The position numbers were made by a program, and so were the translations under genes. A DNA stretch of 63,331 nucleotides, the filler included, from Bacteroidales bacterium (GTDB taxonomy: Bacteria; Bacteroidota; Bacteroidia; Bacteroidales; CAIWKO01), in the NCBI GenBank assembly GCA_035389045.1. It is 5 parts of 5 records of this genome, joined end to end, with 100 filler letters (N's around TTAATTAATTAA, not from the genome) between each part and the next. Parts side by side here need not be neighbours in the genome. Positions count along the whole stretch, not along the records: positions 1 to 13,689 come from DAOORA010000091.1; 4 more parts are not named here. One strand, given 5' to 3'. Position 1 is the first letter of the stretch; every line of letters begins with the position of its first letter. The notes beneath the pieces were generated by a model that saw only the letters and a program-made list of their open reading frames with translations, searched no databases and had not been told where the DNA came from. Shown piece by piece: positions 1-63,331 of this stretch.

Positions 1-100
1 TAGCATAAATTTCATCGCCGTTCTTTTTAAAAATCACATCCTGTGCGTACAAGGCATTAATAAATACAATTCCAATCAGAATTAAAATAATCTTTTTCAT
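1..100 (-). CDS. 5' part of a secreted protein (runs off the window)
   Basis: Hand translation MKKIILILIGIVFINALYAQDVIFKKNGDEIYA: signal peptide ending A-Q-D, typical of Bacteroidota; ATG at 100. Confidence 0.7.
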   Translation of the reverse strand, partial: MKKIILILIGIVFINALYAQDVIFKKNGDEIYA

Positions 101-319
101 AACTGTTTGTTTTTTGTTGTTGCTCCGTTACAAGTGGTTGCAAATTACCTTATTACTAATTGAATGAACTATTTCTATGCAAATTTAAAAAAAAATAATT
201 CATCTGTTTGTTTTCATGCGGTTGTTTTAAAAATAGCCCACAAAAAAACCGTGTCGATAAACCAAAAATCAGGCCAAACTAAATCTATAATTATAAACTA
301 CCGGTCATGAAATATTTTA

Positions 320-327
320 TATCTTTG
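320..327 (+). promoter_or_regulatory. Bacteroidota -7 promoter box (TATCTTTG) for rbfA
   Basis: Matches TAnnTTTG, 5 nt before the ATG. Confidence 0.6.
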
Positions 328-332
328 CCTTC

Positions 333-671
333 ATGGACAACATAAGACTTAACAAAGTTTCACGCCTGGTTCATAAAGAACTGGCAGACATTTTTCTGTC
401 GCAGGCAAAAAAAATTGCCGGTAACGCTATGATCACGGTCACAGCGGTGAAGGTCACCAAAGACCTTTCGTACGCCCGGGTTTATTTAAGTTTGTTCGGG
501 ATAAAAAACAAAACAGAACTTATTTCTTCCATAAATGAAAACGCCCGGGAAATAAGGGGCGTCCTGGGAAACCGGCTCAAGCATCAGTTGAGGATAATTC
601 CTGAACTTGATTTCATCCTTGATGACACCCTCGACAGGATTGATCAGATTGACAAACTGCTTAAACAATAG
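333..671 (+). CDS. rbfA: 30S ribosome-binding factor A
   Basis: ITVTAVKVTKDLSYARVYLS and LRIIPELDFILDDT motifs; 112 aa. Confidence 0.95.
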   Translation: MDNIRLNKVSRLVHKELADIFLSQAKKIAGNAMITVTAVKVTKDLSYARVYLSLFGIKNKTELISSINENAREIRGVLGNRLKHQLRIIPELDFILDDTLDRIDQIDKLLKQ

Positions 672-672
672 T

Positions 673-1902
673 TTGAAAATTTCCCTGTACATAGCAAAAC
701 GTTACCTTTTTGCGAAAAAATCGCATAATATCATTAATATTATTTCCGCGATTTCGGTGGGCGGGATCACTATCGGAACGGCGGCGCTTATCATAGTTCT
801 TTCTGTATTCAATGGGTTTGAAAACCTGGTGGTAAGCATGTTCAACTCTTTCAACCCCGACCTGAAAGTTACGGCAGTTGAAGGTAAAACATTTATTGAA
901 GATGATCTTGTCCTGAAGAATATTCTGAACATTGACGGTATAAGCCATCTGACCAAAGTAGTTGAAGAAAACGCATTGATAAAGTATCTGGACAAGCAGT
1001 ACATCTGCACGATGAAAGGCGTCAGCAACGAATTTTTGATGACCAGTCAGATAGACACCATGATTATTGGCGGCGAGGGTATTTTAGAACGGGGTGAACA
1101 AAATTTTGCCATAGTCGGGCAGGGCGTGTCATACAACCTCGGACTAAATCTTAATGATTATGAAAATCCTCTTGTTGTTTATGTCCCTAAACGTTTCAAA
1201 GGTACAAGGTTGAATCCTGTTGATGCATTCAACAGCATGTTGATCCAGCCATCAGGTATATTCTCGGTTCAGCAGGAAGTCGATCAGAAATACATGATTG
1301 TTCCACTCAGGTTTCTGCGCCAATTACTTGATTACGATAAACAACTCAGCGCTCTGGAGATAAGAGTTGAAAACGACGCACAGGTCACCAATGTCCAAAA
1401 GGAAGTACAAGCCCTGCTCGGTGAGAATTTCTCTGTAAAAAACAAATACCAGCAGGAAGAACTGATGTTTAAAATAATGAAGTCCGAAAAACTGGCCATT
1501 TACCTTATACTCTCATTTATACTGCTTATCGCTACATTCAATGTTATCGGTTCGCTTAGCATGCTCATCATCGAGAAACGAAAAGATATTGCCATCTTGA
1601 AAAGCCTGGGCGCAAACAACCAAACCATCCGTAATATTTTTTTTACAGAAGGCATGATGATCTCTCTTTTCGGCGCCTTATTGGGTCTGTTCATCGGCGG
1701 GGCTATCTGCTGGCTTCAGCAGACCTTCGGTATCATAAAGATCGGCCAGGGATCTACGTTTGTTTTGGAAGCCTACCCGACAAAGATTTTATTCACGGAT
1801 TTCATATATGTATTATTGATTGTAAGTTTTATAGGTTTTATTGCAGCCTGGTACCCGGTCAAATATATTTCCAGAAAACATCTGGATGACAGACTGGCAT
1901 AG
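673..1902 (+). CDS. lolE: LolC/E-family lipoprotein-releasing ABC permease (FtsX-like)
   Basis: IAKRYLF...IVLSVFNGF, large periplasmic loop, EKRKDIAILKSLGA; likely TTG start at 673 just after the rbfA stop. Confidence 0.85.
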   Translation: MKISLYIAKRYLFAKKSHNIINIISAISVGGITIGTAALIIVLSVFNGFENLVVSMFNSFNPDLKVTAVEGKTFIEDDLVLKNILNIDGISHLTKVVEENALIKYLDKQYICTMKGVSNEFLMTSQIDTMIIGGEGILERGEQNFAIVGQGVSYNLGLNLNDYENPLVVYVPKRFKGTRLNPVDAFNSMLIQPSGIFSVQQEVDQKYMIVPLRFLRQLLDYDKQLSALEIRVENDAQVTNVQKEVQALLGENFSVKNKYQQEELMFKIMKSEKLAIYLILSFILLIATFNVIGSLSMLIIEKRKDIAILKSLGANNQTIRNIFFTEGMMISLFGALLGLFIGGAICWLQQTFGIIKIGQGSTFVLEAYPTKILFTDFIYVLLIVSFIGFIAAWYPVKYISRKHLDDRLA

Positions 1903-2160
1903 CTCAAAATTATGTTTATGAATTTTGCTGCTTTATTTTCTATTTTTTTCAGCAGAAGCAAAATATCCCGGAGAAATTCAAACAATGAATAATCTTTCTA
2001 CGCAAATAGAAAAACACAATTCCGAAGTATTGTTTTATTTAAGATCCCTTGAATCATTCTCTTAAAGGCATATATTTGTATTCTTTATTGGAAATTATTA
2101 AGGAATCTTTCTGAAAAAATCATTACTGTGTATTTTTTTAATATTTAAAATCATAAGACC

Positions 2161-3210
2161 ATGGCAAAAAAAACAAAAAAAATCAGGATACTCTCCATTG
2201 ACGGGGGCGGGATCAAAGGCATACTTCCCGGAATAATACTCGAATATATTGAATCAAGAATAAATAAAATGGAAGGCCCCGATAAAAGATTGTCCGATTA
2301 TTTCGATCTCATTGCGGGCACAAGTACCGGTGGCATTTTAACCTGTATTTATCTGACGCCGGGAAAAGATGGCCGTCCAAAATTCACGGCCACAGAAGCA
2401 GTAGACTTGTACATTGAAAAGGGCCATGAAATTTTTGATATTGGTTTCTGGCACAAATTTCATAGCCTGGCCGGATTAGCCGATGAAAAATTCCCGGTAG
2501 CGAATTTTGAAAAAAAACTAAGGGACTATTTTGGCAACACCCGGCTCAGTGAGTTATTGAAACCTTGTCTTGTAACTTCTTATGAGATAACCAAACGTGC
2601 TGCATTTTTCTTTAATTCGGTCAATGGAAAGAAAGGCGATCTGGATGATTTTTTTGTTCGGGATATCTGCCGAGCCACATCGGCAGCTCCGACATATTTT
2701 GAAACCTGTCAGATTAAGTCGGGGTACGGAGCGCCCTATTCAATGATTGACGGCGGAGTTTTTGCAAATAATCCGGCCTTGTGCGCTTATGCTGAAGCCC
2801 GCAAAATGGAATTCAGCAAAATTCTGAACAATCCCGGCAAACCGGACAAACCGACTGTAAAAGACATGATCATCGTTTCCATCGGGACAGGGTCAACGGG
2901 AAAGCCTTATTTATACAAGGATGCAAAAAAATGGGGGGCTATCGGTTGGTTGTTGCCGATTATTGATATTCTCATGTCAGGAAACTCCGAAACGGTGAGT
3001 TACCAGGTCAAACAAATGTTTTTGACCTTAGATGAAAAAAATAAAAAAGATTATTTCAGGATTGAGCCCACCCTGGGCGAAGCCAAATCGGCCATGGACA
3101 ATGCTTCGGCTGAAAATATCCTCAACCTGGTGTCGGCAGGCAGGCGTTTCGTCGCAGATCATAAAGAGGAATTGGATCTCATCGTCGACAGACTGATAGC
3201 CAACAAATAG
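2161..3210 (+). CDS. Patatin-like phospholipase
   Basis: ILSIDGGGIKG, GTSTG nucleophile, DGGVFANNP. Confidence 0.92.
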   Translation: MAKKTKKIRILSIDGGGIKGILPGIILEYIESRINKMEGPDKRLSDYFDLIAGTSTGGILTCIYLTPGKDGRPKFTATEAVDLYIEKGHEIFDIGFWHKFHSLAGLADEKFPVANFEKKLRDYFGNTRLSELLKPCLVTSYEITKRAAFFFNSVNGKKGDLDDFFVRDICRATSAAPTYFETCQIKSGYGAPYSMIDGGVFANNPALCAYAEARKMEFSKILNNPGKPDKPTVKDMIIVSIGTGSTGKPYLYKDAKKWGAIGWLLPIIDILMSGNSETVSYQVKQMFLTLDEKNKKDYFRIEPTLGEAKSAMDNASAENILNLVSAGRRFVADHKEELDLIVDRLIANK

Positions 3211-3513
3211 CAGCATCATTATATTTGAAATAAACCGATCATTGTAATCACAAACGGGAAGATCAAATTGCCGGCGGATCAAAACTGCTCAAAGCCTGCA
3301 GGACAACAGTTACGGAAAATCGGCGCTTCCATAAGCCATTTAACTCATTCGAACTCATGATGGTTTATAATATGTTCCGGGAGACATGGTTATAAAAAAA
3401 TTTGTATATGAAATTTGCTGTAAGTAATTTTGCTGAAATAAATTATACTAATTGTAATAACAACACTTACTACTGAGCGCTATATTTATACTACCAAATA
3501 TAAAACAAAATAA

Positions 3514-5379
3514 ATGAAAAAAGTTTTAGGTATTTCAGCTTTTTACCATGATTCTGCTGCTGCATTATTAATTGATGGCAACATCATTGCCGCTGCGCAG
3601 GAAGAAAGATTTACACGTCAGAAACATACACCGGATTTTCCTGTTCATGCCATTAAATATTGTCTTGAATATTCAGGTTGCAGCATTGACGAACTCGATG
3701 CCGTTGTTTTTTATGACAAACCATTGCTGAAGTTCGAAAGGTTGTTAGATACCTATTATGCTTTTGCGCCCAAAGGGCTGGTATCTTTTCTCAAAGCGAT
3801 ACCGGTGTGGACCAGAGAAAAGATGTTCTTGAAAAAATTACTCCATGAAGGCTTGCAGCAAATACAGAAATACGATAAGAAGAAACTGAAGCTCATGTTT
3901 CCCGAACACCATTTATCACATGCCGCCAGCGCGTTTTATCCTTCGCCTTACCAGGAAGCAGCCATTTTAACGGTCGATGGCGTTGGTGAATGGGCCACGG
4001 CTTCTATATGTCATGGGAAAGGCAACAAAATTAAAATGCTGAAAGAGATGAGATTTCCCCATTCTGTGGGGCTTCTGTACAGTGCCTTTACTTATTATCT
4101 TGGCTTTAGAGTCAACTCGGGAGAATACAAACTGATGGGCCTGGCGCCATACGGCAATGCAGGAGCAACGCAAACCATTGATTTCATCGGTAAAATCAAA
4201 AGTCACCTCGTTTCCATCAAAGACGACGGTTCTATTTGGTTAAATATGGATTATTTTAACTATGCGACAGGCCTCAGAATGGTGAAAGAAAAAAAATGGG
4301 AAGAACTTTTCGGGTTCCCTGCAATAAAACCGGATGGCAAAATCACACAAAAGCATTGTAATCTTGCTTATGCCATACAAAATGTCACAGAAGAGATCGT
4401 TCTGAAAATGGCCAGGGAGGCAAAAAAGATCACCGGTACCGATTACTTATGCCTTGCCGGAGGTGTTGCGCTGAATTGTGTTGCTAACGGAAAACTTCTG
4501 AAAGAAAACATTTTTAAGGACATTTTCATTCAGCCGGCAGCAGGCGATGCGGGTGGCGCATTGGGCGCAGCAGAAATAATCCATTATATGTACTATGATC
4601 AGGAACGTAAGGTTTCAGATATTGGCGATGCCATGCAGGGCGCCTATCTGGGGCCGGATTTTTCTGATAAAGAAGCTATTATTTCGTTTAAAAAACACAA
4701 AGCCGTTTATCATTGTATAGATAATTTTAATAATTTATGTTCGGAAGTGGCCGATCTGCTTGATGCCGGTAATGTGGTCGGATGGTTCCAGGGCAGGATG
4801 GAATATGGTCCCAGGGCATTAGGAAACCGAAGTATCCTGGGCGATGCAAGAAATATGGAAATGCAGAAGAAACTGAACCTGAAAATCAAGTACAGGGAAG
4901 GTTTCAGACCTTTTGCCCCTTCGGTACTGATTGAAAGTTCAAAAGATTTTTTCGACCTTCAGGCGCCTTCGCCCTATATGCTTCTTATCGCTTACGTTAA
5001 TCATGATAGAAGGGCACAACTACCTGATAATTATCAGGAAATGGATTTATGGGAAAAACTTTATTACAAAAGAAGCGACATTCAATCTATTACTCATCTG
5101 GACTTCTCTGCACGAATACAAACGGTGCATAAAGAAACTAACCCGAGGTACTGGCAACTCATCAACACCTTTAAAGAAAAAACCGGATACGGAATAGTGG
5201 TGAATACCAGTTTTAATGTCCGCGGAGAACCTATTGTGTGTACGCCCGAAGATGCCTACAAATGTTTTATGCGGACTGAAATGGACTACCTGGTGGTCAA
5301 TAACTTTATCTTAAAGAAAACCGAGCAACCCGACTGGGAAAACCGTGAAAAATGGATCGTAAAGTTTAAACTGGATTAA
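3514..5379 (+). CDS. O-carbamoyltransferase (NodU/CmcH/SxtI family)
   Basis: GISAFYHDSAA, EERF, HHLSHAAS, GEYKLMGLA, GGVALNC, GPRALGNRS, NTSFN motifs. Confidence 0.95.
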   Translation: MKKVLGISAFYHDSAAALLIDGNIIAAAQEERFTRQKHTPDFPVHAIKYCLEYSGCSIDELDAVVFYDKPLLKFERLLDTYYAFAPKGLVSFLKAIPVWTREKMFLKKLLHEGLQQIQKYDKKKLKLMFPEHHLSHAASAFYPSPYQEAAILTVDGVGEWATASICHGKGNKIKMLKEMRFPHSVGLLYSAFTYYLGFRVNSGEYKLMGLAPYGNAGATQTIDFIGKIKSHLVSIKDDGSIWLNMDYFNYATGLRMVKEKKWEELFGFPAIKPDGKITQKHCNLAYAIQNVTEEIVLKMAREAKKITGTDYLCLAGGVALNCVANGKLLKENIFKDIFIQPAAGDAGGALGAAEIIHYMYYDQERKVSDIGDAMQGAYLGPDFSDKEAIISFKKHKAVYHCIDNFNNLCSEVADLLDAGNVVGWFQGRMEYGPRALGNRSILGDARNMEMQKKLNLKIKYREGFRPFAPSVLIESSKDFFDLQAPSPYMLLIAYVNHDRRAQLPDNYQEMDLWEKLYYKRSDIQSITHLDFSARIQTVHKETNPRYWQLINTFKEKTGYGIVVNTSFNVRGEPIVCTPEDAYKCFMRTEMDYLVVNNFILKKTEQPDWENREKWIVKFKLD

Positions 5380-5493
5380 TAGCTTTGTTTTATATTAACG
5401 GATACTATTATCCCATATCACACAAGTTTATATTTCAAATCATATCAATATCCCTACAACTTTAAATTATTTATAACAAAATCAAAAATTTTT

Positions 5494-5643
5494 ATGGACT
5501 TTTTAAAAGATCTCTGGCTTTTCATGAAAGAGCGTAAAAAATATTGGCTGGCGCCCTTGATAATCGTGATATTACTTTTAGGATTATTGATCATCTTTGG
5601 AGGCGGAAGCGCCGTTGCACCATTTATTTATACGTTATTTTGA
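5494..5643 (+). CDS. SxtK-like/DUF5989 small membrane peptide (49 aa, missing from the ORF track)
   Basis: Hand translation MDFLKDLWLFMKERKKYWLAPLIIVILLLGLLIIFGGGSAVAPFIYTLF; usual partner of this carbamoyltransferase family. Confidence 0.9.
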   Translation: MDFLKDLWLFMKERKKYWLAPLIIVILLLGLLIIFGGGSAVAPFIYTLF

Positions 5644-5716
5644 TATAGGTTAGATCATTTTGCCAATATTTACCCATCCTGTTATTGACACTTAAAATCA
5701 GTGGGTAATTTCTTCT

Positions 5717-7453
5717 ATGAAAAAAAGGCCTTTAATCATTACTGTTTCACTGTTCCTTTTCGGAATAGTACTTTTCACTGTATTTTATTTTTCATATATC
5801 GGAAAAACAGCAATATATGATCTCGTCAATGTTGAATTTACCGGTGTAACTACAGAAGAGGCTGCCTCCATTAAAATTTCAGGGACTACGCCTTTTAATA
5901 AAAAGATAAATATACAAACGCCTGCCAGGGATGATTTCGGTTCTTTTGAATTTATTGAGATGTCGGTCCCAGACACGCTCGTTTCAAAAATCATTTCAAT
6001 CCGGATCGTATTAAAAAGCAAGGTTTACAAACTTAAAACGGACGATTTAATACCGAACGGTACATCAGCCTACGGTCATATCTACAGATTGCCAGGGGAA
6101 GTGAACAGTACCGGTACATTTTTCAACAGATTATTTGCATCATATCCTTTTAATATTGCGGCATCATCGTTATTCATTTCCTTCGTATCAGTGACTATTT
6201 CTATTATCCTTTTAGTGACATTCATAAAAATGATATGGAAAGGACCAAGAAAATATATCAGAGTTCTCATAGTTCAAATTAAAGAAAAGAGATTTTTATA
6301 TGTTTTTCTTTTTATTGTACTTATTATTCTTTTGCTGTTGCCCATTAAAGGGATCATCATCAAGCCGCTGATCATAATATTTTATTTTATATTTTTAATC
6401 CAAACTGCCCTTCTGTTAAGAAGAAGTTATGTTTGTTACATACTCCGTGCCGTCATAATAGTTTTCCTGTGTTTTGAACTTATTTTCGGATTTTTGAATT
6501 CAAAAAAAATTATCACTCAAACTCTTGGTGATGGAAAATACATTACGCGGGAAAAATTTACATTGGTTGATCCGAAACTCGGAGGGTACAGGCTTCTTCC
6601 AAATTGTTACCGGAAAAGAGCCACGGAAATATTAAACGGCGATACCGTTTATGATGTTTATTATTCTTCGGACAAATATGGCCGGCGAATACCGGAAGAA
6701 GTATTTTATAGTTCTCTGAACAACACAAAAAATACCAAAAAAAAGAAACATGCTGTTTTTCTGGGCTGTTCTCATACTTTTGGTGAAGGACTGGGTTGCA
6801 GTTCTTCGTTTCCGTATATGTTCGAAATTAACAACCCGGAATACCAATCATATAATTATGGATTTTCATCGTGGGGGCCTAATCAGATGGCCCTGCTATT
6901 CGATGAAGGCATAAATACCCTGAACAATATTTCAATTCCAGAAGATAGCGGTTTTTGCCTATATTCTTATATTGATGACCATATGAACAGGGTTTATGGA
7001 GGAAGTACCTATCTGGATTTCGCGGGCCAAACTGCCGATGTGTATGTAATTGATAATAAATTAATAACGGCACCCCGATCGTATATTCAACGATGCTTTG
7101 GACAATTTCTTTTCAATTCGGAAACTATGAGATATTTCAATGTAACATTCTCATATCCAAAGCGTGAGCGCTTTTATAGAAGATTTGCGGATTTAATAAA
7201 TTATTCTGCTAAAAAATACTGGGATATTAAGCCACATGGTTATTTTTATGTGGGATTATATGAATATATTTGGTCTGCTGACAGAGATTATTCATGGTTA
7301 CAGTATCTGGATAAAAAAATTAAGGTTATTTATGTTACTACTTTACCAGATATTAATTCGAATCCCATTTACAAGATTCAGGGCGACGGGCATCCTTCAA
7401 AAGCACTGAATGCATACTATATAAATGAAATTTCGAAATCAATAATAAAATAG
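5717..7453 (+). CDS. Membrane-anchored SGNH/GDSL-like protein, paralog 1
   Basis: TM helices, then FLGCSHTFGEG (block I), NYGFSSWGP (block II) and DGHP (block V). Confidence 0.75.
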   Translation: MKKRPLIITVSLFLFGIVLFTVFYFSYIGKTAIYDLVNVEFTGVTTEEAASIKISGTTPFNKKINIQTPARDDFGSFEFIEMSVPDTLVSKIISIRIVLKSKVYKLKTDDLIPNGTSAYGHIYRLPGEVNSTGTFFNRLFASYPFNIAASSLFISFVSVTISIILLVTFIKMIWKGPRKYIRVLIVQIKEKRFLYVFLFIVLIILLLLPIKGIIIKPLIIIFYFIFLIQTALLLRRSYVCYILRAVIIVFLCFELIFGFLNSKKIITQTLGDGKYITREKFTLVDPKLGGYRLLPNCYRKRATEILNGDTVYDVYYSSDKYGRRIPEEVFYSSLNNTKNTKKKKHAVFLGCSHTFGEGLGCSSSFPYMFEINNPEYQSYNYGFSSWGPNQMALLFDEGINTLNNISIPEDSGFCLYSYIDDHMNRVYGGSTYLDFAGQTADVYVIDNKLITAPRSYIQRCFGQFLFNSETMRYFNVTFSYPKRERFYRRFADLINYSAKKYWDIKPHGYFYVGLYEYIWSADRDYSWLQYLDKKIKVIYVTTLPDINSNPIYKIQGDGHPSKALNAYYINEISKSIIK

Positions 7454-7636
7454 ACATTTCTGAACCTTCTTTAACATTCTCCGATGTTTCTGAAAAATGA
7501 TTAAAAAATCCCTTCGGCTTCCAGTTTTATTGGCATTACCGTGTGCTCATCCTGTGATTATATATAACTGCAGTTACATTGGGCGAAATATATAAATACC
7601 AGCAGATTTTTATATTTAGTGTTTGAGCGGAAACCC

Positions 7637-7759
7637 AGTGTCTGAATCGAAAAGTTCAGTTTCGAGGCTTGCGAAGCGACAAAAAGCGGAGTTTACTGCG
7701 GTAAATGAGCATTTTTGGAGCAAGCGTAACGAAGAAAATGGAGTTTTCGTTCAGACACT
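7637..7759. mobile_element. MITE-like element, about 123 bp
   Basis: Terminal inverted repeats AGTGTCTGAA(T)CGAAAA / TTTTCGTTCAGACACT; internal hairpin TTTAC-TGCG-GTAAA; GC-richer than its flanks. Confidence 0.7.
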
Positions 7760-7806
7760 ATTTAAAATAAAATTCATAGAGACTTTTACTGAAACTTTTT
7801 AAAATC

Positions 7807-7846
7807 TCTGTTCGGGCTTTTTTATAACTTCGCCCTTTGATTTCTT
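7807..7846 (+). promoter_or_regulatory. Duplicated promoter/leader of SGNH paralog 2
   Basis: TCTGTTCGGGCTTTTTTATAACTTCGCCCTTTGATTTCTT, near-identical to 9802-9842; contains a TAnnTTCG -7-like box. Confidence 0.6.
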
Positions 7847-9601
7847 ATGAGAAAAAAACAAATACTCATATCTGTTTTTTTAGTACTGCTTGTAACAGCA
7901 ATCCTAACAGCATACTATGTTTTTTATTTAAGAAATATTATCATCTATGATCTGGTAAACATCGAATATACGGGGATTTCAGAGGAAGAGAGCGGGATAA
8001 TAACAACCATGGGGAACACACCTGCTGGTAAAAAAGTACCTGTAACAACGTTAAAAACCGGAAATCAACTTAGTGGCGGCTGTTTTCAGTCTATAGAATT
8101 GATAATCCCCGATACACTCGTTTCAAAAATAATTTCAGTTCAAATTAATTTGAAGAGTATTTCTTACACGTTTGCATCTAACGATCTTATTTTCAATAAA
8201 TTATCAGACAATACATCCATTTGTGTCTTGCCACCCGGGTTAAAAAGTAATGGAACTTTTATACAAAAATTGTCTTCAGCATTTCCTTTTAACCTTGTTT
8301 TTTCTTCTCCACTTTTTTTGATGTTATTTATCATTGTTCTGTTTGCAATTGCAGTGCTTTTTATCGTTATCTGCCTCATTATCATCATCAGATGGATAAA
8401 AAAGATACTTCCCGAAAACAAAAAACAACAATTCAACAAATTAATACAAAAAAGGTCTTTTCAATACCTGCTTATTTGCATTTTTTTCCTGTTGCTGGCT
8501 TTGTGGCCGGTTTTGTGGCCCGATCACATAAAAATAATTTATTTTCTTCTCATCATATTATTCGTTTTATTTCTAATAAAAACTTTATTCTGCATTAAAA
8601 AGAGTTTTACACTATATGTTTTCAATTCTATAATAATTATTTTTTTATGTTTTGAACTATTTTTCACTATTCTTCAAAATTCAGATTCTACTATTTATGA
8701 CCATTTTGCTAACAATCAAAGCAGTACAATCCTTGATGAAATAACAACGTGGAGATCAAGGCCGGATTGTTTCCGAAACAGGCATTACAAGATTTCCGGA
8801 CACGATACTATTTTTGACTATTATTTCACGACGAATGAATATGGCATTAGAATATCGGATCAGGAGTTTTTAAATCACACGCCGGATGACAAAAATCCAC
8901 ACAGAAAACATGCTGTTTTTTTGGGGTGTTCCTATACTCATGGAACAGGACTGGATTATACATCATCATTTCCTTTTTTATTTGAAAAAAAATATCCGGA
9001 GTATAAATCATATAATTTCGGAGTAAATGGTTTTGCACCAAATCAAATATGTCTGTTATTCGACGAGGGAATAAATATTATAAATGATAATTCGGTTGCC
9101 CATGATAGCGGATTTTGTATTTATACCTTTATTATTGATCATCTCAACCGTGTCTATGGTAGCAGCAACTGTTATTCCTTTAACGCCGGCAGCCCGGATG
9201 TTTATGTAAAAGATACTAAATTGATTCGCAAAAAAAGATCAGAAATCATTTCCTGGTTGCTGAACAATTCTGCAACCATGACCTACTTCAATATTCACAC
9301 AACATATCCTAAAAATGAAGAATTTTATATGCGATTTGCCGACATAATTAATTATACAGCGGCCAAATATTGGAAATTGAAACCCGCCGGCGAGTTTTAT
9401 GTGGCCATATATCCGTGCAGCAAAGAAAACGATACGGCATGGGTGAAATTTTTAAACAAAAAAATACAAGTTATAAACCCCGCCCCCCCCGCAGATATTG
9501 AAAACAATCCTTCCTATTTTATAAGTAACTGGGATCTGCATCCTACACATAAATTAAATTCTTATTATATTGAAGAAATTTCGAAATCTATAATAAAGTA
9601 G
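7847..9601 (+). CDS. Membrane-anchored SGNH/GDSL-like protein, paralog 2
   Basis: FLGCSYTHGTG, NFGVNGFAP, DLHP; shares IYDLVNIE, PDTL and LFDEGIN blocks with paralogs 1 and 3. Confidence 0.75.
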   Translation: MRKKQILISVFLVLLVTAILTAYYVFYLRNIIIYDLVNIEYTGISEEESGIITTMGNTPAGKKVPVTTLKTGNQLSGGCFQSIELIIPDTLVSKIISVQINLKSISYTFASNDLIFNKLSDNTSICVLPPGLKSNGTFIQKLSSAFPFNLVFSSPLFLMLFIIVLFAIAVLFIVICLIIIIRWIKKILPENKKQQFNKLIQKRSFQYLLICIFFLLLALWPVLWPDHIKIIYFLLIILFVLFLIKTLFCIKKSFTLYVFNSIIIIFLCFELFFTILQNSDSTIYDHFANNQSSTILDEITTWRSRPDCFRNRHYKISGHDTIFDYYFTTNEYGIRISDQEFLNHTPDDKNPHRKHAVFLGCSYTHGTGLDYTSSFPFLFEKKYPEYKSYNFGVNGFAPNQICLLFDEGINIINDNSVAHDSGFCIYTFIIDHLNRVYGSSNCYSFNAGSPDVYVKDTKLIRKKRSEIISWLLNNSATMTYFNIHTTYPKNEEFYMRFADIINYTAAKYWKLKPAGEFYVAIYPCSKENDTAWVKFLNKKIQVINPAPPADIENNPSYFISNWDLHPTHKLNSYYIEEISKSIIK

Positions 9602-9801
9602 TTTATCCCACACTCCTCTTATAATTCATCAAGACTTCAAAAAAAACAAAAGTGCGCTGCAGTTGCCTTTTACGTTGCACCACAATTTGCTCATTTTGCG
9701 TTTTTAATTCCATTGTATTTGCTCTGTTCCATACCTATTAATCATTCAGGATTCAAGTATTTAGAATAATAATAACAATTTCACTGCAGATTTTTTTCAT
9801 T

Positions 9802-9842
9802 TCTGGTCGGGCTTTTTTTATAATTTCGCCCGTTGATTTTTT
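9802..9842 (+). promoter_or_regulatory. Duplicated promoter/leader of SGNH paralog 3
   Basis: TCTGGTCGGGCTTTTTTTATAATTTCGCCCGTTGATTTTTT, copy of 7807-7846. Confidence 0.6.
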
Positions 9843-11549
9843 ATGATTAAAAAACAAATACTCATATCCGTTTCGTCACTACTGCTTGTGTCAGTGCTCT
9901 TTACGGTATACTATTTTGTTTACTTAAAGAAAGTGAACATATATGATCTCGTCAATATTGAAATTTCAGGTATTTCCCGGAACCAGTCGGGTAAAATAAA
10001 ATTTACGGGCATCACTCCCGTTAATAAAACAAAAAATATAAATACACCCATTCAAAACAGCCACGGATCTTACCAATCTATTGAAATAACTGTTCCCGAC
10101 ACGCTCATTGCACATATCACTTCAATCCGGATAATCTTAAAAAATAAAACATTCACCTATCAGATCCGCGATCTGTCTTCAACAAAACAATCAGACAACA
10201 CTCATACATTTATATTGCCTCCAGAAATAAAAAGCGGGGGATCATTCATAGAAAAATTATTTGCAGGATATCCGTTTAATGTTATTCTGGCCTCTCCCAG
10301 CCTTAAAAGCATTCTTTTCACCTTGTTGTTTCTTTTTTTTATGTTCCTCCTGCTGACATTGAATGTACTTCCCAAAAGTTATCAGGAAAAATTAATAAAT
10401 CAACTTAAAGAGAAAAAAATCCTGTATACGATACTGACCGTATTATTAATAGTTTTTTTTATATCTCAGGGCCGCGGCGATCTTATTAAAGGTATTGTTA
10501 TATTTTTTTATATCACTTTTATAATTCAGTTTTTCCTGCTGACCAAAAAAAACTTTATATTTTATATTCTCCGTTCGCTTTTAATAATTTTTATTTTTTT
10601 TGAGATTCTTTTCGGGATTCTCAATTCGGAAAACAAAGTTTCCGCTTACTTCTATGATGAGGGCATTTATATGGTCGACACGACCGTCGCATGGAAAAAT
10701 GCACCTGATTGTTTTGAAAAAAGACAAACACGGATATTAGGAAACGATACGGTTTTTAATTGTTTTATCTCAACCGATAGATTCGGTCGAAGGATATCCA
10801 GAGATGATTGTCTGAATGACACAGCCAGAACATACAATACAAAAAAGAAACATGCCATTTTCCTGGGATGTTCTCTGACTTTTGGTTTCGGATTAGATTT
10901 TGACGGTACGATACCCTTTTTATTTGAAAACAAAAATCCCGGATTCAGGTCATACAATTATGGTGTGACAGGCTATGGCCCGCATCAAATGTGCCTGTTC
11001 TTTGATGAAGGGATAAATATTGTTAATGATTCTGCTGTTCCGGAAGATAGCGGTTTCTGTATTTATACCTTTATTAATGACCATCTCGACCGGCTCTACG
11101 GGGGCAGCAGCTGCTATTCCTACAGTGGCGGCAACCCCGATGTCTATGTTAAAGATAACAAATTGGCGCATAAAAAAAGATCACAAATCATTCCATGGTT
11201 CCTGACACATTCCGAAACCATGATTTATTTCAATATCCGGACTACCTATCCAAAAAAGGAAAAATTTTATCAAAGGTTTGCTGATATAATTAATTATATG
11301 GCAGCCAAATATTGGGAAATCAAACCGTATGGTGATTTTTACGTGGGCTTATATCCCGGATGGGCAAGCAATTTGTCCTGGTTATGCTATGTAAACAAAA
11401 AAATTAAAATCCTCAACATTCCGCTCCCTTCTGACTTTGTATCCCAAAACCCGAGGTATGTAATTAGCCGACACGACATGCACCCTTCAAAAGAATTAAA
11501 CTCATATTATGTAAATAAAATTTCCAAATCAATCTTTCACAGCAAATGA
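9843..11549 (+). CDS. Membrane-anchored SGNH/GDSL-like protein, paralog 3
   Basis: FLGCSLTFGFG, NYGVTGYGP, DMHP. Confidence 0.75.
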   Translation: MIKKQILISVSSLLLVSVLFTVYYFVYLKKVNIYDLVNIEISGISRNQSGKIKFTGITPVNKTKNINTPIQNSHGSYQSIEITVPDTLIAHITSIRIILKNKTFTYQIRDLSSTKQSDNTHTFILPPEIKSGGSFIEKLFAGYPFNVILASPSLKSILFTLLFLFFMFLLLTLNVLPKSYQEKLINQLKEKKILYTILTVLLIVFFISQGRGDLIKGIVIFFYITFIIQFFLLTKKNFIFYILRSLLIIFIFFEILFGILNSENKVSAYFYDEGIYMVDTTVAWKNAPDCFEKRQTRILGNDTVFNCFISTDRFGRRISRDDCLNDTARTYNTKKKHAIFLGCSLTFGFGLDFDGTIPFLFENKNPGFRSYNYGVTGYGPHQMCLFFDEGINIVNDSAVPEDSGFCIYTFINDHLDRLYGGSSCYSYSGGNPDVYVKDNKLAHKKRSQIIPWFLTHSETMIYFNIRTTYPKKEKFYQRFADIINYMAAKYWEIKPYGDFYVGLYPGWASNLSWLCYVNKKIKILNIPLPSDFVSQNPRYVISRHDMHPSKELNSYYVNKISKSIFHSK

Positions 11550-11706
11550 ACAGTAACTTTTTATCATTTGCAATTAATATATATGCAAACCACATACAGT
11601 ATCACTCCTGACGCACTTAATTCTCTTTGTATCATGCCTGACATTTGCACGTAGCGTTATTGTCGAAGCTGTTTTTTGTACCTTTTTATCCTTTAAACAA
11701 TTTAAT

Positions 11707-13050
11707 ATGAATACAACTATATTAAAATATAAATCGCTGATTATCTCCATGGGGTTTCTGATCCTGCACCTGGTTTTTTTCTGGCAATGGGCTGTATTTG
11801 CTTCACTCTTCACCGGAATTCTTGGAATTGTTTTAGCACCGTATTTCAAGAGAATAAAGGATTTGGAACAGAACAATGTCAAATGGTTTGAGTTTTTATT
11901 ATTGGGATTGTTTTTGTTACTGCTGACATATTTATCGCTGACAATTTTCTGGTATTGCTCTTGGGTGATAATCCTTGTTGCAGCTACCGCTTATATGCTG
12001 TATGCAGGTTTCCTGTTTAAAAAAACTATTGTTAAAATATTATTTCTTAGTATCTCAGCGGTTTTTTTCGCATTCTTTATCTTTGAATTATATTTATGGA
12101 TTACCAAACCGGAAGAAAAATATAATATCATAACTACCGGAACCTGGGATATCTCCGAAAAGGGTTTATACAATCCCAACCATCCCTACCTTGGATTCGG
12201 ATTAAATAAAGACGGGTCTTTCACCTCAAAAAAGACTCTTAATAATGAAGTTTTGTTTGATGTTTCTTACACGATTAAGAATAATCTGAGATTTACCCCC
12301 AACTCAAACGAAAAAAGTCAAAACTGTGCTTTATTCTTCGGTTGTTCATTTACTTTCGGCGAAGGGCTGGGCGACTCCGTCACTTTACCCTTTTATTTCA
12401 ATAAATACGCCCATGAGGATTATAAAATTTTAAATTATGGTCTGCCCAGTTATGGACCCAATCACATGCTTGCTTTAATTGAGAACCGTGTCAGTAAAGA
12501 CATACAAGGACACAATGACAAAAAAATAGCGATATACAGCTTTATCCCTGAACATATCCACAGGGCTGCAGGGTTTTATTGGTGGGTATGCGGCCCACGT
12601 TATGAGATGATCAAGGGCCAATTACAAAAAACTGGATTTTTCAGAAGTTCTGTTATAGAAAGAAAAGTACTTTCCCTCTCTTATATATATAACAAATTTG
12701 TTTATAAACAAAAGGCAGCTCATTATGATTTTATACGAACCGTGGAAATCATTAAAAAGTCTAACGAACTTCTAAAGAAAAACGGAGTAATTCTCTATGT
12801 TTTTATATGGAATTATTGTGGATTTGATGATATGTTCAAAAATAAAAACGACTATCTTTATTTTCTGGACGAGATGAAAAAAAATCACATTAAAACATTT
12901 TTCCTCCTTGATGCAATTCCTGATCATGATAGTGATTTTGCAAAATATTCCATACCGGTTGATGGGCATCCTAACGGCCTGGTTAATGAAAAAATTGCAC
13001 AGTACCTGTACATGCAAATACACGATAGTACAGTCATCAGCAATGAATAA
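11707..13050 (+). CDS. SGNH/GDSL-like membrane protein with an SxtJ-like N-terminus
   Basis: FFGCSFTFGEG, NYGLPSYGP, DGHP; N-terminal LIISMGFLILHLVFFWQWAVFASL resembles LVISMGFLVLYLIFAWKWAIYVSL in 13214..13573. Confidence 0.72.
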   Translation: MNTTILKYKSLIISMGFLILHLVFFWQWAVFASLFTGILGIVLAPYFKRIKDLEQNNVKWFEFLLLGLFLLLLTYLSLTIFWYCSWVIILVAATAYMLYAGFLFKKTIVKILFLSISAVFFAFFIFELYLWITKPEEKYNIITTGTWDISEKGLYNPNHPYLGFGLNKDGSFTSKKTLNNEVLFDVSYTIKNNLRFTPNSNEKSQNCALFFGCSFTFGEGLGDSVTLPFYFNKYAHEDYKILNYGLPSYGPNHMLALIENRVSKDIQGHNDKKIAIYSFIPEHIHRAAGFYWWVCGPRYEMIKGQLQKTGFFRSSVIERKVLSLSYIYNKFVYKQKAAHYDFIRTVEIIKKSNELLKKNGVILYVFIWNYCGFDDMFKNKNDYLYFLDEMKKNHIKTFFLLDAIPDHDSDFAKYSIPVDGHPNGLVNEKIAQYLYMQIHDSTVISNE

Positions 13051-13213
13051 ACCTTTATGAATTTATTAACTCATATGCGTTCATATATACGAGTACTGCT
13101 TAAATATCTTACGCCTGCTTATTTATTTCTTTTGATATTTTATAACTGTTGATTACTTTTGCTAACGCAAATGCACTGCAGCCATTTTTTAATTTAATAA
13201 TAATGAAAAAAAA

Positions 13214-13573
13214 ATGAAAAAAGATACGTCAAAATCAACGATGCTGGTTATTTCGATGGGGTTTCTGGTTTTATACCTGATATTTGCCTGGAAATGGGCG
13301 ATCTATGTATCACTCGCCGTAGGACTTATTGGCATTATTTCAACTTTTTTAAGCAGCAAAATCGAGTGGGCGTGGATGAAATTATCAAAAATCCTGGGAT
13401 ACATAATCCCCAATATTTTATTAAGCCTGGTGTTTTACCTGCTTTTGTTTCCCTTATCCTTTTTTTCAAAACTGTCCCGAAAAGACCCGCTGATGCTGTC
13501 TGATAAATACCAAACTTATTTTGTTGATATCAATAAAGAACCTGATAAAAAAAGTTTTGAAAATATTTTTTAA
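13214..13573 (+). CDS. SxtJ-family membrane protein
   Basis: WAWMKLSKILGYIIPNILLSLVFYLLLFP...KDPL...FENIF pattern; carbamoyltransferase context. Confidence 0.85.
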   Translation: MKKDTSKSTMLVISMGFLVLYLIFAWKWAIYVSLAVGLIGIISTFLSSKIEWAWMKLSKILGYIIPNILLSLVFYLLLFPLSFFSKLSRKDPLMLSDKYQTYFVDINKEPDKKSFENIF

Positions 13574-13637
13574 AGCTTTCGCGATCGTTCATCTCATACA
13601 CTGTTTTTGTCGCTGCACAAAAAATGTGTACGGGTAT

Positions 13638-13689
13638 TAAGAAATTGTTTTGATTTTATCTTTTCATATCTTTATGCGTCTTTTTTGCT
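13638..13689 (+). mobile_element. End A of a multicopy TIR element (MITE/IS), at a contig break
   Basis: 52 bp identical to 40976-41027; begins TAAGAAATTGTTTTGATTTTAT. Confidence 0.75.
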
Positions 13690-13789
13690 NNNNNNNNNNN
13701 NNNNNNNNNNNNNNNNNNNNNNNNNNNNNNNNNTTAATTAATTAANNNNNNNNNNNNNNNNNNNNNNNNNNNNNNNNNNNNNNNNNNNN
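13690..13789. other. Artificial contig linker
   Basis: N44-TTAATTAATTAA-N44 (stop codons in all six frames). Confidence 0.99.
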
Positions 13790-14692
13790 ATGGACCAACC
13801 CAAACTCGAACGCCTGCTGCGCCTGATGAAAATGCTTACGGCAAACAACACCTACACTGTTGAAGATATCAGCGAACGCCTCGAAATTTCGGTACGTACA
13901 GTATACCGGTATATAGATACGTTCCGTAACGCAGGATTTGTTATAAAGAAAAAAGATGACGTGATAAAACTCGACACTTCTTCGCCTTATTTCAAAGACA
14001 TCAGCGAGCTGGTGCATTTTACCGAGGAAGAAGCATACATCCTGAAATCCGCCATAGAAAGTATAGACGAGAATAACCTGTTAAAGCAAAATCTGAAAAA
14101 GAAATTATACACCGTATATGATTACAAGATTCTGGCCGATACTATAGTCAGCGGAAAAAACGCCTCCAATGTAAAATCGCTGGTGGATGCCATTTCAGAA
14201 AAAAAACAGGTGATATTGCACAAGTACTCATCAGCGCACGGCAACAGGGTTTCAGACCGCCAGGTGGAGCCTTTTGCATTTACCACCAATTATATTCAGG
14301 TGTGGTGCTACGAACCAGAAAGCAAATCCAATAAATTATTTAAGGTTGCCCGTATGTCCGGCGTGGAAATATTGAAGAACCAATGGCAATTCGAACCCTC
14401 GCACAAAGCTGGATTTATCGACATCTTCCGTATGCACAGCGACAAATTATTGCCTGTTAAAATGACGCTGAGTGTCCGCGCCGTGAACCTCCTCCTCGAA
14501 GAATATCCATTGGCGGCACAACACATCAGCATGGTGGATGAAAACTCCTGGTTACTTGAAACCAATGTTTGTTCCTATGAAGGCGCAGGACGTTTCGTGC
14601 TGGGGCTGATGGACGACATTTCAGAAATCCAGCCCCCTGCTTTCCGTGAATTTTTAATCAGCCGGGTTAAAAAAATCGAAAAAAAATTGTAG
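13790..14692 (+). CDS. HTH-WYL-WCX transcriptional regulator (WYL-1)
   Basis: ERLEISVRTVYRYIDTF HTH; RQVEPFAF...VWCYE...KLFKVARM WYL core. Confidence 0.9.
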   Translation: MDQPKLERLLRLMKMLTANNTYTVEDISERLEISVRTVYRYIDTFRNAGFVIKKKDDVIKLDTSSPYFKDISELVHFTEEEAYILKSAIESIDENNLLKQNLKKKLYTVYDYKILADTIVSGKNASNVKSLVDAISEKKQVILHKYSSAHGNRVSDRQVEPFAFTTNYIQVWCYEPESKSNKLFKVARMSGVEILKNQWQFEPSHKAGFIDIFRMHSDKLLPVKMTLSVRAVNLLLEEYPLAAQHISMVDENSWLLETNVCSYEGAGRFVLGLMDDISEIQPPAFREFLISRVKKIEKKL

Positions 14693-14726
14693 TGTCATAA
14701 GTTGACAAAACCACATGGTTATTTTG
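14693..14726 (+). promoter_or_regulatory. Candidate WYL-1 operator plus -7-like box for the HIRAN operon
   Basis: TGTCA-N5-TGACA at 14693-14707 and TTATTTTG at 14719-14726. Confidence 0.6.
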
Positions 14727-14756
14727 TATCGTCAAACGATATAAATACCTATAACC

Positions 14757-15089
14757 ATGGAAAAGAGAAGACATTTTAAGACCTTTCACGTCGCCGGATT
14801 TACTTACTGGGATGGATGCATCGTGTTCAACGATTTAAAAATCGGCACGGAATTAACCCTGAAACGGGAGGAAGACAACAAGTTCGACCCTTACGCTGTA
14901 GCCATTTATTACAATGAGCACAAGCTGGGTTTTGTCCCGAAGGATTCCAACAAAGAGATCGACAAATTTCTCGAACAGGGATACGACGATATCTTTGAAG
15001 TGCGGATCAACCGGATTGCACCCGACGAACACCCCGAAAACCAGGTGCATGTGATCGTGTTTCTAAAGGCTAAAGAACTTCCCGGATAA
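14757..15089 (+). CDS. Stand-alone HIRAN domain protein
   Basis: FHVAGFTY, LKREEDNKFDPYAVAIY, KLGFVPK. Confidence 0.9.
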   Translation: MEKRRHFKTFHVAGFTYWDGCIVFNDLKIGTELTLKREEDNKFDPYAVAIYYNEHKLGFVPKDSNKEIDKFLEQGYDDIFEVRINRIAPDEHPENQVHVIVFLKAKELPG

Positions 15090-15101
15090 GAGAACGGTTT
15101 T

Positions 15102-15302
15102 ATGACATTGGCCAGCTTTATCATTAGCCTTGTGGCTGTCATGGTATTATCCCGCCTGTTCGGTGGCTTTTTATTGAGTTTCTTATCACTCCTGAAATAT
15201 GCGTTGTTAATAGTGTTGCTGCCTTTGTGGGTAATCCTTTTTATCTTATATTTTATTCTGATAATATTCAGTAAAGAAAAAGCAAATGAAGGCAGCGGAT
15301 AA
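15102..15302 (+). CDS. Small hydrophobic membrane protein (66 aa)
   Basis: Two hydrophobic stretches; operon-like spacing (12 bp and 16 bp gaps). Confidence 0.55.
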   Translation: MTLASFIISLVAVMVLSRLFGGFLLSFLSLLKYALLIVLLPLWVILFILYFILIIFSKEKANEGSG

Positions 15303-15318
15303 AAATTTATTAAAATAA

Positions 15319-17055
15319 ATGATGGACCCTATAGTAAAATTCAGCAGGAGAATTGTTAAGCTAAATCTTTTACACAACGAAATAAAAGATATGATGACTC
15401 AGATAATTGCAGGTTACGATAATCTGGCTGAAAACAGTTATTTTCAGTCATGCATTGCTGAGTTGGGAAACTTTGAGCAATATCGTTCCGATTTTGTTAT
15501 TGAAAAATCTTACAATGATTTTCTACTTCAGTATATTTTAAATCTCAGGGGTGAAATCATTGCCTCAAAAGTATATGGACTACATTTCGCTCTCGTTTTT
15601 TCCTTAAACGGATATATTATTAAAAGTTTTGCAGATGAGGTCAGAGAATTTAAATATCATAGAAATTTATTTTTTAAAAACCTGGCACTGATAAGCAAAA
15701 ATGATGGTGATGAATCGCTGTGTGGCCTGATATCCGATACCGGAGAATTTGTAGTTCAGCCCGTTTACAAAGAAATCAGTTACCTCTATTTCCTTTATAA
15801 CAAGGTTTATTTTTTGGTAACCGATAAGTATAACAGTAAAGGAATCATAGACCATTGCGGAAGAATTGTTCTTCCTGTTATTTATGATGATATTAAGGTT
15901 AATACTATTTCGTTCAGTTATAATCATGATTTTATTGCTGTTAAAAAGAAGAAATATTACCTGATAAATTTCAAATGCGATTATGAGCAAATTGATAAGG
16001 TTTATTTTACAAAAGGTGAAAATTGTAAAATACTTAAAGTGTTTTCTTCAATAATAGAATCGTTCAATTCAACTTATATTGCTCATAAAGGAAAAAGGCA
16101 ATATTGGCTGGATTCCGGGCTTAGTGAAATACTTGCAGGAAAGGGGGTTTTTAATAAAATTAACGTCTTTTCTGATGAGGTGGATCCTTATGATGAAGTG
16201 CTGTTTGCCTGCGTAAAATCGGAGACGGGGAAATGGGGTATGTATAAGTACAACGAGAAAAGATGGTTTCCATGCGTATATGACAGGGTTGTTGTTTTAA
16301 AAAACAAATATCCTGTCTTCAGGCAATACGAGAATGTCGTACTTGTTAAAGGTAAAAATAAATACCTCTATAATTTTGAACGAAATATATCCATTAATAT
16401 ACCTGATGAGATTATTCCCCTTAGTATAAAGGAGTTCCGTGAAGACAACAGTACCTATTATGCTGCTTCGCATTGTGCAAACAAAATGTGGGCGGTTTTT
16501 GACAAGAATTTCAACCCGCTGACGGGCTATATCTTTCATCATGCCCCGGATTTCAGGAATTCTAACAAAGGTGTTCAGGTGTTTGTACCTGAATTTATGA
16601 TGCGTGATACCGAAATTGACTGGGACAATGAGTTTTATTTCTCTGTCAAAGAATTTTTCAGGGTTTTTGGTAAAAGAAAACACAGAAGTAAATCGGAATT
16701 TTTAAAAAATATAGATAAGGATTTTGTTACTGCTGAACAGAAAAAAGGAATTCTTTTCTCTGATATGTATGTTGCAGGAACTTATTATTTTGATTCCTGG
16801 GAGGCATCCTTCCATATAAATGTAAATGATGAATTATACCTGAAGGGTGATTTGACTGACATTCGCGATCGTTCAGCTATTTCTTTGTATTATAAACATA
16901 AGGAAAATGAATATAAGCTCGGTTACCTACCCCGTTTTTTGAATCGGGATATTCGTGAATTTGCAAGGACAGGCGTAAAATTCAGAATACTCGTCACTAC
17001 GGTACATATCAGAAACAATATTGCTGATATAATATTTAACATAGTGGGAGAATAA
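15319..17055 (+). CDS. WG-repeat-like protein with a C-terminal HIRAN domain
   Basis: Repeats GLISDTGEFVVQPVY, GIIDHCGRIVLPVIYDDI and GKWGMY; C-terminus MYVAGTYY...DRSAISLYY...KLGYLPR parallels the adjacent HIRAN protein. Confidence 0.65.
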   Translation: MMDPIVKFSRRIVKLNLLHNEIKDMMTQIIAGYDNLAENSYFQSCIAELGNFEQYRSDFVIEKSYNDFLLQYILNLRGEIIASKVYGLHFALVFSLNGYIIKSFADEVREFKYHRNLFFKNLALISKNDGDESLCGLISDTGEFVVQPVYKEISYLYFLYNKVYFLVTDKYNSKGIIDHCGRIVLPVIYDDIKVNTISFSYNHDFIAVKKKKYYLINFKCDYEQIDKVYFTKGENCKILKVFSSIIESFNSTYIAHKGKRQYWLDSGLSEILAGKGVFNKINVFSDEVDPYDEVLFACVKSETGKWGMYKYNEKRWFPCVYDRVVVLKNKYPVFRQYENVVLVKGKNKYLYNFERNISINIPDEIIPLSIKEFREDNSTYYAASHCANKMWAVFDKNFNPLTGYIFHHAPDFRNSNKGVQVFVPEFMMRDTEIDWDNEFYFSVKEFFRVFGKRKHRSKSEFLKNIDKDFVTAEQKKGILFSDMYVAGTYYFDSWEASFHINVNDELYLKGDLTDIRDRSAISLYYKHKENEYKLGYLPRFLNRDIREFARTGVKFRILVTTVHIRNNIADIIFNIVGE

Positions 17056-17339
17056 AAATAAAATTTAAAAACAAAGTAATCCAGATGAAAAATAAAACAA
17101 AATCTGATAAACCTTCAACCAAAGCAAAACAAAGTGCACAAACAGAAAGACTCAATATCGGATTTTCACAATTAAAATTCATTGTTACTTATTGATTTTT
17201 TAATAAACACACTCAAAAAACTGTCAAGTACGTCTCACATCTCAGGCGCACCGATAGACAAAGACATTAATAAACCATGATTATCAAATGTTTATTGTCA
17301 GTATAAAAAGGATAAAAAATAAAATATAAAACATTCACT

Positions 17340-17729
17340 ATGGCTGCATTTAATAACATATTCATTAACAAAAATATGCTTCCATTGTCAGATGCGGAAA
17401 AGGAGCTAATACCCGATGATAAGAGATGGCAAACTGACGACGATCTGCCTTGCGCTTTCCGGTATATTTACATTACTGATGAAGGGGAATTTTTACAGGA
17501 AGTTTACGATGGGGAACCAATACCCGCTAATGAATTGCCCAAAAAATCAGTGAAAAGAAAAAAACCATTGATGCATCAGGCAAACAAACACCTGGCGCCA
17601 ATTAATCATTGCTGCGGACCTGTAAATTTTTTTGGTGATGTTAATGGCCAGTGGTATGATTTCGATGCATATTTTACACGTGGTAAGCTTCAAAAAATTT
17701 CACATAATAAGTACTTCGATTTCAAATAG
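17340..17729 (+). CDS. Hypothetical protein
   Basis: 129-aa ORF, ATG start, no recognised motif. Confidence 0.65.
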   Translation: MAAFNNIFINKNMLPLSDAEKELIPDDKRWQTDDDLPCAFRYIYITDEGEFLQEVYDGEPIPANELPKKSVKRKKPLMHQANKHLAPINHCCGPVNFFGDVNGQWYDFDAYFTRGKLQKISHNKYFDFK

Positions 17730-17841
17730 CACGCATTGTATGTGCTGGTTAGCATAAAAGCAATTTGAATATTCCTGGTACGATGTGGCTTTGTTTTAAG
17801 CAATTTTTTAAATTTTTTTCGTTTATATATGAAAAAAATCC

Positions 17842-19389
17842 TTGAAAAAAATTCTGAAAATCTTTTCGGTAATTGCCGGGGGCCTTTTGTTCATACTGTT
17901 ATTCAGTGAGCAATCTGTTGGCATAAATCTCCCGTTGTTCGGACTATACGTATTATTGCTCTCATTGGTCTACCGGAAAAAGCCAATCAATCCCGGGCCT
18001 GCTTTCTACATAGCATTGGGAGGATGGCTGTTAACTTCATTATCTGCGATAATATTCAATACGGCGCTTGCCATCAGCATGAATATCATATCACTGATTC
18101 TCCTTTGCGGCTTGTTGCAAGCTGAAAGGATCAAATCCCCCGTATTCGGGTTTATGCACTCGGTCGTCATTTTTGCATTGGCAATACCCAGACTGTTTTC
18201 AGAACCATTTTTAATCTTCAAAAGCAAAATTCGCAGCACCTCAAAACTATTAAATATCGCTTTGGGAACACTCATTGTCACTGGCGTGTTTGCCTTGTTC
18301 ACGATACTTTTTGCTTCATCCAATCCGGTCTTTAATAGTTTGGTCAATTCCATTTTTGGAGATTTTTTTACCCGACTGGCCAGGCTCTTTCAACGCCTGA
18401 ATTACGCAGACATCTTTCTTTTCCTGTCAGGCGCAGTGATATGTACGGCCTTTTTTGTTTCTGCCAACAACTCTTTTTTTACCGGCGAAGATGCCCGGTC
18501 ATCAGACAATATTTACAGAAACAGAAAACCCTTGGTTTGCAAAAATAAAATTTCGTGGCGCGGCCTGTATTACGAAAACAAACTGGGAATTATTCTGCTA
18601 TCCCTGCTTAACCTGCTTATCCTTATTTTCAATATTATTGATATCAAATGGCTTTGGTTTGATTTTGCGTGGGATGGTGATTTTATGAAGCCGTTTGTTC
18701 ATGAAGGTACTTTTATCCTGATTTTTTCAATCGTATTGTCAATGACCCTGGTATTGTTGTTTTTCAGGAAGAATCTTAATTTCTTTAAAAAATCCGCACG
18801 GCTCAGAATTCTGGTTTATATCTGGCTGGTACAAAACCTGGTGGTAACGGCATCGGTGGCCCGGCGCACCTGCCTTTACGTAGAACATTTCAACCTGGCC
18901 TACCTCAGGATAGGGGTTTTCTTTTTCCTGCTGGCGGTAGTGTTCGGGCTGGCAACCGTGTTTTACAAAGTGTATGCAAAAAAATCAGCGTACTACCTGT
19001 TGAGCACCAACACATTATTTGTTTTCTGTGGCTTATGCCTGATGGCTGTTTTTAACTGGAACAGCATCGTGGCCAGTTATAACATCCGTCATTCGGGGGA
19101 TGCTTATTTTCACCGCGATTTTATGATAACCATGCCCGATGCGGTGTTGCCGCTGCTGCTCGAAAACCGGGAACTTTTTGATTACCCGTTCTCACACAAT
19201 GAATACCACGAGTACGTTTATAAACATTTCAGGACAGATTCAACGACCAATAACTACCGTGATTTGCTTGATAAAAAAATTAAAACCTTTTCGGATGAAT
19301 ACCCGCAAAGAAGTTGGCAATCTTGGAATTATGCAGATTTTATATCTTACAAAAAGGTCGTATCACAACAGATTACGCCGACAAATTAA
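17842..19389 (+). CDS. DUF4153/DUF4173-like multi-pass membrane protein
   Basis: LFASSNPVF, VHEGTF, Y..HFNLAYLRIG, IVASYNI motifs; many TM helices. Confidence 0.75.
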   Translation: MKKILKIFSVIAGGLLFILLFSEQSVGINLPLFGLYVLLLSLVYRKKPINPGPAFYIALGGWLLTSLSAIIFNTALAISMNIISLILLCGLLQAERIKSPVFGFMHSVVIFALAIPRLFSEPFLIFKSKIRSTSKLLNIALGTLIVTGVFALFTILFASSNPVFNSLVNSIFGDFFTRLARLFQRLNYADIFLFLSGAVICTAFFVSANNSFFTGEDARSSDNIYRNRKPLVCKNKISWRGLYYENKLGIILLSLLNLLILIFNIIDIKWLWFDFAWDGDFMKPFVHEGTFILIFSIVLSMTLVLLFFRKNLNFFKKSARLRILVYIWLVQNLVVTASVARRTCLYVEHFNLAYLRIGVFFFLLAVVFGLATVFYKVYAKKSAYYLLSTNTLFVFCGLCLMAVFNWNSIVASYNIRHSGDAYFHRDFMITMPDAVLPLLLENRELFDYPFSHNEYHEYVYKHFRTDSTTNNYRDLLDKKIKTFSDEYPQRSWQSWNYADFISYKKVVSQQITPTN

Positions 19390-19445
19390 AATCTCGGTTA
19401 TGTTCTTTCCGCCAATGTATGAAGTTTTTGTTTATTTTGATAAAT

Positions 19446-20152
19446 ATGTTGAAAATAGAAAAAAAGAAAATACTATATTTCCCTTTTAAAGAAAGTAAGC
19501 AATATAGGAATCTGACACGAGTGAAAGGAAGTGTTTTCAACATGATGAACGATCATGTTGAGATTGACAGCGATGTTACTTTTGGAGATTTCTTTTAATT
19601 CCTTATCGCCGAAAAAGACCTTGTACAAAAAATATTCAGTGCTTCGCTATGTGGGGTGCCCTTCGAGTTGTTAATTGATGATTTTAAAAGAAACCTAAAA
19701 AATTTACCAGCGAAATAAAATACCTTGAGTTATGCTGGTCAGCCGTATTAGACAATAATGAACTTAATATCGAAACGGATTTACACGGGATTCCAAAGAA
19801 AAGAAAAAATAAAGATTTTGTTCCGATTGCCCTTGATTTTGTACCCTTAAACGAATTGATCATTTGCCAATTGGTACTGAATAAAAACTTTGAAATTACC
19901 AATAATAATACCATTAAACAGAAAGACATATCATTATTTAAGGCAATACGGGAATTTACTTTGTACGAAATTATACATGCCGTTCTTAATGAACTGACGT
20001 GGTACGGCACGCCAGAAATGAGAGATAAAAAAGGCAAAGCCATTTTAAAGGATATTAAAAAAATCAGGACTGTCGATGACCTTATTGAAACCGATATACT
20101 GATGCGGTCGCTTCGTGAAAATATTAAAAAATCACATGATAAAAAAATTTAA
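19446..20152 (+). pseudogene. Disrupted hypothetical gene (premature stop plus frameshift)
   Basis: MLKIEKKK... has an in-frame TAA at 19596, continues FLIAEKDLVQKIF..., then shifts -1 near 19686 into the frame open from 19688 to 20152 (KKPKKFTSEIKYLELCW...ELTWYGTPEMRD). Confidence 0.65.
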
Positions 20153-20274
20153 CTATCCTGGCATTGATAAATAAACCCGAATAAAAAAAACTCTACTGAT
20201 TTCTGTTAGGATAATAGCTTGAATTTTCTTTACCTACATGGCTGTAAACTCATCTTTGCACTTATAATTAATTT

Positions 20275-20892
20275 TTAAATTTCTTCCTTTGTTCTAAAGT
20301 GCCATTCTGGGTCCTGCTTTTCGAGCTGATTGAAAAATCGCTGGGAGAAATGGTTTTTCGACATAATTTCCAGGTATAATAATGAAAATACTTTATTATA
20401 AATACTCGGATTTTTTGGGGGATCTAAATTTGAAATCAAATTTCGTCTTATAAATAAAAATCCGAGTTTTATTTTTTCTTGGTAAAGGTCAACAACCGTG
20501 TCAATACCGCTCACCACAAGTGATTGATTATGATACTTGTTTGTCAATTCTGATTTAATAAAATTGTTTTTCACCATCAAAACCAGCTTTTCAAGGTATT
20601 CAATATCTCGCGGTTTGACGTTTCCTATATTATAAGACCCTATGCGCCTTACTCTTACCTGTATAAGCAATATATGCATGAAAGAGCCCGAACTTTTTAT
20701 TGCATAAATATCAGCAGGGGTGCGTTTGTTGCCGGGTACAAAACATTCAAATCCATGCTTCAACAACAACTGGATAACATATTCTTCGCATACTTCCCCT
20801 TTTTCTCTTGCAATGGAAAACCCACGTAATGACGGGTATTTCTTGCGCCATAAGGCATATATTTCATTGACGAATTCCGGAAAATTTTTCAT
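20275..20892 (-). CDS. Putative PD-(D/E)XK-superfamily nuclease-like protein
   Basis: KGEVCEEYV...GFE...PADIYAIK...LLIQVR resembles the Hjc/Mrr-type motif spacing. Confidence 0.5.
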   Translation of the reverse strand: MKNFPEFVNEIYALWRKKYPSLRGFSIAREKGEVCEEYVIQLLLKHGFECFVPGNKRTPADIYAIKSSGSFMHILLIQVRVRRIGSYNIGNVKPRDIEYLEKLVLMVKNNFIKSELTNKYHNQSLVVSGIDTVVDLYQEKIKLGFLFIRRNLISNLDPPKNPSIYNKVFSLLYLEIMSKNHFSQRFFNQLEKQDPEWHFRTKEEI

Positions 20893-20925
20893 AAGTGGTA
20901 GATAAATAAATTATTTTATTCAACT

Positions 20926-21186
20926 TCAAGTAACTTTATGGCGTAGAAAAGCAGCCTCTGCAAGCAATTTTGCTTCAAGCTCTGTTTTTGCCTGGGTATC
21001 ATCAAAAGCAATGGCGCTGTCTTTATAATAAACACTCCACCAATAATTATCCTTTTTCATTTTTTCTACTCTCAGGCAATAATCGCCAATATGACAAACA
21101 AAGTCATCACCGGCAATAATTTCCCATGCCAAAGCAGGTATTACGGACTTTGGTTTTTTTGGTATTCGCAATTTTTGATTTTGCAT
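20926..21186 (-). CDS. Hypothetical protein
   Basis: 86-aa ORF within a co-oriented gene run. Confidence 0.6.
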   Translation of the reverse strand: MQNQKLRIPKKPKSVIPALAWEIIAGDDFVCHIGDYCLRVEKMKKDNYWWSVYYKDSAIAFDDTQAKTELEAKLLAEAAFLRHKVT

Positions 21187-21255
21187 TTTGTTAAAATCCT
21201 AATTTATTGCCTAATAAACATATAAACCCTGACGAAATATGGTTTGTTATAAAAA

Positions 21256-21750
21256 TCACAACATAGTAAACCTTTTTTCCAAAATTTTTTGCACACTGTT
21301 GTTATTCTGCTTTACAAACCATTCAATAAGTTTTTCTTTCCCCAGCCGTCTGTCGGCAGCAATAAACAGTGGTATTAAATTATAATTAAATACAAACATA
21401 TCCTGCTTTCTTTGTCCGAGATATTGAACAATATATCCTGTTTTCTCAAGTTTGAATTTTTTTGTCATTAGCTTTTCAACCGGTGTATCAATGTAGTCGC
21501 GCACAAGATCAGAGATATGATTAGTTGCAGCCCAATTGTAAAAACTAAATTCGCTCAGCTCTTTTTTAAAATCCTTTGGAAAATCCCAGATAATTTCTTT
21601 TTCCAGTTTAACACAAAAGCGCGGAATCGAGTTATGAGTACCCCATTGCCCACGGATCGGATAAGCATAGCAACAAAACTCCATTTTTAGCTCAGGTACA
21701 AAAAGAGATTCAATACTTTTTTTTAATTTACTGAAAGGCTTTTTATTCAT
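21256..21750 (-). CDS. SF0329-family hypothetical protein
   Basis: PFSKL, IIWDFPKDF, ISDLVRDYIDTP and AADRRLG motifs. Confidence 0.7.
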   Translation of the reverse strand: MNKKPFSKLKKSIESLFVPELKMEFCCYAYPIRGQWGTHNSIPRFCVKLEKEIIWDFPKDFKKELSEFSFYNWAATNHISDLVRDYIDTPVEKLMTKKFKLEKTGYIVQYLGQRKQDMFVFNYNLIPLFIAADRRLGKEKLIEWFVKQNNNSVQKILEKRFTML

Positions 21751-21780
21751 ATTGATTTTTTATTCTCCCTGAAACATATA

Positions 21781-22245
21781 TCATTTTGAAAGCTCAACTA
21801 ACAGGTTCTTCACGTTTTTATAACGCACACCTTTCTCCCTTGCCTCTTTAATTGCCCTAATTGTTTCCTTATTGGGTTTATGACTCATTCCACAAGTACG
21901 TGGTTCTTTACTGGTGGTTTTCCTCTTTAATTTTCTAACTGTTACGATTTTTTGAAACAACTGCAATTTTTTTTCTGAAACATATTTGCCCGTAACGCAA
22001 TCAAAGCTTAACTGAAAAGTATAGGGTGAAGCAAAATGTTTTTTGATGACAGGATACTGATTCTTGCTAAGTTCATGATCATTATAACAATCAAAAAACA
22101 GTTCGGTACATTCTATCATATTTTTTTTACATTCTGCTATTGTTTTCCCCTGCGATATAATACCACGCCAGTCAAGACATTCAACACAAAATCCCTGCTT
22201 CTGTGGGATAAGTTTATATGTAAAAGTTATTATTTTCATCAACAT
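21781..22245 (-). CDS. HicB-like antitoxin domain with a RelB/DinJ-like tail
   Basis: GFCVECLDWRGIISQGKTIAECKKNMIE (HicB partial RNase H fold); C-terminus PNKETIRAIKEARE...YKNVKNLLVEL. Confidence 0.65.
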   Translation of the reverse strand: MLMKIITFTYKLIPQKQGFCVECLDWRGIISQGKTIAECKKNMIECTELFFDCYNDHELSKNQYPVIKKHFASPYTFQLSFDCVTGKYVSEKKLQLFQKIVTVRKLKRKTTSKEPRTCGMSHKPNKETIRAIKEAREKGVRYKNVKNLLVELSK

Positions 22246-22257
22246 GTATTAATAAAA

Positions 22258-22353
22258 ATGGTTTTGTGATGTATCCGGCAAGGTTTGTACTTAACCGGAA
22301 CTACGCACTACAGAACTATGTCTAGTCATTCTGTAATGGTTGCACAAAACCGT
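22258..22353 (-). ncRNA. Candidate structured RNA / 5' leader (three-way junction)
   Basis: P1 GGTTTTGTG/CACAAAACC; P2 CATTACAGAA/TTCTGTAGTG; P3 TCCGGT/GCCGGA; starts right after a -7 box and is followed by a T-rich tract. Confidence 0.55.
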
Positions 22354-22355
22354 CA

Positions 22356-22363
22356 CAAATATA
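22356..22363 (-). promoter_or_regulatory. Bacteroidota -7 box TATATTTG
   Basis: Perfect TAnnTTTG on the minus strand, 2 nt before the structured element. Confidence 0.65.
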
Positions 22364-22388
22364 CAAAAATATTTTATTTATTACAATG

Positions 22389-23183
22389 TTATCTGATAAA
22401 ATTTTCAATAATCCCTGATTTAAAATCTTTGATTTTCATGCCATAATGGCCCGATGCTTTTTCGTCAAGACACTCATTTATAAATTTCGTTTTCTGCCGT
22501 TTATTCCATGTATCATATTCTTCGGGAATGATCATGTAATCGGGAGTTGTCACTTTTTCATGAATAGTTGTTTCATCGGTAATGTTTACGGTGTCCTTTA
22601 CAAACAACATGAATTCTTCATTTTTATCTTTGGCCGTTGGAAAAGAAATCTGATATACTGGATTTACTGCAAAAAGAGCATCCCTGAGTTTAATCCGGCT
22701 AAGTTCCAATAAGTAATTTATTAGTTCCTTTTCACTTATTTTCAAGGCTCTAAGAAATCGTTCCTTAATGTATTCTATTTCCCATTCGCTGCTTTTAAAA
22801 TCCTGTGAATTGTAGAAATCGAAAAGTCCCTCATAAAAAGACTTTACCAATTGCTTTCTTTCCACTTTTCCATATATAAAGACTTTGCCTCCCGGATAAT
22901 TTTCAGCTACAGTAAAAATCTCCCTGTCATAAATATAATTTTCAAAATTAAATTTAATCTCCTCGCCTTCCGGATCGTACCAGAATGAGCATTGCTCCAC
23001 ACCTATTGCAATGGCTTCGAGCCATTTTTTCAAACTGTCGAGCGGGTCAAACACATCCGAAAAACGACCGTCAAATTTTTGTTTGCCCAGTTTCAGGGTA
23101 AATCGCAGCCATCCGCTATCGGCTTGAAAAAATTTCACTTCAAGTTGTTTTACAACATCGGATCTAATATCTTTTTTTGCCAT
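22389..23183 (-). CDS. Hypothetical protein
   Basis: 264-aa ORF, no recognised motif. Confidence 0.7.
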   Translation of the reverse strand: MAKKDIRSDVVKQLEVKFFQADSGWLRFTLKLGKQKFDGRFSDVFDPLDSLKKWLEAIAIGVEQCSFWYDPEGEEIKFNFENYIYDREIFTVAENYPGGKVFIYGKVERKQLVKSFYEGLFDFYNSQDFKSSEWEIEYIKERFLRALKISEKELINYLLELSRIKLRDALFAVNPVYQISFPTAKDKNEEFMLFVKDTVNITDETTIHEKVTTPDYMIIPEEYDTWNKRQKTKFINECLDEKASGHYGMKIKDFKSGIIENFIR

Positions 23184-23205
23184 GATCTTGAGTTAATAAT
23201 TTTTT

Positions 23206-24000
23206 TCATATGTGGTATTTTGTAAAAAGCCAGTACCCATCGATTCCGTCTAATTCACTTAATTCAAAAGTCATTTCGTTTAGTTCGACATAAGTAATTC
23301 TTTCTTTTAAAATTTTTATAGTTTTTGCGTTTTTAATTTCCCATTTTAATCTGAAATTGATCTTGTCTTTCAATCGTAGCATTACCTTGTCATAATCAAA
23401 GCCGACAACTCTGTCAATGATCTTTAGTTCTTTTTTATATTCAGTCAAAGCAAAAATTGACCAGGTTTTGTCTGCTATATGTTCCATTTTAGCATGAACA
23501 TTTGTCTTCGGTATAGAAATATAATGACTCATATAACAATCGCCATATTCATATCCGATACGAAGGTTATCCCAACTTCGCACATTCAGTTTATAACCGT
23601 CTGGTCCACAGCAACCCGACCAACCGCTATACCTGACATTTATCATGTCGTTTTTATTTACGGTGTAGTATTTTTGATTTTCAATATCCTGTTCGGGGTC
23701 AAAAGTTTTTTCGTCAATAATGGAACCCATCGGGAGATAATCTATACTATCACAGGTGCACAATAACCGTTTATCAAATATCTCGATAAGCCAATCAGTT
23801 ATTGGGTTTCCATTCAAATCAAACAACTGTATTTTCATATTGCTAAAAATTAAGCGCCTACTTGCTGTTTTTACTTTGTGATATTGCTGAGTCTTGATAC
23901 CTGAGTTTTTAAAGTTGAGCTGCCAAAGGGACAGTTTTGATTTTTGACTTTCTTCAATTTTACAGCCCTTGCAGGAATCACGTTCAATTGTTTTTTTCAC
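23206..24000 (-). CDS. Hypothetical protein
   Basis: 264-aa ORF with a GCCGPDG motif; start position uncertain. Confidence 0.65.
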   Translation of the reverse strand: MKKTIERDSCKGCKIEESQKSKLSLWQLNFKNSGIKTQQYHKVKTASRRLIFSNMKIQLFDLNGNPITDWLIEIFDKRLLCTCDSIDYLPMGSIIDEKTFDPEQDIENQKYYTVNKNDMINVRYSGWSGCCGPDGYKLNVRSWDNLRIGYEYGDCYMSHYISIPKTNVHAKMEHIADKTWSIFALTEYKKELKIIDRVVGFDYDKVMLRLKDKINFRLKWEIKNAKTIKILKERITYVELNEMTFELSELDGIDGYWLFTKYHI

Positions 24001-24056
24001 TTAGGTTCCAATTACCTAAAAAAATCACAATGCAAACGACAGTTTTCGGCGCTGTT

Positions 24057-24488
24057 TTACAATTCGGTATTATGATTGAAAGTTTCTAACTCATCCTGTA
24101 TCAGGTCTGCCTCGTTCTGAAGTTTCTCAATACGGGTATAAATATCCGATTCATTGAAAAGCGCTTCGTACTCATTTATATTGGCCGAATATCGCTCTGT
24201 GCTCTTTCCGTGAGCAACAGGTATGTCTTTGTAAAATTTAATCAGGCCTTTGATCTCGGCAAGCCGGTATATTTTTTCCTGCACGGACTGGTTTGATTTG
24301 GTGATGGCAGCTTTCAATGCAATAAGCTGATTGATTTTACCGATCAGTTCTTCCTCCGTTTTATTCAGGTCAAAAGGACGTGTATTTCCCCTGATAACTG
24401 AATTGTAAGTGTTCAACCTTTTCTCCAGCTGCGCGATTTCCTGTTTCAGCTTGTTTTTTTCTTTGAGGGCTTTGGCTATCGTACTCAT
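24057..24488 (-). CDS. DIP1984-family (septicolysin-like) coiled-coil protein
   Basis: MSTIAKALKEKNKL...I..SN...IQDELETFNHNTEL matches the family pattern; start moved to the ATG at 24488. Confidence 0.75.
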   Translation of the reverse strand: MSTIAKALKEKNKLKQEIAQLEKRLNTYNSVIRGNTRPFDLNKTEEELIGKINQLIALKAAITKSNQSVQEKIYRLAEIKGLIKFYKDIPVAHGKSTERYSANINEYEALFNESDIYTRIEKLQNEADLIQDELETFNHNTEL

Positions 24489-24503
24489 GTATTTATGTTT
24501 CCG

Positions 24504-24540
24504 GCAAAATAAAAACACTTGTACGCAATCTTTATGCGTA
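24504..24540 (-). promoter_or_regulatory. Candidate WYL-2 operator plus -7-like box for the DIP1984 gene
   Basis: Minus strand reads TACGCA-N7-TGCGTA-N10-TATTTTGC. Confidence 0.7.
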
Positions 24541-24547
24541 GATGAAA

Positions 24548-25558
24548 TTATTTATATAATTTATTCAATTTTTTTATTCGTTCTTTAAGTTTTTCATGTA
24601 AATGTTGTGGTTCAAGCACTTTCAGGAACTCGCCAAAACCTATCAGCTCCCGTTCCATTTCGAAATTCGGGATCACCTCTATTGAAAAAACAATCCCATC
24701 TTCTTTTTGCTCAATTAACTGCTGCGACCAGTGAAATGGCTTGGTAACGACATAAGGCGCATGTGACTTTTCAACCCAGAAAACAACTTTTTCAATCTTT
24801 ACATTGTCAAATTTTGTTACCCCTATAATATCCCTGAAATATTCATCAGGGTTAAAAAAAGTATTTTCAATATACTCATCCTCTGATGAAAATCTTAACC
24901 TTAAAATGCGGTCGAGCGCCAAAGGAGCCATTTTTTCCCTGAACTTGCTCTTGCCAAATACAAACCAGCGGTTTCTGTATTCCTTCAGCAGATATGGGCT
25001 AAGCCTGACAATAATGGGTTTAGTGGCAACAAAGGATAGGTAAACAATTTTAAGTACAGCTTTATCCTTGATGGCTTTATAAATATTATCAAGAAATTTA
25101 ATCCCTTTCAGGTCGTTGTTTTTTTCAAAATCTATAATGCTCCTTGCAGGGTTGTTTATTGCAAAGACTTTATTTTCTATTTTTTTAAGCACATCCTCCA
25201 TATCAGAGAACTGGCTGAACCCTTCAAATTGTTTCAATGTGTGGGTAATCTGCGAGAGCGTGGTAATATCGCCGGGGGTGAGCGGCATGTTGGTTATGCT
25301 GAAACCGGTATCATCATATGTATAATACTTTTTATCTGTTACCACAATAGGCGCATTGTATCCGAGCTTTTCGCTGCGCATGTTCTGTATATCAAGTTGA
25401 ACGGTTCTCAGACTCACGCCCTGCCTTTTTCCCTCAAATTCATACAACGCATCCGAGCAGGCTTCCACCAGGTCGTAAATGGTCCATTTGCGGTAACGGT
25501 TGCGCAGGCAATTATCAATGGTTTTATAACGTATTAATGCAAGACGGTTGGCCGGCAT
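24548..25558 (-). CDS. WYL-domain transcriptional regulator (WYL-2, Bacteroidota type)
   Basis: MPANRLALIRYKTIDNCL...SLRTVQLDI, SPYLLKEYRNRWFVFG...LALDRI; likely start at 25558. Confidence 0.92.
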   Translation of the reverse strand: MPANRLALIRYKTIDNCLRNRYRKWTIYDLVEACSDALYEFEGKRQGVSLRTVQLDIQNMRSEKLGYNAPIVVTDKKYYTYDDTGFSITNMPLTPGDITTLSQITHTLKQFEGFSQFSDMEDVLKKIENKVFAINNPARSIIDFEKNNDLKGIKFLDNIYKAIKDKAVLKIVYLSFVATKPIIVRLSPYLLKEYRNRWFVFGKSKFREKMAPLALDRILRLRFSSEDEYIENTFFNPDEYFRDIIGVTKFDNVKIEKVVFWVEKSHAPYVVTKPFHWSQQLIEQKEDGIVFSIEVIPNFEMERELIGFGEFLKVLEPQHLHEKLKERIKKLNKLYK

Positions 25559-25596
25559 AAATATTTTTTTTACAAAATTCATAAAAAAAATCATAC

Positions 25597-25633
25597 TGCG
25601 CAAATTGTTTGCGTACTTGTACTATTATTTTGC
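25597..25633 (+). promoter_or_regulatory. Candidate WYL-2 operator plus -7-like box for rtcB
   Basis: TGCGCA-N7-TGCGTA-N10-TATTTTGC, same spacing as 24504-24540. Confidence 0.7.
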
Positions 25634-25651
25634 ATTAAATAAATTTGTACT

Positions 25652-26824
25652 ATGAAAAAAGTAATATCTACCGAGAAAGTTCCTGTTAAACTCTGGCTTG
25701 ACGAACCGGATGAACAATCACTGAACCAGGTTAAAAATCTCGCCAATCTTCCCTTTGCATTTAGTCATGTCTGCCTGATGCCCGATGCGCACGTCGGTTA
25801 TGGAATGCCTATAGGCGGAGTGTTGGCTGCCGAAAACGTCATTGTGCCCAATGCGGTTGGTGTTGACATAGGATGCGGCATGTGTGCCGTGAAAACGGAT
25901 ATAAAGACGGGAGTGTTGTCGCAGGCAAAGTTGCGCAATATTCTTGATGAAATAAAAAAACTCATCCCGCTGGGATTTGATCATCACAAAGAACGGCAAA
26001 GCGAAGACCTGATGCCAACAGGTTTTAATATTAATGAAATGAAAGTGGTAAAGCAGGAGTATCTTTCTGCATTAAAACAGATAGGAACCCTTGGTGGTGG
26101 CAATCACTTCATTGAAATACAAAAAGACGGCGAAAATCATATCTGGATCATGATTCACTCGGGCAGCAGGAACATCGGGCTGAAAGTGGCCGAATATTAC
26201 AACGACAAAGCGAAAAAACTTGATGCCTTATGGCATACCTCTGTCGATCCCAAAGCAGACCTTGCGTTTTTACCATTTGAATCAGATGAAGCTCGTCAAT
26301 ATTACAACGAAATGAAATACTGTGTGGCTTTTGCTTTCGCAAACCGCAAACTGATGATGTCAAGGACACAGGCTGTTTTAACGGATCATCTTCATACTGT
26401 AAATTTTGAGCCCATAATCAATATAGCCCATAACTATGCGGCATGGGAAGAACATTTCGGTAAAAAAGTGGTGGTACACCGCAAGGGCGCCACTTCGGCC
26501 CGTCAGGGTGAAATCGGAATTATTCCCGGCAGCCAGGGAACAAAATCGTATATTGTCGAAGGCCTTGGAAATCCTGAAAGCTTCATGAGTTGTTCTCATG
26601 GAGCAGGCAGAATTATGAGCCGGAACCAGGCCATAAAAAACCTTAACCTGGAAGAAGAAATAATAAAACTTGACAAACAGGGTATCATCCACGCCATAAA
26701 GTCCCGTCGCGACCTTGAGGAAGCCTCATCGGCCTATAAAAATATTGAAGAGGTAATGATTTTTCAGAAAGACCTTGTAACTATTAAGTTCGAATTATCA
26801 CCCCTGGCCGTTATTAAGGGTTGA
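25652..26824 (+). CDS. rtcB: RtcB 3'-phosphate/5'-OH RNA ligase
   Basis: MPDAH, GVDIGCG, GTLGGGNHFIE, HSGSR, HNY, HRKGA and SHGAGR motifs. Confidence 0.95.
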   Translation: MKKVISTEKVPVKLWLDEPDEQSLNQVKNLANLPFAFSHVCLMPDAHVGYGMPIGGVLAAENVIVPNAVGVDIGCGMCAVKTDIKTGVLSQAKLRNILDEIKKLIPLGFDHHKERQSEDLMPTGFNINEMKVVKQEYLSALKQIGTLGGGNHFIEIQKDGENHIWIMIHSGSRNIGLKVAEYYNDKAKKLDALWHTSVDPKADLAFLPFESDEARQYYNEMKYCVAFAFANRKLMMSRTQAVLTDHLHTVNFEPIINIAHNYAAWEEHFGKKVVVHRKGATSARQGEIGIIPGSQGTKSYIVEGLGNPESFMSCSHGAGRIMSRNQAIKNLNLEEEIIKLDKQGIIHAIKSRRDLEEASSAYKNIEEVMIFQKDLVTIKFELSPLAVIKG

Positions 26825-27062
26825 TCTTTGTAGACTTTATTAAATTTTGTTCGACTTTTAAGGGGACAGAATATGATCTTTGGTAGAATTATTTTTTCTG
26901 TTTAATTCTAATAGTGACTTCCTCTTTGAGAGTCTCATAAACCTCCGCAGTTTCAATAAAATCCTCAATAATCTGGTTAGAAATTTTTAAGTTTCTTGCT
27001 ACTCATAAAAGCGATGCAACCATGTGTCGCTTTTTTTATTATGGAAATGTTTTACACTTACC

Positions 27063-27324
27063 ATGGTGGTTTATCAAAATGAATTGTATATAGGCGGCGG
27101 TTTCCAAAAATCAGATGGCTTTACTGGTAATAACATTATGAAATGGGACGGTCATAATTTTTATGAAGTCGGAGGCGGAACTAATAATACTGTTATTATG
27201 TACTTATGAGATTCGCAATGCCAACAAAATCAGCATAAACGGAGCCTCTTTTAAAAGCGGTCGCTATTTATTAAGGGTGAAATCAGATAACAGCATATGT
27301 ACCGAAAAATTTATAAAGCAATGA
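27063..27324 (+). pseudogene. Internally deleted remnant of a T9SS-secreted propeller-repeat protein
   Basis: VYQNELYIGGGF...IMKWDG repeat fused out of frame to a CTD-like end SGRYLLRVKSDNSICTEKFIKQ (stop at 27324). Confidence 0.6.
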
Positions 27325-27398
27325 CACATAAAATATTACGATTACTTCTTCGTTATTTTATGCTGCTGATTGCAACAGTGCGATTTCATAACCGGAAT

Positions 27399-27470
27399 TA
27401 AGAAACTGTTTTGATTTTATGTTACAAAAGATTTATGATGGATTTTTTAGCGAAACGAGGCAGATTTTGC
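27399..27470 (+). mobile_element. End B of the multicopy TIR element, at a contig break
   Basis: Begins TAAGAAACTGTTTTGATTTTAT; its first 52 bp match the reverse complement of 27571-27622 with one mismatch. Confidence 0.75.
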
Positions 27471-27570
27471 NNNNNNNNNNNNNNNNNNNNNNNNNNNNNN
27501 NNNNNNNNNNNNNNTTAATTAATTAANNNNNNNNNNNNNNNNNNNNNNNNNNNNNNNNNNNNNNNNNNNN
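27471..27570. other. Artificial contig linker
   Basis: N44-TTAATTAATTAA-N44. Confidence 0.99.
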
Positions 27571-27622
27571 CTAAAAAATCCATCATAAATCTTATGTAAC
27601 ATAAAATCAAAACAGTTTCTTA
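27571..27622 (-). mobile_element. Another copy of end B of the TIR element
   Basis: Reverse complement TAAGAAACTGTTTTGATTTTATGTTACATAAGATTTATGATGGATTTTTTAG. Confidence 0.75.
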
Positions 27623-27817
27623 ATAACGGAAAATTTTTGAAATTGATATTATTTTCAAACCACAAATTGTTAATGCCTTAATATTTAATATAAAAAGCCG
27701 AAAATCAAATTTTAAAATATTGTTTAATAATCCTTAATTTTACATTTTTTAGGGCTGTTAATTTTTGGTTAAACACCATAATAGTACTGTTTTTCGCATT
27801 AAATGAGTTATATTTGT

Positions 27818-29137
27818 ATGATGAAAAAATACCTGATACAGTTCATAATTATCATTACAACACTTTCGCTCATAGGAATTGTATTAACACAAATATTATG
27901 GGTTAATCGTGCCATAGAACTTCGTACCAGGCAATTTAACTATATGGTTCAGAGTAGTTTGTCGAAAATTGAGTCTGAAATTTGTGCGTATAAAGAAAAT
28001 ATTCAAAAAAAGCTCGGTGATTCCGTTACCGAAAATGATTCGGCGTTGGTCAGATGGTATAATTACGGACTTTGTCCGGTGATTGATACCATGATGAACA
28101 ATGAATTCGGTAAATTCCAGCCTCCGATAGAATTTGCCTATGCAGTTATAGACACAGGCAGCCAGGAATTGTTATGCGGAAATTATACCATAAATAATTC
28201 AAAGGATGTCCTTGAATCTCCTCATGCTATATCGTTATCGCGCCTGAATGATAAAAATTCTTATACTATTGCAGTATATTTTGAAAATGAAAGGCATATC
28301 ATCCTCCGAAAAATGTTTGTATGGCTGCTGATACTTTCCGGAACTTTTCTTCTGATCGTTATTTCCTGTTTTCTATATATCATTTTCTCGCTGGTGCGTC
28401 AGAGAAAAATTTCGGAAATGAAAAATGATTTTATCAATAATATGACGCATGAACTAAAAACGCCTATTTCTACCATATCAGTGGCTTCCGAAATGCTTAT
28501 GAAGCCCATGGTATCGGAAAATTGTGAGAAAACACGGAAATACGCCAACATTATTTTTGACGAAAATATGCGTCTGCGTAATCAGGTTGAACAGGTTTTG
28601 CAAATGTCTGTTCTGGACAGCAATCAGTTTCATCTGAATCTTGTACCGGTTAATGTACATAAGGTTATCGAAAACTCTGTTGACATCTATAATCTGATCA
28701 TCAAAGAAAAAGGTGGCGTTATCACTACGGAACTGAATGCCTCGCAAACTGTTATCAAAGCCGACGAATTGCATTTTATCAATGTCTTTACCAATCTGAT
28801 CGACAATGCAATTAAATATTCTTTGGATGCACCCGAAATAAAAATCACCACCTATAATAACGATCAGGGAATTGTTATTTTGATCGAAGACCATGGGGTG
28901 GGCATCAGTGCCAACGACCAGAAACTGATATTTAAGAAGTTTTACCGTGTGCATACGGGTAATATTCATAATGTTAAAGGTTTTGGACTTGGCTTATATT
29001 ATATTAAATCCGTGGTGGAAGCTCACCAGGGAAAAATCAGCATATTAAGAAGCGAGCTCAACAAAGGCTCGGTATTTGAATTATTTTTTCCATATAATTT
29101 TAATAAAATACACACCAATGAACACAACAGTGAATGA
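27818..29137 (+). CDS. rprX: Sensor histidine kinase (RprX-like)
   Basis: Two TM helices, FINNMTHELKTP H-box, NLIDNAIKY, GFGLGL; TATATTTG box at 27809. Confidence 0.85.
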   Translation: MMKKYLIQFIIIITTLSLIGIVLTQILWVNRAIELRTRQFNYMVQSSLSKIESEICAYKENIQKKLGDSVTENDSALVRWYNYGLCPVIDTMMNNEFGKFQPPIEFAYAVIDTGSQELLCGNYTINNSKDVLESPHAISLSRLNDKNSYTIAVYFENERHIILRKMFVWLLILSGTFLLIVISCFLYIIFSLVRQRKISEMKNDFINNMTHELKTPISTISVASEMLMKPMVSENCEKTRKYANIIFDENMRLRNQVEQVLQMSVLDSNQFHLNLVPVNVHKVIENSVDIYNLIIKEKGGVITTELNASQTVIKADELHFINVFTNLIDNAIKYSLDAPEIKITTYNNDQGIVILIEDHGVGISANDQKLIFKKFYRVHTGNIHNVKGFGLGLYYIKSVVEAHQGKISILRSELNKGSVFELFFPYNFNKIHTNEHNSE

Positions 29138-29864
29138 CAACAGCAAAACAAAGATTCTGGTTGTTGAAGACGATCCCAACCTCAGCCTGGTTTTAAAGGA
29201 TTATCTTGAAATACTAATGTACGAAACGGTTTTTACCGATAATGGTGAAGATGCGCTGGAATTGTTCCATTCTGATCGTTTCGATCTTATCATTTTGGAC
29301 GTGATGCTCCCCAAAAAGGATGGTTTCACTGTGGCCAAAGAAATAAGAAAAACAAACAAGGAAATTCCTTTTATTTTCCTCACGGCCAAGAACCTTAAGG
29401 AGGACCGTATCAAAGGATTCCAGCTCGGATGTGATGATTATATCACCAAGCCTTTCAGTACCGAAGAACTGAGCCTGAGGATTGAAGCGATAATAAGGCG
29501 GGCCGTGAAAAAATCACAATTCCCGCTGATCGACAATATGGAGATATACACCCTGAACACCTTCACTTTTGATTACACCAACATGATCCTGAAGTCACCT
29601 TCCGGAGAGCAATATCTTACCCGAAAGGAAGCCGATCTGCTGAAACTTTTGTGTGTAAACAAAAACAGGCTTGTTCACCGGGAAATAGCCCTGAAATCTA
29701 TCTGGGGAGACAGCGACTATTTTTCCGGGCGGAGCATGGATGTCTTTATAACACGTTTGAGGAAATACCTGAAAGAGGACGAGAAGATTTGTATCGCCAA
29801 CGTACATGGCACGGGATTTAAACTCGAAGTGGATGAGGATGTCCCGGAAACACCCCGGGAATAA
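29118..29864 (+). CDS. rprY: OmpR-family response regulator (RprY-like)
   Basis: ILVVEDD, LDVMLPKKDGF, DDYITKPF, RSMDVFITRLRK. Confidence 0.88.
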   Translation: MNTTVNDNSKTKILVVEDDPNLSLVLKDYLEILMYETVFTDNGEDALELFHSDRFDLIILDVMLPKKDGFTVAKEIRKTNKEIPFIFLTAKNLKEDRIKGFQLGCDDYITKPFSTEELSLRIEAIIRRAVKKSQFPLIDNMEIYTLNTFTFDYTNMILKSPSGEQYLTRKEADLLKLLCVNKNRLVHREIALKSIWGDSDYFSGRSMDVFITRLRKYLKEDEKICIANVHGTGFKLEVDEDVPETPRE

Positions 29865-30008
29865 ACCCGTTTTCAGAATCATACCTTCCTGTTTTCACAC
29901 AGCTCCCTGTTGACAACATCATCAGAAATTGTTTTCAGGGCATCGCCTTTGTTGTATTTTTGTCTGGTGTAAAAAGGACAACAGTATAATAAAGAATCAT
30001 AAAAAGTG

Positions 30009-31343
30009 ATGGAAAAAGCAGCGTCAGCACTGAGCAGGAAAAACTATCTTTTGTCAATTACCGTTATCGGTATATTATTTTTCATTTTTGGTTTTGTAAC
30101 CTGGCTTAACGGGGCGCTGATACCCTTTTTGAGAACAGCCTGTGAACTAACCGAGTTGATGGCTTATCTGGTTACTTTCGCCTTTTATATCTCGTATTTT
30201 GTTATGGCCATTCCTTCGTCAAAGATCATTGAACGTTTCGGATTCAGGAACGGTATGACCATTGGTTTATCTGTAATGGCAGCGGGCGCACTGATATTTA
30301 TTCCTGCCGCTTTAACACGTTCGTATTCATTATTTCTGGCGGGGCTCTTTATTCTGGGTACAGGACTGGCATTGTTACAAACGGCTGTAAATCCATACGT
30401 GACGATCATCGGGCCTATGGAAAGCGCTGCCAAAAGGATCAGTATAATGGGTATCTGCAATAAAGCGGCAGGCGTGCTTGCCCCTGTAATGCTGGCTACT
30501 TTTCTTCTGAAAGATGCGGAACAAATAAAGCTCCGGCTGTCAGAGATTACAGATATTGCTCAGAGGGCCACATTGCTTGATGAACTTGCCCGGCGCATGA
30601 TTATGCCTTATTTGTTCATGACATTTTTTTTAGCAGTGATGGTAATCCTTGTTCGTTATGCCCGACTTCCGGAGATAAAACCTGAAGCGGACAATAGCGA
30701 AGAGGGAAAGGCAGGCCGTCAGCATATCTTCAGACACCGTAATCTGATATTAGGTGTGGTTGCTCTGTTTTTTTATGTAGGGGTGGAGGTAATTTCCGGA
30801 GATACCATTATCCGCTATGGAGAATCGCTTAACATTGCCATGAGTTCTGCCAAGTATTTCACCTCGCTCATGCTGGTTTTTATGGTGATCGGATATTTTT
30901 TCGGCGTAGCTTTGATCCCCAGGGTTATCTCGCAAAAAAATGCACTGGCTGCGTGTGCATCGCTTGGAATTATACTTGCGATTGCCGCTGTTTCAGTGCC
31001 ACAGACTTCAATAATAAATTTGCCTTTTCTGGATTTGGTAAGTTTTAAACCAGTAACACTGACAATTCCCTGGACGGTGCTGTTTGTTGCTATGCTGGGA
31101 TTAGCGAATTCGCTGGTATGGCCGGCCATCTGGCCGCTTGCGCTGGCAGGGGCGGGAAAATACACAAAAACCGGTTCTGCCTTACTTATTATGGCTATTG
31201 CCGGTGGAGCAACACTTCCGCTTGTATACGGATGGCTGACACAGCTGTTGCAAAGTACGCAACAGGCCTATTGGATCGCGGTGCCCTGTTACCTGATAAT
31301 ACTGTTTTATGCTGTGTGGGGTTATCGGATTAAAAAAACCTGA
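30009..31343 (+). CDS. gluP: Glucose/galactose MFS transporter (FHS family)
   Basis: LFFIFGFVTWLNG, LQTAVNPY, FFYVGVEV, MAIAGGA. Confidence 0.85.
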   Translation: MEKAASALSRKNYLLSITVIGILFFIFGFVTWLNGALIPFLRTACELTELMAYLVTFAFYISYFVMAIPSSKIIERFGFRNGMTIGLSVMAAGALIFIPAALTRSYSLFLAGLFILGTGLALLQTAVNPYVTIIGPMESAAKRISIMGICNKAAGVLAPVMLATFLLKDAEQIKLRLSEITDIAQRATLLDELARRMIMPYLFMTFFLAVMVILVRYARLPEIKPEADNSEEGKAGRQHIFRHRNLILGVVALFFYVGVEVISGDTIIRYGESLNIAMSSAKYFTSLMLVFMVIGYFFGVALIPRVISQKNALAACASLGIILAIAAVSVPQTSIINLPFLDLVSFKPVTLTIPWTVLFVAMLGLANSLVWPAIWPLALAGAGKYTKTGSALLIMAIAGGATLPLVYGWLTQLLQSTQQAYWIAVPCYLIILFYAVWGYRIKKT

Positions 31344-31394
31344 CTTTTATATCTGGTAAAAATTTATATCTTTGTAAAACAATAAATGTAAACG

Positions 31395-32144
31395 ATGTCG
31401 CTACTGGTTTTTTCAATTCTGTTCTTTCCTGTGATGCTCAGCGGGCTTACTGTATACCTGATGAAGCCGCGGCAGGCTTATCTGCAGCTTTTTACGGCTT
31501 TTAGCGGAGCCTACCTGCTTGGTATCAGTTTTCTGGAAATAATCCCTGAAATATACAGTGCCGGTGAATCACTGACCATTGGATTATTTGTCCTTATTGG
31601 CTTTTTTATCCAGCTTATGCTGGACTTTATCACCAGGGGAGTAGAACACGGGCACGAACATCTGGAAGAAAAAACTATTGTGCACCGTAAGGGATACCTG
31701 AATACATGGCCTATTATGATAGGTCTGTGCATCCATTCATTTCTGGAGGGTATGCCCCTGGCAGAAAACAATGCTTTACAGGAGCTGAAAACAACCATGC
31801 TGACCGGAATCGCAATACATAATATTCCGATATCGGTTGTTTTGATGAGCCTGCTCTGTTATAACTGTAAGAAAATAAAATGGATGCCGGTGGTATTGTT
31901 GCTTATTTTTGCCTTTTCTGCGCCTTTGGGAACCCTTATCAGTAATTATACCGGGGCAATGCTGATCACCAGATATTCAAATTTCTTTAATTACATCCTT
32001 GCTGTTGTGGTGGGTATTTTTCTTCATATTTCAACGACAATTCTTTTTGAAAATGATGAACATCATTCTTTCAATTTCCGCAAACTGGCTGTCATACTTC
32101 TGGGCTTTGGGACCACGATCGTACTTTCTTTGGCTATTCATTGA
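31395..32144 (+). CDS. ZIP-family metal transporter
   Basis: GVEHGHEH, IHSFLEGMP, IHNIP, LHISTTILFE. Confidence 0.88.
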   Translation: MSLLVFSILFFPVMLSGLTVYLMKPRQAYLQLFTAFSGAYLLGISFLEIIPEIYSAGESLTIGLFVLIGFFIQLMLDFITRGVEHGHEHLEEKTIVHRKGYLNTWPIMIGLCIHSFLEGMPLAENNALQELKTTMLTGIAIHNIPISVVLMSLLCYNCKKIKWMPVVLLLIFAFSAPLGTLISNYTGAMLITRYSNFFNYILAVVVGIFLHISTTILFENDEHHSFNFRKLAVILLGFGTTIVLSLAIH

Positions 32145-32173
32145 TAAGGTGCAGGTGGCAGCCAGCAAAAGGG

Positions 32174-32944
32174 CTATTCTGTAAGTTTTGCCTCATTCCA
32201 GAAAACATCCATTTCTTCAAGTGACAAATCCTGTATTTTCCGGTTCCGTTCTTTTGCTTTTTTTTCGATAAATGCAAACCGTTTCTGGAACTTAATATTG
32301 GTTTTTTCCAAAGCATCTTCAGGATTCACATTTATAAAACGGGCATAGTTGATCAGTGCAAAAAACAGATCACCGAATTCCTCCTCAATTTTTGCGTTTT
32401 CTGTCTTTTTTTCCACTTCGTCTTTTAATTCATTAAGTTCTTCCAGCACTTTTTCAAAAACCTGGCTTCGTTTTTCCCAATCGAACCCTACACCGCTGAC
32501 TTTTTCCTGCATCCGGTAGGCTTTGACCATGGCGGGAAGCGATCCCGGGACACCGGCCAGAACCGACCGTTCGCCGGTTTTTAATTTTATTTTTTCCCAG
32601 TTGCTTTTTACATCTCCGGCGCCGGAGACCTTCACATCAGCGTATATATGAGGATGGCGTACAATAAGTTTTTCACATATGCCATTCAGCACATCTGTAA
32701 TGGAAAAGGCTTTATTTTCGGAAGCAATTTTTGAATAAAAAACAATATGCAACATCAGGTCGCCAAGCTCCTTACACACATTATCCATTTCCCTGTGCAT
32801 AATGGCGTCTGACAATTCATAAGTTTCTTCTATGGTCAGGTATCTCAGCGATTCGATGGTCTGCGATTTGTCCCAGGGGCATCTGGCCCGCAGTTCATCC
32901 ATAATGTCCAGCAGTCGTTCAAAAGCTTTTAATTCGTCTCTCAT
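32174..32944 (-). CDS. mazG: Nucleoside triphosphate pyrophosphohydrolase MazG
   Basis: CPWD, EETYEL, ELGDL, EEFGDLFF tandem MazG domains. Confidence 0.95.
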   Translation of the reverse strand: MRDELKAFERLLDIMDELRARCPWDKSQTIESLRYLTIEETYELSDAIMHREMDNVCKELGDLMLHIVFYSKIASENKAFSITDVLNGICEKLIVRHPHIYADVKVSGAGDVKSNWEKIKLKTGERSVLAGVPGSLPAMVKAYRMQEKVSGVGFDWEKRSQVFEKVLEELNELKDEVEKKTENAKIEEEFGDLFFALINYARFINVNPEDALEKTNIKFQKRFAFIEKKAKERNRKIQDLSLEEMDVFWNEAKLTE

Positions 32945-32960
32945 CTCGGGATAGTTTTTG

Positions 32961-32991
32961 CAAAAGTAATCAATTCTAATTTTTATCTTTG
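32961..32991. promoter_or_regulatory. Back-to-back -7 boxes for mazG and the divergent gene
   Basis: TACTTTTG on the minus strand (32961-32968) and TATCTTTG on the plus strand (32984-32991). Confidence 0.55.
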
Positions 32992-33015
32992 TAATGTTTC
33001 GACAGGAATACTATT

Positions 33016-34113
33016 TTGAAAAGAATAATACTTATATCATTCTGTTGTGTGTTCTTTTTCTTTGCTGCTTCTGCCCAGCAACATAAAGGTCACAGCATGA
33101 ATCTGCGTTTAGATGCCCTGACGCATTACGGATTTATTATTCCGCACCATAAAACTATGCAGCATCTGGCGCAAAGCCATTTTTTATGTTATGAAGTCAA
33201 CCTGTCGGAACAAACCCATGGCAGACAGCTCTGGGAGCAATTGTTCAAATACCCGTTAAAAGGAATAGGGCTTTTTTATACCCCGCTTGGAAATACCCGG
33301 ACTTTAGGACAAGCCGTGGCTGTTTATCCATATCTGAATTTTTGTCTGACAAAAGGAAAAAAAATAAACCTGTATTTTCGGGTTGCCATGGGGCTGGGAT
33401 ATCTGACAAAAAAATTTGATTCGGAAACCAATTATAAAAACATTGCCATCGGGACACACCTGAATGCCTTTATCCAGCTTAAGTATGAGCTAAGATGGAA
33501 TATAACTGACCGGTTCGGACTTTCAGCAGGGATTTCCTTGTCGCATTTTTCCAATGGCGCAATCAAGGTTCCCAATCTGGGCATTAATGTCCCGACTTTG
33601 AATATGGGATTATCCTATAAATTATTCAAAGACACTCCGGAGTCAATCAGTAATGTTGCCCCCTTAGCTGATAAAAAATGGCAATACTCTGTTTTGGGCA
33701 GGTTCGGTGTTAACGAGCTTTATGGCGCTGGAGGAAGAAAGTATCCGTATTATTGTCTGACCGGCTATTTTATGAAACCATTAAGCATGAAAAGGCAGAT
33801 TGGTGCGGGTATAGACATTTATTACAGCGAATCTGTCGTTGAAATGATGCACCGACGCAACATACCAATGAATAGCAAGCTGGAAGCCATAAGGCCGGGA
33901 CTGAGTTTTGTTTATATGATGAATTTTTCAAGGCTTTCATTTATAACCCAACTCGGCGCCTACATATATAACAAAGAGAAAAGTGATGGTTATATCTTTG
34001 ACAGGGTAGCCCTGCAATATACTGTTAAAGATCATTATCTATTTCAGATAGGGCTAAAAACACATCTTGCCAGGGCTGAAGTGCTGGAAATGGGTATAGG
34101 GTATCGGTTCTGA
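33016..34113 (+). CDS. Acyloxyacyl hydrolase / PagL-like outer-membrane beta-barrel
   Basis: Signal peptide, HFSNG...PNLGIN PagL-type motif, terminal GYRF. Confidence 0.8.
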   Translation: MKRIILISFCCVFFFFAASAQQHKGHSMNLRLDALTHYGFIIPHHKTMQHLAQSHFLCYEVNLSEQTHGRQLWEQLFKYPLKGIGLFYTPLGNTRTLGQAVAVYPYLNFCLTKGKKINLYFRVAMGLGYLTKKFDSETNYKNIAIGTHLNAFIQLKYELRWNITDRFGLSAGISLSHFSNGAIKVPNLGINVPTLNMGLSYKLFKDTPESISNVAPLADKKWQYSVLGRFGVNELYGAGGRKYPYYCLTGYFMKPLSMKRQIGAGIDIYYSESVVEMMHRRNIPMNSKLEAIRPGLSFVYMMNFSRLSFITQLGAYIYNKEKSDGYIFDRVALQYTVKDHYLFQIGLKTHLARAEVLEMGIGYRF

Positions 34114-34539
34114 TTATTTGCTGTAATCCTCTTTGTTGATCAGGTTGCCCTGTTCATCCCAGAATTTCCAGATGCCTTTTTGCTCTCCCTTTGAGTAATC
34201 GCCCTGATAACGTTTTTTGCCGTTTTCGTAAAACACGGTCATTTCACCATCATCCACACCATCGTTAAAGTGATGAATACTCATTTCATTACCATTCTGA
34301 TACCAGCTTGTCCATTTCCCGTTTCTTTTCCCATTGCGGTATTCTCCCTCCATATATTTCTGATGATTAGGATAATAGAGTGTTTCTTTGAATAATACAC
34401 GCTTATTACCATCATCTTTATAAAAGCGAATGACCTTGGGTGTTCCGTCAGGATAAGTTTCGACGGTTTCTTCTACAATACGGGTACTGCAACTGAATAA
34501 AAAAACGAATAAAAACAACCATAAAATCCTGATTTTCAT
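34114..34539 (-). CDS. MORN-variant (YwqK-like) repeat lipoprotein
   Basis: Lipobox LFSC; repeats YYPN, WYQNG, FYENG. Confidence 0.8.
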   Translation of the reverse strand: MKIRILWLFLFVFLFSCSTRIVEETVETYPDGTPKVIRFYKDDGNKRVLFKETLYYPNHQKYMEGEYRNGKRNGKWTSWYQNGNEMSIHHFNDGVDDGEMTVFYENGKKRYQGDYSKGEQKGIWKFWDEQGNLINKEDYSK

Positions 34540-34551
34540 GCTACCGGTATT

Positions 34552-35271
34552 TTATTTTGTTGTTTCTTTTTCCTTTTCTTTTGCTTCCAGTATCACTTCA
34601 TATTCTTTGTTCAGGCTTGTAAGAATATCATTGGTAATATCGAATGCCTCATTTACAAATAACAATCCGCCACCATAGGATTTTTCAAAAATGAAAGTGT
34701 AATTCTTGTTTTTATTATACCGGGCAATATTATTGACAATGGTGTCGTGTACCTCCATGTTCCGTTTCAGTTTTTCTTCCTGCAACTGCACTGACAGTTT
34801 TGCTTCAAGTTCCTGTATGGATTGTTGTTTCAGCGCCAGTTTTTCTTCCGTTTTCTTTTGTTGTTCTAAGGTTAAAAGATTTGCTGTTGCTCTTTTGATA
34901 TAGTCATTGTATTCTTTTTCAAATGCCTTTGCACTTGATACATATTGATTCTGTAGTTCTTTTTCATAATTTGCCAGGTCCACCTGAACATCAAGGACAA
35001 AATCGTAATGTTCCATAATAGTGTCGGTATTAACGTAAGCAAAGGTTATTTTATCGGTAGTTCTGGGAGTTGTATTATCTGTTGTGTTTTTCTGTGGTAG
35101 AAAATACAAGACAAACAAAACTATGGTGCCGATCAAAGCCAATATACTTATGATGGTTGAAAAACAATGTTTTTTATCCCTGCATTTTTCCGGCGTTTCT
35201 TTAGTTTCAGCAGTTTCAGTGGTTATAAAAGGGTTTTCATCCTTAACTTCCTTTAATGGTTCTTCATTCAT
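34552..35271 (-). CDS. OmpH/Skp-family chaperone
   Basis: FAYVNTDTIMEHY, coiled coil, DITNDIL. Confidence 0.85.
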   Translation of the reverse strand: MNEEPLKEVKDENPFITTETAETKETPEKCRDKKHCFSTIISILALIGTIVLFVLYFLPQKNTTDNTTPRTTDKITFAYVNTDTIMEHYDFVLDVQVDLANYEKELQNQYVSSAKAFEKEYNDYIKRATANLLTLEQQKKTEEKLALKQQSIQELEAKLSVQLQEEKLKRNMEVHDTIVNNIARYNKNKNYTFIFEKSYGGGLLFVNEAFDITNDILTSLNKEYEVILEAKEKEKETTK

Positions 35272-35290
35272 TACGATATGGTTTAAATTG

Positions 35291-37486
35291 TTAATTTCCT
35301 ACTTCTGATAAGAACTTCAGGCGGACAAGCCGTATCTCTTCTTCTGAGAATTCTTCTTCGCCAAGTTCTTCTAAAGCATCTTCGATAGAATCCGTTTCTG
35401 CCTCATAAAAATAATTGAAAATTTCTTCCTGGTGATAAGGTTCTACATATTCTTCGATGTAGTAATTAATATCCAGTTTGGTGCCCGAGGCAACAATACT
35501 TTCCAGTTCCATCAGGAGTTCATCAATGGTCAGATTTTTGGCGTTGGCGATATCTTCAAGGGGTATCTTCCGGTCGATATTCTGAATGATGTAAACTTTC
35601 AGTCCGGATTTGTTTACCACGGATTTGACCACCATGTCCATGGGGCGGACGATTTCATTTTCTTCTACATATTTTGCGATCAGATCCAAAAATGGCTTGC
35701 CGTATTTTTGTGCTTTTCCGGAGCCCACACCAGTTATTTGAAGGAGTTCCTCCATTTTTACAGGATACTGTATCGCCATGTCTTCGAGCGAGGGGTCCTG
35801 AAAAATAACAAACGGAGGTAGGTCTTCCTTTCGTGAGAGCTGTTTTCTCAGATCTTTCAGCAAGGAGAACAAGGTCTGGTCAGCCGTGCTGGTTTTTCCT
35901 CCGCCGGCAAAGAACTCAACATCTTCCTGATTGTCGTAATCATGATCCTGAGTAAGCATGATGGTTGTCGGTTCATCAAGAAATTTCTTTCCTTCTTTGG
36001 TCAGTTTCAGAATGCCATAATTTTCTATATCTTTTGTAAGCAAACGGTTGACCAACGTCTGACGTATGACCGCATTCCAGAACTTCTCATCATGATCGGC
36101 TCCTTTGCCAAATACGTTAAGTTTGTTGTGTTTGAACGATTTGATCGTTGTTGAAGTTTTTCCGATGATCACATTGATCAGGTGCGCGGCCTTACATTGT
36201 TCTTTGGTTTCCTGAACAGCGTCGAGTACGATTTCGACATATTCGGTGCCGTCAAATTTTGTTTTGGGATGAAGGCAGTTGTCGCAGCACTGGCAGTTTT
36301 CTTCATTAAAGATCTCTCCGAAATAATGGAGCAGTAATTTTCGCCGGCACACCGAAGACTCGGCGTATGCAATGGTTTCAAGCAGGAGCTGTTTGGCGAT
36401 TTCCTGTTCGTTAACCGATTTTTTTGAGGTGAATTTTTCCAGTTTCTGAATATCCTCATAGGCGTAGAAGGCTATGCAGTTTCCTTCGCCGTCATCACGA
36501 CCGGAACGCCCGGTTTCCTGGTAATAACCTTCAAGGCTTTTGGGCATATCATTATGGATAACAAACCGCACATCCGGTTTGTCAATACCCATGCCGAAGG
36601 CTATGGTTGCCACAATAACATCCACTTCTTCCATCAGGAATTTATCCTGGTTGGCTTTGCGAACTTCCGACTCCAGCCCGGCATGATACGGCAGGGCTTT
36701 AATGCCATTAACCACAAGGGTTTCAGCCAGTTCTTCCACTTTTTTTCTGCTGAGACAATAAATTATTCCGGATTTTCCGCTGTTGCTTTTGATAAACTTT
36801 ATTATATCCCGTTGAACGTCTTTGGTTTTTGCACGTACTTCGTAATAAAGGTTCGGGCGATTGAATGAGGATTTGTACAAGTCGGCATTCATCATGCCGA
36901 GATTTTTTTGTATGTCGTGCTGTACCTTAGGTGTGGCGGTCGCCGTAAGCGCCATTACGGCGACTTTTTTGCCGATAGCCTTTACGGTTGGCCTTATATT
37001 TCGGTATTCCGGACGAAAATCATGTCCCCATTCAGAGATACAATGTGCTTCGTCGATGGCATAAAAAGAAATTTTAAATTGTTTGAAAAATTCAATATTG
37101 TCCTTTTTTGTAAGTGTTTCAGGTGCAACATAAAGCAGTTTTGTTTTTCCGGCCAGCAGATCAGCTTTTACTTCAGCCATTTCCTGCTTGGAAAGCGATG
37201 AGTTTAAAAAATTTGCAATTCCTTTATCCACACCAAAATTCCGGATATTATCCACCTGGTTCTTCATGAGTGAAATAAGGGGCGAAATAATGATTGCCGT
37301 ACCCTCACTGATCAAGGCGGGAAGCTGATATGTGAGCGATTTTCCGCCACCGGTAGGCATAATCACAAAAGTATCTTTTCCGGAAAGCACACTTTTGATG
37401 ATCGCCTCCTGGTTCCCCTTGAAAGTATCGAAACCAAAAAATTCCTTTAAAACTTTATGCAGTGCAACATCTTCTTTTCCTTTCAT
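35291..37486 (-). CDS. recQ: ATP-dependent DNA helicase RecQ
   Basis: MPTGGGKS, DEAHCISEWGHDFRPEY, QETGRSGRD, RQC and HRDC domains. Confidence 0.97.
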   Translation of the reverse strand: MKGKEDVALHKVLKEFFGFDTFKGNQEAIIKSVLSGKDTFVIMPTGGGKSLTYQLPALISEGTAIIISPLISLMKNQVDNIRNFGVDKGIANFLNSSLSKQEMAEVKADLLAGKTKLLYVAPETLTKKDNIEFFKQFKISFYAIDEAHCISEWGHDFRPEYRNIRPTVKAIGKKVAVMALTATATPKVQHDIQKNLGMMNADLYKSSFNRPNLYYEVRAKTKDVQRDIIKFIKSNSGKSGIIYCLSRKKVEELAETLVVNGIKALPYHAGLESEVRKANQDKFLMEEVDVIVATIAFGMGIDKPDVRFVIHNDMPKSLEGYYQETGRSGRDDGEGNCIAFYAYEDIQKLEKFTSKKSVNEQEIAKQLLLETIAYAESSVCRRKLLLHYFGEIFNEENCQCCDNCLHPKTKFDGTEYVEIVLDAVQETKEQCKAAHLINVIIGKTSTTIKSFKHNKLNVFGKGADHDEKFWNAVIRQTLVNRLLTKDIENYGILKLTKEGKKFLDEPTTIMLTQDHDYDNQEDVEFFAGGGKTSTADQTLFSLLKDLRKQLSRKEDLPPFVIFQDPSLEDMAIQYPVKMEELLQITGVGSGKAQKYGKPFLDLIAKYVEENEIVRPMDMVVKSVVNKSGLKVYIIQNIDRKIPLEDIANAKNLTIDELLMELESIVASGTKLDINYYIEEYVEPYHQEEIFNYFYEAETDSIEDALEELGEEEFSEEEIRLVRLKFLSEVGN

Positions 37487-37754
37487 TTCTCATGAGTTTG
37501 TTTTGGTAAATATACTTACTTTTGATTTATAAAACAATATATTATCCAATTTTATTACGAAATTATAAAAATCTGTCATTAACAAAAAAATTTTTTTCTT
37601 CTTAATCATCATAATTAACAGTATTTAATACTCATTCCATGTTTATTTCAGCAAATTCATCCCAATGATCAGACAGATATTGCTAAAAATGAGTAGATAC
37701 GGGAAAAAATCTATCTTTTGTCCGCTTACAAATGTATAACTTTATGTGTATTTA

Positions 37755-38711
37755 TTATTCCATTTGTTTCAGGGACACGGAAGCCTCATTTTTTTCAATG
37801 GTTACAAAACCATATTGATCACAGTAGCTTTGCCCGATAGTAAGTATCCATTTGATAAATGAGGTAATGGCCCGATCATCAGGTGCCTTTTTGCAGGCCA
37901 TGTAGAATTTTCGTCCTGGTGGTGAAGGATATTTTCCGGAGGCAACCGCACTTTTCAAATCGCCGATTTTGTCAAAAACAAGCTCATTATCGTCGGTCTG
38001 GTTGTTTGAGTTAAGGTCGACAGGTAACACATAAAGGTTGCGTTTTTTTAAACCGGTATTTATATCATAGATGTCGGTGAAACTGCAATAGCCGATTGCG
38101 TTTTTATTGCCGGCCACCATCATGGGAATATCATTTTCATTAAAAACAAGGGTGCCTTTAAAATCAGAAGGTTTTACCTTAAGAAATTCTGCCCACATTG
38201 CTGAACTGCCTGAACTATCCGATAATTTAAATACCTCAATAGGATCGTTTGAACCGGCCTGCAATAGCTGCCTCCAGGTTTTTAGCTTTCCGGTGAAAGC
38301 TGCCGCAAGTTTTTCCTTCGTAATGCCCGACAGCACTATTTGTTGCAGATTATTGTTATCAAAACTGACTACGGGCAATACAGCATCTTTTGCTACCGGT
38401 GCAGTCCAAAAGCTTTCCCTGCCATCGTTTCCGGATAACACTGCTATTTGTATCTGGTTATTTTCAAGCATGTTCAGTATCTTGCCGGAGTTGACAGGGG
38501 TGATACCAATTTTTATTTTTGCATGATTTTTTACAAACTCCTGTTTCCATTTATTCAATAGGGGTAATATAGTTTCGGGACAGCCAATGATAAAACTTCC
38601 GCTTTGCCCAGAAACATCATTTTGTGCAACTTCATTAGTTTTCTTTGAACGGTCTGAGCCACATCCGCTAAGCGCCACCGCCAAGATGGCAAGAATCATA
38701 AACTTTTTCAT
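37755..38711 (-). CDS. PstS-like phosphate-binding lipoprotein
   Basis: Lipobox LSGC; VAKDAVLPVV, NAIGY, GKYPSPP; start moved to 38711. Confidence 0.75.
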   Translation of the reverse strand: MKKFMILAILAVALSGCGSDRSKKTNEVAQNDVSGQSGSFIIGCPETILPLLNKWKQEFVKNHAKIKIGITPVNSGKILNMLENNQIQIAVLSGNDGRESFWTAPVAKDAVLPVVSFDNNNLQQIVLSGITKEKLAAAFTGKLKTWRQLLQAGSNDPIEVFKLSDSSGSSAMWAEFLKVKPSDFKGTLVFNENDIPMMVAGNKNAIGYCSFTDIYDINTGLKKRNLYVLPVDLNSNNQTDDNELVFDKIGDLKSAVASGKYPSPPGRKFYMACKKAPDDRAITSFIKWILTIGQSYCDQYGFVTIEKNEASVSLKQME

Positions 38712-38781
38712 CAGAATTTTTTTCAAAAATACATTTTTTGTCATTATTAATCATGTTAAGAGATTAATGGCTAAAATTTAA

Positions 38782-38930
38782 GGGCTCCTCCAAAAACTTC
38801 AAATTTCTTCGTTCGTCTTCGTTCTTCAAATCCTTGCGTCCGGCAGACTTAGCGCAGGCGTGTACGCTCAAAACACTGCGGGCTTTCAGAACTTCGCCTG
38901 CCTCGAACTTATTTGTTTTTAGAAGCGCAC
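38782..38930. mobile_element. Degenerate MITE-like element
   Basis: Imperfect TIR GGGCTCCTCCAAAAAC / GTTTTTAGAAGCGCAC (12/16); internal blocks related to the 7637 element. Confidence 0.55.
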
Positions 38931-39229
38931 GATCAGGGTTATTAAAAATGTCCTTCATTTACTATTTTATTTTCCTGTTTCAGGGAATAATATCAACCTG
39001 CGGTATAAAACTATTTGACCGGAAATAAATTTTCTTGTTTTGTTCATTGGTTTTGCTTTCGATGGACTATATTTGTTTTAAAAAAACTCGTAATGGATTT
39101 TCAGACATTTTCTGAAATCGGCGTCTCGTTATTTCAGGGATATATTAAAGAGGCTAAAAAATCGTTACTATTGTTTGAAGAACCTCAGATAACTACCCTG
39201 TAATTCAACGAAGGAAGAAATAATACATA

Positions 39230-40750
39230 ATGAATATATATATAAAAAAACGAAGATGGAAGATCCTGCTTTTTATCACCCTGATGGTCATTTTCTTTTT
39301 ATCATTATGGTATATTGAGCGGGTTGCCAATCAGATCGAAACCGACCAGCGCAATAAAATAAAGTTATGGGTGGACGCCATCACAAAAAAAGCCAGTCTG
39401 GTCAATGCCACCGACACTTTTTTTACACTGCTGCAGGATGAAGAACGCAAAAAGGTTGAATTATGGGCCAATGCCAATGTGCGCTTAATCAATGCTGCCT
39501 ATTATGAGGACCTTACTTTTTATCTGGACATTATCAAGGGAAACAACACCATACCGGTTATTCTGACCGACGAGAATCATAATATTACACTCGCAAAAAA
39601 TGTTGATTTCGATATAAATACCGTAAAAATTTTGTCCGGTAAAATAAAAGAGGATTTCTCTGTTTATCCACCTATCGAAATTAATTATATCGGTAATAAA
39701 AAAATTCTTCTGCACTACAAAGATTCCAGGATTTTTACGGGTTTGAGAGAGGTGCTCGATAAACAGGTAAAGGCATTTCTTTCCGAAATTGTCACCAATG
39801 CGCCTTCTGTGCCTGTTATTGTTACCGATGCCAGCCGGCAACAGGTTATTGCGTACGGAAATATTGACACATTAAAGTTGAAAAATCAGGAATATATCAC
39901 GCAAACCATACAGTCGATGGAAGCGGAAAATAATACTATTAATGTTAACCTGCCGGGAAAAGACGATTGTATTGTATTCTACCGGGATTCACCTCTTCTT
40001 ATTCAACTTAAATATTTTCCGTATGTTCAGTTTATCATCATTGGCATTTTTATTTTTATTGCTTATCTGCTTTTCAGTACTTCCCGAAGATCTGAACAAA
40101 ACAAGGTATGGCTGGGGTTGGCAAAAGAAACAGCACACCAGCTGGGAACACCGCTGTCCTCACTTATTGCATGGGTTGAACTTCTCCGTCTGAAAGGCAT
40201 TGACGAAGACACCCTGTCGGAAGTTTCCAAAGACATCATGCGCCTGGAAACTATCACGGAACGGTTTTCAAAAATAGGCTCTGAACCCAAACTGGAAAAA
40301 CAGGATATTGTGGAGATTGTCAGTAATTCCATTGATTATCTGAAAAAGCGCACATCCAGAAAAATAAACTATATTTTCGCCTCATCTTCTCCGAACATTA
40401 GTGTTCCCCTCAATAAGCATCTTTTTGAATGGGTGATCGAGAATCTCTGCAAAAATGCCATAGACGCAATGTCTGGTGCCGGTAGTATTGAAATTACCAT
40501 TTTTGAAGATGACAGGCATGTTTATGTTGATATTGTTGACACCGGAAAAGGAATACACAAATCGAAGTTTAAAACCATTTTCAATCCGGGATATACCAGC
40601 AAAAAATCGGGGTGGGGATTGGGATTATCCTTATCTGAAAGAATTATTGAGAATTACCATTCAGGAAAGATATTTGTAAAATCATCAACAATTGGAAAAG
40701 GTACCCAGTTCAGGATTCATCTCAATAAAACAGGGAACCAGAAGCAATAA
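39230..40750 (+). CDS. Sensor histidine kinase (no adjacent regulator)
   Basis: AKETAHQLGTP H-box, ENLCKNAIDA, GWGLGL. Confidence 0.9.
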   Translation: MNIYIKKRRWKILLFITLMVIFFLSLWYIERVANQIETDQRNKIKLWVDAITKKASLVNATDTFFTLLQDEERKKVELWANANVRLINAAYYEDLTFYLDIIKGNNTIPVILTDENHNITLAKNVDFDINTVKILSGKIKEDFSVYPPIEINYIGNKKILLHYKDSRIFTGLREVLDKQVKAFLSEIVTNAPSVPVIVTDASRQQVIAYGNIDTLKLKNQEYITQTIQSMEAENNTINVNLPGKDDCIVFYRDSPLLIQLKYFPYVQFIIIGIFIFIAYLLFSTSRRSEQNKVWLGLAKETAHQLGTPLSSLIAWVELLRLKGIDEDTLSEVSKDIMRLETITERFSKIGSEPKLEKQDIVEIVSNSIDYLKKRTSRKINYIFASSSPNISVPLNKHLFEWVIENLCKNAIDAMSGAGSIEITIFEDDRHVYVDIVDTGKGIHKSKFKTIFNPGYTSKKSGWGLGLSLSERIIENYHSGKIFVKSSTIGKGTQFRIHLNKTGNQKQ

Positions 40751-40975
40751 TCAGGAGTGGTATTTTTTTGTCCGGCATTATGAACCATTGTAAATATTCT
40801 TTTCATTTCTCTGTCATTGTCTGCCGGTCAGTGAGCTACATTGTTTAATCGGGTTTTATGATTTTTCTGGCGAAGATTTGTAAACAACAGTTAAACTTAG
40901 ATTTTTCATGTATCAGACACGTTATGGAAAAATTAATACTTGCTGCTGGTTTTTCCTTCGACCGTTGAAATATAA

Positions 40976-41028
40976 TAAGAAATTGTTTTGATTTTATCTT
41001 TTCATATCTTTATGCGTCTTTTTTGCTG
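40976..41028 (+). mobile_element. End A of the multicopy TIR element, at a contig break
   Basis: Identical to 13638-13689. Confidence 0.75.
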
Positions 41029-41128
41029 NNNNNNNNNNNNNNNNNNNNNNNNNNNNNNNNNNNNNNNNNNNNTTAATTAATTAANNNNNNNNNNNNNNNN
41101 NNNNNNNNNNNNNNNNNNNNNNNNNNNN
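41029..41128. other. Artificial contig linker
   Basis: N44-TTAATTAATTAA-N44. Confidence 0.99.
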
Positions 41129-41235
41129 AACGAAAATAAGAAATACCCGGCTGAAACATTACATAATTTCAAAAATGAATTCTGCCGTCATCTTTCAAAA
41201 TATTGCGTAAATTCGCAAAATCAATATCCATTGGC

Positions 41236-41979
41236 TTGAAAAAGAGTTTTTTTGTAATCGGTCAGTACATACTGTTGATGAAAAAAGTGTTTACACGACA
41301 CGAAAAGGGGAGTGTTTTTCGTAAGCAGGTATTGGATGAAATCAATAATCTCGGCATTGACTCCCTGGGTATTGTGGCAATTATTTCGGTATTTATGGGC
41401 GCTGTTGTGGCCATTCAGACGGCACACAACATCACAAGTGCCTGGGTGCCGGGTTATACGGTGGGATTTACCACCAGGGAATCCATAATTCTGGAATTTT
41501 CCAATACGATCATATGTCTTATATTAGCCGGAAAAGTAGGCTCAAGGATCGCGTCTGAGATCGGCACCATGCGTGTTACTGAGCAAATTGATGCGCTCGA
41601 AATAATGGGCGTCAACTCGGCAAATTATCTTATCTTACCCAAAATTGTAGCAGCAGCGCTGATATTTCCCATACTTGTATGTATCAGCATGTTTCTCGGG
41701 ATACTGGGGGGGTGGTTTGCTGCGGCATGGCTCAATGTGGTGACGGTGACCAATTATTATGAGGGGATCACCCTCGATTTTATCCCGTTTGAAATATTTT
41801 ATTCTTTAGTTAAAACAGTGGTATTTTCATTTATTATTACATCCGTGTCGGGTTATTATGGGTATTTTACCCATGGCGGGGCGCTGGAAGTCGGGCAGGC
41901 AAGCACCAAAGCTGTTGTAATAAGCAGCATCCTCATTATACTCTTTAATCTTATTTTAACACAATTGATGCTGCAATGA
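41236..41979 (+). CDS. mlaE: MlaE-family ABC permease
   Basis: ASEIGTMRVTEQIDALEIMG, GGALEVGQASTKAVV; likely TTG start at 41236 (ORF open from 41203). Confidence 0.9.
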   Translation: MKKSFFVIGQYILLMKKVFTRHEKGSVFRKQVLDEINNLGIDSLGIVAIISVFMGAVVAIQTAHNITSAWVPGYTVGFTTRESIILEFSNTIICLILAGKVGSRIASEIGTMRVTEQIDALEIMGVNSANYLILPKIVAAALIFPILVCISMFLGILGGWFAAAWLNVVTVTNYYEGITLDFIPFEIFYSLVKTVVFSFIITSVSGYYGYFTHGGALEVGQASTKAVVISSILIILFNLILTQLMLQ

Positions 41980-42722
41980 TCGAAACACGTCACGTATCGA
42001 AAGGTTTTAACGAACATATGATCATTAATGACATTAATGTGACTTTTGATCGTGGAAAAACAAATTTGATAATAGGCCCCAGCGGCTCGGGAAAAACAGT
42101 ACTGATGAAATGTATCGTCGGATTGCTGGATATTGACGATGGACAGATATTATTTGATAATCGTCTGTTCACAGGAATGTCTTTCAATGAGAAAAAAAAT
42201 ATCAGGCAGGAGATCGGGATGATGTTTCAGGGTGGCGCTTTATTTGATTCAATGAGTGTAGAAGAAAATGTCATGTTTCCCCTGACATTGTTCACCAATA
42301 AAGTTCTCGAAGAAAAACTCGACCGGGTCAATTTCTGTTTGAAACGTGTCAATCTCGAAAATGTCAACAAATTGTTTCCGGCCGAGTTAAGTGGTGGTAT
42401 GAAAAAACGCGTTGCAATTGCCCGCGCCATCGCCATGAATCCGAGTTACCTGTTTTGCGATGAGCCAAATTCAGGCCTCGACCCCAAAACCTCCATTCTG
42501 ATCGATAACCTAATCAGCGAGATCACACAGGAATACCAGATGACCACGGTCATAAATACTCATGACATGAATTCTGTGATAGAGATAGGGGATAAAATTG
42601 CTTTTATATACAACGGCAAACTCTGGTGGGTAGGCGACAAACACGAAATCCTGGATACCAATAATGTCGAACTGAATAATTTTGTCTATGCCACCGAACT
42701 GACACGCAGGCTGAAAAAATAA
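41976..42722 (+). CDS. mlaF: MlaF-family ABC ATPase
   Basis: GPSGSGKT, ELSGGMKKRVAIARA, DEPNSGLDP. Confidence 0.9.
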   Translation: MIETRHVSKGFNEHMIINDINVTFDRGKTNLIIGPSGSGKTVLMKCIVGLLDIDDGQILFDNRLFTGMSFNEKKNIRQEIGMMFQGGALFDSMSVEENVMFPLTLFTNKVLEEKLDRVNFCLKRVNLENVNKLFPAELSGGMKKRVAIARAIAMNPSYLFCDEPNSGLDPKTSILIDNLISEITQEYQMTTVINTHDMNSVIEIGDKIAFIYNGKLWWVGDKHEILDTNNVELNNFVYATELTRRLKK

Positions 42723-42723
42723 T

Positions 42724-43263
42724 ATGAATTATCTCGACTTAATAATCATTATCCCACTGGGGATTGCTGTTTTCAGAGGACTGCGAAAGGGATTGATCAT
42801 CGAATTAGCCCTGCTGGTTGCTCTCTTTCTTGGAGCCCTTGCTGGAATTTATTGCTCTGATTTTGTCGCAGAAATGCTGGTGCAGAATTTCGGTATAAAT
42901 GAAGTGTACACCAAAGCCGTTGCATTTGCCCTTATCTTTATTGGTATTATGATTGTGGTCAGACTTTTGGCTAAAGCATTGGAAAAAGTAGTTGACCTGG
43001 CTGCATTGACTTTTGTTAATAAAATGCTTGGAGCTTTGTTTTCTGCTTTGAAAATAGCGTTCTTGTTGAGTATTGTTTTCTTCATCTTTAACAGGTTTGA
43101 TCCGAACGTGAAGGTGATTACCCGGCAAGCTCAGGAAAAATCGTTACTTTATAAGCCTGTAAGCGCCATTGCACCATTGTGTATTCCCAGAATAAAATCC
43201 GAAATAAAAAAATGGCAGGCTAAGGATGACGTTAACCTGAATCACAATCAACAGGAAAAATAA
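42724..43263 (+). CDS. cvpA: CvpA-family membrane protein
   Basis: MNYLDLII...RGLRKGLIIE, NKMLGALF, SLLY. Confidence 0.85.
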   Translation: MNYLDLIIIIPLGIAVFRGLRKGLIIELALLVALFLGALAGIYCSDFVAEMLVQNFGINEVYTKAVAFALIFIGIMIVVRLLAKALEKVVDLAALTFVNKMLGALFSALKIAFLLSIVFFIFNRFDPNVKVITRQAQEKSLLYKPVSAIAPLCIPRIKSEIKKWQAKDDVNLNHNQQEK

Positions 43264-43364
43264 CTACAGGTAATACTGATTAATGCCGGCAGCTGTTGAT
43301 CATGATCATTATTGTACGAGACGCCCTAAAAGATTTGTGTTGTTTATCAATTGTATTAGCGGAA

Positions 43365-44579
43365 TTAATCTTCTAATATCGCTTTTACTCCAGGTAATTC
43401 CCGTCCTTCAATATATTCCAGCATAGCACCGCCGCCTGTGGAGACATAACTGATCTGGTCGGCAAGATTGTATTGGTTGATGGCTGCAACAGAATCACCG
43501 CCGCCGATAAGTGAAAATGAACCTTTGATGGTAGCGCTGGCAACGGCAATAGCGATAGACTTGGTGCCCTGCTTAAAATGCGGAAGTTCAAAAACACCCA
43601 TGGGGCCGTTCCACATGATGGTTTCTGAATCATTAATGATTTCGGCAAAACGACGGCAGGTTTTTTTTCCTATATCAAGCCCCATCCAGTTTTTGGGTAT
43701 GGCATCTGCCTGGCTTTCCATATAGTTTGCCTCGTCGTAAAAACCATCTGCTATGATAGCATCGGTGGGAATATAAAGATTAACGCCTTTCAGCATCATT
43801 TCCTGCACCATGCTTTTAACCTCGGGAATCTTATCATCTTCTACAAGCGACCCGCCAACGTTGCCACCAAATGCTTTAATAAAAGTAAAAGCCATGCCCC
43901 CGCCTATGATTAAGTTGTCCACTTTATTCATAAGATTTTTTATTATGGATATTTTTGAGGAAACCTTGGCACCCCCGATAATGGCTGTAAACGGTGCTTT
44001 TGCTTCGTGGAGAATAAAGTTAAGATTTTTCAGTTCGCTGGCCAGCAACAACCCGAAATACTTATTCTTGGGAAAAAATTCTGCAATCGTAGCTGTAGAG
44101 GCATGTTTGCGATGGGCTGTGGCAAAAGCATCGTTGATATAGATATCACCTAAGGAGGCCAGCTCTTTGGCGAATTTCTTATCACCTTTTTCTTCTTCGG
44201 GATAAAACCTGAGGTTTTCAAGGAGAACGACATCGCCGGGTTTAAGAGCCCCGCATACCTCAAAAGTCTTGGGCCCGAAAAGATCGCGCGTAAAAATGAT
44301 ATTCCTGTTTAATAATTTTGATAAACGCGGCACTATAGGAGTCAGTGAATAATCCTGTTCATATCCCCCCTTGGGACGCCCCAGGTGAGACATGAGTATT
44401 ACGGTGCCACCATCATTCAGTACTTTCTGAATGGTGGGTATGGATTCTCTGATTCGTGTGTCATCGGTTATCTGGCGGTTCTGATCTAATGGTACATTGA
44501 AATCAACACGGATCAGCACTTTTTTATTTTTGAAATTAACATTATCGATGGTTTTTAGTTTATCAAGTTGTTTTACCAT
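43365..44579 (-). CDS. pgk: Phosphoglycerate kinase
   Basis: RVDFNVP, SHLGRP, LENLRF, GGGDS, STGGGA; start moved to 44579. Confidence 0.97.
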   Translation of the reverse strand: MVKQLDKLKTIDNVNFKNKKVLIRVDFNVPLDQNRQITDDTRIRESIPTIQKVLNDGGTVILMSHLGRPKGGYEQDYSLTPIVPRLSKLLNRNIIFTRDLFGPKTFEVCGALKPGDVVLLENLRFYPEEEKGDKKFAKELASLGDIYINDAFATAHRKHASTATIAEFFPKNKYFGLLLASELKNLNFILHEAKAPFTAIIGGAKVSSKISIIKNLMNKVDNLIIGGGMAFTFIKAFGGNVGGSLVEDDKIPEVKSMVQEMMLKGVNLYIPTDAIIADGFYDEANYMESQADAIPKNWMGLDIGKKTCRRFAEIINDSETIMWNGPMGVFELPHFKQGTKSIAIAVASATIKGSFSLIGGGDSVAAINQYNLADQISYVSTGGGAMLEYIEGRELPGVKAILED

Positions 44580-44857
44580 AACATTGTTTTTTAAAATTTC
44601 AGTAAAAATAACAATCACAGCGTAAAAACCAAAGAATTTTATGATATTTTATTTAAACGTCCTTGAGTTTTTGTGATTATTTGATTTCCAATGGATATTA
44701 TTGAAACTACAATCTTATATGTAAAAACTTGTAATAATTTATAAATACATTTAAGAAAAGAGAATAATATCAGTGCCGGCGTTTTAGATATTGACAGTTA
44801 TCAAATTGATGGATTATGAAAAAACTTTATATTTGTATTAATCTTTTAATTTTATCC

Positions 44858-46015
44858 ATGCCGATTTTCCAAAATAATGTTATTTCGAAGCTCCCGCGCA
44901 TGGGAGATAGCATTTTTGCTGTTATGTCGCAGATGGCTGACGAATATGAAGCCATAAATCTGTCACAGGGTTTTCCAGATTTCGATATTTCTCCGGAGCT
45001 GATCGGACTGGTGCACAAATATATGAATGAAGGAAAAAATCAATATGCACCTATGCAGGGCGTGCCTGAACTAAGGCAGGCGATTGCTGATAAGTTTTTT
45101 GAGGCTCACAATGTCAGATATAGCCCGGTGACTGAAATTAATATCACAGCCGGCGCCACACAGGCTTTGTTTACTGCTATCACCGCCTTTGTCAGGGAAG
45201 GCGATGAGGTCGTCATTTTTGAACCCGCCTATGATATATATGACCCGGCTGTTAAACTTAACGGAGGCATTTTAAAATACGCCGCATTGAAACATCCTGA
45301 TTATACTGTTAATTGGGATGATGTAAAAAAACTGATCTCTCATAAAACAAGGATGATCATCATCAACTCTCCGCACAACCCTACGGGAAGTGTTCTAAAA
45401 AAAGAAGACCTTGAAGCGCTGGCAAAAATTACAAACAACACCGATATTATCATTTTGAGCGATGAGGTTTACGAGCATCTCATTTATGACAATATTCAGC
45501 ACGAAAGTGTTTGCTGTATCCCGGAATTGCTTGAACGCAGCTTAGTGGTCGGATCGTTCGGAAAAACTTTTCATGCAACAGGATGGAAAATGGGCTATTG
45601 TCTGGCGCCGGAGAACCTGATGACAGAGTTCAGGAAAGCGCACCAGTTTGTGGTTTTTGCGTGTAATACGCCTGTACAATATGCCATAGCTGAGTTCTTG
45701 TCCGATAAGGAAAACTATGTTCATCTGAATGAATTTTATCAAAGAAAAAGAGACTACTTCGTTCAACTGATTTCAAAATCACGTTTTAAAATCCTTCCTT
45801 CATCCGGAACATATTTTCAGTTACTCGATTACAGCGATTTTTCAGATGAGAAAGAATTGGATTTTGCAATACGCCTGACAAAGGAATACAAATTGGCCTC
45901 TATACCGGTTTCCGTATTCTATCATCGGCCTGTAAACAATAAAGTACTCCGGTTTTGTTTTGCCAAAAAAGAAGAAACCCTGGAAAAAGCTGCTGAAATA
46001 TTATGCAAGATTTAA
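44858..46015 (+). CDS. ybdL: Methionine aminotransferase (PLP class I/II)
   Basis: INLSQGFPDF, SPHNPTG, SDEVYEH, SFGKTFHATGWK. Confidence 0.88.
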   Translation: MPIFQNNVISKLPRMGDSIFAVMSQMADEYEAINLSQGFPDFDISPELIGLVHKYMNEGKNQYAPMQGVPELRQAIADKFFEAHNVRYSPVTEINITAGATQALFTAITAFVREGDEVVIFEPAYDIYDPAVKLNGGILKYAALKHPDYTVNWDDVKKLISHKTRMIIINSPHNPTGSVLKKEDLEALAKITNNTDIIILSDEVYEHLIYDNIQHESVCCIPELLERSLVVGSFGKTFHATGWKMGYCLAPENLMTEFRKAHQFVVFACNTPVQYAIAEFLSDKENYVHLNEFYQRKRDYFVQLISKSRFKILPSSGTYFQLLDYSDFSDEKELDFAIRLTKEYKLASIPVSVFYHRPVNNKVLRFCFAKKEETLEKAAEILCKI

Positions 46016-46794
46016 GAATTACAATGGTTCAGAGCGATATAGCCTGGGAGCAAACCCTGAAGAACCTGGACAATTTTGGCAGAAAACTCGAACCGATGAA
46101 CAAGGCTCAGGATATTGTCGTACTTCCTGAAATGTTCGCTACCGGGTTTACCATGAATGTGAAGAAGTTTGCTGAAGATATGAATGGTACGGTGCCGGAA
46201 TGGATGAGAAAAATAGCCGCTACCCTGAATTGCGTAATTACAGGAAGTTTTATTTACAGGAATGATGATGTCTTTTATAACCGGCTGGTTTGGATGAGGC
46301 CGGATGGTTCGTATGAAACCTATGACAAAAAACATTTATTCCGCTTCGGGAACGAGCATAATTTTTTTACCGCCGGAACGGATAAAATAATTATTGAACT
46401 GAAAGGCTGGAATATTTGCCCGATGATATGCTACGATCTTCGGTTTCCTGCTTGGGCAAAAAACACTTACGCTAATGACCGCTTTCTGTATGATGTCTTG
46501 ATTTATATTGCCAACTGGCCAGAGGCCAGGAAACATCATTGGGAAATATTGCTGAAAGCCCGCGCAGTGGAAAATCTTTGCTATGTTGTTGGCGTAAACA
46601 GGGTAGGACGTGATGGGCGGGGAACCTCTCATTCTGGCAATTCTATGATCATTAGTCCCAAAGGGAAAATGATGGGCTCCTTTGAGGAAAACAACGAAGC
46701 CATAACAACCGTATTGCTGGATACAGACCAGCTTATTCAGTATCGCAAAAAATTCAATGTAGCCCTGGACTGGGATAACTTTTTACTTCAATAA
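46003..46794 (+). CDS. yafV: Omega-amidase (nitrilase family)
   Basis: LPEMF, YDKKHLF, ICYDLRFP (E-K-C triad); paired with ybdL. Confidence 0.88.
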   Translation: MQDLRITMVQSDIAWEQTLKNLDNFGRKLEPMNKAQDIVVLPEMFATGFTMNVKKFAEDMNGTVPEWMRKIAATLNCVITGSFIYRNDDVFYNRLVWMRPDGSYETYDKKHLFRFGNEHNFFTAGTDKIIIELKGWNICPMICYDLRFPAWAKNTYANDRFLYDVLIYIANWPEARKHHWEILLKARAVENLCYVVGVNRVGRDGRGTSHSGNSMIISPKGKMMGSFEENNEAITTVLLDTDQLIQYRKKFNVALDWDNFLLQ

Positions 46795-46795
46795 T

Positions 46796-47488
46796 ATGGA
46801 TAGTTTTGTTTACAAAGAATCTGCGGATAAAAATCTTATGGGTTTTATTGTTTTGGTTGTTCTCTTTTTTTTGATCATCACCGGAACGGTGGTTTTTGCT
46901 GCGAATAAATTGACTTTACTTTCCGCTTATGTTTACTTGATTGCCGTTACAGTATATTCTTTGTTTTTTTTTATTGTGATCAGGATTGTACGGAAAAAAA
47001 CGCTTACATCAAGTATATATGAGCTCACCCGTGAAGAAATTAGCCGGACAGATATCAAAACAGGCAAAAAAATAAAATTCAGATATGAAGATATCGACAG
47101 TGTGAAATTTAATACCACGGGGACTGAAAAATCTGAAAGGGAAATTATTATTATCCGGTTTAAAAACAGCAGGGTAAACCTCACCATCCGGAACGACCCC
47201 GATGATGTGAAAGCGATGCTCTGTTTTTCTCGTTTTAAAATGTTGCTTTTAGATTATATAAAAAGTTATAAACCGGATGCAGATAAACCGGTGAGACCCG
47301 CATCCGCATTCAACAACGTTTTTTTCTGGATATTGCTGGTACTTTTCTTTGTATTGGCCAATTCGGCGATGCTGTTTTTTATGTCAGGCCGGGGATTTAA
47401 AGCTTTTGGACTGATGCCGCTGTTTATTGGCCTTATTCCCGTATTTGTCATTGGAATTATGGGATTTATAAAAAACAAAAACAGATAA
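46796..47488 (+). CDS. Hypothetical membrane protein
   Basis: Four hydrophobic segments; abuts yafV. Confidence 0.7.
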   Translation: MDSFVYKESADKNLMGFIVLVVLFFLIITGTVVFAANKLTLLSAYVYLIAVTVYSLFFFIVIRIVRKKTLTSSIYELTREEISRTDIKTGKKIKFRYEDIDSVKFNTTGTEKSEREIIIIRFKNSRVNLTIRNDPDDVKAMLCFSRFKMLLLDYIKSYKPDADKPVRPASAFNNVFFWILLVLFFVLANSAMLFFMSGRGFKAFGLMPLFIGLIPVFVIGIMGFIKNKNR

Positions 47489-47492
47489 AAAC

Positions 47493-49349
47493 CTATACAT
47501 TTTTTTTGTCTAGAAAATCATTGAGAACAATAAGAAGCCAGAGCCTGGTATTTAAAAAATCCTGGCCTTTATTTAAGTAACGATCTTTTAATTCAGCAAT
47601 GGGCTTGTAATCCATTAAATTATACTGACGGATTTTTTCTTCAGAAAGATTATTATCAATAAGGTATTTTAAATCTTTCTTTAACCATTTATTCATTGGA
47701 ATGGAGAAACCCCATTTAGGCCGGTCAAACAAATGAGACGGAACATAGTCGTATAATACTTCTTTGAGCAAATATTTTTGAATAGTTCCGTTTATTTTTA
47801 ATCTTTCGGAAAGATGGCAGGCAAATTCCACAATTCGATAATCAAGGATGGGTACGCGGGTTTCAAGGGAATAGTTCATAGTAGCCCGGTCAACCTTTAC
47901 AAGAAGGTCATCTTTTAAATAATATTTCAGATCAAACAATGATTGTGCTTCGGCAGGTGACAAATTCAAAAAATCGAAATTTTCATCCAAAATAATTGCT
48001 CTCCTGAATTCGGGTTTCAGCAGTTTTGTGATTTCATTTGACCGGAACAGGTACTGTTCCTGTGAAAAAATATGGCTTTTGATTTTTTTATAATCCGGGT
48101 AATTAAACAAGTTCGCTGCCCGTTTATATTTGTTGCTAAACAATGATAACAAAGGATAGGCCTGCTGATGAAATGTTTTTAATAACGGATGGCTTAGCCG
48201 CCTGGCCCATTTATAAGCGCCGTAACCCATGAACAATTCATCACCGCCGTCACCCGAAAGTGTCATGGTAACATGTTGACGGGCCATCTTTGAAACAAGC
48301 ATGGTCGGTATAGCCGATGAATCGGCAAAGGGTTCATCATATAGCTCATTCAGCTGGGGGATCAGGGCTATGGCATCTTTTTCTGTTACGGTAAATTCAT
48401 GATGTTGGGTGCCGAGATGTTCGGCTACAGCTTTCGCATATTTACTTTCATTATACTTTGAATCTTCAAATCCGATAGAAAATGTTTTTACAGGCTCAGA
48501 ACTCAGGCTTTGGGCTATGGCCGTGACAAGACTGGAATCGATACCTCCGCTGAGAAAGGTACCGAAAGGGACATCACAGATCATGCGGTATCTGACAGAA
48601 CTCACCAACAGGTCTTTTAAGGTGGATTTTGCCTCTTGTTCATCGGTGATTTTTTGTTGACTGATTTTTGATTCCGGATTCCAGTACTTATGAAAAGTAA
48701 TTCCAGAGTCATTAATAGTTGCATAATGGCCGGCCGGAAATTTGTAAATGTTTTCGTAGATCGAATGTGGCTCGGGGATATAGCCAAGGTGCAGAAATTC
48801 ATTGACAGCGGTAAGGTTTAACTGTAAATTCTTTCGGATCGTTTCGTTTATTACCAGAGATTTAAGTTCGGAAGAAAAGGCAACGTTGTGTCCGCTCAGG
48901 TAATAATAAATGGGTTTTATCCCTATCCTGTCGCGAAAAAGGTACATTGTTTTATGGGTTCTGTCAAGTATGGAAATGGCAAACATCCCGTTGAGTTTTT
49001 CGACAAAATCTAAACCCCAGTGGGCAAAAGCTTCAAGCACAACCTCGGTATCCGAATTGGTTTTAAAAGGAATGGATTTCTCTGAAAGAAGCTCCCTTTT
49101 AAGCTCCAGATAATTGTAAATCTCCCCATTGAATACAATTACATAGTTTTTATCATGAGAAAACATCGGAAGGTTAGCAGCAGCTGAAAGGTCGATGATG
49201 CTGAGCCGCCTGTGTCCGAGACCTGTCATTCCATCATAATAATATCCTGAAGCATCAGGCCCGCGATGCACCATGGCATCAGTCATCCGGATCAGGTCGT
49301 CCTTTGAAAAAATGTTTGCAGTTGAATAAAAACCTGAGATGCCGCACAT
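47493..49349 (-). CDS. asnB: Glutamine-dependent amidotransferase, asparagine synthase B family
   Basis: MCGI, HRGPD, FNGEIYN, LSGGIDSS, SGDGGDE. Confidence 0.93.
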   Translation of the reverse strand: MCGISGFYSTANIFSKDDLIRMTDAMVHRGPDASGYYYDGMTGLGHRRLSIIDLSAAANLPMFSHDKNYVIVFNGEIYNYLELKRELLSEKSIPFKTNSDTEVVLEAFAHWGLDFVEKLNGMFAISILDRTHKTMYLFRDRIGIKPIYYYLSGHNVAFSSELKSLVINETIRKNLQLNLTAVNEFLHLGYIPEPHSIYENIYKFPAGHYATINDSGITFHKYWNPESKISQQKITDEQEAKSTLKDLLVSSVRYRMICDVPFGTFLSGGIDSSLVTAIAQSLSSEPVKTFSIGFEDSKYNESKYAKAVAEHLGTQHHEFTVTEKDAIALIPQLNELYDEPFADSSAIPTMLVSKMARQHVTMTLSGDGGDELFMGYGAYKWARRLSHPLLKTFHQQAYPLLSLFSNKYKRAANLFNYPDYKKIKSHIFSQEQYLFRSNEITKLLKPEFRRAIILDENFDFLNLSPAEAQSLFDLKYYLKDDLLVKVDRATMNYSLETRVPILDYRIVEFACHLSERLKINGTIQKYLLKEVLYDYVPSHLFDRPKWGFSIPMNKWLKKDLKYLIDNNLSEEKIRQYNLMDYKPIAELKDRYLNKGQDFLNTRLWLLIVLNDFLDKKNV

Positions 49350-49383
49350 AAAAAGTTTTTTAAGAATACACCTGTATTTATAT

Positions 49384-51387
49384 TCAGAATAATTTGTTTA
49401 TAACGATTCCCAGGAGTGAACTTATCTTTGACATGATGGCCTGTTTCTTATTATATTTTGCCAGAAGAACCATGATCTCAGGATTATCGGCGTCTTCTTT
49501 CTGCATTTTTTTTATCTCTTCGTGTATTTCCGCCATTTCTTTACCAACAATTTTTAAGTTGATCGTATTTATGGTTTTTGAAATATCATCGATCAGTATC
49601 GTCCGGTCTTCATCTTCATGCCGTGGAGTCGAAATTTTGTATTTTTCCTGCCAGTACTTGCTGAGTTCATACTTCTGGCTCAAAATTTCTATTACAATCT
49701 TTGAAATATTCTCATCGGGATGATTAATAAAATTAAGCGTACCTGCTTTTTCTGCTTCTGAAAGCGTTTTCATGTATTCATCAAAGATCTGCTGATAAAG
49801 AGCCGTGGTAAATCTAAAATCATCAACCGATAAAATCTGAGCTATATAATTTGCTGCACGTACGGGGATTGTTTCAGTTCGCCCCGGACTGTCGGGTATT
49901 TCTGTTTCAATCAGTAATTCAATATCCCCGTAATTTAAAATAATCCATAGCAGATATTTTTCATAGGATGAAATATCATAAGGTTCTTCAATTATCTGTT
50001 TTTCTGAAACGTAATCCGTTGTCTCAGGGATTGGGGAGTCTTCTTCGTCCTTATTTCCTGTATGCGCAACATCTTTTTTGATTCTTTTCCGTATCTGCTT
50101 GTTGAGTTCATTGAACAGTGACTGTTCCTGTATCTTCATCAACTCGCTGCATTCTTTTATATAAATGTTGCGGTGGATCGGCTCGGGAATAAGCGAAATG
50201 GTTCTGACGATCTCTTTGATAAGTTCTGCCCGTTTTATAGGGTCGTTCCTGGTTTCTTCGAGCAACAACCTGGCCTTGAAAATGATGAAGTTTGACGCGC
50301 TCTCATTGATAAACCTTTTTATCTCCAGGGAATCATGCTTGCGTGCATATGAGTCAGGGTCTTCATTTTCAGGAAAGATCACGACCTTAACATTCATACC
50401 TTCTTCGAGTATCATGTCAACACCTCTTAACGAGGCTTTCAAACCCGCAGCATCACCATCATATAAAATGGTGATGTTCTTTGTGAATTTTTTAATAAGA
50501 CGGATCTGCTCGGTGGTCAAAGCTGTTCCCGACGACGCTACCACATTTTCAATGCCGGCCTGAAACAGCGAGATCACATCCGTATTACCTTCAACAAGAT
50601 AACAATTTTCACTTGTTATGATCGCAGATTTGGCAAAGTAAATGCCATAAAGGCTTTTACTTTTATTATATATTTCCGATTCAGGCGAATTTACATATTT
50701 GGGTTTGTTCTTGTCCGAAGTAAGAATTCTGCTCGTGAACCCGATAACCCTGCCGCTGAGGTTGTGAAAAGGGAAGATCACCCTGTCGCGGAAACGGTCG
50801 TAAAGCGTGCCGTCATCTTTTTTTATGGAAAGTCCTGTCTTTACAAGATATTCGGATTTGTAGCCATGCTCCAGCGCTGTTTTTGTAAAATCATCCCAGG
50901 TGGCGGGTGAAAAACCAAGCTGAAATTTCTTAATAGTGTTTTTGCTGAAACCCCGTTCGTTGAAATAGGTCAGCCCAATAGCCTGGCCTGCATCTGTATC
51001 AAAAAGATTCGTGGTGAAATGTTTTTGAGCAAAAGATACCAGATTGTACAACGATTCCAGTTCCGACTGCATGATCTTTTCTTCTTCAGTCTGAACTTCA
51101 TCAGAAATTTCAATATGATATTTTTCAGCAAGATACTTTATGGCATCGGGATAACTCATGTGCTCATGTTCCATGATAAAATCCACAGCGCCGCCGCCCT
51201 TACCGCAACCAAAACAATGATAGAACCCCTTGGCCGGAGATACCGTGAACGAAGGTGTTTTTTCATTATGAAAAGGACATAACCCTATATAATTTACACC
51301 GCGTTTTTTTAATGATACAAAATCCCCGACAACCTCCTCTATCCTTGAGGCGTCTATAACATTCTGTATCGTTTCTTTACGTATCAT
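49384..51387 (-). CDS. dnaG: DNA primase
   Basis: CPFHNEKTPSF...CFGC zinc finger, KYVNSPE, TOPRIM YDGDAAG, DPD; start moved to 51387. Confidence 0.97.
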   Translation of the reverse strand: MIRKETIQNVIDASRIEEVVGDFVSLKKRGVNYIGLCPFHNEKTPSFTVSPAKGFYHCFGCGKGGGAVDFIMEHEHMSYPDAIKYLAEKYHIEISDEVQTEEEKIMQSELESLYNLVSFAQKHFTTNLFDTDAGQAIGLTYFNERGFSKNTIKKFQLGFSPATWDDFTKTALEHGYKSEYLVKTGLSIKKDDGTLYDRFRDRVIFPFHNLSGRVIGFTSRILTSDKNKPKYVNSPESEIYNKSKSLYGIYFAKSAIITSENCYLVEGNTDVISLFQAGIENVVASSGTALTTEQIRLIKKFTKNITILYDGDAAGLKASLRGVDMILEEGMNVKVVIFPENEDPDSYARKHDSLEIKRFINESASNFIIFKARLLLEETRNDPIKRAELIKEIVRTISLIPEPIHRNIYIKECSELMKIQEQSLFNELNKQIRKRIKKDVAHTGNKDEEDSPIPETTDYVSEKQIIEEPYDISSYEKYLLWIILNYGDIELLIETEIPDSPGRTETIPVRAANYIAQILSVDDFRFTTALYQQIFDEYMKTLSEAEKAGTLNFINHPDENISKIVIEILSQKYELSKYWQEKYKISTPRHEDEDRTILIDDISKTINTINLKIVGKEMAEIHEEIKKMQKEDADNPEIMVLLAKYNKKQAIMSKISSLLGIVINKLF

Positions 51388-51992
51388 GGCTTGTCGAAAA
51401 ACATGGCTAATATACAAAAAAAACATGGCTTGTGGTTAATACATCCCTTCGGTAAAAGATAATTTGTCTGCTTAGTCATGGTGATGACATTAAATACACT
51501 TTTAGAATTTATAAGGACCTCGGGTCATAAACATATCATTGTACAAAGTCATTCATGCCGTTCAAAAGTGTGGTCAGGGTATCTGCCATGCGGATAATGA
51601 ATTCGTATAAGTTCGGTTGCTTTATTGTATTAAATCTTTTTGGTTTTGTTGACGGATGATAATATTTTTTTTAATTTGCCAGCATTGTTTTGAATTGTTG
51701 GTCAATGTGTATCATGGATTTTAAATTGGGATACATTTACCAATAATAATTTGTTTAAATAATTGGAATATAAAAATGAATTTATTATTTGCCCGGGATA
51801 GCATATGACAAGGATAATTCAGACGGAATCAATAGCGGTTTGTGTGGCTAATAACAGAAATTTTATTGTAAATTAGCATTTTCTATTATCCTGATGAAGA
51901 CTCAGGTCGGCAGAAACAAACACACTTGATCATATCAACACTAATGATTATAATCCCCGGATAACGAAAACTTTAACCATAAAAAACAGGAC

Positions 51993-52442
51993 ATGCGTAA
52001 TTCTGCAGCTTTTGTATTTGTAATTTTTTTATCAGGAGTTCTGATGTATTCCTGCAGTGTTTTTGATGTTTCTTATTCTAAGAAACCCGAAAAAATTGCT
52101 GAAAAATTTTTAAGACATTTCTATAAAGGCGAATATGAAAAAGCCAAAAAATTGGGTACTTCCAATACCCGGCAGATAATCGATCTGATGGAACAGCTCA
52201 TAGCAATCAGCGGACAAAATGCCCTCCCCTCAGAAACAAAACTGGTAATGCTTGATTGCAATAACAAAGGGGATACATCCATCTGTAACTATTTTGCCAA
52301 TGATATAAAAAATGAACTGGTACTAATCAAAACCGATGGCAAGTGGCTGGTCGACATGAAAAAAGAAACACCGGACAAGTCGGGTAAAAATAATTTTTTA
52401 AAACAACATGAAAAACATAATGAGAAAAATAATAAGAATTAG
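51993..52442 (+). CDS. DUF4878-like lipoprotein
   Basis: Lipobox YSC; PEKIAEKFL...YEKAKKLGT; LIKTDGKWLVD. Confidence 0.65.
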   Translation: MRNSAAFVFVIFLSGVLMYSCSVFDVSYSKKPEKIAEKFLRHFYKGEYEKAKKLGTSNTRQIIDLMEQLIAISGQNALPSETKLVMLDCNNKGDTSICNYFANDIKNELVLIKTDGKWLVDMKKETPDKSGKNNFLKQHEKHNEKNNKN

Positions 52443-52806
52443 TTTTTTAGTTTTTATCACTTTTGTTTTTTTGGCCGGATGTAAATCTATTCAGAAAAAA
52501 AAATTGCCACCTGAAAAAACATGTGATTTGTTTTTCAGCTACCTGAATAATTATGACTACGCCAAAGCCAAAGAACTGGGAACGGAGCAGACCATAAAAA
52601 TTGTGAGTTTTGTCGAAACATTGTCAAAAATGGGCGGGGGCGGAAAAATAGTTTTAAAAGACAGTAAATCGGAATTATTAAATTGTGAAATTAACGGTAA
52701 GGAAGCCATTTGCAATTATAAAACCTTTACCGGCGATATTCAGAAAGTATATTTGCTATACCAGAAAGGCAGGTGGCTGGTTGATTTGAGAAAAAAACCG
52801 GAATAG
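52408..52806 (+). CDS. DUF4878-like lipoprotein (paralog)
   Basis: Lipobox LAGC; YAKAKELGT; QKGRWLVD; start may be 52420. Confidence 0.65.
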   Translation: MKNIMRKIIRISFLVFITFVFLAGCKSIQKKKLPPEKTCDLFFSYLNNYDYAKAKELGTEQTIKIVSFVETLSKMGGGGKIVLKDSKSELLNCEINGKEAICNYKTFTGDIQKVYLLYQKGRWLVDLRKKPE

Positions 52807-52821
52807 CGGGCATTTGCTTTA

Positions 52822-53469
52822 TTACCTTTTTGCCTCCCTTAAGAGTCTTGCTTTTATTTCCGGAGTCATTTTCCAGTTATATTCATTGGCTATTTGATAA
52901 TATGCCTGCTTCCAGAACTTAGAATCATGATCTTGTAGAGCCGTTTTATTCTTTTCTAAATAAACTGCAATTTCATGAACATTATGAAATGCCTTGTACG
53001 CATTTTCAGAATTATGAAAAGCATCTATCGCCTTTTGTATGTCTTTTAAAAACAAATAGTCATATGCTTTTGCTTCCCAGTTAAGTGCGAGCTGGTAATT
53101 GTCAGCAGATATTTTTGGCCTGTTTTGAGTGTCCAGGTTCAGGATTTTATGATCGTTGATCACACGTTGGTTGATCTGCTGTATTTCATTTTTTGATTTT
53201 TCTTTTAATTCAACTTGTTTATCAATGGCATTCTTATCACCTGTTTGTTCAACGATATTATTCAGGGCTTTTATCTCTTGTTCCAAAACATTTATTTCCT
53301 GTATTTTTTGAGCTTTTTTTATCTCAAGTTTATTAAGGCTTTTTTCCAGATTTGTCAGTTCCTCCCTGGCATTTATTATTTTAAATGTAAGATAAAAAAG
53401 ACCTGCCAGGACAAATAAAATACCCAGGACCGGTAACATCCTGTAAGTTAAATTAGTATTACTTTTCAT
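52822..53469 (-). CDS. Hypothetical TM plus coiled-coil protein
   Basis: N-terminal TM helix, heptad region, helical C-terminal domain. Confidence 0.65.
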   Translation of the reverse strand: MKSNTNLTYRMLPVLGILFVLAGLFYLTFKIINAREELTNLEKSLNKLEIKKAQKIQEINVLEQEIKALNNIVEQTGDKNAIDKQVELKEKSKNEIQQINQRVINDHKILNLDTQNRPKISADNYQLALNWEAKAYDYLFLKDIQKAIDAFHNSENAYKAFHNVHEIAVYLEKNKTALQDHDSKFWKQAYYQIANEYNWKMTPEIKARLLREAKR

Positions 53470-53728
53470 TTTCCTCTTCTTTTTGATTTTGATTGCCAAT
53501 AAACTTTAATGCGTCATCCCACATTTTTAAAACCCTGAAAATACAAAGTGTTAGTGTGCCCGTGGGCACAAGAAGCGCTAAAAAACTATAATATTCACTT
53601 TTGGCAAGCGCTAAAAAAAGACCGATTCCAATTAAGGAAATCGCTGAAATACCCGTAAGAACAACGTATATAATGCGCTCTAATTTAAAAGTGTCAATCA
53701 ACTTTTGAATGTCTTCAACTTTTCCCAT
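53459..53728 (-). CDS. Small two-TM hypothetical protein
   Basis: MGKVEDIQK... 89 aa; overlaps the next gene by 11 bp. Confidence 0.6.
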   Translation of the reverse strand: MGKVEDIQKLIDTFKLERIIYVVLTGISAISLIGIGLFLALAKSEYYSFLALLVPTGTLTLCIFRVLKMWDDALKFIGNQNQKEEENEK

Positions 53729-53933
53729 AGTAAATTTATTTTGCCATGATTTAAAAAATATGCAAACCCTACACATTTGCCACAAACTCATCAAAATTAA
53801 TAAATATTTTATAATTGGTTAAATAATGCCAATACTTAATAGAAATCAGTCCGGGACGAAATTTGGATTTAGTCATGGTTATGACGACAGAGTCGCTGTT
53901 GGAGTTCAAAGTGCTAATGCACTATAGGATCTT

Positions 53934-54033
53934 NNNNNNNNNNNNNNNNNNNNNNNNNNNNNNNNNNNNNNNNNNNNTTAATTAATTAANNNNNNNNNNN
54001 NNNNNNNNNNNNNNNNNNNNNNNNNNNNNNNNN
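53934..54033. other. Artificial contig linker
   Basis: N44-TTAATTAATTAA-N44. Confidence 0.99.
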
Positions 54034-54530
54034 TTAACTCATTTGACTCATTTGACTTACTTGACTTAATCACTCAATCGCCCCGTCGCCCCATCATCCC
54101 ATCATCCTCTCGTCCCATCATCCTCTCGTCCTGTCGTCCTATCGCCCTATCGTCCTATCGTCCTAATCTCCAATCCCTTATTCAACTAAATCCCCTCTGC
54201 ACTAATTTAACTCATTTGACTCATTTGACTTACTTGACTTAATCACTCAATCGCCCCGTCGCCCCATCATCCCATCATCCTCTCGTCCCATCATCCTCTC
54301 GTCCTGTCGTCCTATCGCCCCATCATCCCATCGTCCCATCACCCCATCGTCCTATCGTCCTATCGTCCTATCGTCCTATCACCCCATCGTCCTATCGTCC
54401 TATCGTCACATCGTCCCATCATCCTATCGTCCTATCGTCCTAATCTCCAATCCCTTATTCAACAAAATCCCCTCTGCACTAATTTAACTCATTTGACTCA
54501 TTTAACTCAATCAACTCTGCACTTAATCAA
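54034..54530 (+). repeat. Nested tandem repeat (8-mer ATCGTCCT/ATCATCCC and 9-mer ACTCATTTG arrays within larger units)
   Basis: Units start TTAACTCATTTGACTC at 54034, 54207 and 54484 (173 bp and 277 bp). Confidence 0.9.
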
Positions 54531-54583
54531 ATCACTTTCTCAATTTTTCCCTTCAATATATGAATTTCTTCTTACCTTTATAC

Positions 54584-56779
54584 ATGGTAAAAAAATTCTT
54601 CAGATTATATTTCCGGATCATCGTATTACTGACACTCCTGGCACCTGCCACCGGCCATACGCAAAACATTTATTCAAGCAAAAACGGTATTGATATTCCT
54701 CCGAAAGTCACAATGAGGATGCTGAATATTTTCATCAATATCATTTACGACCAAACGCCAGATCGCGACCCGCTGCTGAACAAAACTGACCACCCCTGGC
54801 AGCCGGGCAAGCCAAATTCCATCAACACCAATGTGCCATCCTTCCTGAACCAATATATGGACCCCGACCTTACCGGCAGCAACCCTCAGGGTATGCTTAC
54901 CCGCTATTATTACGAATCAAGCCTCGGGAACTTTATCTGCCTGGGCGATTTCATCTTGGTGGATGTCAACCAGTCGGCCATCACACCCGACAAGCCCGGC
55001 AGGGATTTTTCCTCCTTTGAACTGATCAATGCTGCCGTTTCACTCATCAATAAAAATGGCGGGGTAAAAACCGTTTATGGCCACGACTCGCTCAGCGATT
55101 ATGATTTTTTTGAACGTGGCCGCGGCGGTTTACCAAAAAAAATCACGCCAAACGGTAAGATTGACTTTGTCCAGATTGTTTTCAGGAATACCGGCAGGGT
55201 TTTCAGCAACGGAAAACAACTATACAATTACGGGCAGAACAACCCCGGGGAGGGTAATTATATGCCGGGCGGGTTGAACAAGGGTAACATGCTGATGTTC
55301 AACAATAAACCTTATGAAAATGAGATGATGTCATACCAGAACCTCGGGATGACGGAACTCCTGTACATGACAACGAAAACCATCGTCATACACGAATTTG
55401 CACATTCGCTGTTGGGTGGCAACGATTTTCACACCTCGGGCGGAAACCATTACGGAACGTATTCGGCCTGCCCGTTTATTGGTTTACAGGGTGGCTGGGG
55501 ACTGATGGGTGGCTACGGGGCAAGCCTGGCGAGTTGCAACGCTTACGAACGATGGCGTCTGGGCTGGACCAGCAACGAGTATAACCCGATGATGATACCG
55601 GTTCAGGCAAGCGGCGTAAATGCTGACATCACAAAAGATATGGGGCAGCAAACCTTCATCCTCCGCGACTTTGTAACCACAGGCGATGCGGTACGCATCA
55701 AACTTCCCTATCTCGACGAGGGAGCGTCGAATCAGTATATATGGTTAGAAAACCACCAGATCGGACTGAACAACAAATATGACTACCTCTGTTTTTCCCC
55801 TACCTCGGAATGTCGCGACAAAGGCTTGCCGGGCATCTATGCATACCTGCAGATAGGGCGTGATAAACTGGAAGGTGAGAAATTTAATGACGTATTTCCC
55901 TCCGATGAAACCGACAACCTGAAGGTCATCACTGCTAAGGGAAACTGGGACAGGCAACTCATCTCGCTTACCGATACGGTGAACTGTGTGGCATGGCGTT
56001 CTGTCAATTTTTCAGAATCCTGCTTCAAACCCAATCCTTTCCTGGGTTACGTGGATGAACAAAGCCATTTTTTTGTCAACGAAAGCACAGCCGATATCAT
56101 TGATGACAAAAGTTTTTCGGAATTTCCATCCATCATTTACCGAAAAGGCATCCGTTACGACAACCTGCCTTATCTCGGCGACAACTTCGATGCGTTCACC
56201 GATGGCGCCGTGATGGATATCGGCACCAACCCGGCACCGGTAAATGCCGTCACCTGCTATGTGTCGCAGGGCGGAAAAAAATATAAAACTTACAAAAAAA
56301 CAAATACGCGCCACATTTACCTCACCGGCCTCAGCATCACAATGCATGACCTGAAAGACGGCACATTTAAAGTGAGTATAGGATGGGACGATTACACCGT
56401 AAAAAACAATACCCGGTGGACGGGTAACGTCATAGTCAAAGAGAAGATGGTGCTGCAAAAAAGAAAAACCATACTGCTCGATCAGAACTATACCCCTGAC
56501 CAGCTCAGGCGCGACAGCATCTCGGGATATTTTTCTCCGGTCACCACCCTTACCGTACAACCGACGGCGGCAATTATTTTAGAACCTAAATCAAAATTGA
56601 TCATCGATAATGGAAGCTCATTGATACTCGAGCCATCAAGCAAACTGACGTTAAATATAAAATCACAGATTATACTGAAAAATAATGCCCGCCTCATCAT
56701 TAGGAAGGGCGCTGAAATAACGTATCTTAAAGGAAAGATTATCACAAAAGGTAATGGTAAAATAATTACAGAACCCTGA
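54584..56779 (+). CDS. Secreted zinc metalloprotease (HEXXH, M6/immune-inhibitor-A-like)
   Basis: Signal peptide; RYYYESSLG, IHEFAHSL, WGLMG, AYERWRLGW, WLENHQ; ORF open from 54560. Confidence 0.75.
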   Translation: MVKKFFRLYFRIIVLLTLLAPATGHTQNIYSSKNGIDIPPKVTMRMLNIFINIIYDQTPDRDPLLNKTDHPWQPGKPNSINTNVPSFLNQYMDPDLTGSNPQGMLTRYYYESSLGNFICLGDFILVDVNQSAITPDKPGRDFSSFELINAAVSLINKNGGVKTVYGHDSLSDYDFFERGRGGLPKKITPNGKIDFVQIVFRNTGRVFSNGKQLYNYGQNNPGEGNYMPGGLNKGNMLMFNNKPYENEMMSYQNLGMTELLYMTTKTIVIHEFAHSLLGGNDFHTSGGNHYGTYSACPFIGLQGGWGLMGGYGASLASCNAYERWRLGWTSNEYNPMMIPVQASGVNADITKDMGQQTFILRDFVTTGDAVRIKLPYLDEGASNQYIWLENHQIGLNNKYDYLCFSPTSECRDKGLPGIYAYLQIGRDKLEGEKFNDVFPSDETDNLKVITAKGNWDRQLISLTDTVNCVAWRSVNFSESCFKPNPFLGYVDEQSHFFVNESTADIIDDKSFSEFPSIIYRKGIRYDNLPYLGDNFDAFTDGAVMDIGTNPAPVNAVTCYVSQGGKKYKTYKKTNTRHIYLTGLSITMHDLKDGTFKVSIGWDDYTVKNNTRWTGNVIVKEKMVLQKRKTILLDQNYTPDQLRRDSISGYFSPVTTLTVQPTAAIILEPKSKLIIDNGSSLILEPSSKLTLNIKSQIILKNNARLIIRKGAEITYLKGKIITKGNGKIITEP

Positions 56780-56789
56780 CGACGAGATC

Positions 56790-57302
56790 ATGACAGTGCC
56801 GGATTACTATAAAATATTAGGTGTTCCCTACGATGCCGCTTCCGAAGAAATAAAAAAAGCATTTAAAGAAAAAGCCCTTCAGTTTCATCCCGATGTATAC
56901 AAAGGTGAACATGCCGGTGAGATCTTTCAGATTTTAAACACGGCCTATCATACACTGATCGATCCTGCCCGCCGCCGACGTTACAACCTCGAACTGAAAT
57001 TCCCGGATAGTTTCACTACGAAAAAGGAAGCCCGGTACCGGCATCCGGCCGACGCAAGGTATTATGCACGCACCGAACATCATGCACCCGTGTATCCGAA
57101 ACACTATGCCCGCAACATCCGGAGACTCAACCGTTTCATGCTGTTTTCGATAGTCGCCATCTTAAGTTTTGGCCTCGTGGCAGGATTTATTGACATGATA
57201 CGAAATTTCGATTTCTCCGGCATCATTGTGTGGTTCATCTCACTGGGAATACTTTTCTGGGGCGTACGCATAATCAGGCATCAGAAAAGATCACAACACT
57301 GA
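56790..57302 (+). CDS. J-domain co-chaperone with C-terminal TM helices
   Basis: DYYKILGV, FHPD, AYHTL.DP..R..Y. Confidence 0.88.
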   Translation: MTVPDYYKILGVPYDAASEEIKKAFKEKALQFHPDVYKGEHAGEIFQILNTAYHTLIDPARRRRYNLELKFPDSFTTKKEARYRHPADARYYARTEHHAPVYPKHYARNIRRLNRFMLFSIVAILSFGLVAGFIDMIRNFDFSGIIVWFISLGILFWGVRIIRHQKRSQH

Positions 57303-57388
57303 GAAACTGTTTTGATATGATATTAGTTAATTTAAATTTGTCATGTTTTTGAAAATCAATGCTTTAAATACAATAATCACAATACCTT

Positions 57389-57484
57389 GCGCCGCAGGCG
57401 CCAAATATCGATAGTGCCGTAGGCACTAAATATCGGTAAAACAATCAAACGAAGACAACGGTGTGCCGTTAGGTACACAATAAT
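57389..57484 (+). repeat. Cluster of three REP-like hairpins
   Basis: GCGCC-GCA-GGCGC, AGTGCC-GTA-GGCACT and GTGTGCC-GTTA-GGTACAC, followed by AAATATCG(A/G)TA or AATAAT. Confidence 0.65.
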
Positions 57485-57585
57485 ACCGTACTTGATCAAA
57501 ATGAATCTCAATGATATTAAACTTTAATCGGTGAAATAGTATTAATTTTGTACAGTATTTGAGCATATTGTTTCAGAACCATGCT

Positions 57586-58305
57586 ATGAGTTATAAAATC
57601 AATAAAGTCATTTACCTGCTGCTGGGACTCGTCATGGGGTTCTTCGTCGGAGGCGGTATCATCTGGTGGCAGTTGAACGACCATGATTTCTTAGGTTTCT
57701 TAAATAAGAATAAAAATAAAACCAGTATCGACACCAGCCAATATGATCAATCATTGAGAACAGAACGGAGATCAGGCAAAAAACTTCATACCGGGAAGGT
57801 AAGCATTCCGGAAACTTTTCTGGACAGCCTGAAGATGGATTCTACACAAATGACTCTGGAAGAGCTTATTGCATTATATAACGCAGAACAAAAAGATTCA
57901 TCCGGACGATCCTCTGGTTCTTCGTACGATGATATCGTGATTTCAAAAGATGAACTGATCATTACCCGCCTGATTAAAATTACCGGCGAGATACCCGAAG
58001 TGAGCGACAGCTATGAACTCGATTCCATCCTCACCGACCAGCGTAATACCCCGCGCAGGCAAAAAGGTACCGTAAAAACTGAGTTCTGGCGTTCGCCGCT
58101 TAATTACAAAGGGTATAAGAGGGATGATAACAAACTGGTTATTTTTGGTTTGTATGAGTTTGATAATGTGTCCATTATAGGTTATAACAACGAACTCTTT
58201 ATCAAATACAACAAGGATTATTACCTGATCGAGTACACGGATGATTTCCGGTCTTTTGTACCCTTGAAAAATGAAGTGCTTTTAAAAGAACTTAATTCGA
58301 TATGA
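57586..58305 (+). CDS. Hypothetical membrane-anchored protein
   Basis: N-terminal TM; EFWRSPLNYKGYK; overlaps the dapF start. Confidence 0.75.
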   Translation: MSYKINKVIYLLLGLVMGFFVGGGIIWWQLNDHDFLGFLNKNKNKTSIDTSQYDQSLRTERRSGKKLHTGKVSIPETFLDSLKMDSTQMTLEELIALYNAEQKDSSGRSSGSSYDDIVISKDELIITRLIKITGEIPEVSDSYELDSILTDQRNTPRRQKGTVKTEFWRSPLNYKGYKRDDNKLVIFGLYEFDNVSIIGYNNELFIKYNKDYYLIEYTDDFRSFVPLKNEVLLKELNSI

Positions 58306-59081
58306 TCTGTAATTTTTTTAAGTATCAGGGTACAGGGAATGATTTCATCGTCATTGACAACCGCGGGCATACGTTCACTGCCGGTGAAGGGCTGATCAAC
58401 CGGCTGTGCCACCGTCGTATGGGCATTGGCGCCGATGGGATGCTTTTGCTTGAAGATTCCCAAACCCATGATTTTGCAATGCGCTATTTTAACTCCGACG
58501 GCAGAGAAGGTTCCATGTGCGGAAACGGCGGAAGGTGTGTCGCTGCTTTTGCATACCGTCTGCTGAAACTGAACGAAAAAATATGTTTCATGGCTGTGGA
58601 TGGAGAGCATCAGGCTGAAATCCTTAACAGCGAAAATGGCGTTTCACAGGTACGTCTGAAAATGACTGACGTGTTAGGGGTTCAGCATGACGAAGGATAT
58701 TTTTTTCTGGATACCGGCTCCCCGCACTATGTTACTTTTGTTGATGATGCCGATGTCTTGGATGTGGTGGCGTCGGGCAGGGCTATACGCTACAGCCCCA
58801 TGTTTCCCCAGGGCACTAATGTAGACTTCGTCGAGATCAACAACTACTGCCTTTATGTACGCACTTATGAGCGTGGGGTGGAAGATGAAACACTGTCCTG
58901 CGGTACCGGTGTTACCGCTGCTGCCATCGCAGCATCATTTATTATGCCCCGAAACAGTTTTGATATCACCACACGCGGTGGAAAATTAAAAGTGAGCTTT
59001 ACCAGACAGGACGAACATTTCAGCGACATCTGGCTTGAAGGCCCTGCTGCGGAAATGTATGAGGGCAAAATTGATATATAA
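58302..59081 (+). CDS. dapF: Diaminopimelate epimerase
   Basis: KYQGTGNDF, MCGNGGRC, TGSPH, ERGVEDETLSCGTG. Confidence 0.97.
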   Translation: MICNFFKYQGTGNDFIVIDNRGHTFTAGEGLINRLCHRRMGIGADGMLLLEDSQTHDFAMRYFNSDGREGSMCGNGGRCVAAFAYRLLKLNEKICFMAVDGEHQAEILNSENGVSQVRLKMTDVLGVQHDEGYFFLDTGSPHYVTFVDDADVLDVVASGRAIRYSPMFPQGTNVDFVEINNYCLYVRTYERGVEDETLSCGTGVTAAAIAASFIMPRNSFDITTRGGKLKVSFTRQDEHFSDIWLEGPAAEMYEGKIDI

Positions 59082-59084
59082 CTT

Positions 59085-59615
59085 ATGGAGATCAAACATA
59101 TAAGACTCAGGGCCGTAGAGCCTGCCGACATAGATTTTATCTACCGCCTGGAAAATGATACCGAAAACATGGATACGGCAGAAAATTATGAATGGGTATC
59201 ACGCTATGCCATCGAACAATATGTGCTTAGCATAGGGCACGACCTTTTTGCATCAGGACAAATGCGGCTTATTATCGAATATGACGACACTATCTTAAAA
59301 AAACCTGTGGGCTGTATCGAACTGTTTGAAGCCGACCCCGTACATCGCAGGGCAGGTATCGGCATATATATCATCGCTGCCGATCAGAAAAAAGGGTATG
59401 CCTCAGCAGCTCTTGGCACGATGATTGAATACTGCTTCGCGAAATTAGGTTTACACCAGCTATACTGTAACATAAGTGAAGATAACAAAGCAAGCATGAA
59501 ACTCTTTGAAAATCATGGCTTTAATATTGCCGGACTGAAAAAGGAATGGCGAAACTATAATGGTGTCTGGAAAAATGAATATGTGCTGCAACTGATAAAC
59601 AGGAAAGATGACTAA
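59085..59615 (+). CDS. GNAT (RimJ/SpeG-like) acetyltransferase
   Basis: LRAVEPAD, QKKGYAS, LGLHQLYCNI, NKASMKLF. Confidence 0.88.
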   Translation: MEIKHIRLRAVEPADIDFIYRLENDTENMDTAENYEWVSRYAIEQYVLSIGHDLFASGQMRLIIEYDDTILKKPVGCIELFEADPVHRRAGIGIYIIAADQKKGYASAALGTMIEYCFAKLGLHQLYCNISEDNKASMKLFENHGFNIAGLKKEWRNYNGVWKNEYVLQLINRKDD

Positions 59616-60720
59616 GAAAGAAACCGGGCAGGAAGTCTTTGGAAAAAAAACAAAAAGATCCGGAAAGAAAAGTAAATTCTGGAGGAATGTCCTGAGGGGA
59701 TTCATGGTTTTCGTCATCATCTGCCTCATCGCAGGTTTTTTTATCGGATATAGGTATTATAAATTAATATATGTAGAAAATGTTGAGCTGGACGGCAAAA
59801 AAGAATTGTATGTTTATATTCCTTCCAAAGCTGGTTTCGACGATGTCAAAAAAATATTGTACCCGCAGCACATAATCAAAGACACCAACTCCTTTGAATG
59901 GCTTTGTGAACATAAGAAATACTCCTTGAATGTGAAATCAGGGCGTTACCTCCTGAAGGACGGGATGAGCAATAACGAGTTTATCAACCTGCTGCGCTCA
60001 GGAAAACAGGACCCGGTTAAATTGACTTTCAATAACATAAGGACCAAAGAACAATTTATTTCAAGGGTTACCCGTTTTATTGAGGCCGACTCCCTGTCGC
60101 TGATAAACCTGCTCAACGACACCGCTTTTCTGAGCAAGTATGGACTTGATCCCGACAATGTCATGTGTATCTTTATTCCGAATACCTATGAATTGTTTTG
60201 GGATACGCCGGCAGAAAAGTTCTTTGTGAAAATGCATGCGGAATACAAGAAGTTCTGGAATAAGGAACGCCTTGACAAAGCTGCTGCGGTGGGACTTAGC
60301 CCGAATGATGCGGTGATTCTGGCCTCCATTGTTTACCAGGAAACCAAGAAAAAAGACGAAATGCCTAAGGTGGCCGGGGTATATCTCAACAGAATCAGGA
60401 TTGGCATGCCGCTGCAGGCCGATCCTACCGTGATTTTTGCCCTTGGCGATTTTTCAATAAAAAGGGTGCTGACCGTTCAAACGCAATACAATTCGCCCTA
60501 CAACACTTATAGGTATGCCGGTCTGCCGCCAGGTCCCATCTGCCTGCCCGACAGCTATGTGGTAGATAAAGTGCTCGACTATGAAAAACATGATTACCTG
60601 TATTTTTGTGCCAAAGAAGACCTTTCCGGTTATCACAACTTTGCTATAACCCCTGCGCAACATGCACAGAATGCTCAAAAATACCACAACGCACTCAACC
60701 GGCGAAAGATAAAAAAATAA
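59608..60720 (+). CDS. mltG: Endolytic transglycosylase MltG
   Basis: LASIV..ET, VYLNR...MPLQADPT, SPYNTY..GLPPGPI. Confidence 0.95.
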   Translation: MTKKETGQEVFGKKTKRSGKKSKFWRNVLRGFMVFVIICLIAGFFIGYRYYKLIYVENVELDGKKELYVYIPSKAGFDDVKKILYPQHIIKDTNSFEWLCEHKKYSLNVKSGRYLLKDGMSNNEFINLLRSGKQDPVKLTFNNIRTKEQFISRVTRFIEADSLSLINLLNDTAFLSKYGLDPDNVMCIFIPNTYELFWDTPAEKFFVKMHAEYKKFWNKERLDKAAAVGLSPNDAVILASIVYQETKKKDEMPKVAGVYLNRIRIGMPLQADPTVIFALGDFSIKRVLTVQTQYNSPYNTYRYAGLPPGPICLPDSYVVDKVLDYEKHDYLYFCAKEDLSGYHNFAITPAQHAQNAQKYHNALNRRKIKK

Positions 60721-60771
60721 GAATTTTAAGTGAAAAACTATAATTTTACAACCTTCAATAATTAAATCATT

Positions 60772-61599
60772 ATGAAAAAACTCTTTTTTTCGATCCTGAT
60801 CACTCTGTTTGTTTCTTCGGTATTTGCACTGAACCCAAAACGCGAATATATTGCCCGTCCCGGCGATTTCGGGCTGGAGTATGAAGAAGTGACCATACTG
60901 ACATCCGATAACCTCAACCTGAAAGGATGGCTGTATAAGCCACAGACGCCATCATTCAAAATGATCATCCTGAGCGGCAGCGGCGACGGTAATATGGGCG
61001 ACCTGATCGAAATTGCCAGCAACTTCGTAACGCTGGGTTATAACGTGCTTACATACGATTACCGAGGCTATGGCGAAAGCGAAAATTTTAATATCAATAA
61101 CAATTTCTATATCTATGCCCAGTTCGAGAAAGATCTGAACGCAGCCATTGATTATGCCCGGAAATATCACTCGAAAATGAAGATCCTCGACCTCTGGGGT
61201 AAGGAGGTAGGCGCAGGGCTCTCAATTGCTGTGGGATGCAACCGCAAGGAAATCTTTCAGGTGATTGCGGATTCGCCTTATTCAACGCTCGAAGATATAA
61301 AGAAAAAATTCAAAGATGTGGCAGGCAAGGAGGTGCTGCTGCCGCTTGGTTTCAACAAATACATGATCGAACCCTATTATGCCCTCGAATCAAAAGGCAC
61401 ATCACTGTATGGAGTGATGCTGATTGCCGGCGAAAATGAAACTATTTATTCCGAAGCCGATATCAAATCACTGGGTAAAATCCGTAAAGACCGCACTACG
61501 GTTAACATTGTCAAGGGCGCCACATCTTCCGAGACATTTACCAAAGACAAGAATAAATATTTCGAGAATATCCGCGGATTTCTCAAAGAACCTTTTTAA
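60772..61599 (+). CDS. Secreted alpha/beta-hydrolase-fold protein with an atypical active site
   Basis: YEEVTILTSD..L.GW, GYNVLTYDYRGYGES; nucleophile elbow reads GKEVG. Confidence 0.75.
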   Translation: MKKLFFSILITLFVSSVFALNPKREYIARPGDFGLEYEEVTILTSDNLNLKGWLYKPQTPSFKMIILSGSGDGNMGDLIEIASNFVTLGYNVLTYDYRGYGESENFNINNNFYIYAQFEKDLNAAIDYARKYHSKMKILDLWGKEVGAGLSIAVGCNRKEIFQVIADSPYSTLEDIKKKFKDVAGKEVLLPLGFNKYMIEPYYALESKGTSLYGVMLIAGENETIYSEADIKSLGKIRKDRTTVNIVKGATSSETFTKDKNKYFENIRGFLKEPF

Positions 61600-61610
61600 T
61601 ATCTTACGTT

Positions 61611-62954
61611 ATGAAAGCTTTCAAAGCATACGACATCCGGGGTATCTATAATGTTGATTTCTCAAAGGAGGATGTCTATAAGATAGGTTTTTTTCTGCCC
61701 GGGCTGCTGCAAACGGACAAAATACTCGTCGGGCGCGATGTCAGAACTTCCTCACCGGAAATCTTTGAATACCTCACCAAAGGCATCATGGATGCCGGAG
61801 CCGACGTATACGACCTGGGCCTGGCCACAACGCCTTATGTGTACTGGGCTACCGCAGCATTCAACTTCGGGGCGTCGGTGCAGATCACCGCTTCGCATAA
61901 TTCAAAGGAATACAACGGGATGAAAATTTCACGTACCAACGCTTTCCCGGTGGGATACGACAGCGGGCTGAACATCCTGGAACAGCAGGTGCTGAACGAA
62001 ACACCCGTGCCGAAAGAGCAAAAAGGGAAATTGCTGCCTTTTGCCCGGCATGAGGAGTATTTGGCTTTTTTTAAACCTTATGTTCCTGATATCTCGAAAC
62101 TTAAAGTCAGCATCGATTGTTCCAACGGCATGGCGTCGCTGTTTATAAAAAGACTGTTAGGCGAACATCCCATGTATCTGTTTTTCGAGCCTGATGGTAC
62201 ATTCCCCAATCATGAAGCCAACCCGCTGGTCCCTGAGAATGTCGTTTTTCTGCAGGAGCATGTATTACAAAACTCCAGCGACCTGGGTATCATCTTCGAT
62301 GGCGATGCCGACCGCGTGATGTTTGTGGACGAGAAAGGTAAGTTTATTTCTCCCGACCTTATCATTGCTGTTCTTGCACATTATTTTGCCGATAAGGAAA
62401 AAGGCGTGGTGCTTCAGGATATCCGCAGCTCCAAAGCCGTGGGAGAGTATATTGCGCAATTTGGCTATAGCCTTAGCATGTGGCGGGTAGGCCGTGCCTA
62501 TGCGGCGCCAAAACTTAAAGAGATCAATGGCTTGTTCGGCGGTGAATTTGCCGGCCATTATTATTTCCGCGATTTTAATTATTCCGATTCAGGCATGTTA
62601 GCCTGCCTGCTGGTACTCGATGTCGTCGCCGGGATGAAAGCAAAAGAAATAACGTTTTCGCAGCTGATACAGAAAATTTCATGCTATTATGGCTCGGGCG
62701 AGATAAACTATAAAATACAACAAAAGAAAGAGGCCATGGATGCCCTGCTGGCTCATTTTACCCAAACGGAAAAGCCGGCGGCCTTTTACGATTTCGACGG
62801 CTATCGTGCTGATTTTGAGCATTGGTGGTTCAATGTCCGCCCGTCGAATACCGAGCCATACCTCAGGTTTCTGGCAGAAGCCGATAACCCCGGCCTCCTG
62901 AAACGTATCATTGAGGAAACCAATACGATACTCAAACCTTTCATAAACTCCTGA
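61611..62954 (+). CDS. Phosphomannomutase/phosphoglucomutase
   Basis: FKAYDIRG, ITASHN, FDGDADR, VRPSNTEP. Confidence 0.95.
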   Translation: MKAFKAYDIRGIYNVDFSKEDVYKIGFFLPGLLQTDKILVGRDVRTSSPEIFEYLTKGIMDAGADVYDLGLATTPYVYWATAAFNFGASVQITASHNSKEYNGMKISRTNAFPVGYDSGLNILEQQVLNETPVPKEQKGKLLPFARHEEYLAFFKPYVPDISKLKVSIDCSNGMASLFIKRLLGEHPMYLFFEPDGTFPNHEANPLVPENVVFLQEHVLQNSSDLGIIFDGDADRVMFVDEKGKFISPDLIIAVLAHYFADKEKGVVLQDIRSSKAVGEYIAQFGYSLSMWRVGRAYAAPKLKEINGLFGGEFAGHYYFRDFNYSDSGMLACLLVLDVVAGMKAKEITFSQLIQKISCYYGSGEINYKIQQKKEAMDALLAHFTQTEKPAAFYDFDGYRADFEHWWFNVRPSNTEPYLRFLAEADNPGLLKRIIEETNTILKPFINS

Positions 62955-62957
62955 TTT

Positions 62958-63290
62958 TTGATCAGAAAAAATCTTTTTGTTTTTTTTATTTTCATAGCTT
63001 GCATGGGGCTGCCCTGGCATGTGTTTTCTCAGAATGACAGCCTTTCAGAGAAATTTAAAAGTGCTTTTCCTGTCCTGAAAAATAAAGAACAGGTCGTGGA
63101 TAGGATGGAAGCCTTCTATAAACAGATAGAAAGGGATAATATGGAATGTCGTTTGGCTGTTTTTCCTAAAGAGGTGAATAACAAACGGCTGATTCCCCTG
63201 CTTTGTTCAGAAGGAGCGCTGGCGGGTTCTTCCCTGTATGCACTGAACGAGATGTGGTATAAAAAATACGACAGGTCCTCCTGGGTTTGA
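62958..63290 (+). pseudogene. Truncated DUF2279/YfiM-like protein
   Basis: Signal peptide, then LYALNEMWYKKYDRSS (start of the family core); the ORF stops two codons later. Confidence 0.5.
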
Positions 63291-63331
63291 CACTTGAACC
63301 GCCCATACCCCTCTGAAACCCTTATTCAGCA
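63280..63331. mobile_element. Possible IS terminus interrupting the last gene
   Basis: CCTGGGTTTGACACTT begins exactly where the coding similarity ends; resembles CCTG-type IS ends (IS1634/IS1380-like). Confidence 0.35.

Follow-up and report, generated by a model that had tools for sequence, protein, structure and literature searches.

In the available sections of PMC12148441, FXYXXF is the motif that DltX and PatA-type MBOATs use as an acyl shuttle, with the Tyr carrying the acyl group. In the DltX-DltB-DltD system for teichoic-acid D-alanylation in Firmicutes, DltX is, according to these sections, a free single-helix microprotein of about 50 residues, and the Tyr of its extracellular C-terminal FXYXXF motif delivers its cargo to the Ser of an SGNH-like protein anchored in the membrane (PMC12148441). 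For SxtJ and SxtK of the saxitoxin clusters, the parts of the literature at hand assign no mechanism, and SxtL is proposed there to be a decarbamoylase (PMC2679770, PMC12300590). Here we analyzed a window of 63,331 nucleotides, joined from pieces of the genome of a Bacteroidales bacterium, which holds a gene row suggesting an undescribed route that carries carbamoyl groups to the cell surface; no published description of such a carbamoyl relay was found in the literature searched. We propose that the locus is an MBOAT-independent variant of the acyl-tyrosine relay with carbamoyl as cargo, a reading whose chances of being right we judge to be about even.

Gene row, carbamoyltransferase and membrane peptides

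The whole gene row is located on the + strand. As claimed in the first-pass annotation, it consists of genes for a carbamoyltransferase, a peptide ending in FIYTLF, four SGNH-like proteins and SxtJ, all of which were confirmed at their coordinates. A linker of N around TTAATTAATTAA follows sxtJ at positions 13690-13789, so that the operon stands at the end of its sequence piece. The absence of an MBOAT between the first and the last gene also held, since no MBOAT or AT3 family was detected among the 50 window ORFs scanned.

The first gene (3514-5379) encodes an O-carbamoyltransferase of the NodU/CmcH/TobZ type with 621 aa (CT), which matches PF02543 (E 4.3e-91) and PF16861 (E 1.9e-71). With 122 bits it stays far below the cut-off of 1000 of the NodU equivalog model and therefore is not NodU itself. 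Enzymes of the TobZ/NodU family activate carbamoyl phosphate with ATP. Since CT needs both compounds and no hydrophobic or transmembrane segment was found in it, it should work in the cytoplasm, and we propose it as the cytoplasmic donor enzyme. CT is 52-69% identical to the DUF5989-adjacent carbamoyltransferases of 57 other loci from many phyla, irrespective of the neighbourhood, a constancy that would fit one constant acceptor such as the equally constant peptide K.

K (5494-5643), a DUF5989/SxtK microprotein of 49 aa identified by translation and PF19451 (91.5 bits, cut-off 27), has a conserved basic N-terminus with ERKK ahead of one hydrophobic helix (residues 19-37), followed by GGGS and by FIYTLF as the last six residues; a G-S hinge precedes the C-terminal P-F-I-Y-T-L-F. 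This tail corresponds to the FXYXXF motif as given in the available parts of the literature and resembles the ends FIYFQF, YIYFDF and PIYLQF of MBOATs in trio-bearing genomes, in agreement with the likeness to DltX and AlgI tails seen at first pass. K is the sole window ORF of at least 30 aa with a [FYWP]xYxx[FYW] C-terminus, and among 1334 ORFs in 80 K loci 41 end in FxYxxF, namely 39 copies of K and two MBOATs. By sequence K is not related to DltX, a point against the relay; it matches no family except DUF5989.

The uncharged C-terminal tail is the most conserved part of K, which stays 55-90% identical across phyla. All 121 close homologues end in F[IV]Y[TSA][LI]F, and of the 150 best among 4252 representatives, 143 contain FxYxxF and 125 stop with it. 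When 301 genomes of one phylum were scanned with the Pfam model, 122 proved to have K. Among the 49 loci read from this sample, made up of the 30 best and 19 of the weakest, the tail Tyr is retained in 48, and in 48 the peptide stops directly behind the matched tail, L147 continuing for one more residue. Even a divergent branch of 53 aa ends with SFIYAGV. Conservation of the Tyr across DUF5989, on which the earlier proposal depended, is thus borne out by both the representatives and the loci read. The GGGS linker described with it is present in the window, but GGG is specific to Bacteroidota and only G38 (82%) and S39 (98%) are general. The mean count of Lys plus Arg in K is 4.6 for residues 1-18 and 0 for residues 36-49, and by the positive-inside rule the tail is predicted to lie outside the cell, as are the SGNH domains, rather than in the cytoplasm. 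We propose K as the carbamoyl-tyrosine shuttle.

The last gene (13214-13573) encodes J, an SxtJ-like small membrane protein of 119 aa matching PF19588 with 25.8 bits (cut-off 24.4). The suggestion that SxtJ replaces the MBOAT found no direct support: in alignment A4 of 53 K-adjacent homologues only W54 and P80 are conserved and there is no candidate catalytic residue, and SxtJ is far smaller than an MBOAT. Locus L066 contains a natural fusion of CT and SxtJ in one ORF, and we propose J as an adaptor between CT and K.

SGNH-like proteins and gene neighbourhoods

Between K and sxtJ lie four paralogous genes. S1 (5717-7453, 578 aa) contains about five TM segments; its N-terminal domain is an outer one, and residues ~270-578 at the C-terminal end form an SGNH-like domain with Ser352, Asn380, Gly382 and His559. 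The protein was characterized by alignment, hhalign and an Atlas model. S2 (7847-9601, 584 aa), S3 (9843-11549, 568 aa) and the distant S4 (11707-13050, 447 aa) are 43%, 46% and 25% identical to S1, respectively (alignment A2, overall 25-46%). In all four, the Ser of F-[LF]-G-C-S-x-T is conserved, as is a D-x-H-P close to the C-terminal end (DLHP in S2, DMHP in S3 and DGHP in S4, with GCS kept in all three), so that the intact Ser and DxH motifs noted at first pass are confirmed, and profile and model comparison agree with the SGNH assignment. Alignment A2 matched the neighbour cluster c2 by hhalign with a probability of 98.9% (E 1.6e-17), the Atlas model of S1 residues 270-578, with a mean pLDDT of only 0.59, superimposed on clusters bearing Lipase_GDSL_2 or ALGX with TM 0.70-0.85, and the joint profile A3 matched solved GDSL/SGNH enzymes (E 1.5e-14) as well as PatB1 (4e-6), AlgX (2e-5) and AlgJ (1.6e-4). 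Hydropathy predicts the SGNH domain of S1-S4 outside the cell, and in the related cluster c2 a single N-terminal TM segment was predicted for 33 of 42 proteins. Among 55 K-linked SGNH members, in which Ser, Asn, Gly and His hardly vary, 32 match Lipase_GDSL_2 and six ALGX.

S1-S4 themselves gave no Pfam match, and S3 matched the SGNH/GDSL family NF047474 of NCBIfam weakly (E 0.0039). With no Pfam match and the low pLDDT of the Atlas model, direct evidence for the window paralogues is weak, a point against the relay. The S array has repeated upstream regions and looks like a tandem duplication, and a repeat element is located between S1 and S2. By sequence, the N-terminal hairpin of SxtJ is copied in the first 42 residues of S4 (BLASTP, 48% identity over 42 aa, E 9e-12). 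At the DNA level, the resemblance of the two genes is visible over the first ~125 coding bases.

Gene neighbourhoods were surveyed in a first sample of 80 K loci, rich in Bacteroidota and cyanobacteria. A second sample comprised 20 loci from a second phylum, for which 8 kb to either side were considered. As a trio, CT, SxtJ and SxtK are nearly universal, with CT in 75 and J-like ORFs in 60 of the 80 loci. Of these 80, 55 hold SGNH-like ORFs (56 including the PF00657 gene of L017), and our own models detected none in the other 25; these models were built from first-sample neighbours, a circularity that favours detection near K. In 32 of the 80 loci an SGNH-like ORF shares the strand of the trio and is no more than 200 bp away from it. 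The density falls from 3.17 per 10 kb at less than 1 kb from the trio to 0.15 per 10 kb at 6-10 kb, which makes MBOAT-less SGNH genes 20-fold enriched there. By tail motif, 78 of the 80 loci contain no MBOAT, and three of five trio-bearing whole genomes gave no MBOAT match at all. True MBOATs are located near the trio in L059, L067 and L093, and the SGNH genes of these loci may belong to them. The proposed co-occurrence of SGNH genes with the MBOAT-less trio thus stands as an enrichment, but not as a universal rule: in the second sample our models detected an SGNH-like ORF in only four of the 20 loci, Pfam found one GDSL among 51 flanking ORFs, and the trio sits among housekeeping genes, e.g., rplI, dnaB and alr.

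Proposed relay and rival explanations

In the proposed relay, cytoplasmic CT would activate carbamoyl phosphate with ATP, as established for its family, and the carbamoyl group would move to the invariant Tyr46 in the P-F-I-Y-T-L-F tail of K. In the least secure step, SxtJ, which is sometimes fused to the enzyme, would hold CT and the peptide together at the membrane and may let the uncharged tail cross between the membrane faces. Outside, by analogy to DltX-DltD and PatA-PatB, the aryl carbamate would be passed to the catalytic Ser of an SGNH-like protein anchored in the membrane and from there to an acceptor hydroxyl, which we infer to be probably that of an envelope glycan; the four window paralogues would provide four acceptor specificities. 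Aryl carbamates are known to carbamoylate the active-site Ser of serine hydrolases. This chemistry argues for the relay together with the exact FXYXXF at the very C-terminus of K and its conserved Tyr, the SGNH likeness of the paralogues, the predicted common outer side of tail and SGNH domains, the linkage of CT, J, K and SGNH genes without an MBOAT, with S genes inside the operon, the constancy of CT and its fusion to SxtJ. The clade-dependent SGNH adjacency counts against it, as does the cyanobacterial locus L017 (CT-J-K-GDSL-MatE), in which the GDSL protein encoded next to K lacks a TM segment. The main gap is the loading step, because CT is cytoplasmic and the Tyr is predicted to face outward.

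This gap would disappear if SxtJ and SxtK were only structural or regulatory and kept CT tethered to the inner membrane face, which we consider possible but rather unlikely. CT would then directly carbamoylate a lipid-linked or soon-exported substrate, the K tail would serve as a protein-contact element, and the SGNH paralogues would be separate outer esterases, e.g., decarbamoylases as proposed for SxtL. The trio is constant and often stands alone (SGNH-like ORFs in 4/20 loci, absent from 25/80), the CT-SxtJ fusion needs tethering only, several loci are flanked by glycosyltransferase and polysaccharide-export genes, and the literature, in the parts available, treats SxtI, SxtJ and SxtK as joint and SxtL as a hydrolase (PMC2679770, PMC12300590). 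However, such tethering leaves the conserved, uncharged, outward-predicted FXYXXF tail unaccounted for, and likewise the 20-fold enrichment of MBOAT-less SGNH genes, the S-K-S-K duplication in L090 (CT-S-K-S-K-J, with two K copies) and the constancy of CT across very different neighbourhoods.

Much less probable is a position of the S genes without functional meaning, and also a role of K as end substrate. An unrelated insertion of the four S genes into a CT-K-J operon, which we regard as extremely unlikely, would be in line with the direct adjacency of K and J in most Bacteroidota loci, the tandem array with its repeated upstream regions, the repeat element between S1 and S2 and the lack of the trio within 10 kb in 6/12 close S-family loci. 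It is made less likely by independent S-family genes inside the operon in L090, L092, L093, L094 and L096 (gene order CT-S-K-J in L093, L094 and L096), by distantly related SGNH families in the same position in cyanobacteria and other phyla, by the SxtJ hairpin of S4, and by the presence of K elsewhere in all five S-bearing genomes checked that lack an adjacent trio, in four of them above the Pfam cut-off. Very unlikely, too, is that K is a ribosomal peptide whose C-terminal residues are modified, with the Tyr carbamoylated, and perhaps removed by SGNH-type enzymes, in the manner of the crocagin pathway. K is a membrane peptide, 55-90% identical across phyla, present in 122/301 genomes of one phylum and often located among housekeeping genes; to our knowledge, natural-product precursor peptides are not conserved in this manner. 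The S proteins are multi-pass membrane proteins, and no further tailoring enzymes were found in the operon-bearing window piece. In favour of such a role, profile A3 matches CgnD (8a2n, E 1.2e-7), and the crocagin system combines a precursor with the SGNH-type CgnD, which releases the core, and the carbamoyltransferase CgnI, as described in the available part of PMC10070186.

Comparison with known systems

Like the locus, the crocagin cluster (CgnA, CgnD, CgnI) unites an SGNH-type hydrolase and a carbamoyltransferase with a small ribosomal peptide, whose C-terminal core contains Tyr, but its peptide is, as far as the source text at hand goes, a soluble, consumed precursor, whereas K is a highly conserved, widespread membrane peptide (PMC10070186). 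SxtI, SxtJ and SxtK of cyanobacterial saxitoxin clusters represent the same three families as in the window, and the GDSL-type sxtL is listed next to them in the accessible part of PMC2679770. Unlike the sxt clusters, the window holds no toxin cluster but a Bacteroidota-like chromosome piece in which no other sxt-type genes were found. In OatA, an AT3-SGNH peptidoglycan O-acetyltransferase, the membrane domain acetylates its own Tyr, which serves the outer SGNH domain, according to the sections available (PMC12148441); there, AT3 domain and acetyl-CoA are used within one fused protein, whereas neither the window nor the scanned loci yielded an AT3 family. PatA-PatB and AlgI with AlgJ/AlgX, which O-acetylate peptidoglycan and alginate, have in the same sections a C-terminal FXYXXF whose acyl-Tyr feeds an outer SGNH transferase (PMC12148441). 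The K-linked SGNH proteins are like PatB1, AlgX and AlgJ by profile A3, with ALGX in 6/55, but in PatA and AlgI the MBOAT itself carries the motif, with acetyl-CoA as the donor, whereas here the motif resides on a separate peptide without an MBOAT. In comparison to Dlt, the locus lacks the MBOAT DltB and a carrier protein and has an SxtJ-type small membrane protein instead, its donor is an ATP-dependent carbamoyltransferase, and the cargo would be carbamoyl rather than aminoacyl; K itself shares with DltX the size, the topology prediction and the motif.

The carbamoyltransferase operon and its surroundings

Seven genes lie on the plus strand of the first window piece, in the composition that the first-pass annotation had read from the sequence. 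A carbamoyltransferase gene (CT, 621 aa; 3514-5379) is followed by a gene for a 49-aa DUF5989/SxtK peptide (K; 5494-5643), by four paralogous genes for membrane proteins without a Pfam match, S1 (5717-7453), S2 (7847-9601), S3 (9843-11549) and S4 (11707-13050), and by the gene of an SxtJ-like membrane protein of 119 aa (J; 13214-13573). Linkers of N around TTAATTAATTAA occupy positions 13690-13789, 27471-27570, 41029-41130 and 53934-54033. The window thus joins five or more separate pieces; gene order across a linker is no evidence of linkage, and the linker at 13690-13789 makes J the last gene of its piece. Promoter-like sites between 3300 and 13689 occurred at chance level (44 versus 42.8 expected), and a scan of the same region revealed no clear terminator between the genes. 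Two runs labelled metatranscriptomic yielded contigs with sequences identical to sections of CT, K-S1, S2, S3 and J; one contig of 521 bases spans K and the start of S1 (5446-5966). These contigs are only a hint of expression, because DNA may be present in such libraries and the contigs give no strand, and regions without a contig carry no information.

CT carries both Carbam_trans_N (PF02543, E 4.3e-91) and Carbam_trans_C (PF16861, E 1.9e-71), which places it in the NodU/CmcH/TobZ family; enzymes of this family activate carbamoyl phosphate with ATP. Assignment to NodU proper was rejected, as CT reached 122 bits against the cut-off of 1000 of the NCBIfam equivalog NF041651. The identity of CT across all K loci compared was 52-69%. 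The match of J to SxtJ (PF19588) is marginal (25.8 bits, cut-off 24.4), and J stands beside CT and K and aligns with 52 J-like ORFs adjoining K. Conservation in J is low: W54 and P80 alone are invariant or nearly so, and none of its residues is an obvious catalytic candidate. At one locus (L066), a single ORF contains Carbam_trans_N, Carbam_trans_C and SxtJ; a search among longer proteins at E ≤ 0.001 gave no fused form of SxtJ, a negative of little weight. S4 begins with 42 residues that share 48% identity with the N-terminal hairpin of J (E 9e-12), and a resemblance in DNA is visible over the first ca. 125 coding bases of both genes. At another locus (L164, 8139-14479), the genes for the small and large subunits of carbamoyl-phosphate synthase (carA/carB) directly follow the K-linked CT gene, which fits carbamoyl phosphate as donor.

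Between S1 and S2 lies a palindromic element of about 130 bases (7625-7760) with the ends ...CAGTGTCTGAA / TTCAGACACT.... Its metagenome contig depth is about ten times that of its surroundings (30 versus ca. 3 in run X3), many contigs break there, and it looks like a dispersed small repeat of the REP or MITE type. The regions upstream of S2 and S3 (7784-8033 and 9779-10029) are duplicated along with the genes at 72-78% identity, suggesting that the S array expanded through tandem duplication of ca. 2-kb units, leader included. The next window piece carries genes for a WYL/WCX regulator (13790-14692), a HIRAN-domain protein of 110 aa (14757-15089) and a 578-aa protein without family (15319-17055). 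A second WYL/WCX regulator gene (24551-25603) is located divergent to that of RtcB (25652-26824). A direct-repeat array on a 9-base unit (ACTCATTTG-like) at 54028-54522, just after a linker, lies upstream of a 739-aa ORF without family (54560-56779).

The DUF5989 peptide and its C-terminal tail

K matches the DUF5989/SxtK family PF19451 over profile positions 1-49 of 49 with 91.5 bits (cut-off 27). Its conserved N-terminus with ERKK is followed by one hydrophobic helix, by GGGS and by AVAPFIYTLF at the protein end. K therefore has the layout of DltX, i.e., that of a single-helix microprotein with a C-terminal FXYXXF, "extracellular" applying here by the positive-inside rule. By sequence it does not belong to DltX: Pfam up to E = 10 returned only DUF5989 and a chance match to SurA_N_3, and an Atlas feature search gave no usable match.

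The tail F[IV]Y[TSA][LI]F was present in 121 of 121 close K homologues. A HMMER scan of 1.84 billion representatives yielded 4252 matches at E ≤ 0.001 (clusters at 50% identity). Among the best 150 of these 4252, FxYxxF occurs in 143 and forms the final residues in 125; the remaining 25 have the appearance of run-on or frameshifted calls. A search of representative genomes located K relatives at 581 places, and the best 80 formed a first sample. Because one of the patterns used for finding these loci was the tail itself, and because the representatives were the best 150 of 4252, we added a second sample that was not chosen by the tail alone, by running the Pfam DUF5989 model over 301 genomes of one phylum. 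The model scored above its cut-off in 122 of these genomes and in none of 14 control genomes; the SxtJ/SxtK families are thus common. One of the 122 is an unpublished genome that enters this tally only. In 49 phylum-sample loci that were read (the 30 top-ranking loci and 19 of the weakest ones), the tail Tyr was kept in 48 and a stop codon followed directly after the matched tail in 48, the exception being L147 with FICTLV, a degenerate helix and one extra residue. Conservation of the Tyr (Tyr46 of K) across DUF5989, on which the earlier proposal of a DltX-like shuttle depended, therefore held in all three sets.

In 125 representatives of K, the mean number of Lys and Arg residues was 4.6 in the 18 residues before the helix and 0 in the 14 after it, and only six had any charged residue in the tail. 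By the positive-inside rule, this charge distribution predicts a cytoplasmic N-terminus and a tail on the outer side, as a shuttle of the DltX type would have it. The prediction thus runs against a cytoplasmic C-terminus, which would have spoken against the earlier proposal.

Long ORFs (105-197 aa) ending in K, 17 in number, were considered as fusions and rejected: Pfam shows only DUF5989 in them, and the N-terminal parts of six look like reading-frame artefacts. A divergent K-like peptide of 53 aa ending in SFIYAGV is encoded after a shortened SxtJ-like gene (71-79 aa) in L105 (1492-1897, minus strand) and L107 (1492-1944, minus strand). Both loci are from Bacteroidales genomes with S paralogues, and the contig of L107 also carries a divergent CT (44% identity). 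Viral contigs contained three weak K-like loci.

The trio across genomes and its SGNH-like neighbors

According to the record titles, the first sample spans Bacteroidota, cyanobacteria, several proteobacterial classes, Nitrospira, Acidobacteriota, Verrucomicrobia, Elusimicrobia, Patescibacteria and others, including SAR11-type genomes. CT was present in 75 and J-like ORFs (115-175 aa) in 60 of its 80 loci. The genes of this trio (CT, J, K) are located on one strand. Bacteroidota-type loci have the order CT-K-J, other loci CT-J-K or J-K-CT. Four genomes without CT at the K locus have CT elsewhere; in Trichodesmium, CT is located ca. 22 kb from a J-K-SGNH array. In 20 loci of the second sample, taken with 8 kb on each side, CT was found in 17 and J in 16. 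Four loci (L178, L180, L181, L182) repeat the arrangement rplI - (CT, J, K) - dnaB - alr, in which the trio is surrounded by housekeeping genes and the 8 kb on either side hold no SGNH gene.

S1-S4 had been described as SGNH-like membrane proteins with intact Ser and DxH motifs. We found these motifs in all four: the nucleophile Ser (block I; Ser352 in S1 numbering), located in F-[LF]-G-C-S-x-T-[FH]-G-x-G-L, is kept in S1-S4 and in 18 of 18 sequences of the S-family alignment, and D-x-H-P (block V) is located near each C-terminus. In the S-family alignment, His559 is kept in at least 90% of the sequences and the Asp is replaced in 4 of 18 (FWHP, YKRP); N380 and G382 are invariant and may, by alignment, correspond to the oxyanion residues of block III (Asn) and block II (Gly), and a Glu of the last membrane helix, E254, varies hardly at all. 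The joint alignment of 55 sequences, with Lipase_GDSL_2 in 32 and ALGX in 6 members, has the consensus LGDSFTxGxG ... DxH with a near-invariant block I Ser and His290.

A search of 5.8 billion proteins found no more than 15 relatives of the S1 domain, and the link to known families is transitive. The S-family profile matched c2, a family of ca. 400 aa beside K in other phyla, with 98.9% probability (E 1.6e-17, profile-profile), and c2 matched a Lipase_GDSL_2 neighbor cluster (c16) with 98.5% and GDSL+TPR neighbors with 98.0%; through c2, S1-S4 match the SGNH/GDSL superfamily. Against PDB sequences, the S-family profile gave no match; only the wider 55-sequence profile did, matching solved GDSL/SGNH enzymes (best E 1.5e-14), B. 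cereus PatB1, AlgX, AlgJ and CgnD. In the ESM Atlas model of S1 (mean pLDDT 0.59), residues 270-578 align with GDSL/ALGX clusters with a TM of 0.70-0.85. We therefore accept S1-S4 as SGNH-like proteins with intact Ser and His that stand outside all curated families. S1-S3 have about five hydrophobic segments, and the arrangement in S4 is similar. The C-terminal SGNH-like domain of S1-S4 is predicted to lie outside, for S1-S3 from the placement of basic loops.

SGNH models were built from neighbor clusters of the first sample and the S family. With these, at least one SGNH-like ORF was found within 10 kb in 55 of the 80 first-sample loci and within 3 kb in 46; a PF00657 gene adds one further locus, L017. 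In 32 of the 80, an SGNH-like ORF lies on the same strand at most 200 bp from the trio. The density of SGNH-like ORFs was 3.17 per 10 kb within 1 kb of the trio versus 0.15 per 10 kb at 6-10 kb. Tandem paralogues are common, such as five c2 genes and one gene of a further neighbor cluster (c3) after J-K in Trichodesmium, and most trio-linked SGNH-like proteins have a single N-terminal hydrophobic segment. Members of the S family are located inside the operon in L093, L094 and L096 (CT-S-K-J), directly after CT at a contig end in L092, and in the order CT-S-K-S-K-J in L090 of Cytophagales (10001-13075), where K has two copies, one after each S gene. The two DUF5989 copies of L090 have identical tails (GGSSVVAPFIYSIF) and different helices.

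SGNH genes and trio also occur apart. No trio was present within 10 kb in 6 of 12 close S-family loci; the five genomes of these loci all have DUF5989 elsewhere, above the cut-off in four. The first-sample-derived models found no SGNH-like ORF in 25 of the 80 loci, and Pfam on 76 flanking ORFs of these 25 showed only the GDSL gene of L017. The second sample contained an SGNH-like ORF in only 4 of 20 loci (8 kb on each side), and Pfam on 51 flanking ORFs gave one Lipase_GDSL_2 and, in four loci, glycosyltransferases. Being derived from the first sample, the models may miss other SGNH families and favor matches near K. An SGNH partner beside the trio, as the relay had been thought to include, is thus frequent in the first sample and not universal. 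In the cyanobacterial locus L017 (7731-13195), CT-J-K is followed by a PF00657 GDSL gene without membrane segment and by a MatE exporter gene; with TauD, CmcI-like, SnoaL, methyltransferase and SDR genes around it, the locus looks like a natural-product cluster.

The absence of an MBOAT, also claimed before, was borne out. Pfam detected no MBOAT or AT3 protein, which could load a Tyr, among 50 window ORFs scanned, and K is the only window ORF with a shuttle-like tail. FxYxxF ends occurred in 41 of 1334 ORFs of the 80 first loci, 39 being K and two MBOATs by Pfam. No other long ORF with such a tail was found in 78 of the 80 first-sample and in 20 of 20 second-sample loci. The Pfam MBOAT model found nothing in three of five whole trio-bearing genomes, two of these three being single-chromosome by title. 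MBOATs from K-bearing genomes end in FIYFQF (twice), YIYFDF and PIYLQF. A true MBOAT lies near the trio in L059, L067 and L093, and the SGNH genes there may serve it.

Readings of the locus and comparison with known systems

In the relay reading, the tail Tyr of K would be carbamoylated by CT, SxtJ would mediate this loading, and the SGNH proteins would transfer the carbamoyl group, rather than hydrolyse it, to an envelope glycan as acceptor. Aryl carbamates carbamoylate serine hydrolases. Loading is the weakest link: CT must act in the cytoplasm and the K Tyr is predicted to lie outside. The tail might pass through a groove formed by SxtJ, which is conceivable since the tail has no charge apart from its carboxylate and is attached through a conserved G-S hinge. 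CT and K are constant and their SGNH partners diverse and paralogous, which would fit a donor module that stays the same and acceptor modules that vary. The first-pass observation was confirmed and its interpretation partly supported, with the components, the tail motif and its conservation, the predicted common outer side of tail and SGNH domains and the linkage standing. On balance, we rate it an even question whether this locus encodes an MBOAT-independent variant of an acyl-tyrosine relay with carbamoyl cargo. The wider reading is more tentative: CT-SxtJ-SxtK might be a widespread MBOAT- and AT3-free machine that moves an activated carbamoyl group over the cytoplasmic membrane on the Tyr of K, with interchangeable SGNH transferases delivering it to envelope glycans and, in natural-product clusters, to exported metabolites.

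Trios standing alone would be explained by a tethered enzyme complex of CT, J and K with unrelated outer esterases, which matches proposals on the saxitoxin genes in the accessible parts of the literature; this reading, which we consider rather unlikely, leaves the tail motif and the SGNH enrichment unexplained. K could also be a precursor that is consumed, on the model of crocagin biosynthesis, which combines a peptide with the SGNH-type CgnD and the carbamoyltransferase CgnI (PMC10070186). A membrane peptide so constant and widespread is hard to square with such a role, which makes it improbable. That the S genes are an accidental insertion is more improbable still, as independent operon-internal S and c2 genes exist elsewhere.

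If the relay is true, it would be the first extracytoplasmic carbamoylation pathway and the first case in which a soluble, ATP-dependent enzyme feeds an acyl-tyrosine shuttle. The acyl-tyrosine shuttle would then be a general device that evolved with three or more unrelated means of loading (MBOAT, AT3, and carbamoyltransferase with SxtJ). In natural-product clusters with the same four genes, the final carbamoyl transfer would be the true role of the GDSL partner, and hydrolysis would not. Marker genes would make it possible to predict which surface polymers are O-carbamoylated. In the literature searched, i.e., that outside subscription journals and supplements, we found no paper that mentions DUF5989, links an acyl shuttle with a carbamoyltransferase, or joins O-carbamoyl, periplasm and SGNH; titles and abstract beginnings showed no relevant paper on DltX and carbamoyl. 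SxtJ and SxtK were named in 2008, and the accessible parts of later sources give no mechanism; in those of reviews and a 2026 preprint they are called unknown or "hypothesised to work in conjunction" with SxtI. The old question of their role becomes directly testable.

According to PMC12148441, D-alanine is carried by DltX on an invariant Tyr within the FXYXXF "acyl shuttle" at its C-terminus. The same paper states that MBOATs like PatA end in this hexapeptide themselves and auto-acetylate its Tyr, and that an acetylated FIYANF peptide is a donor for PatB. The tail FIYTLF of K fits FXYXXF and is predicted to lie outside, as described there for that of DltX.
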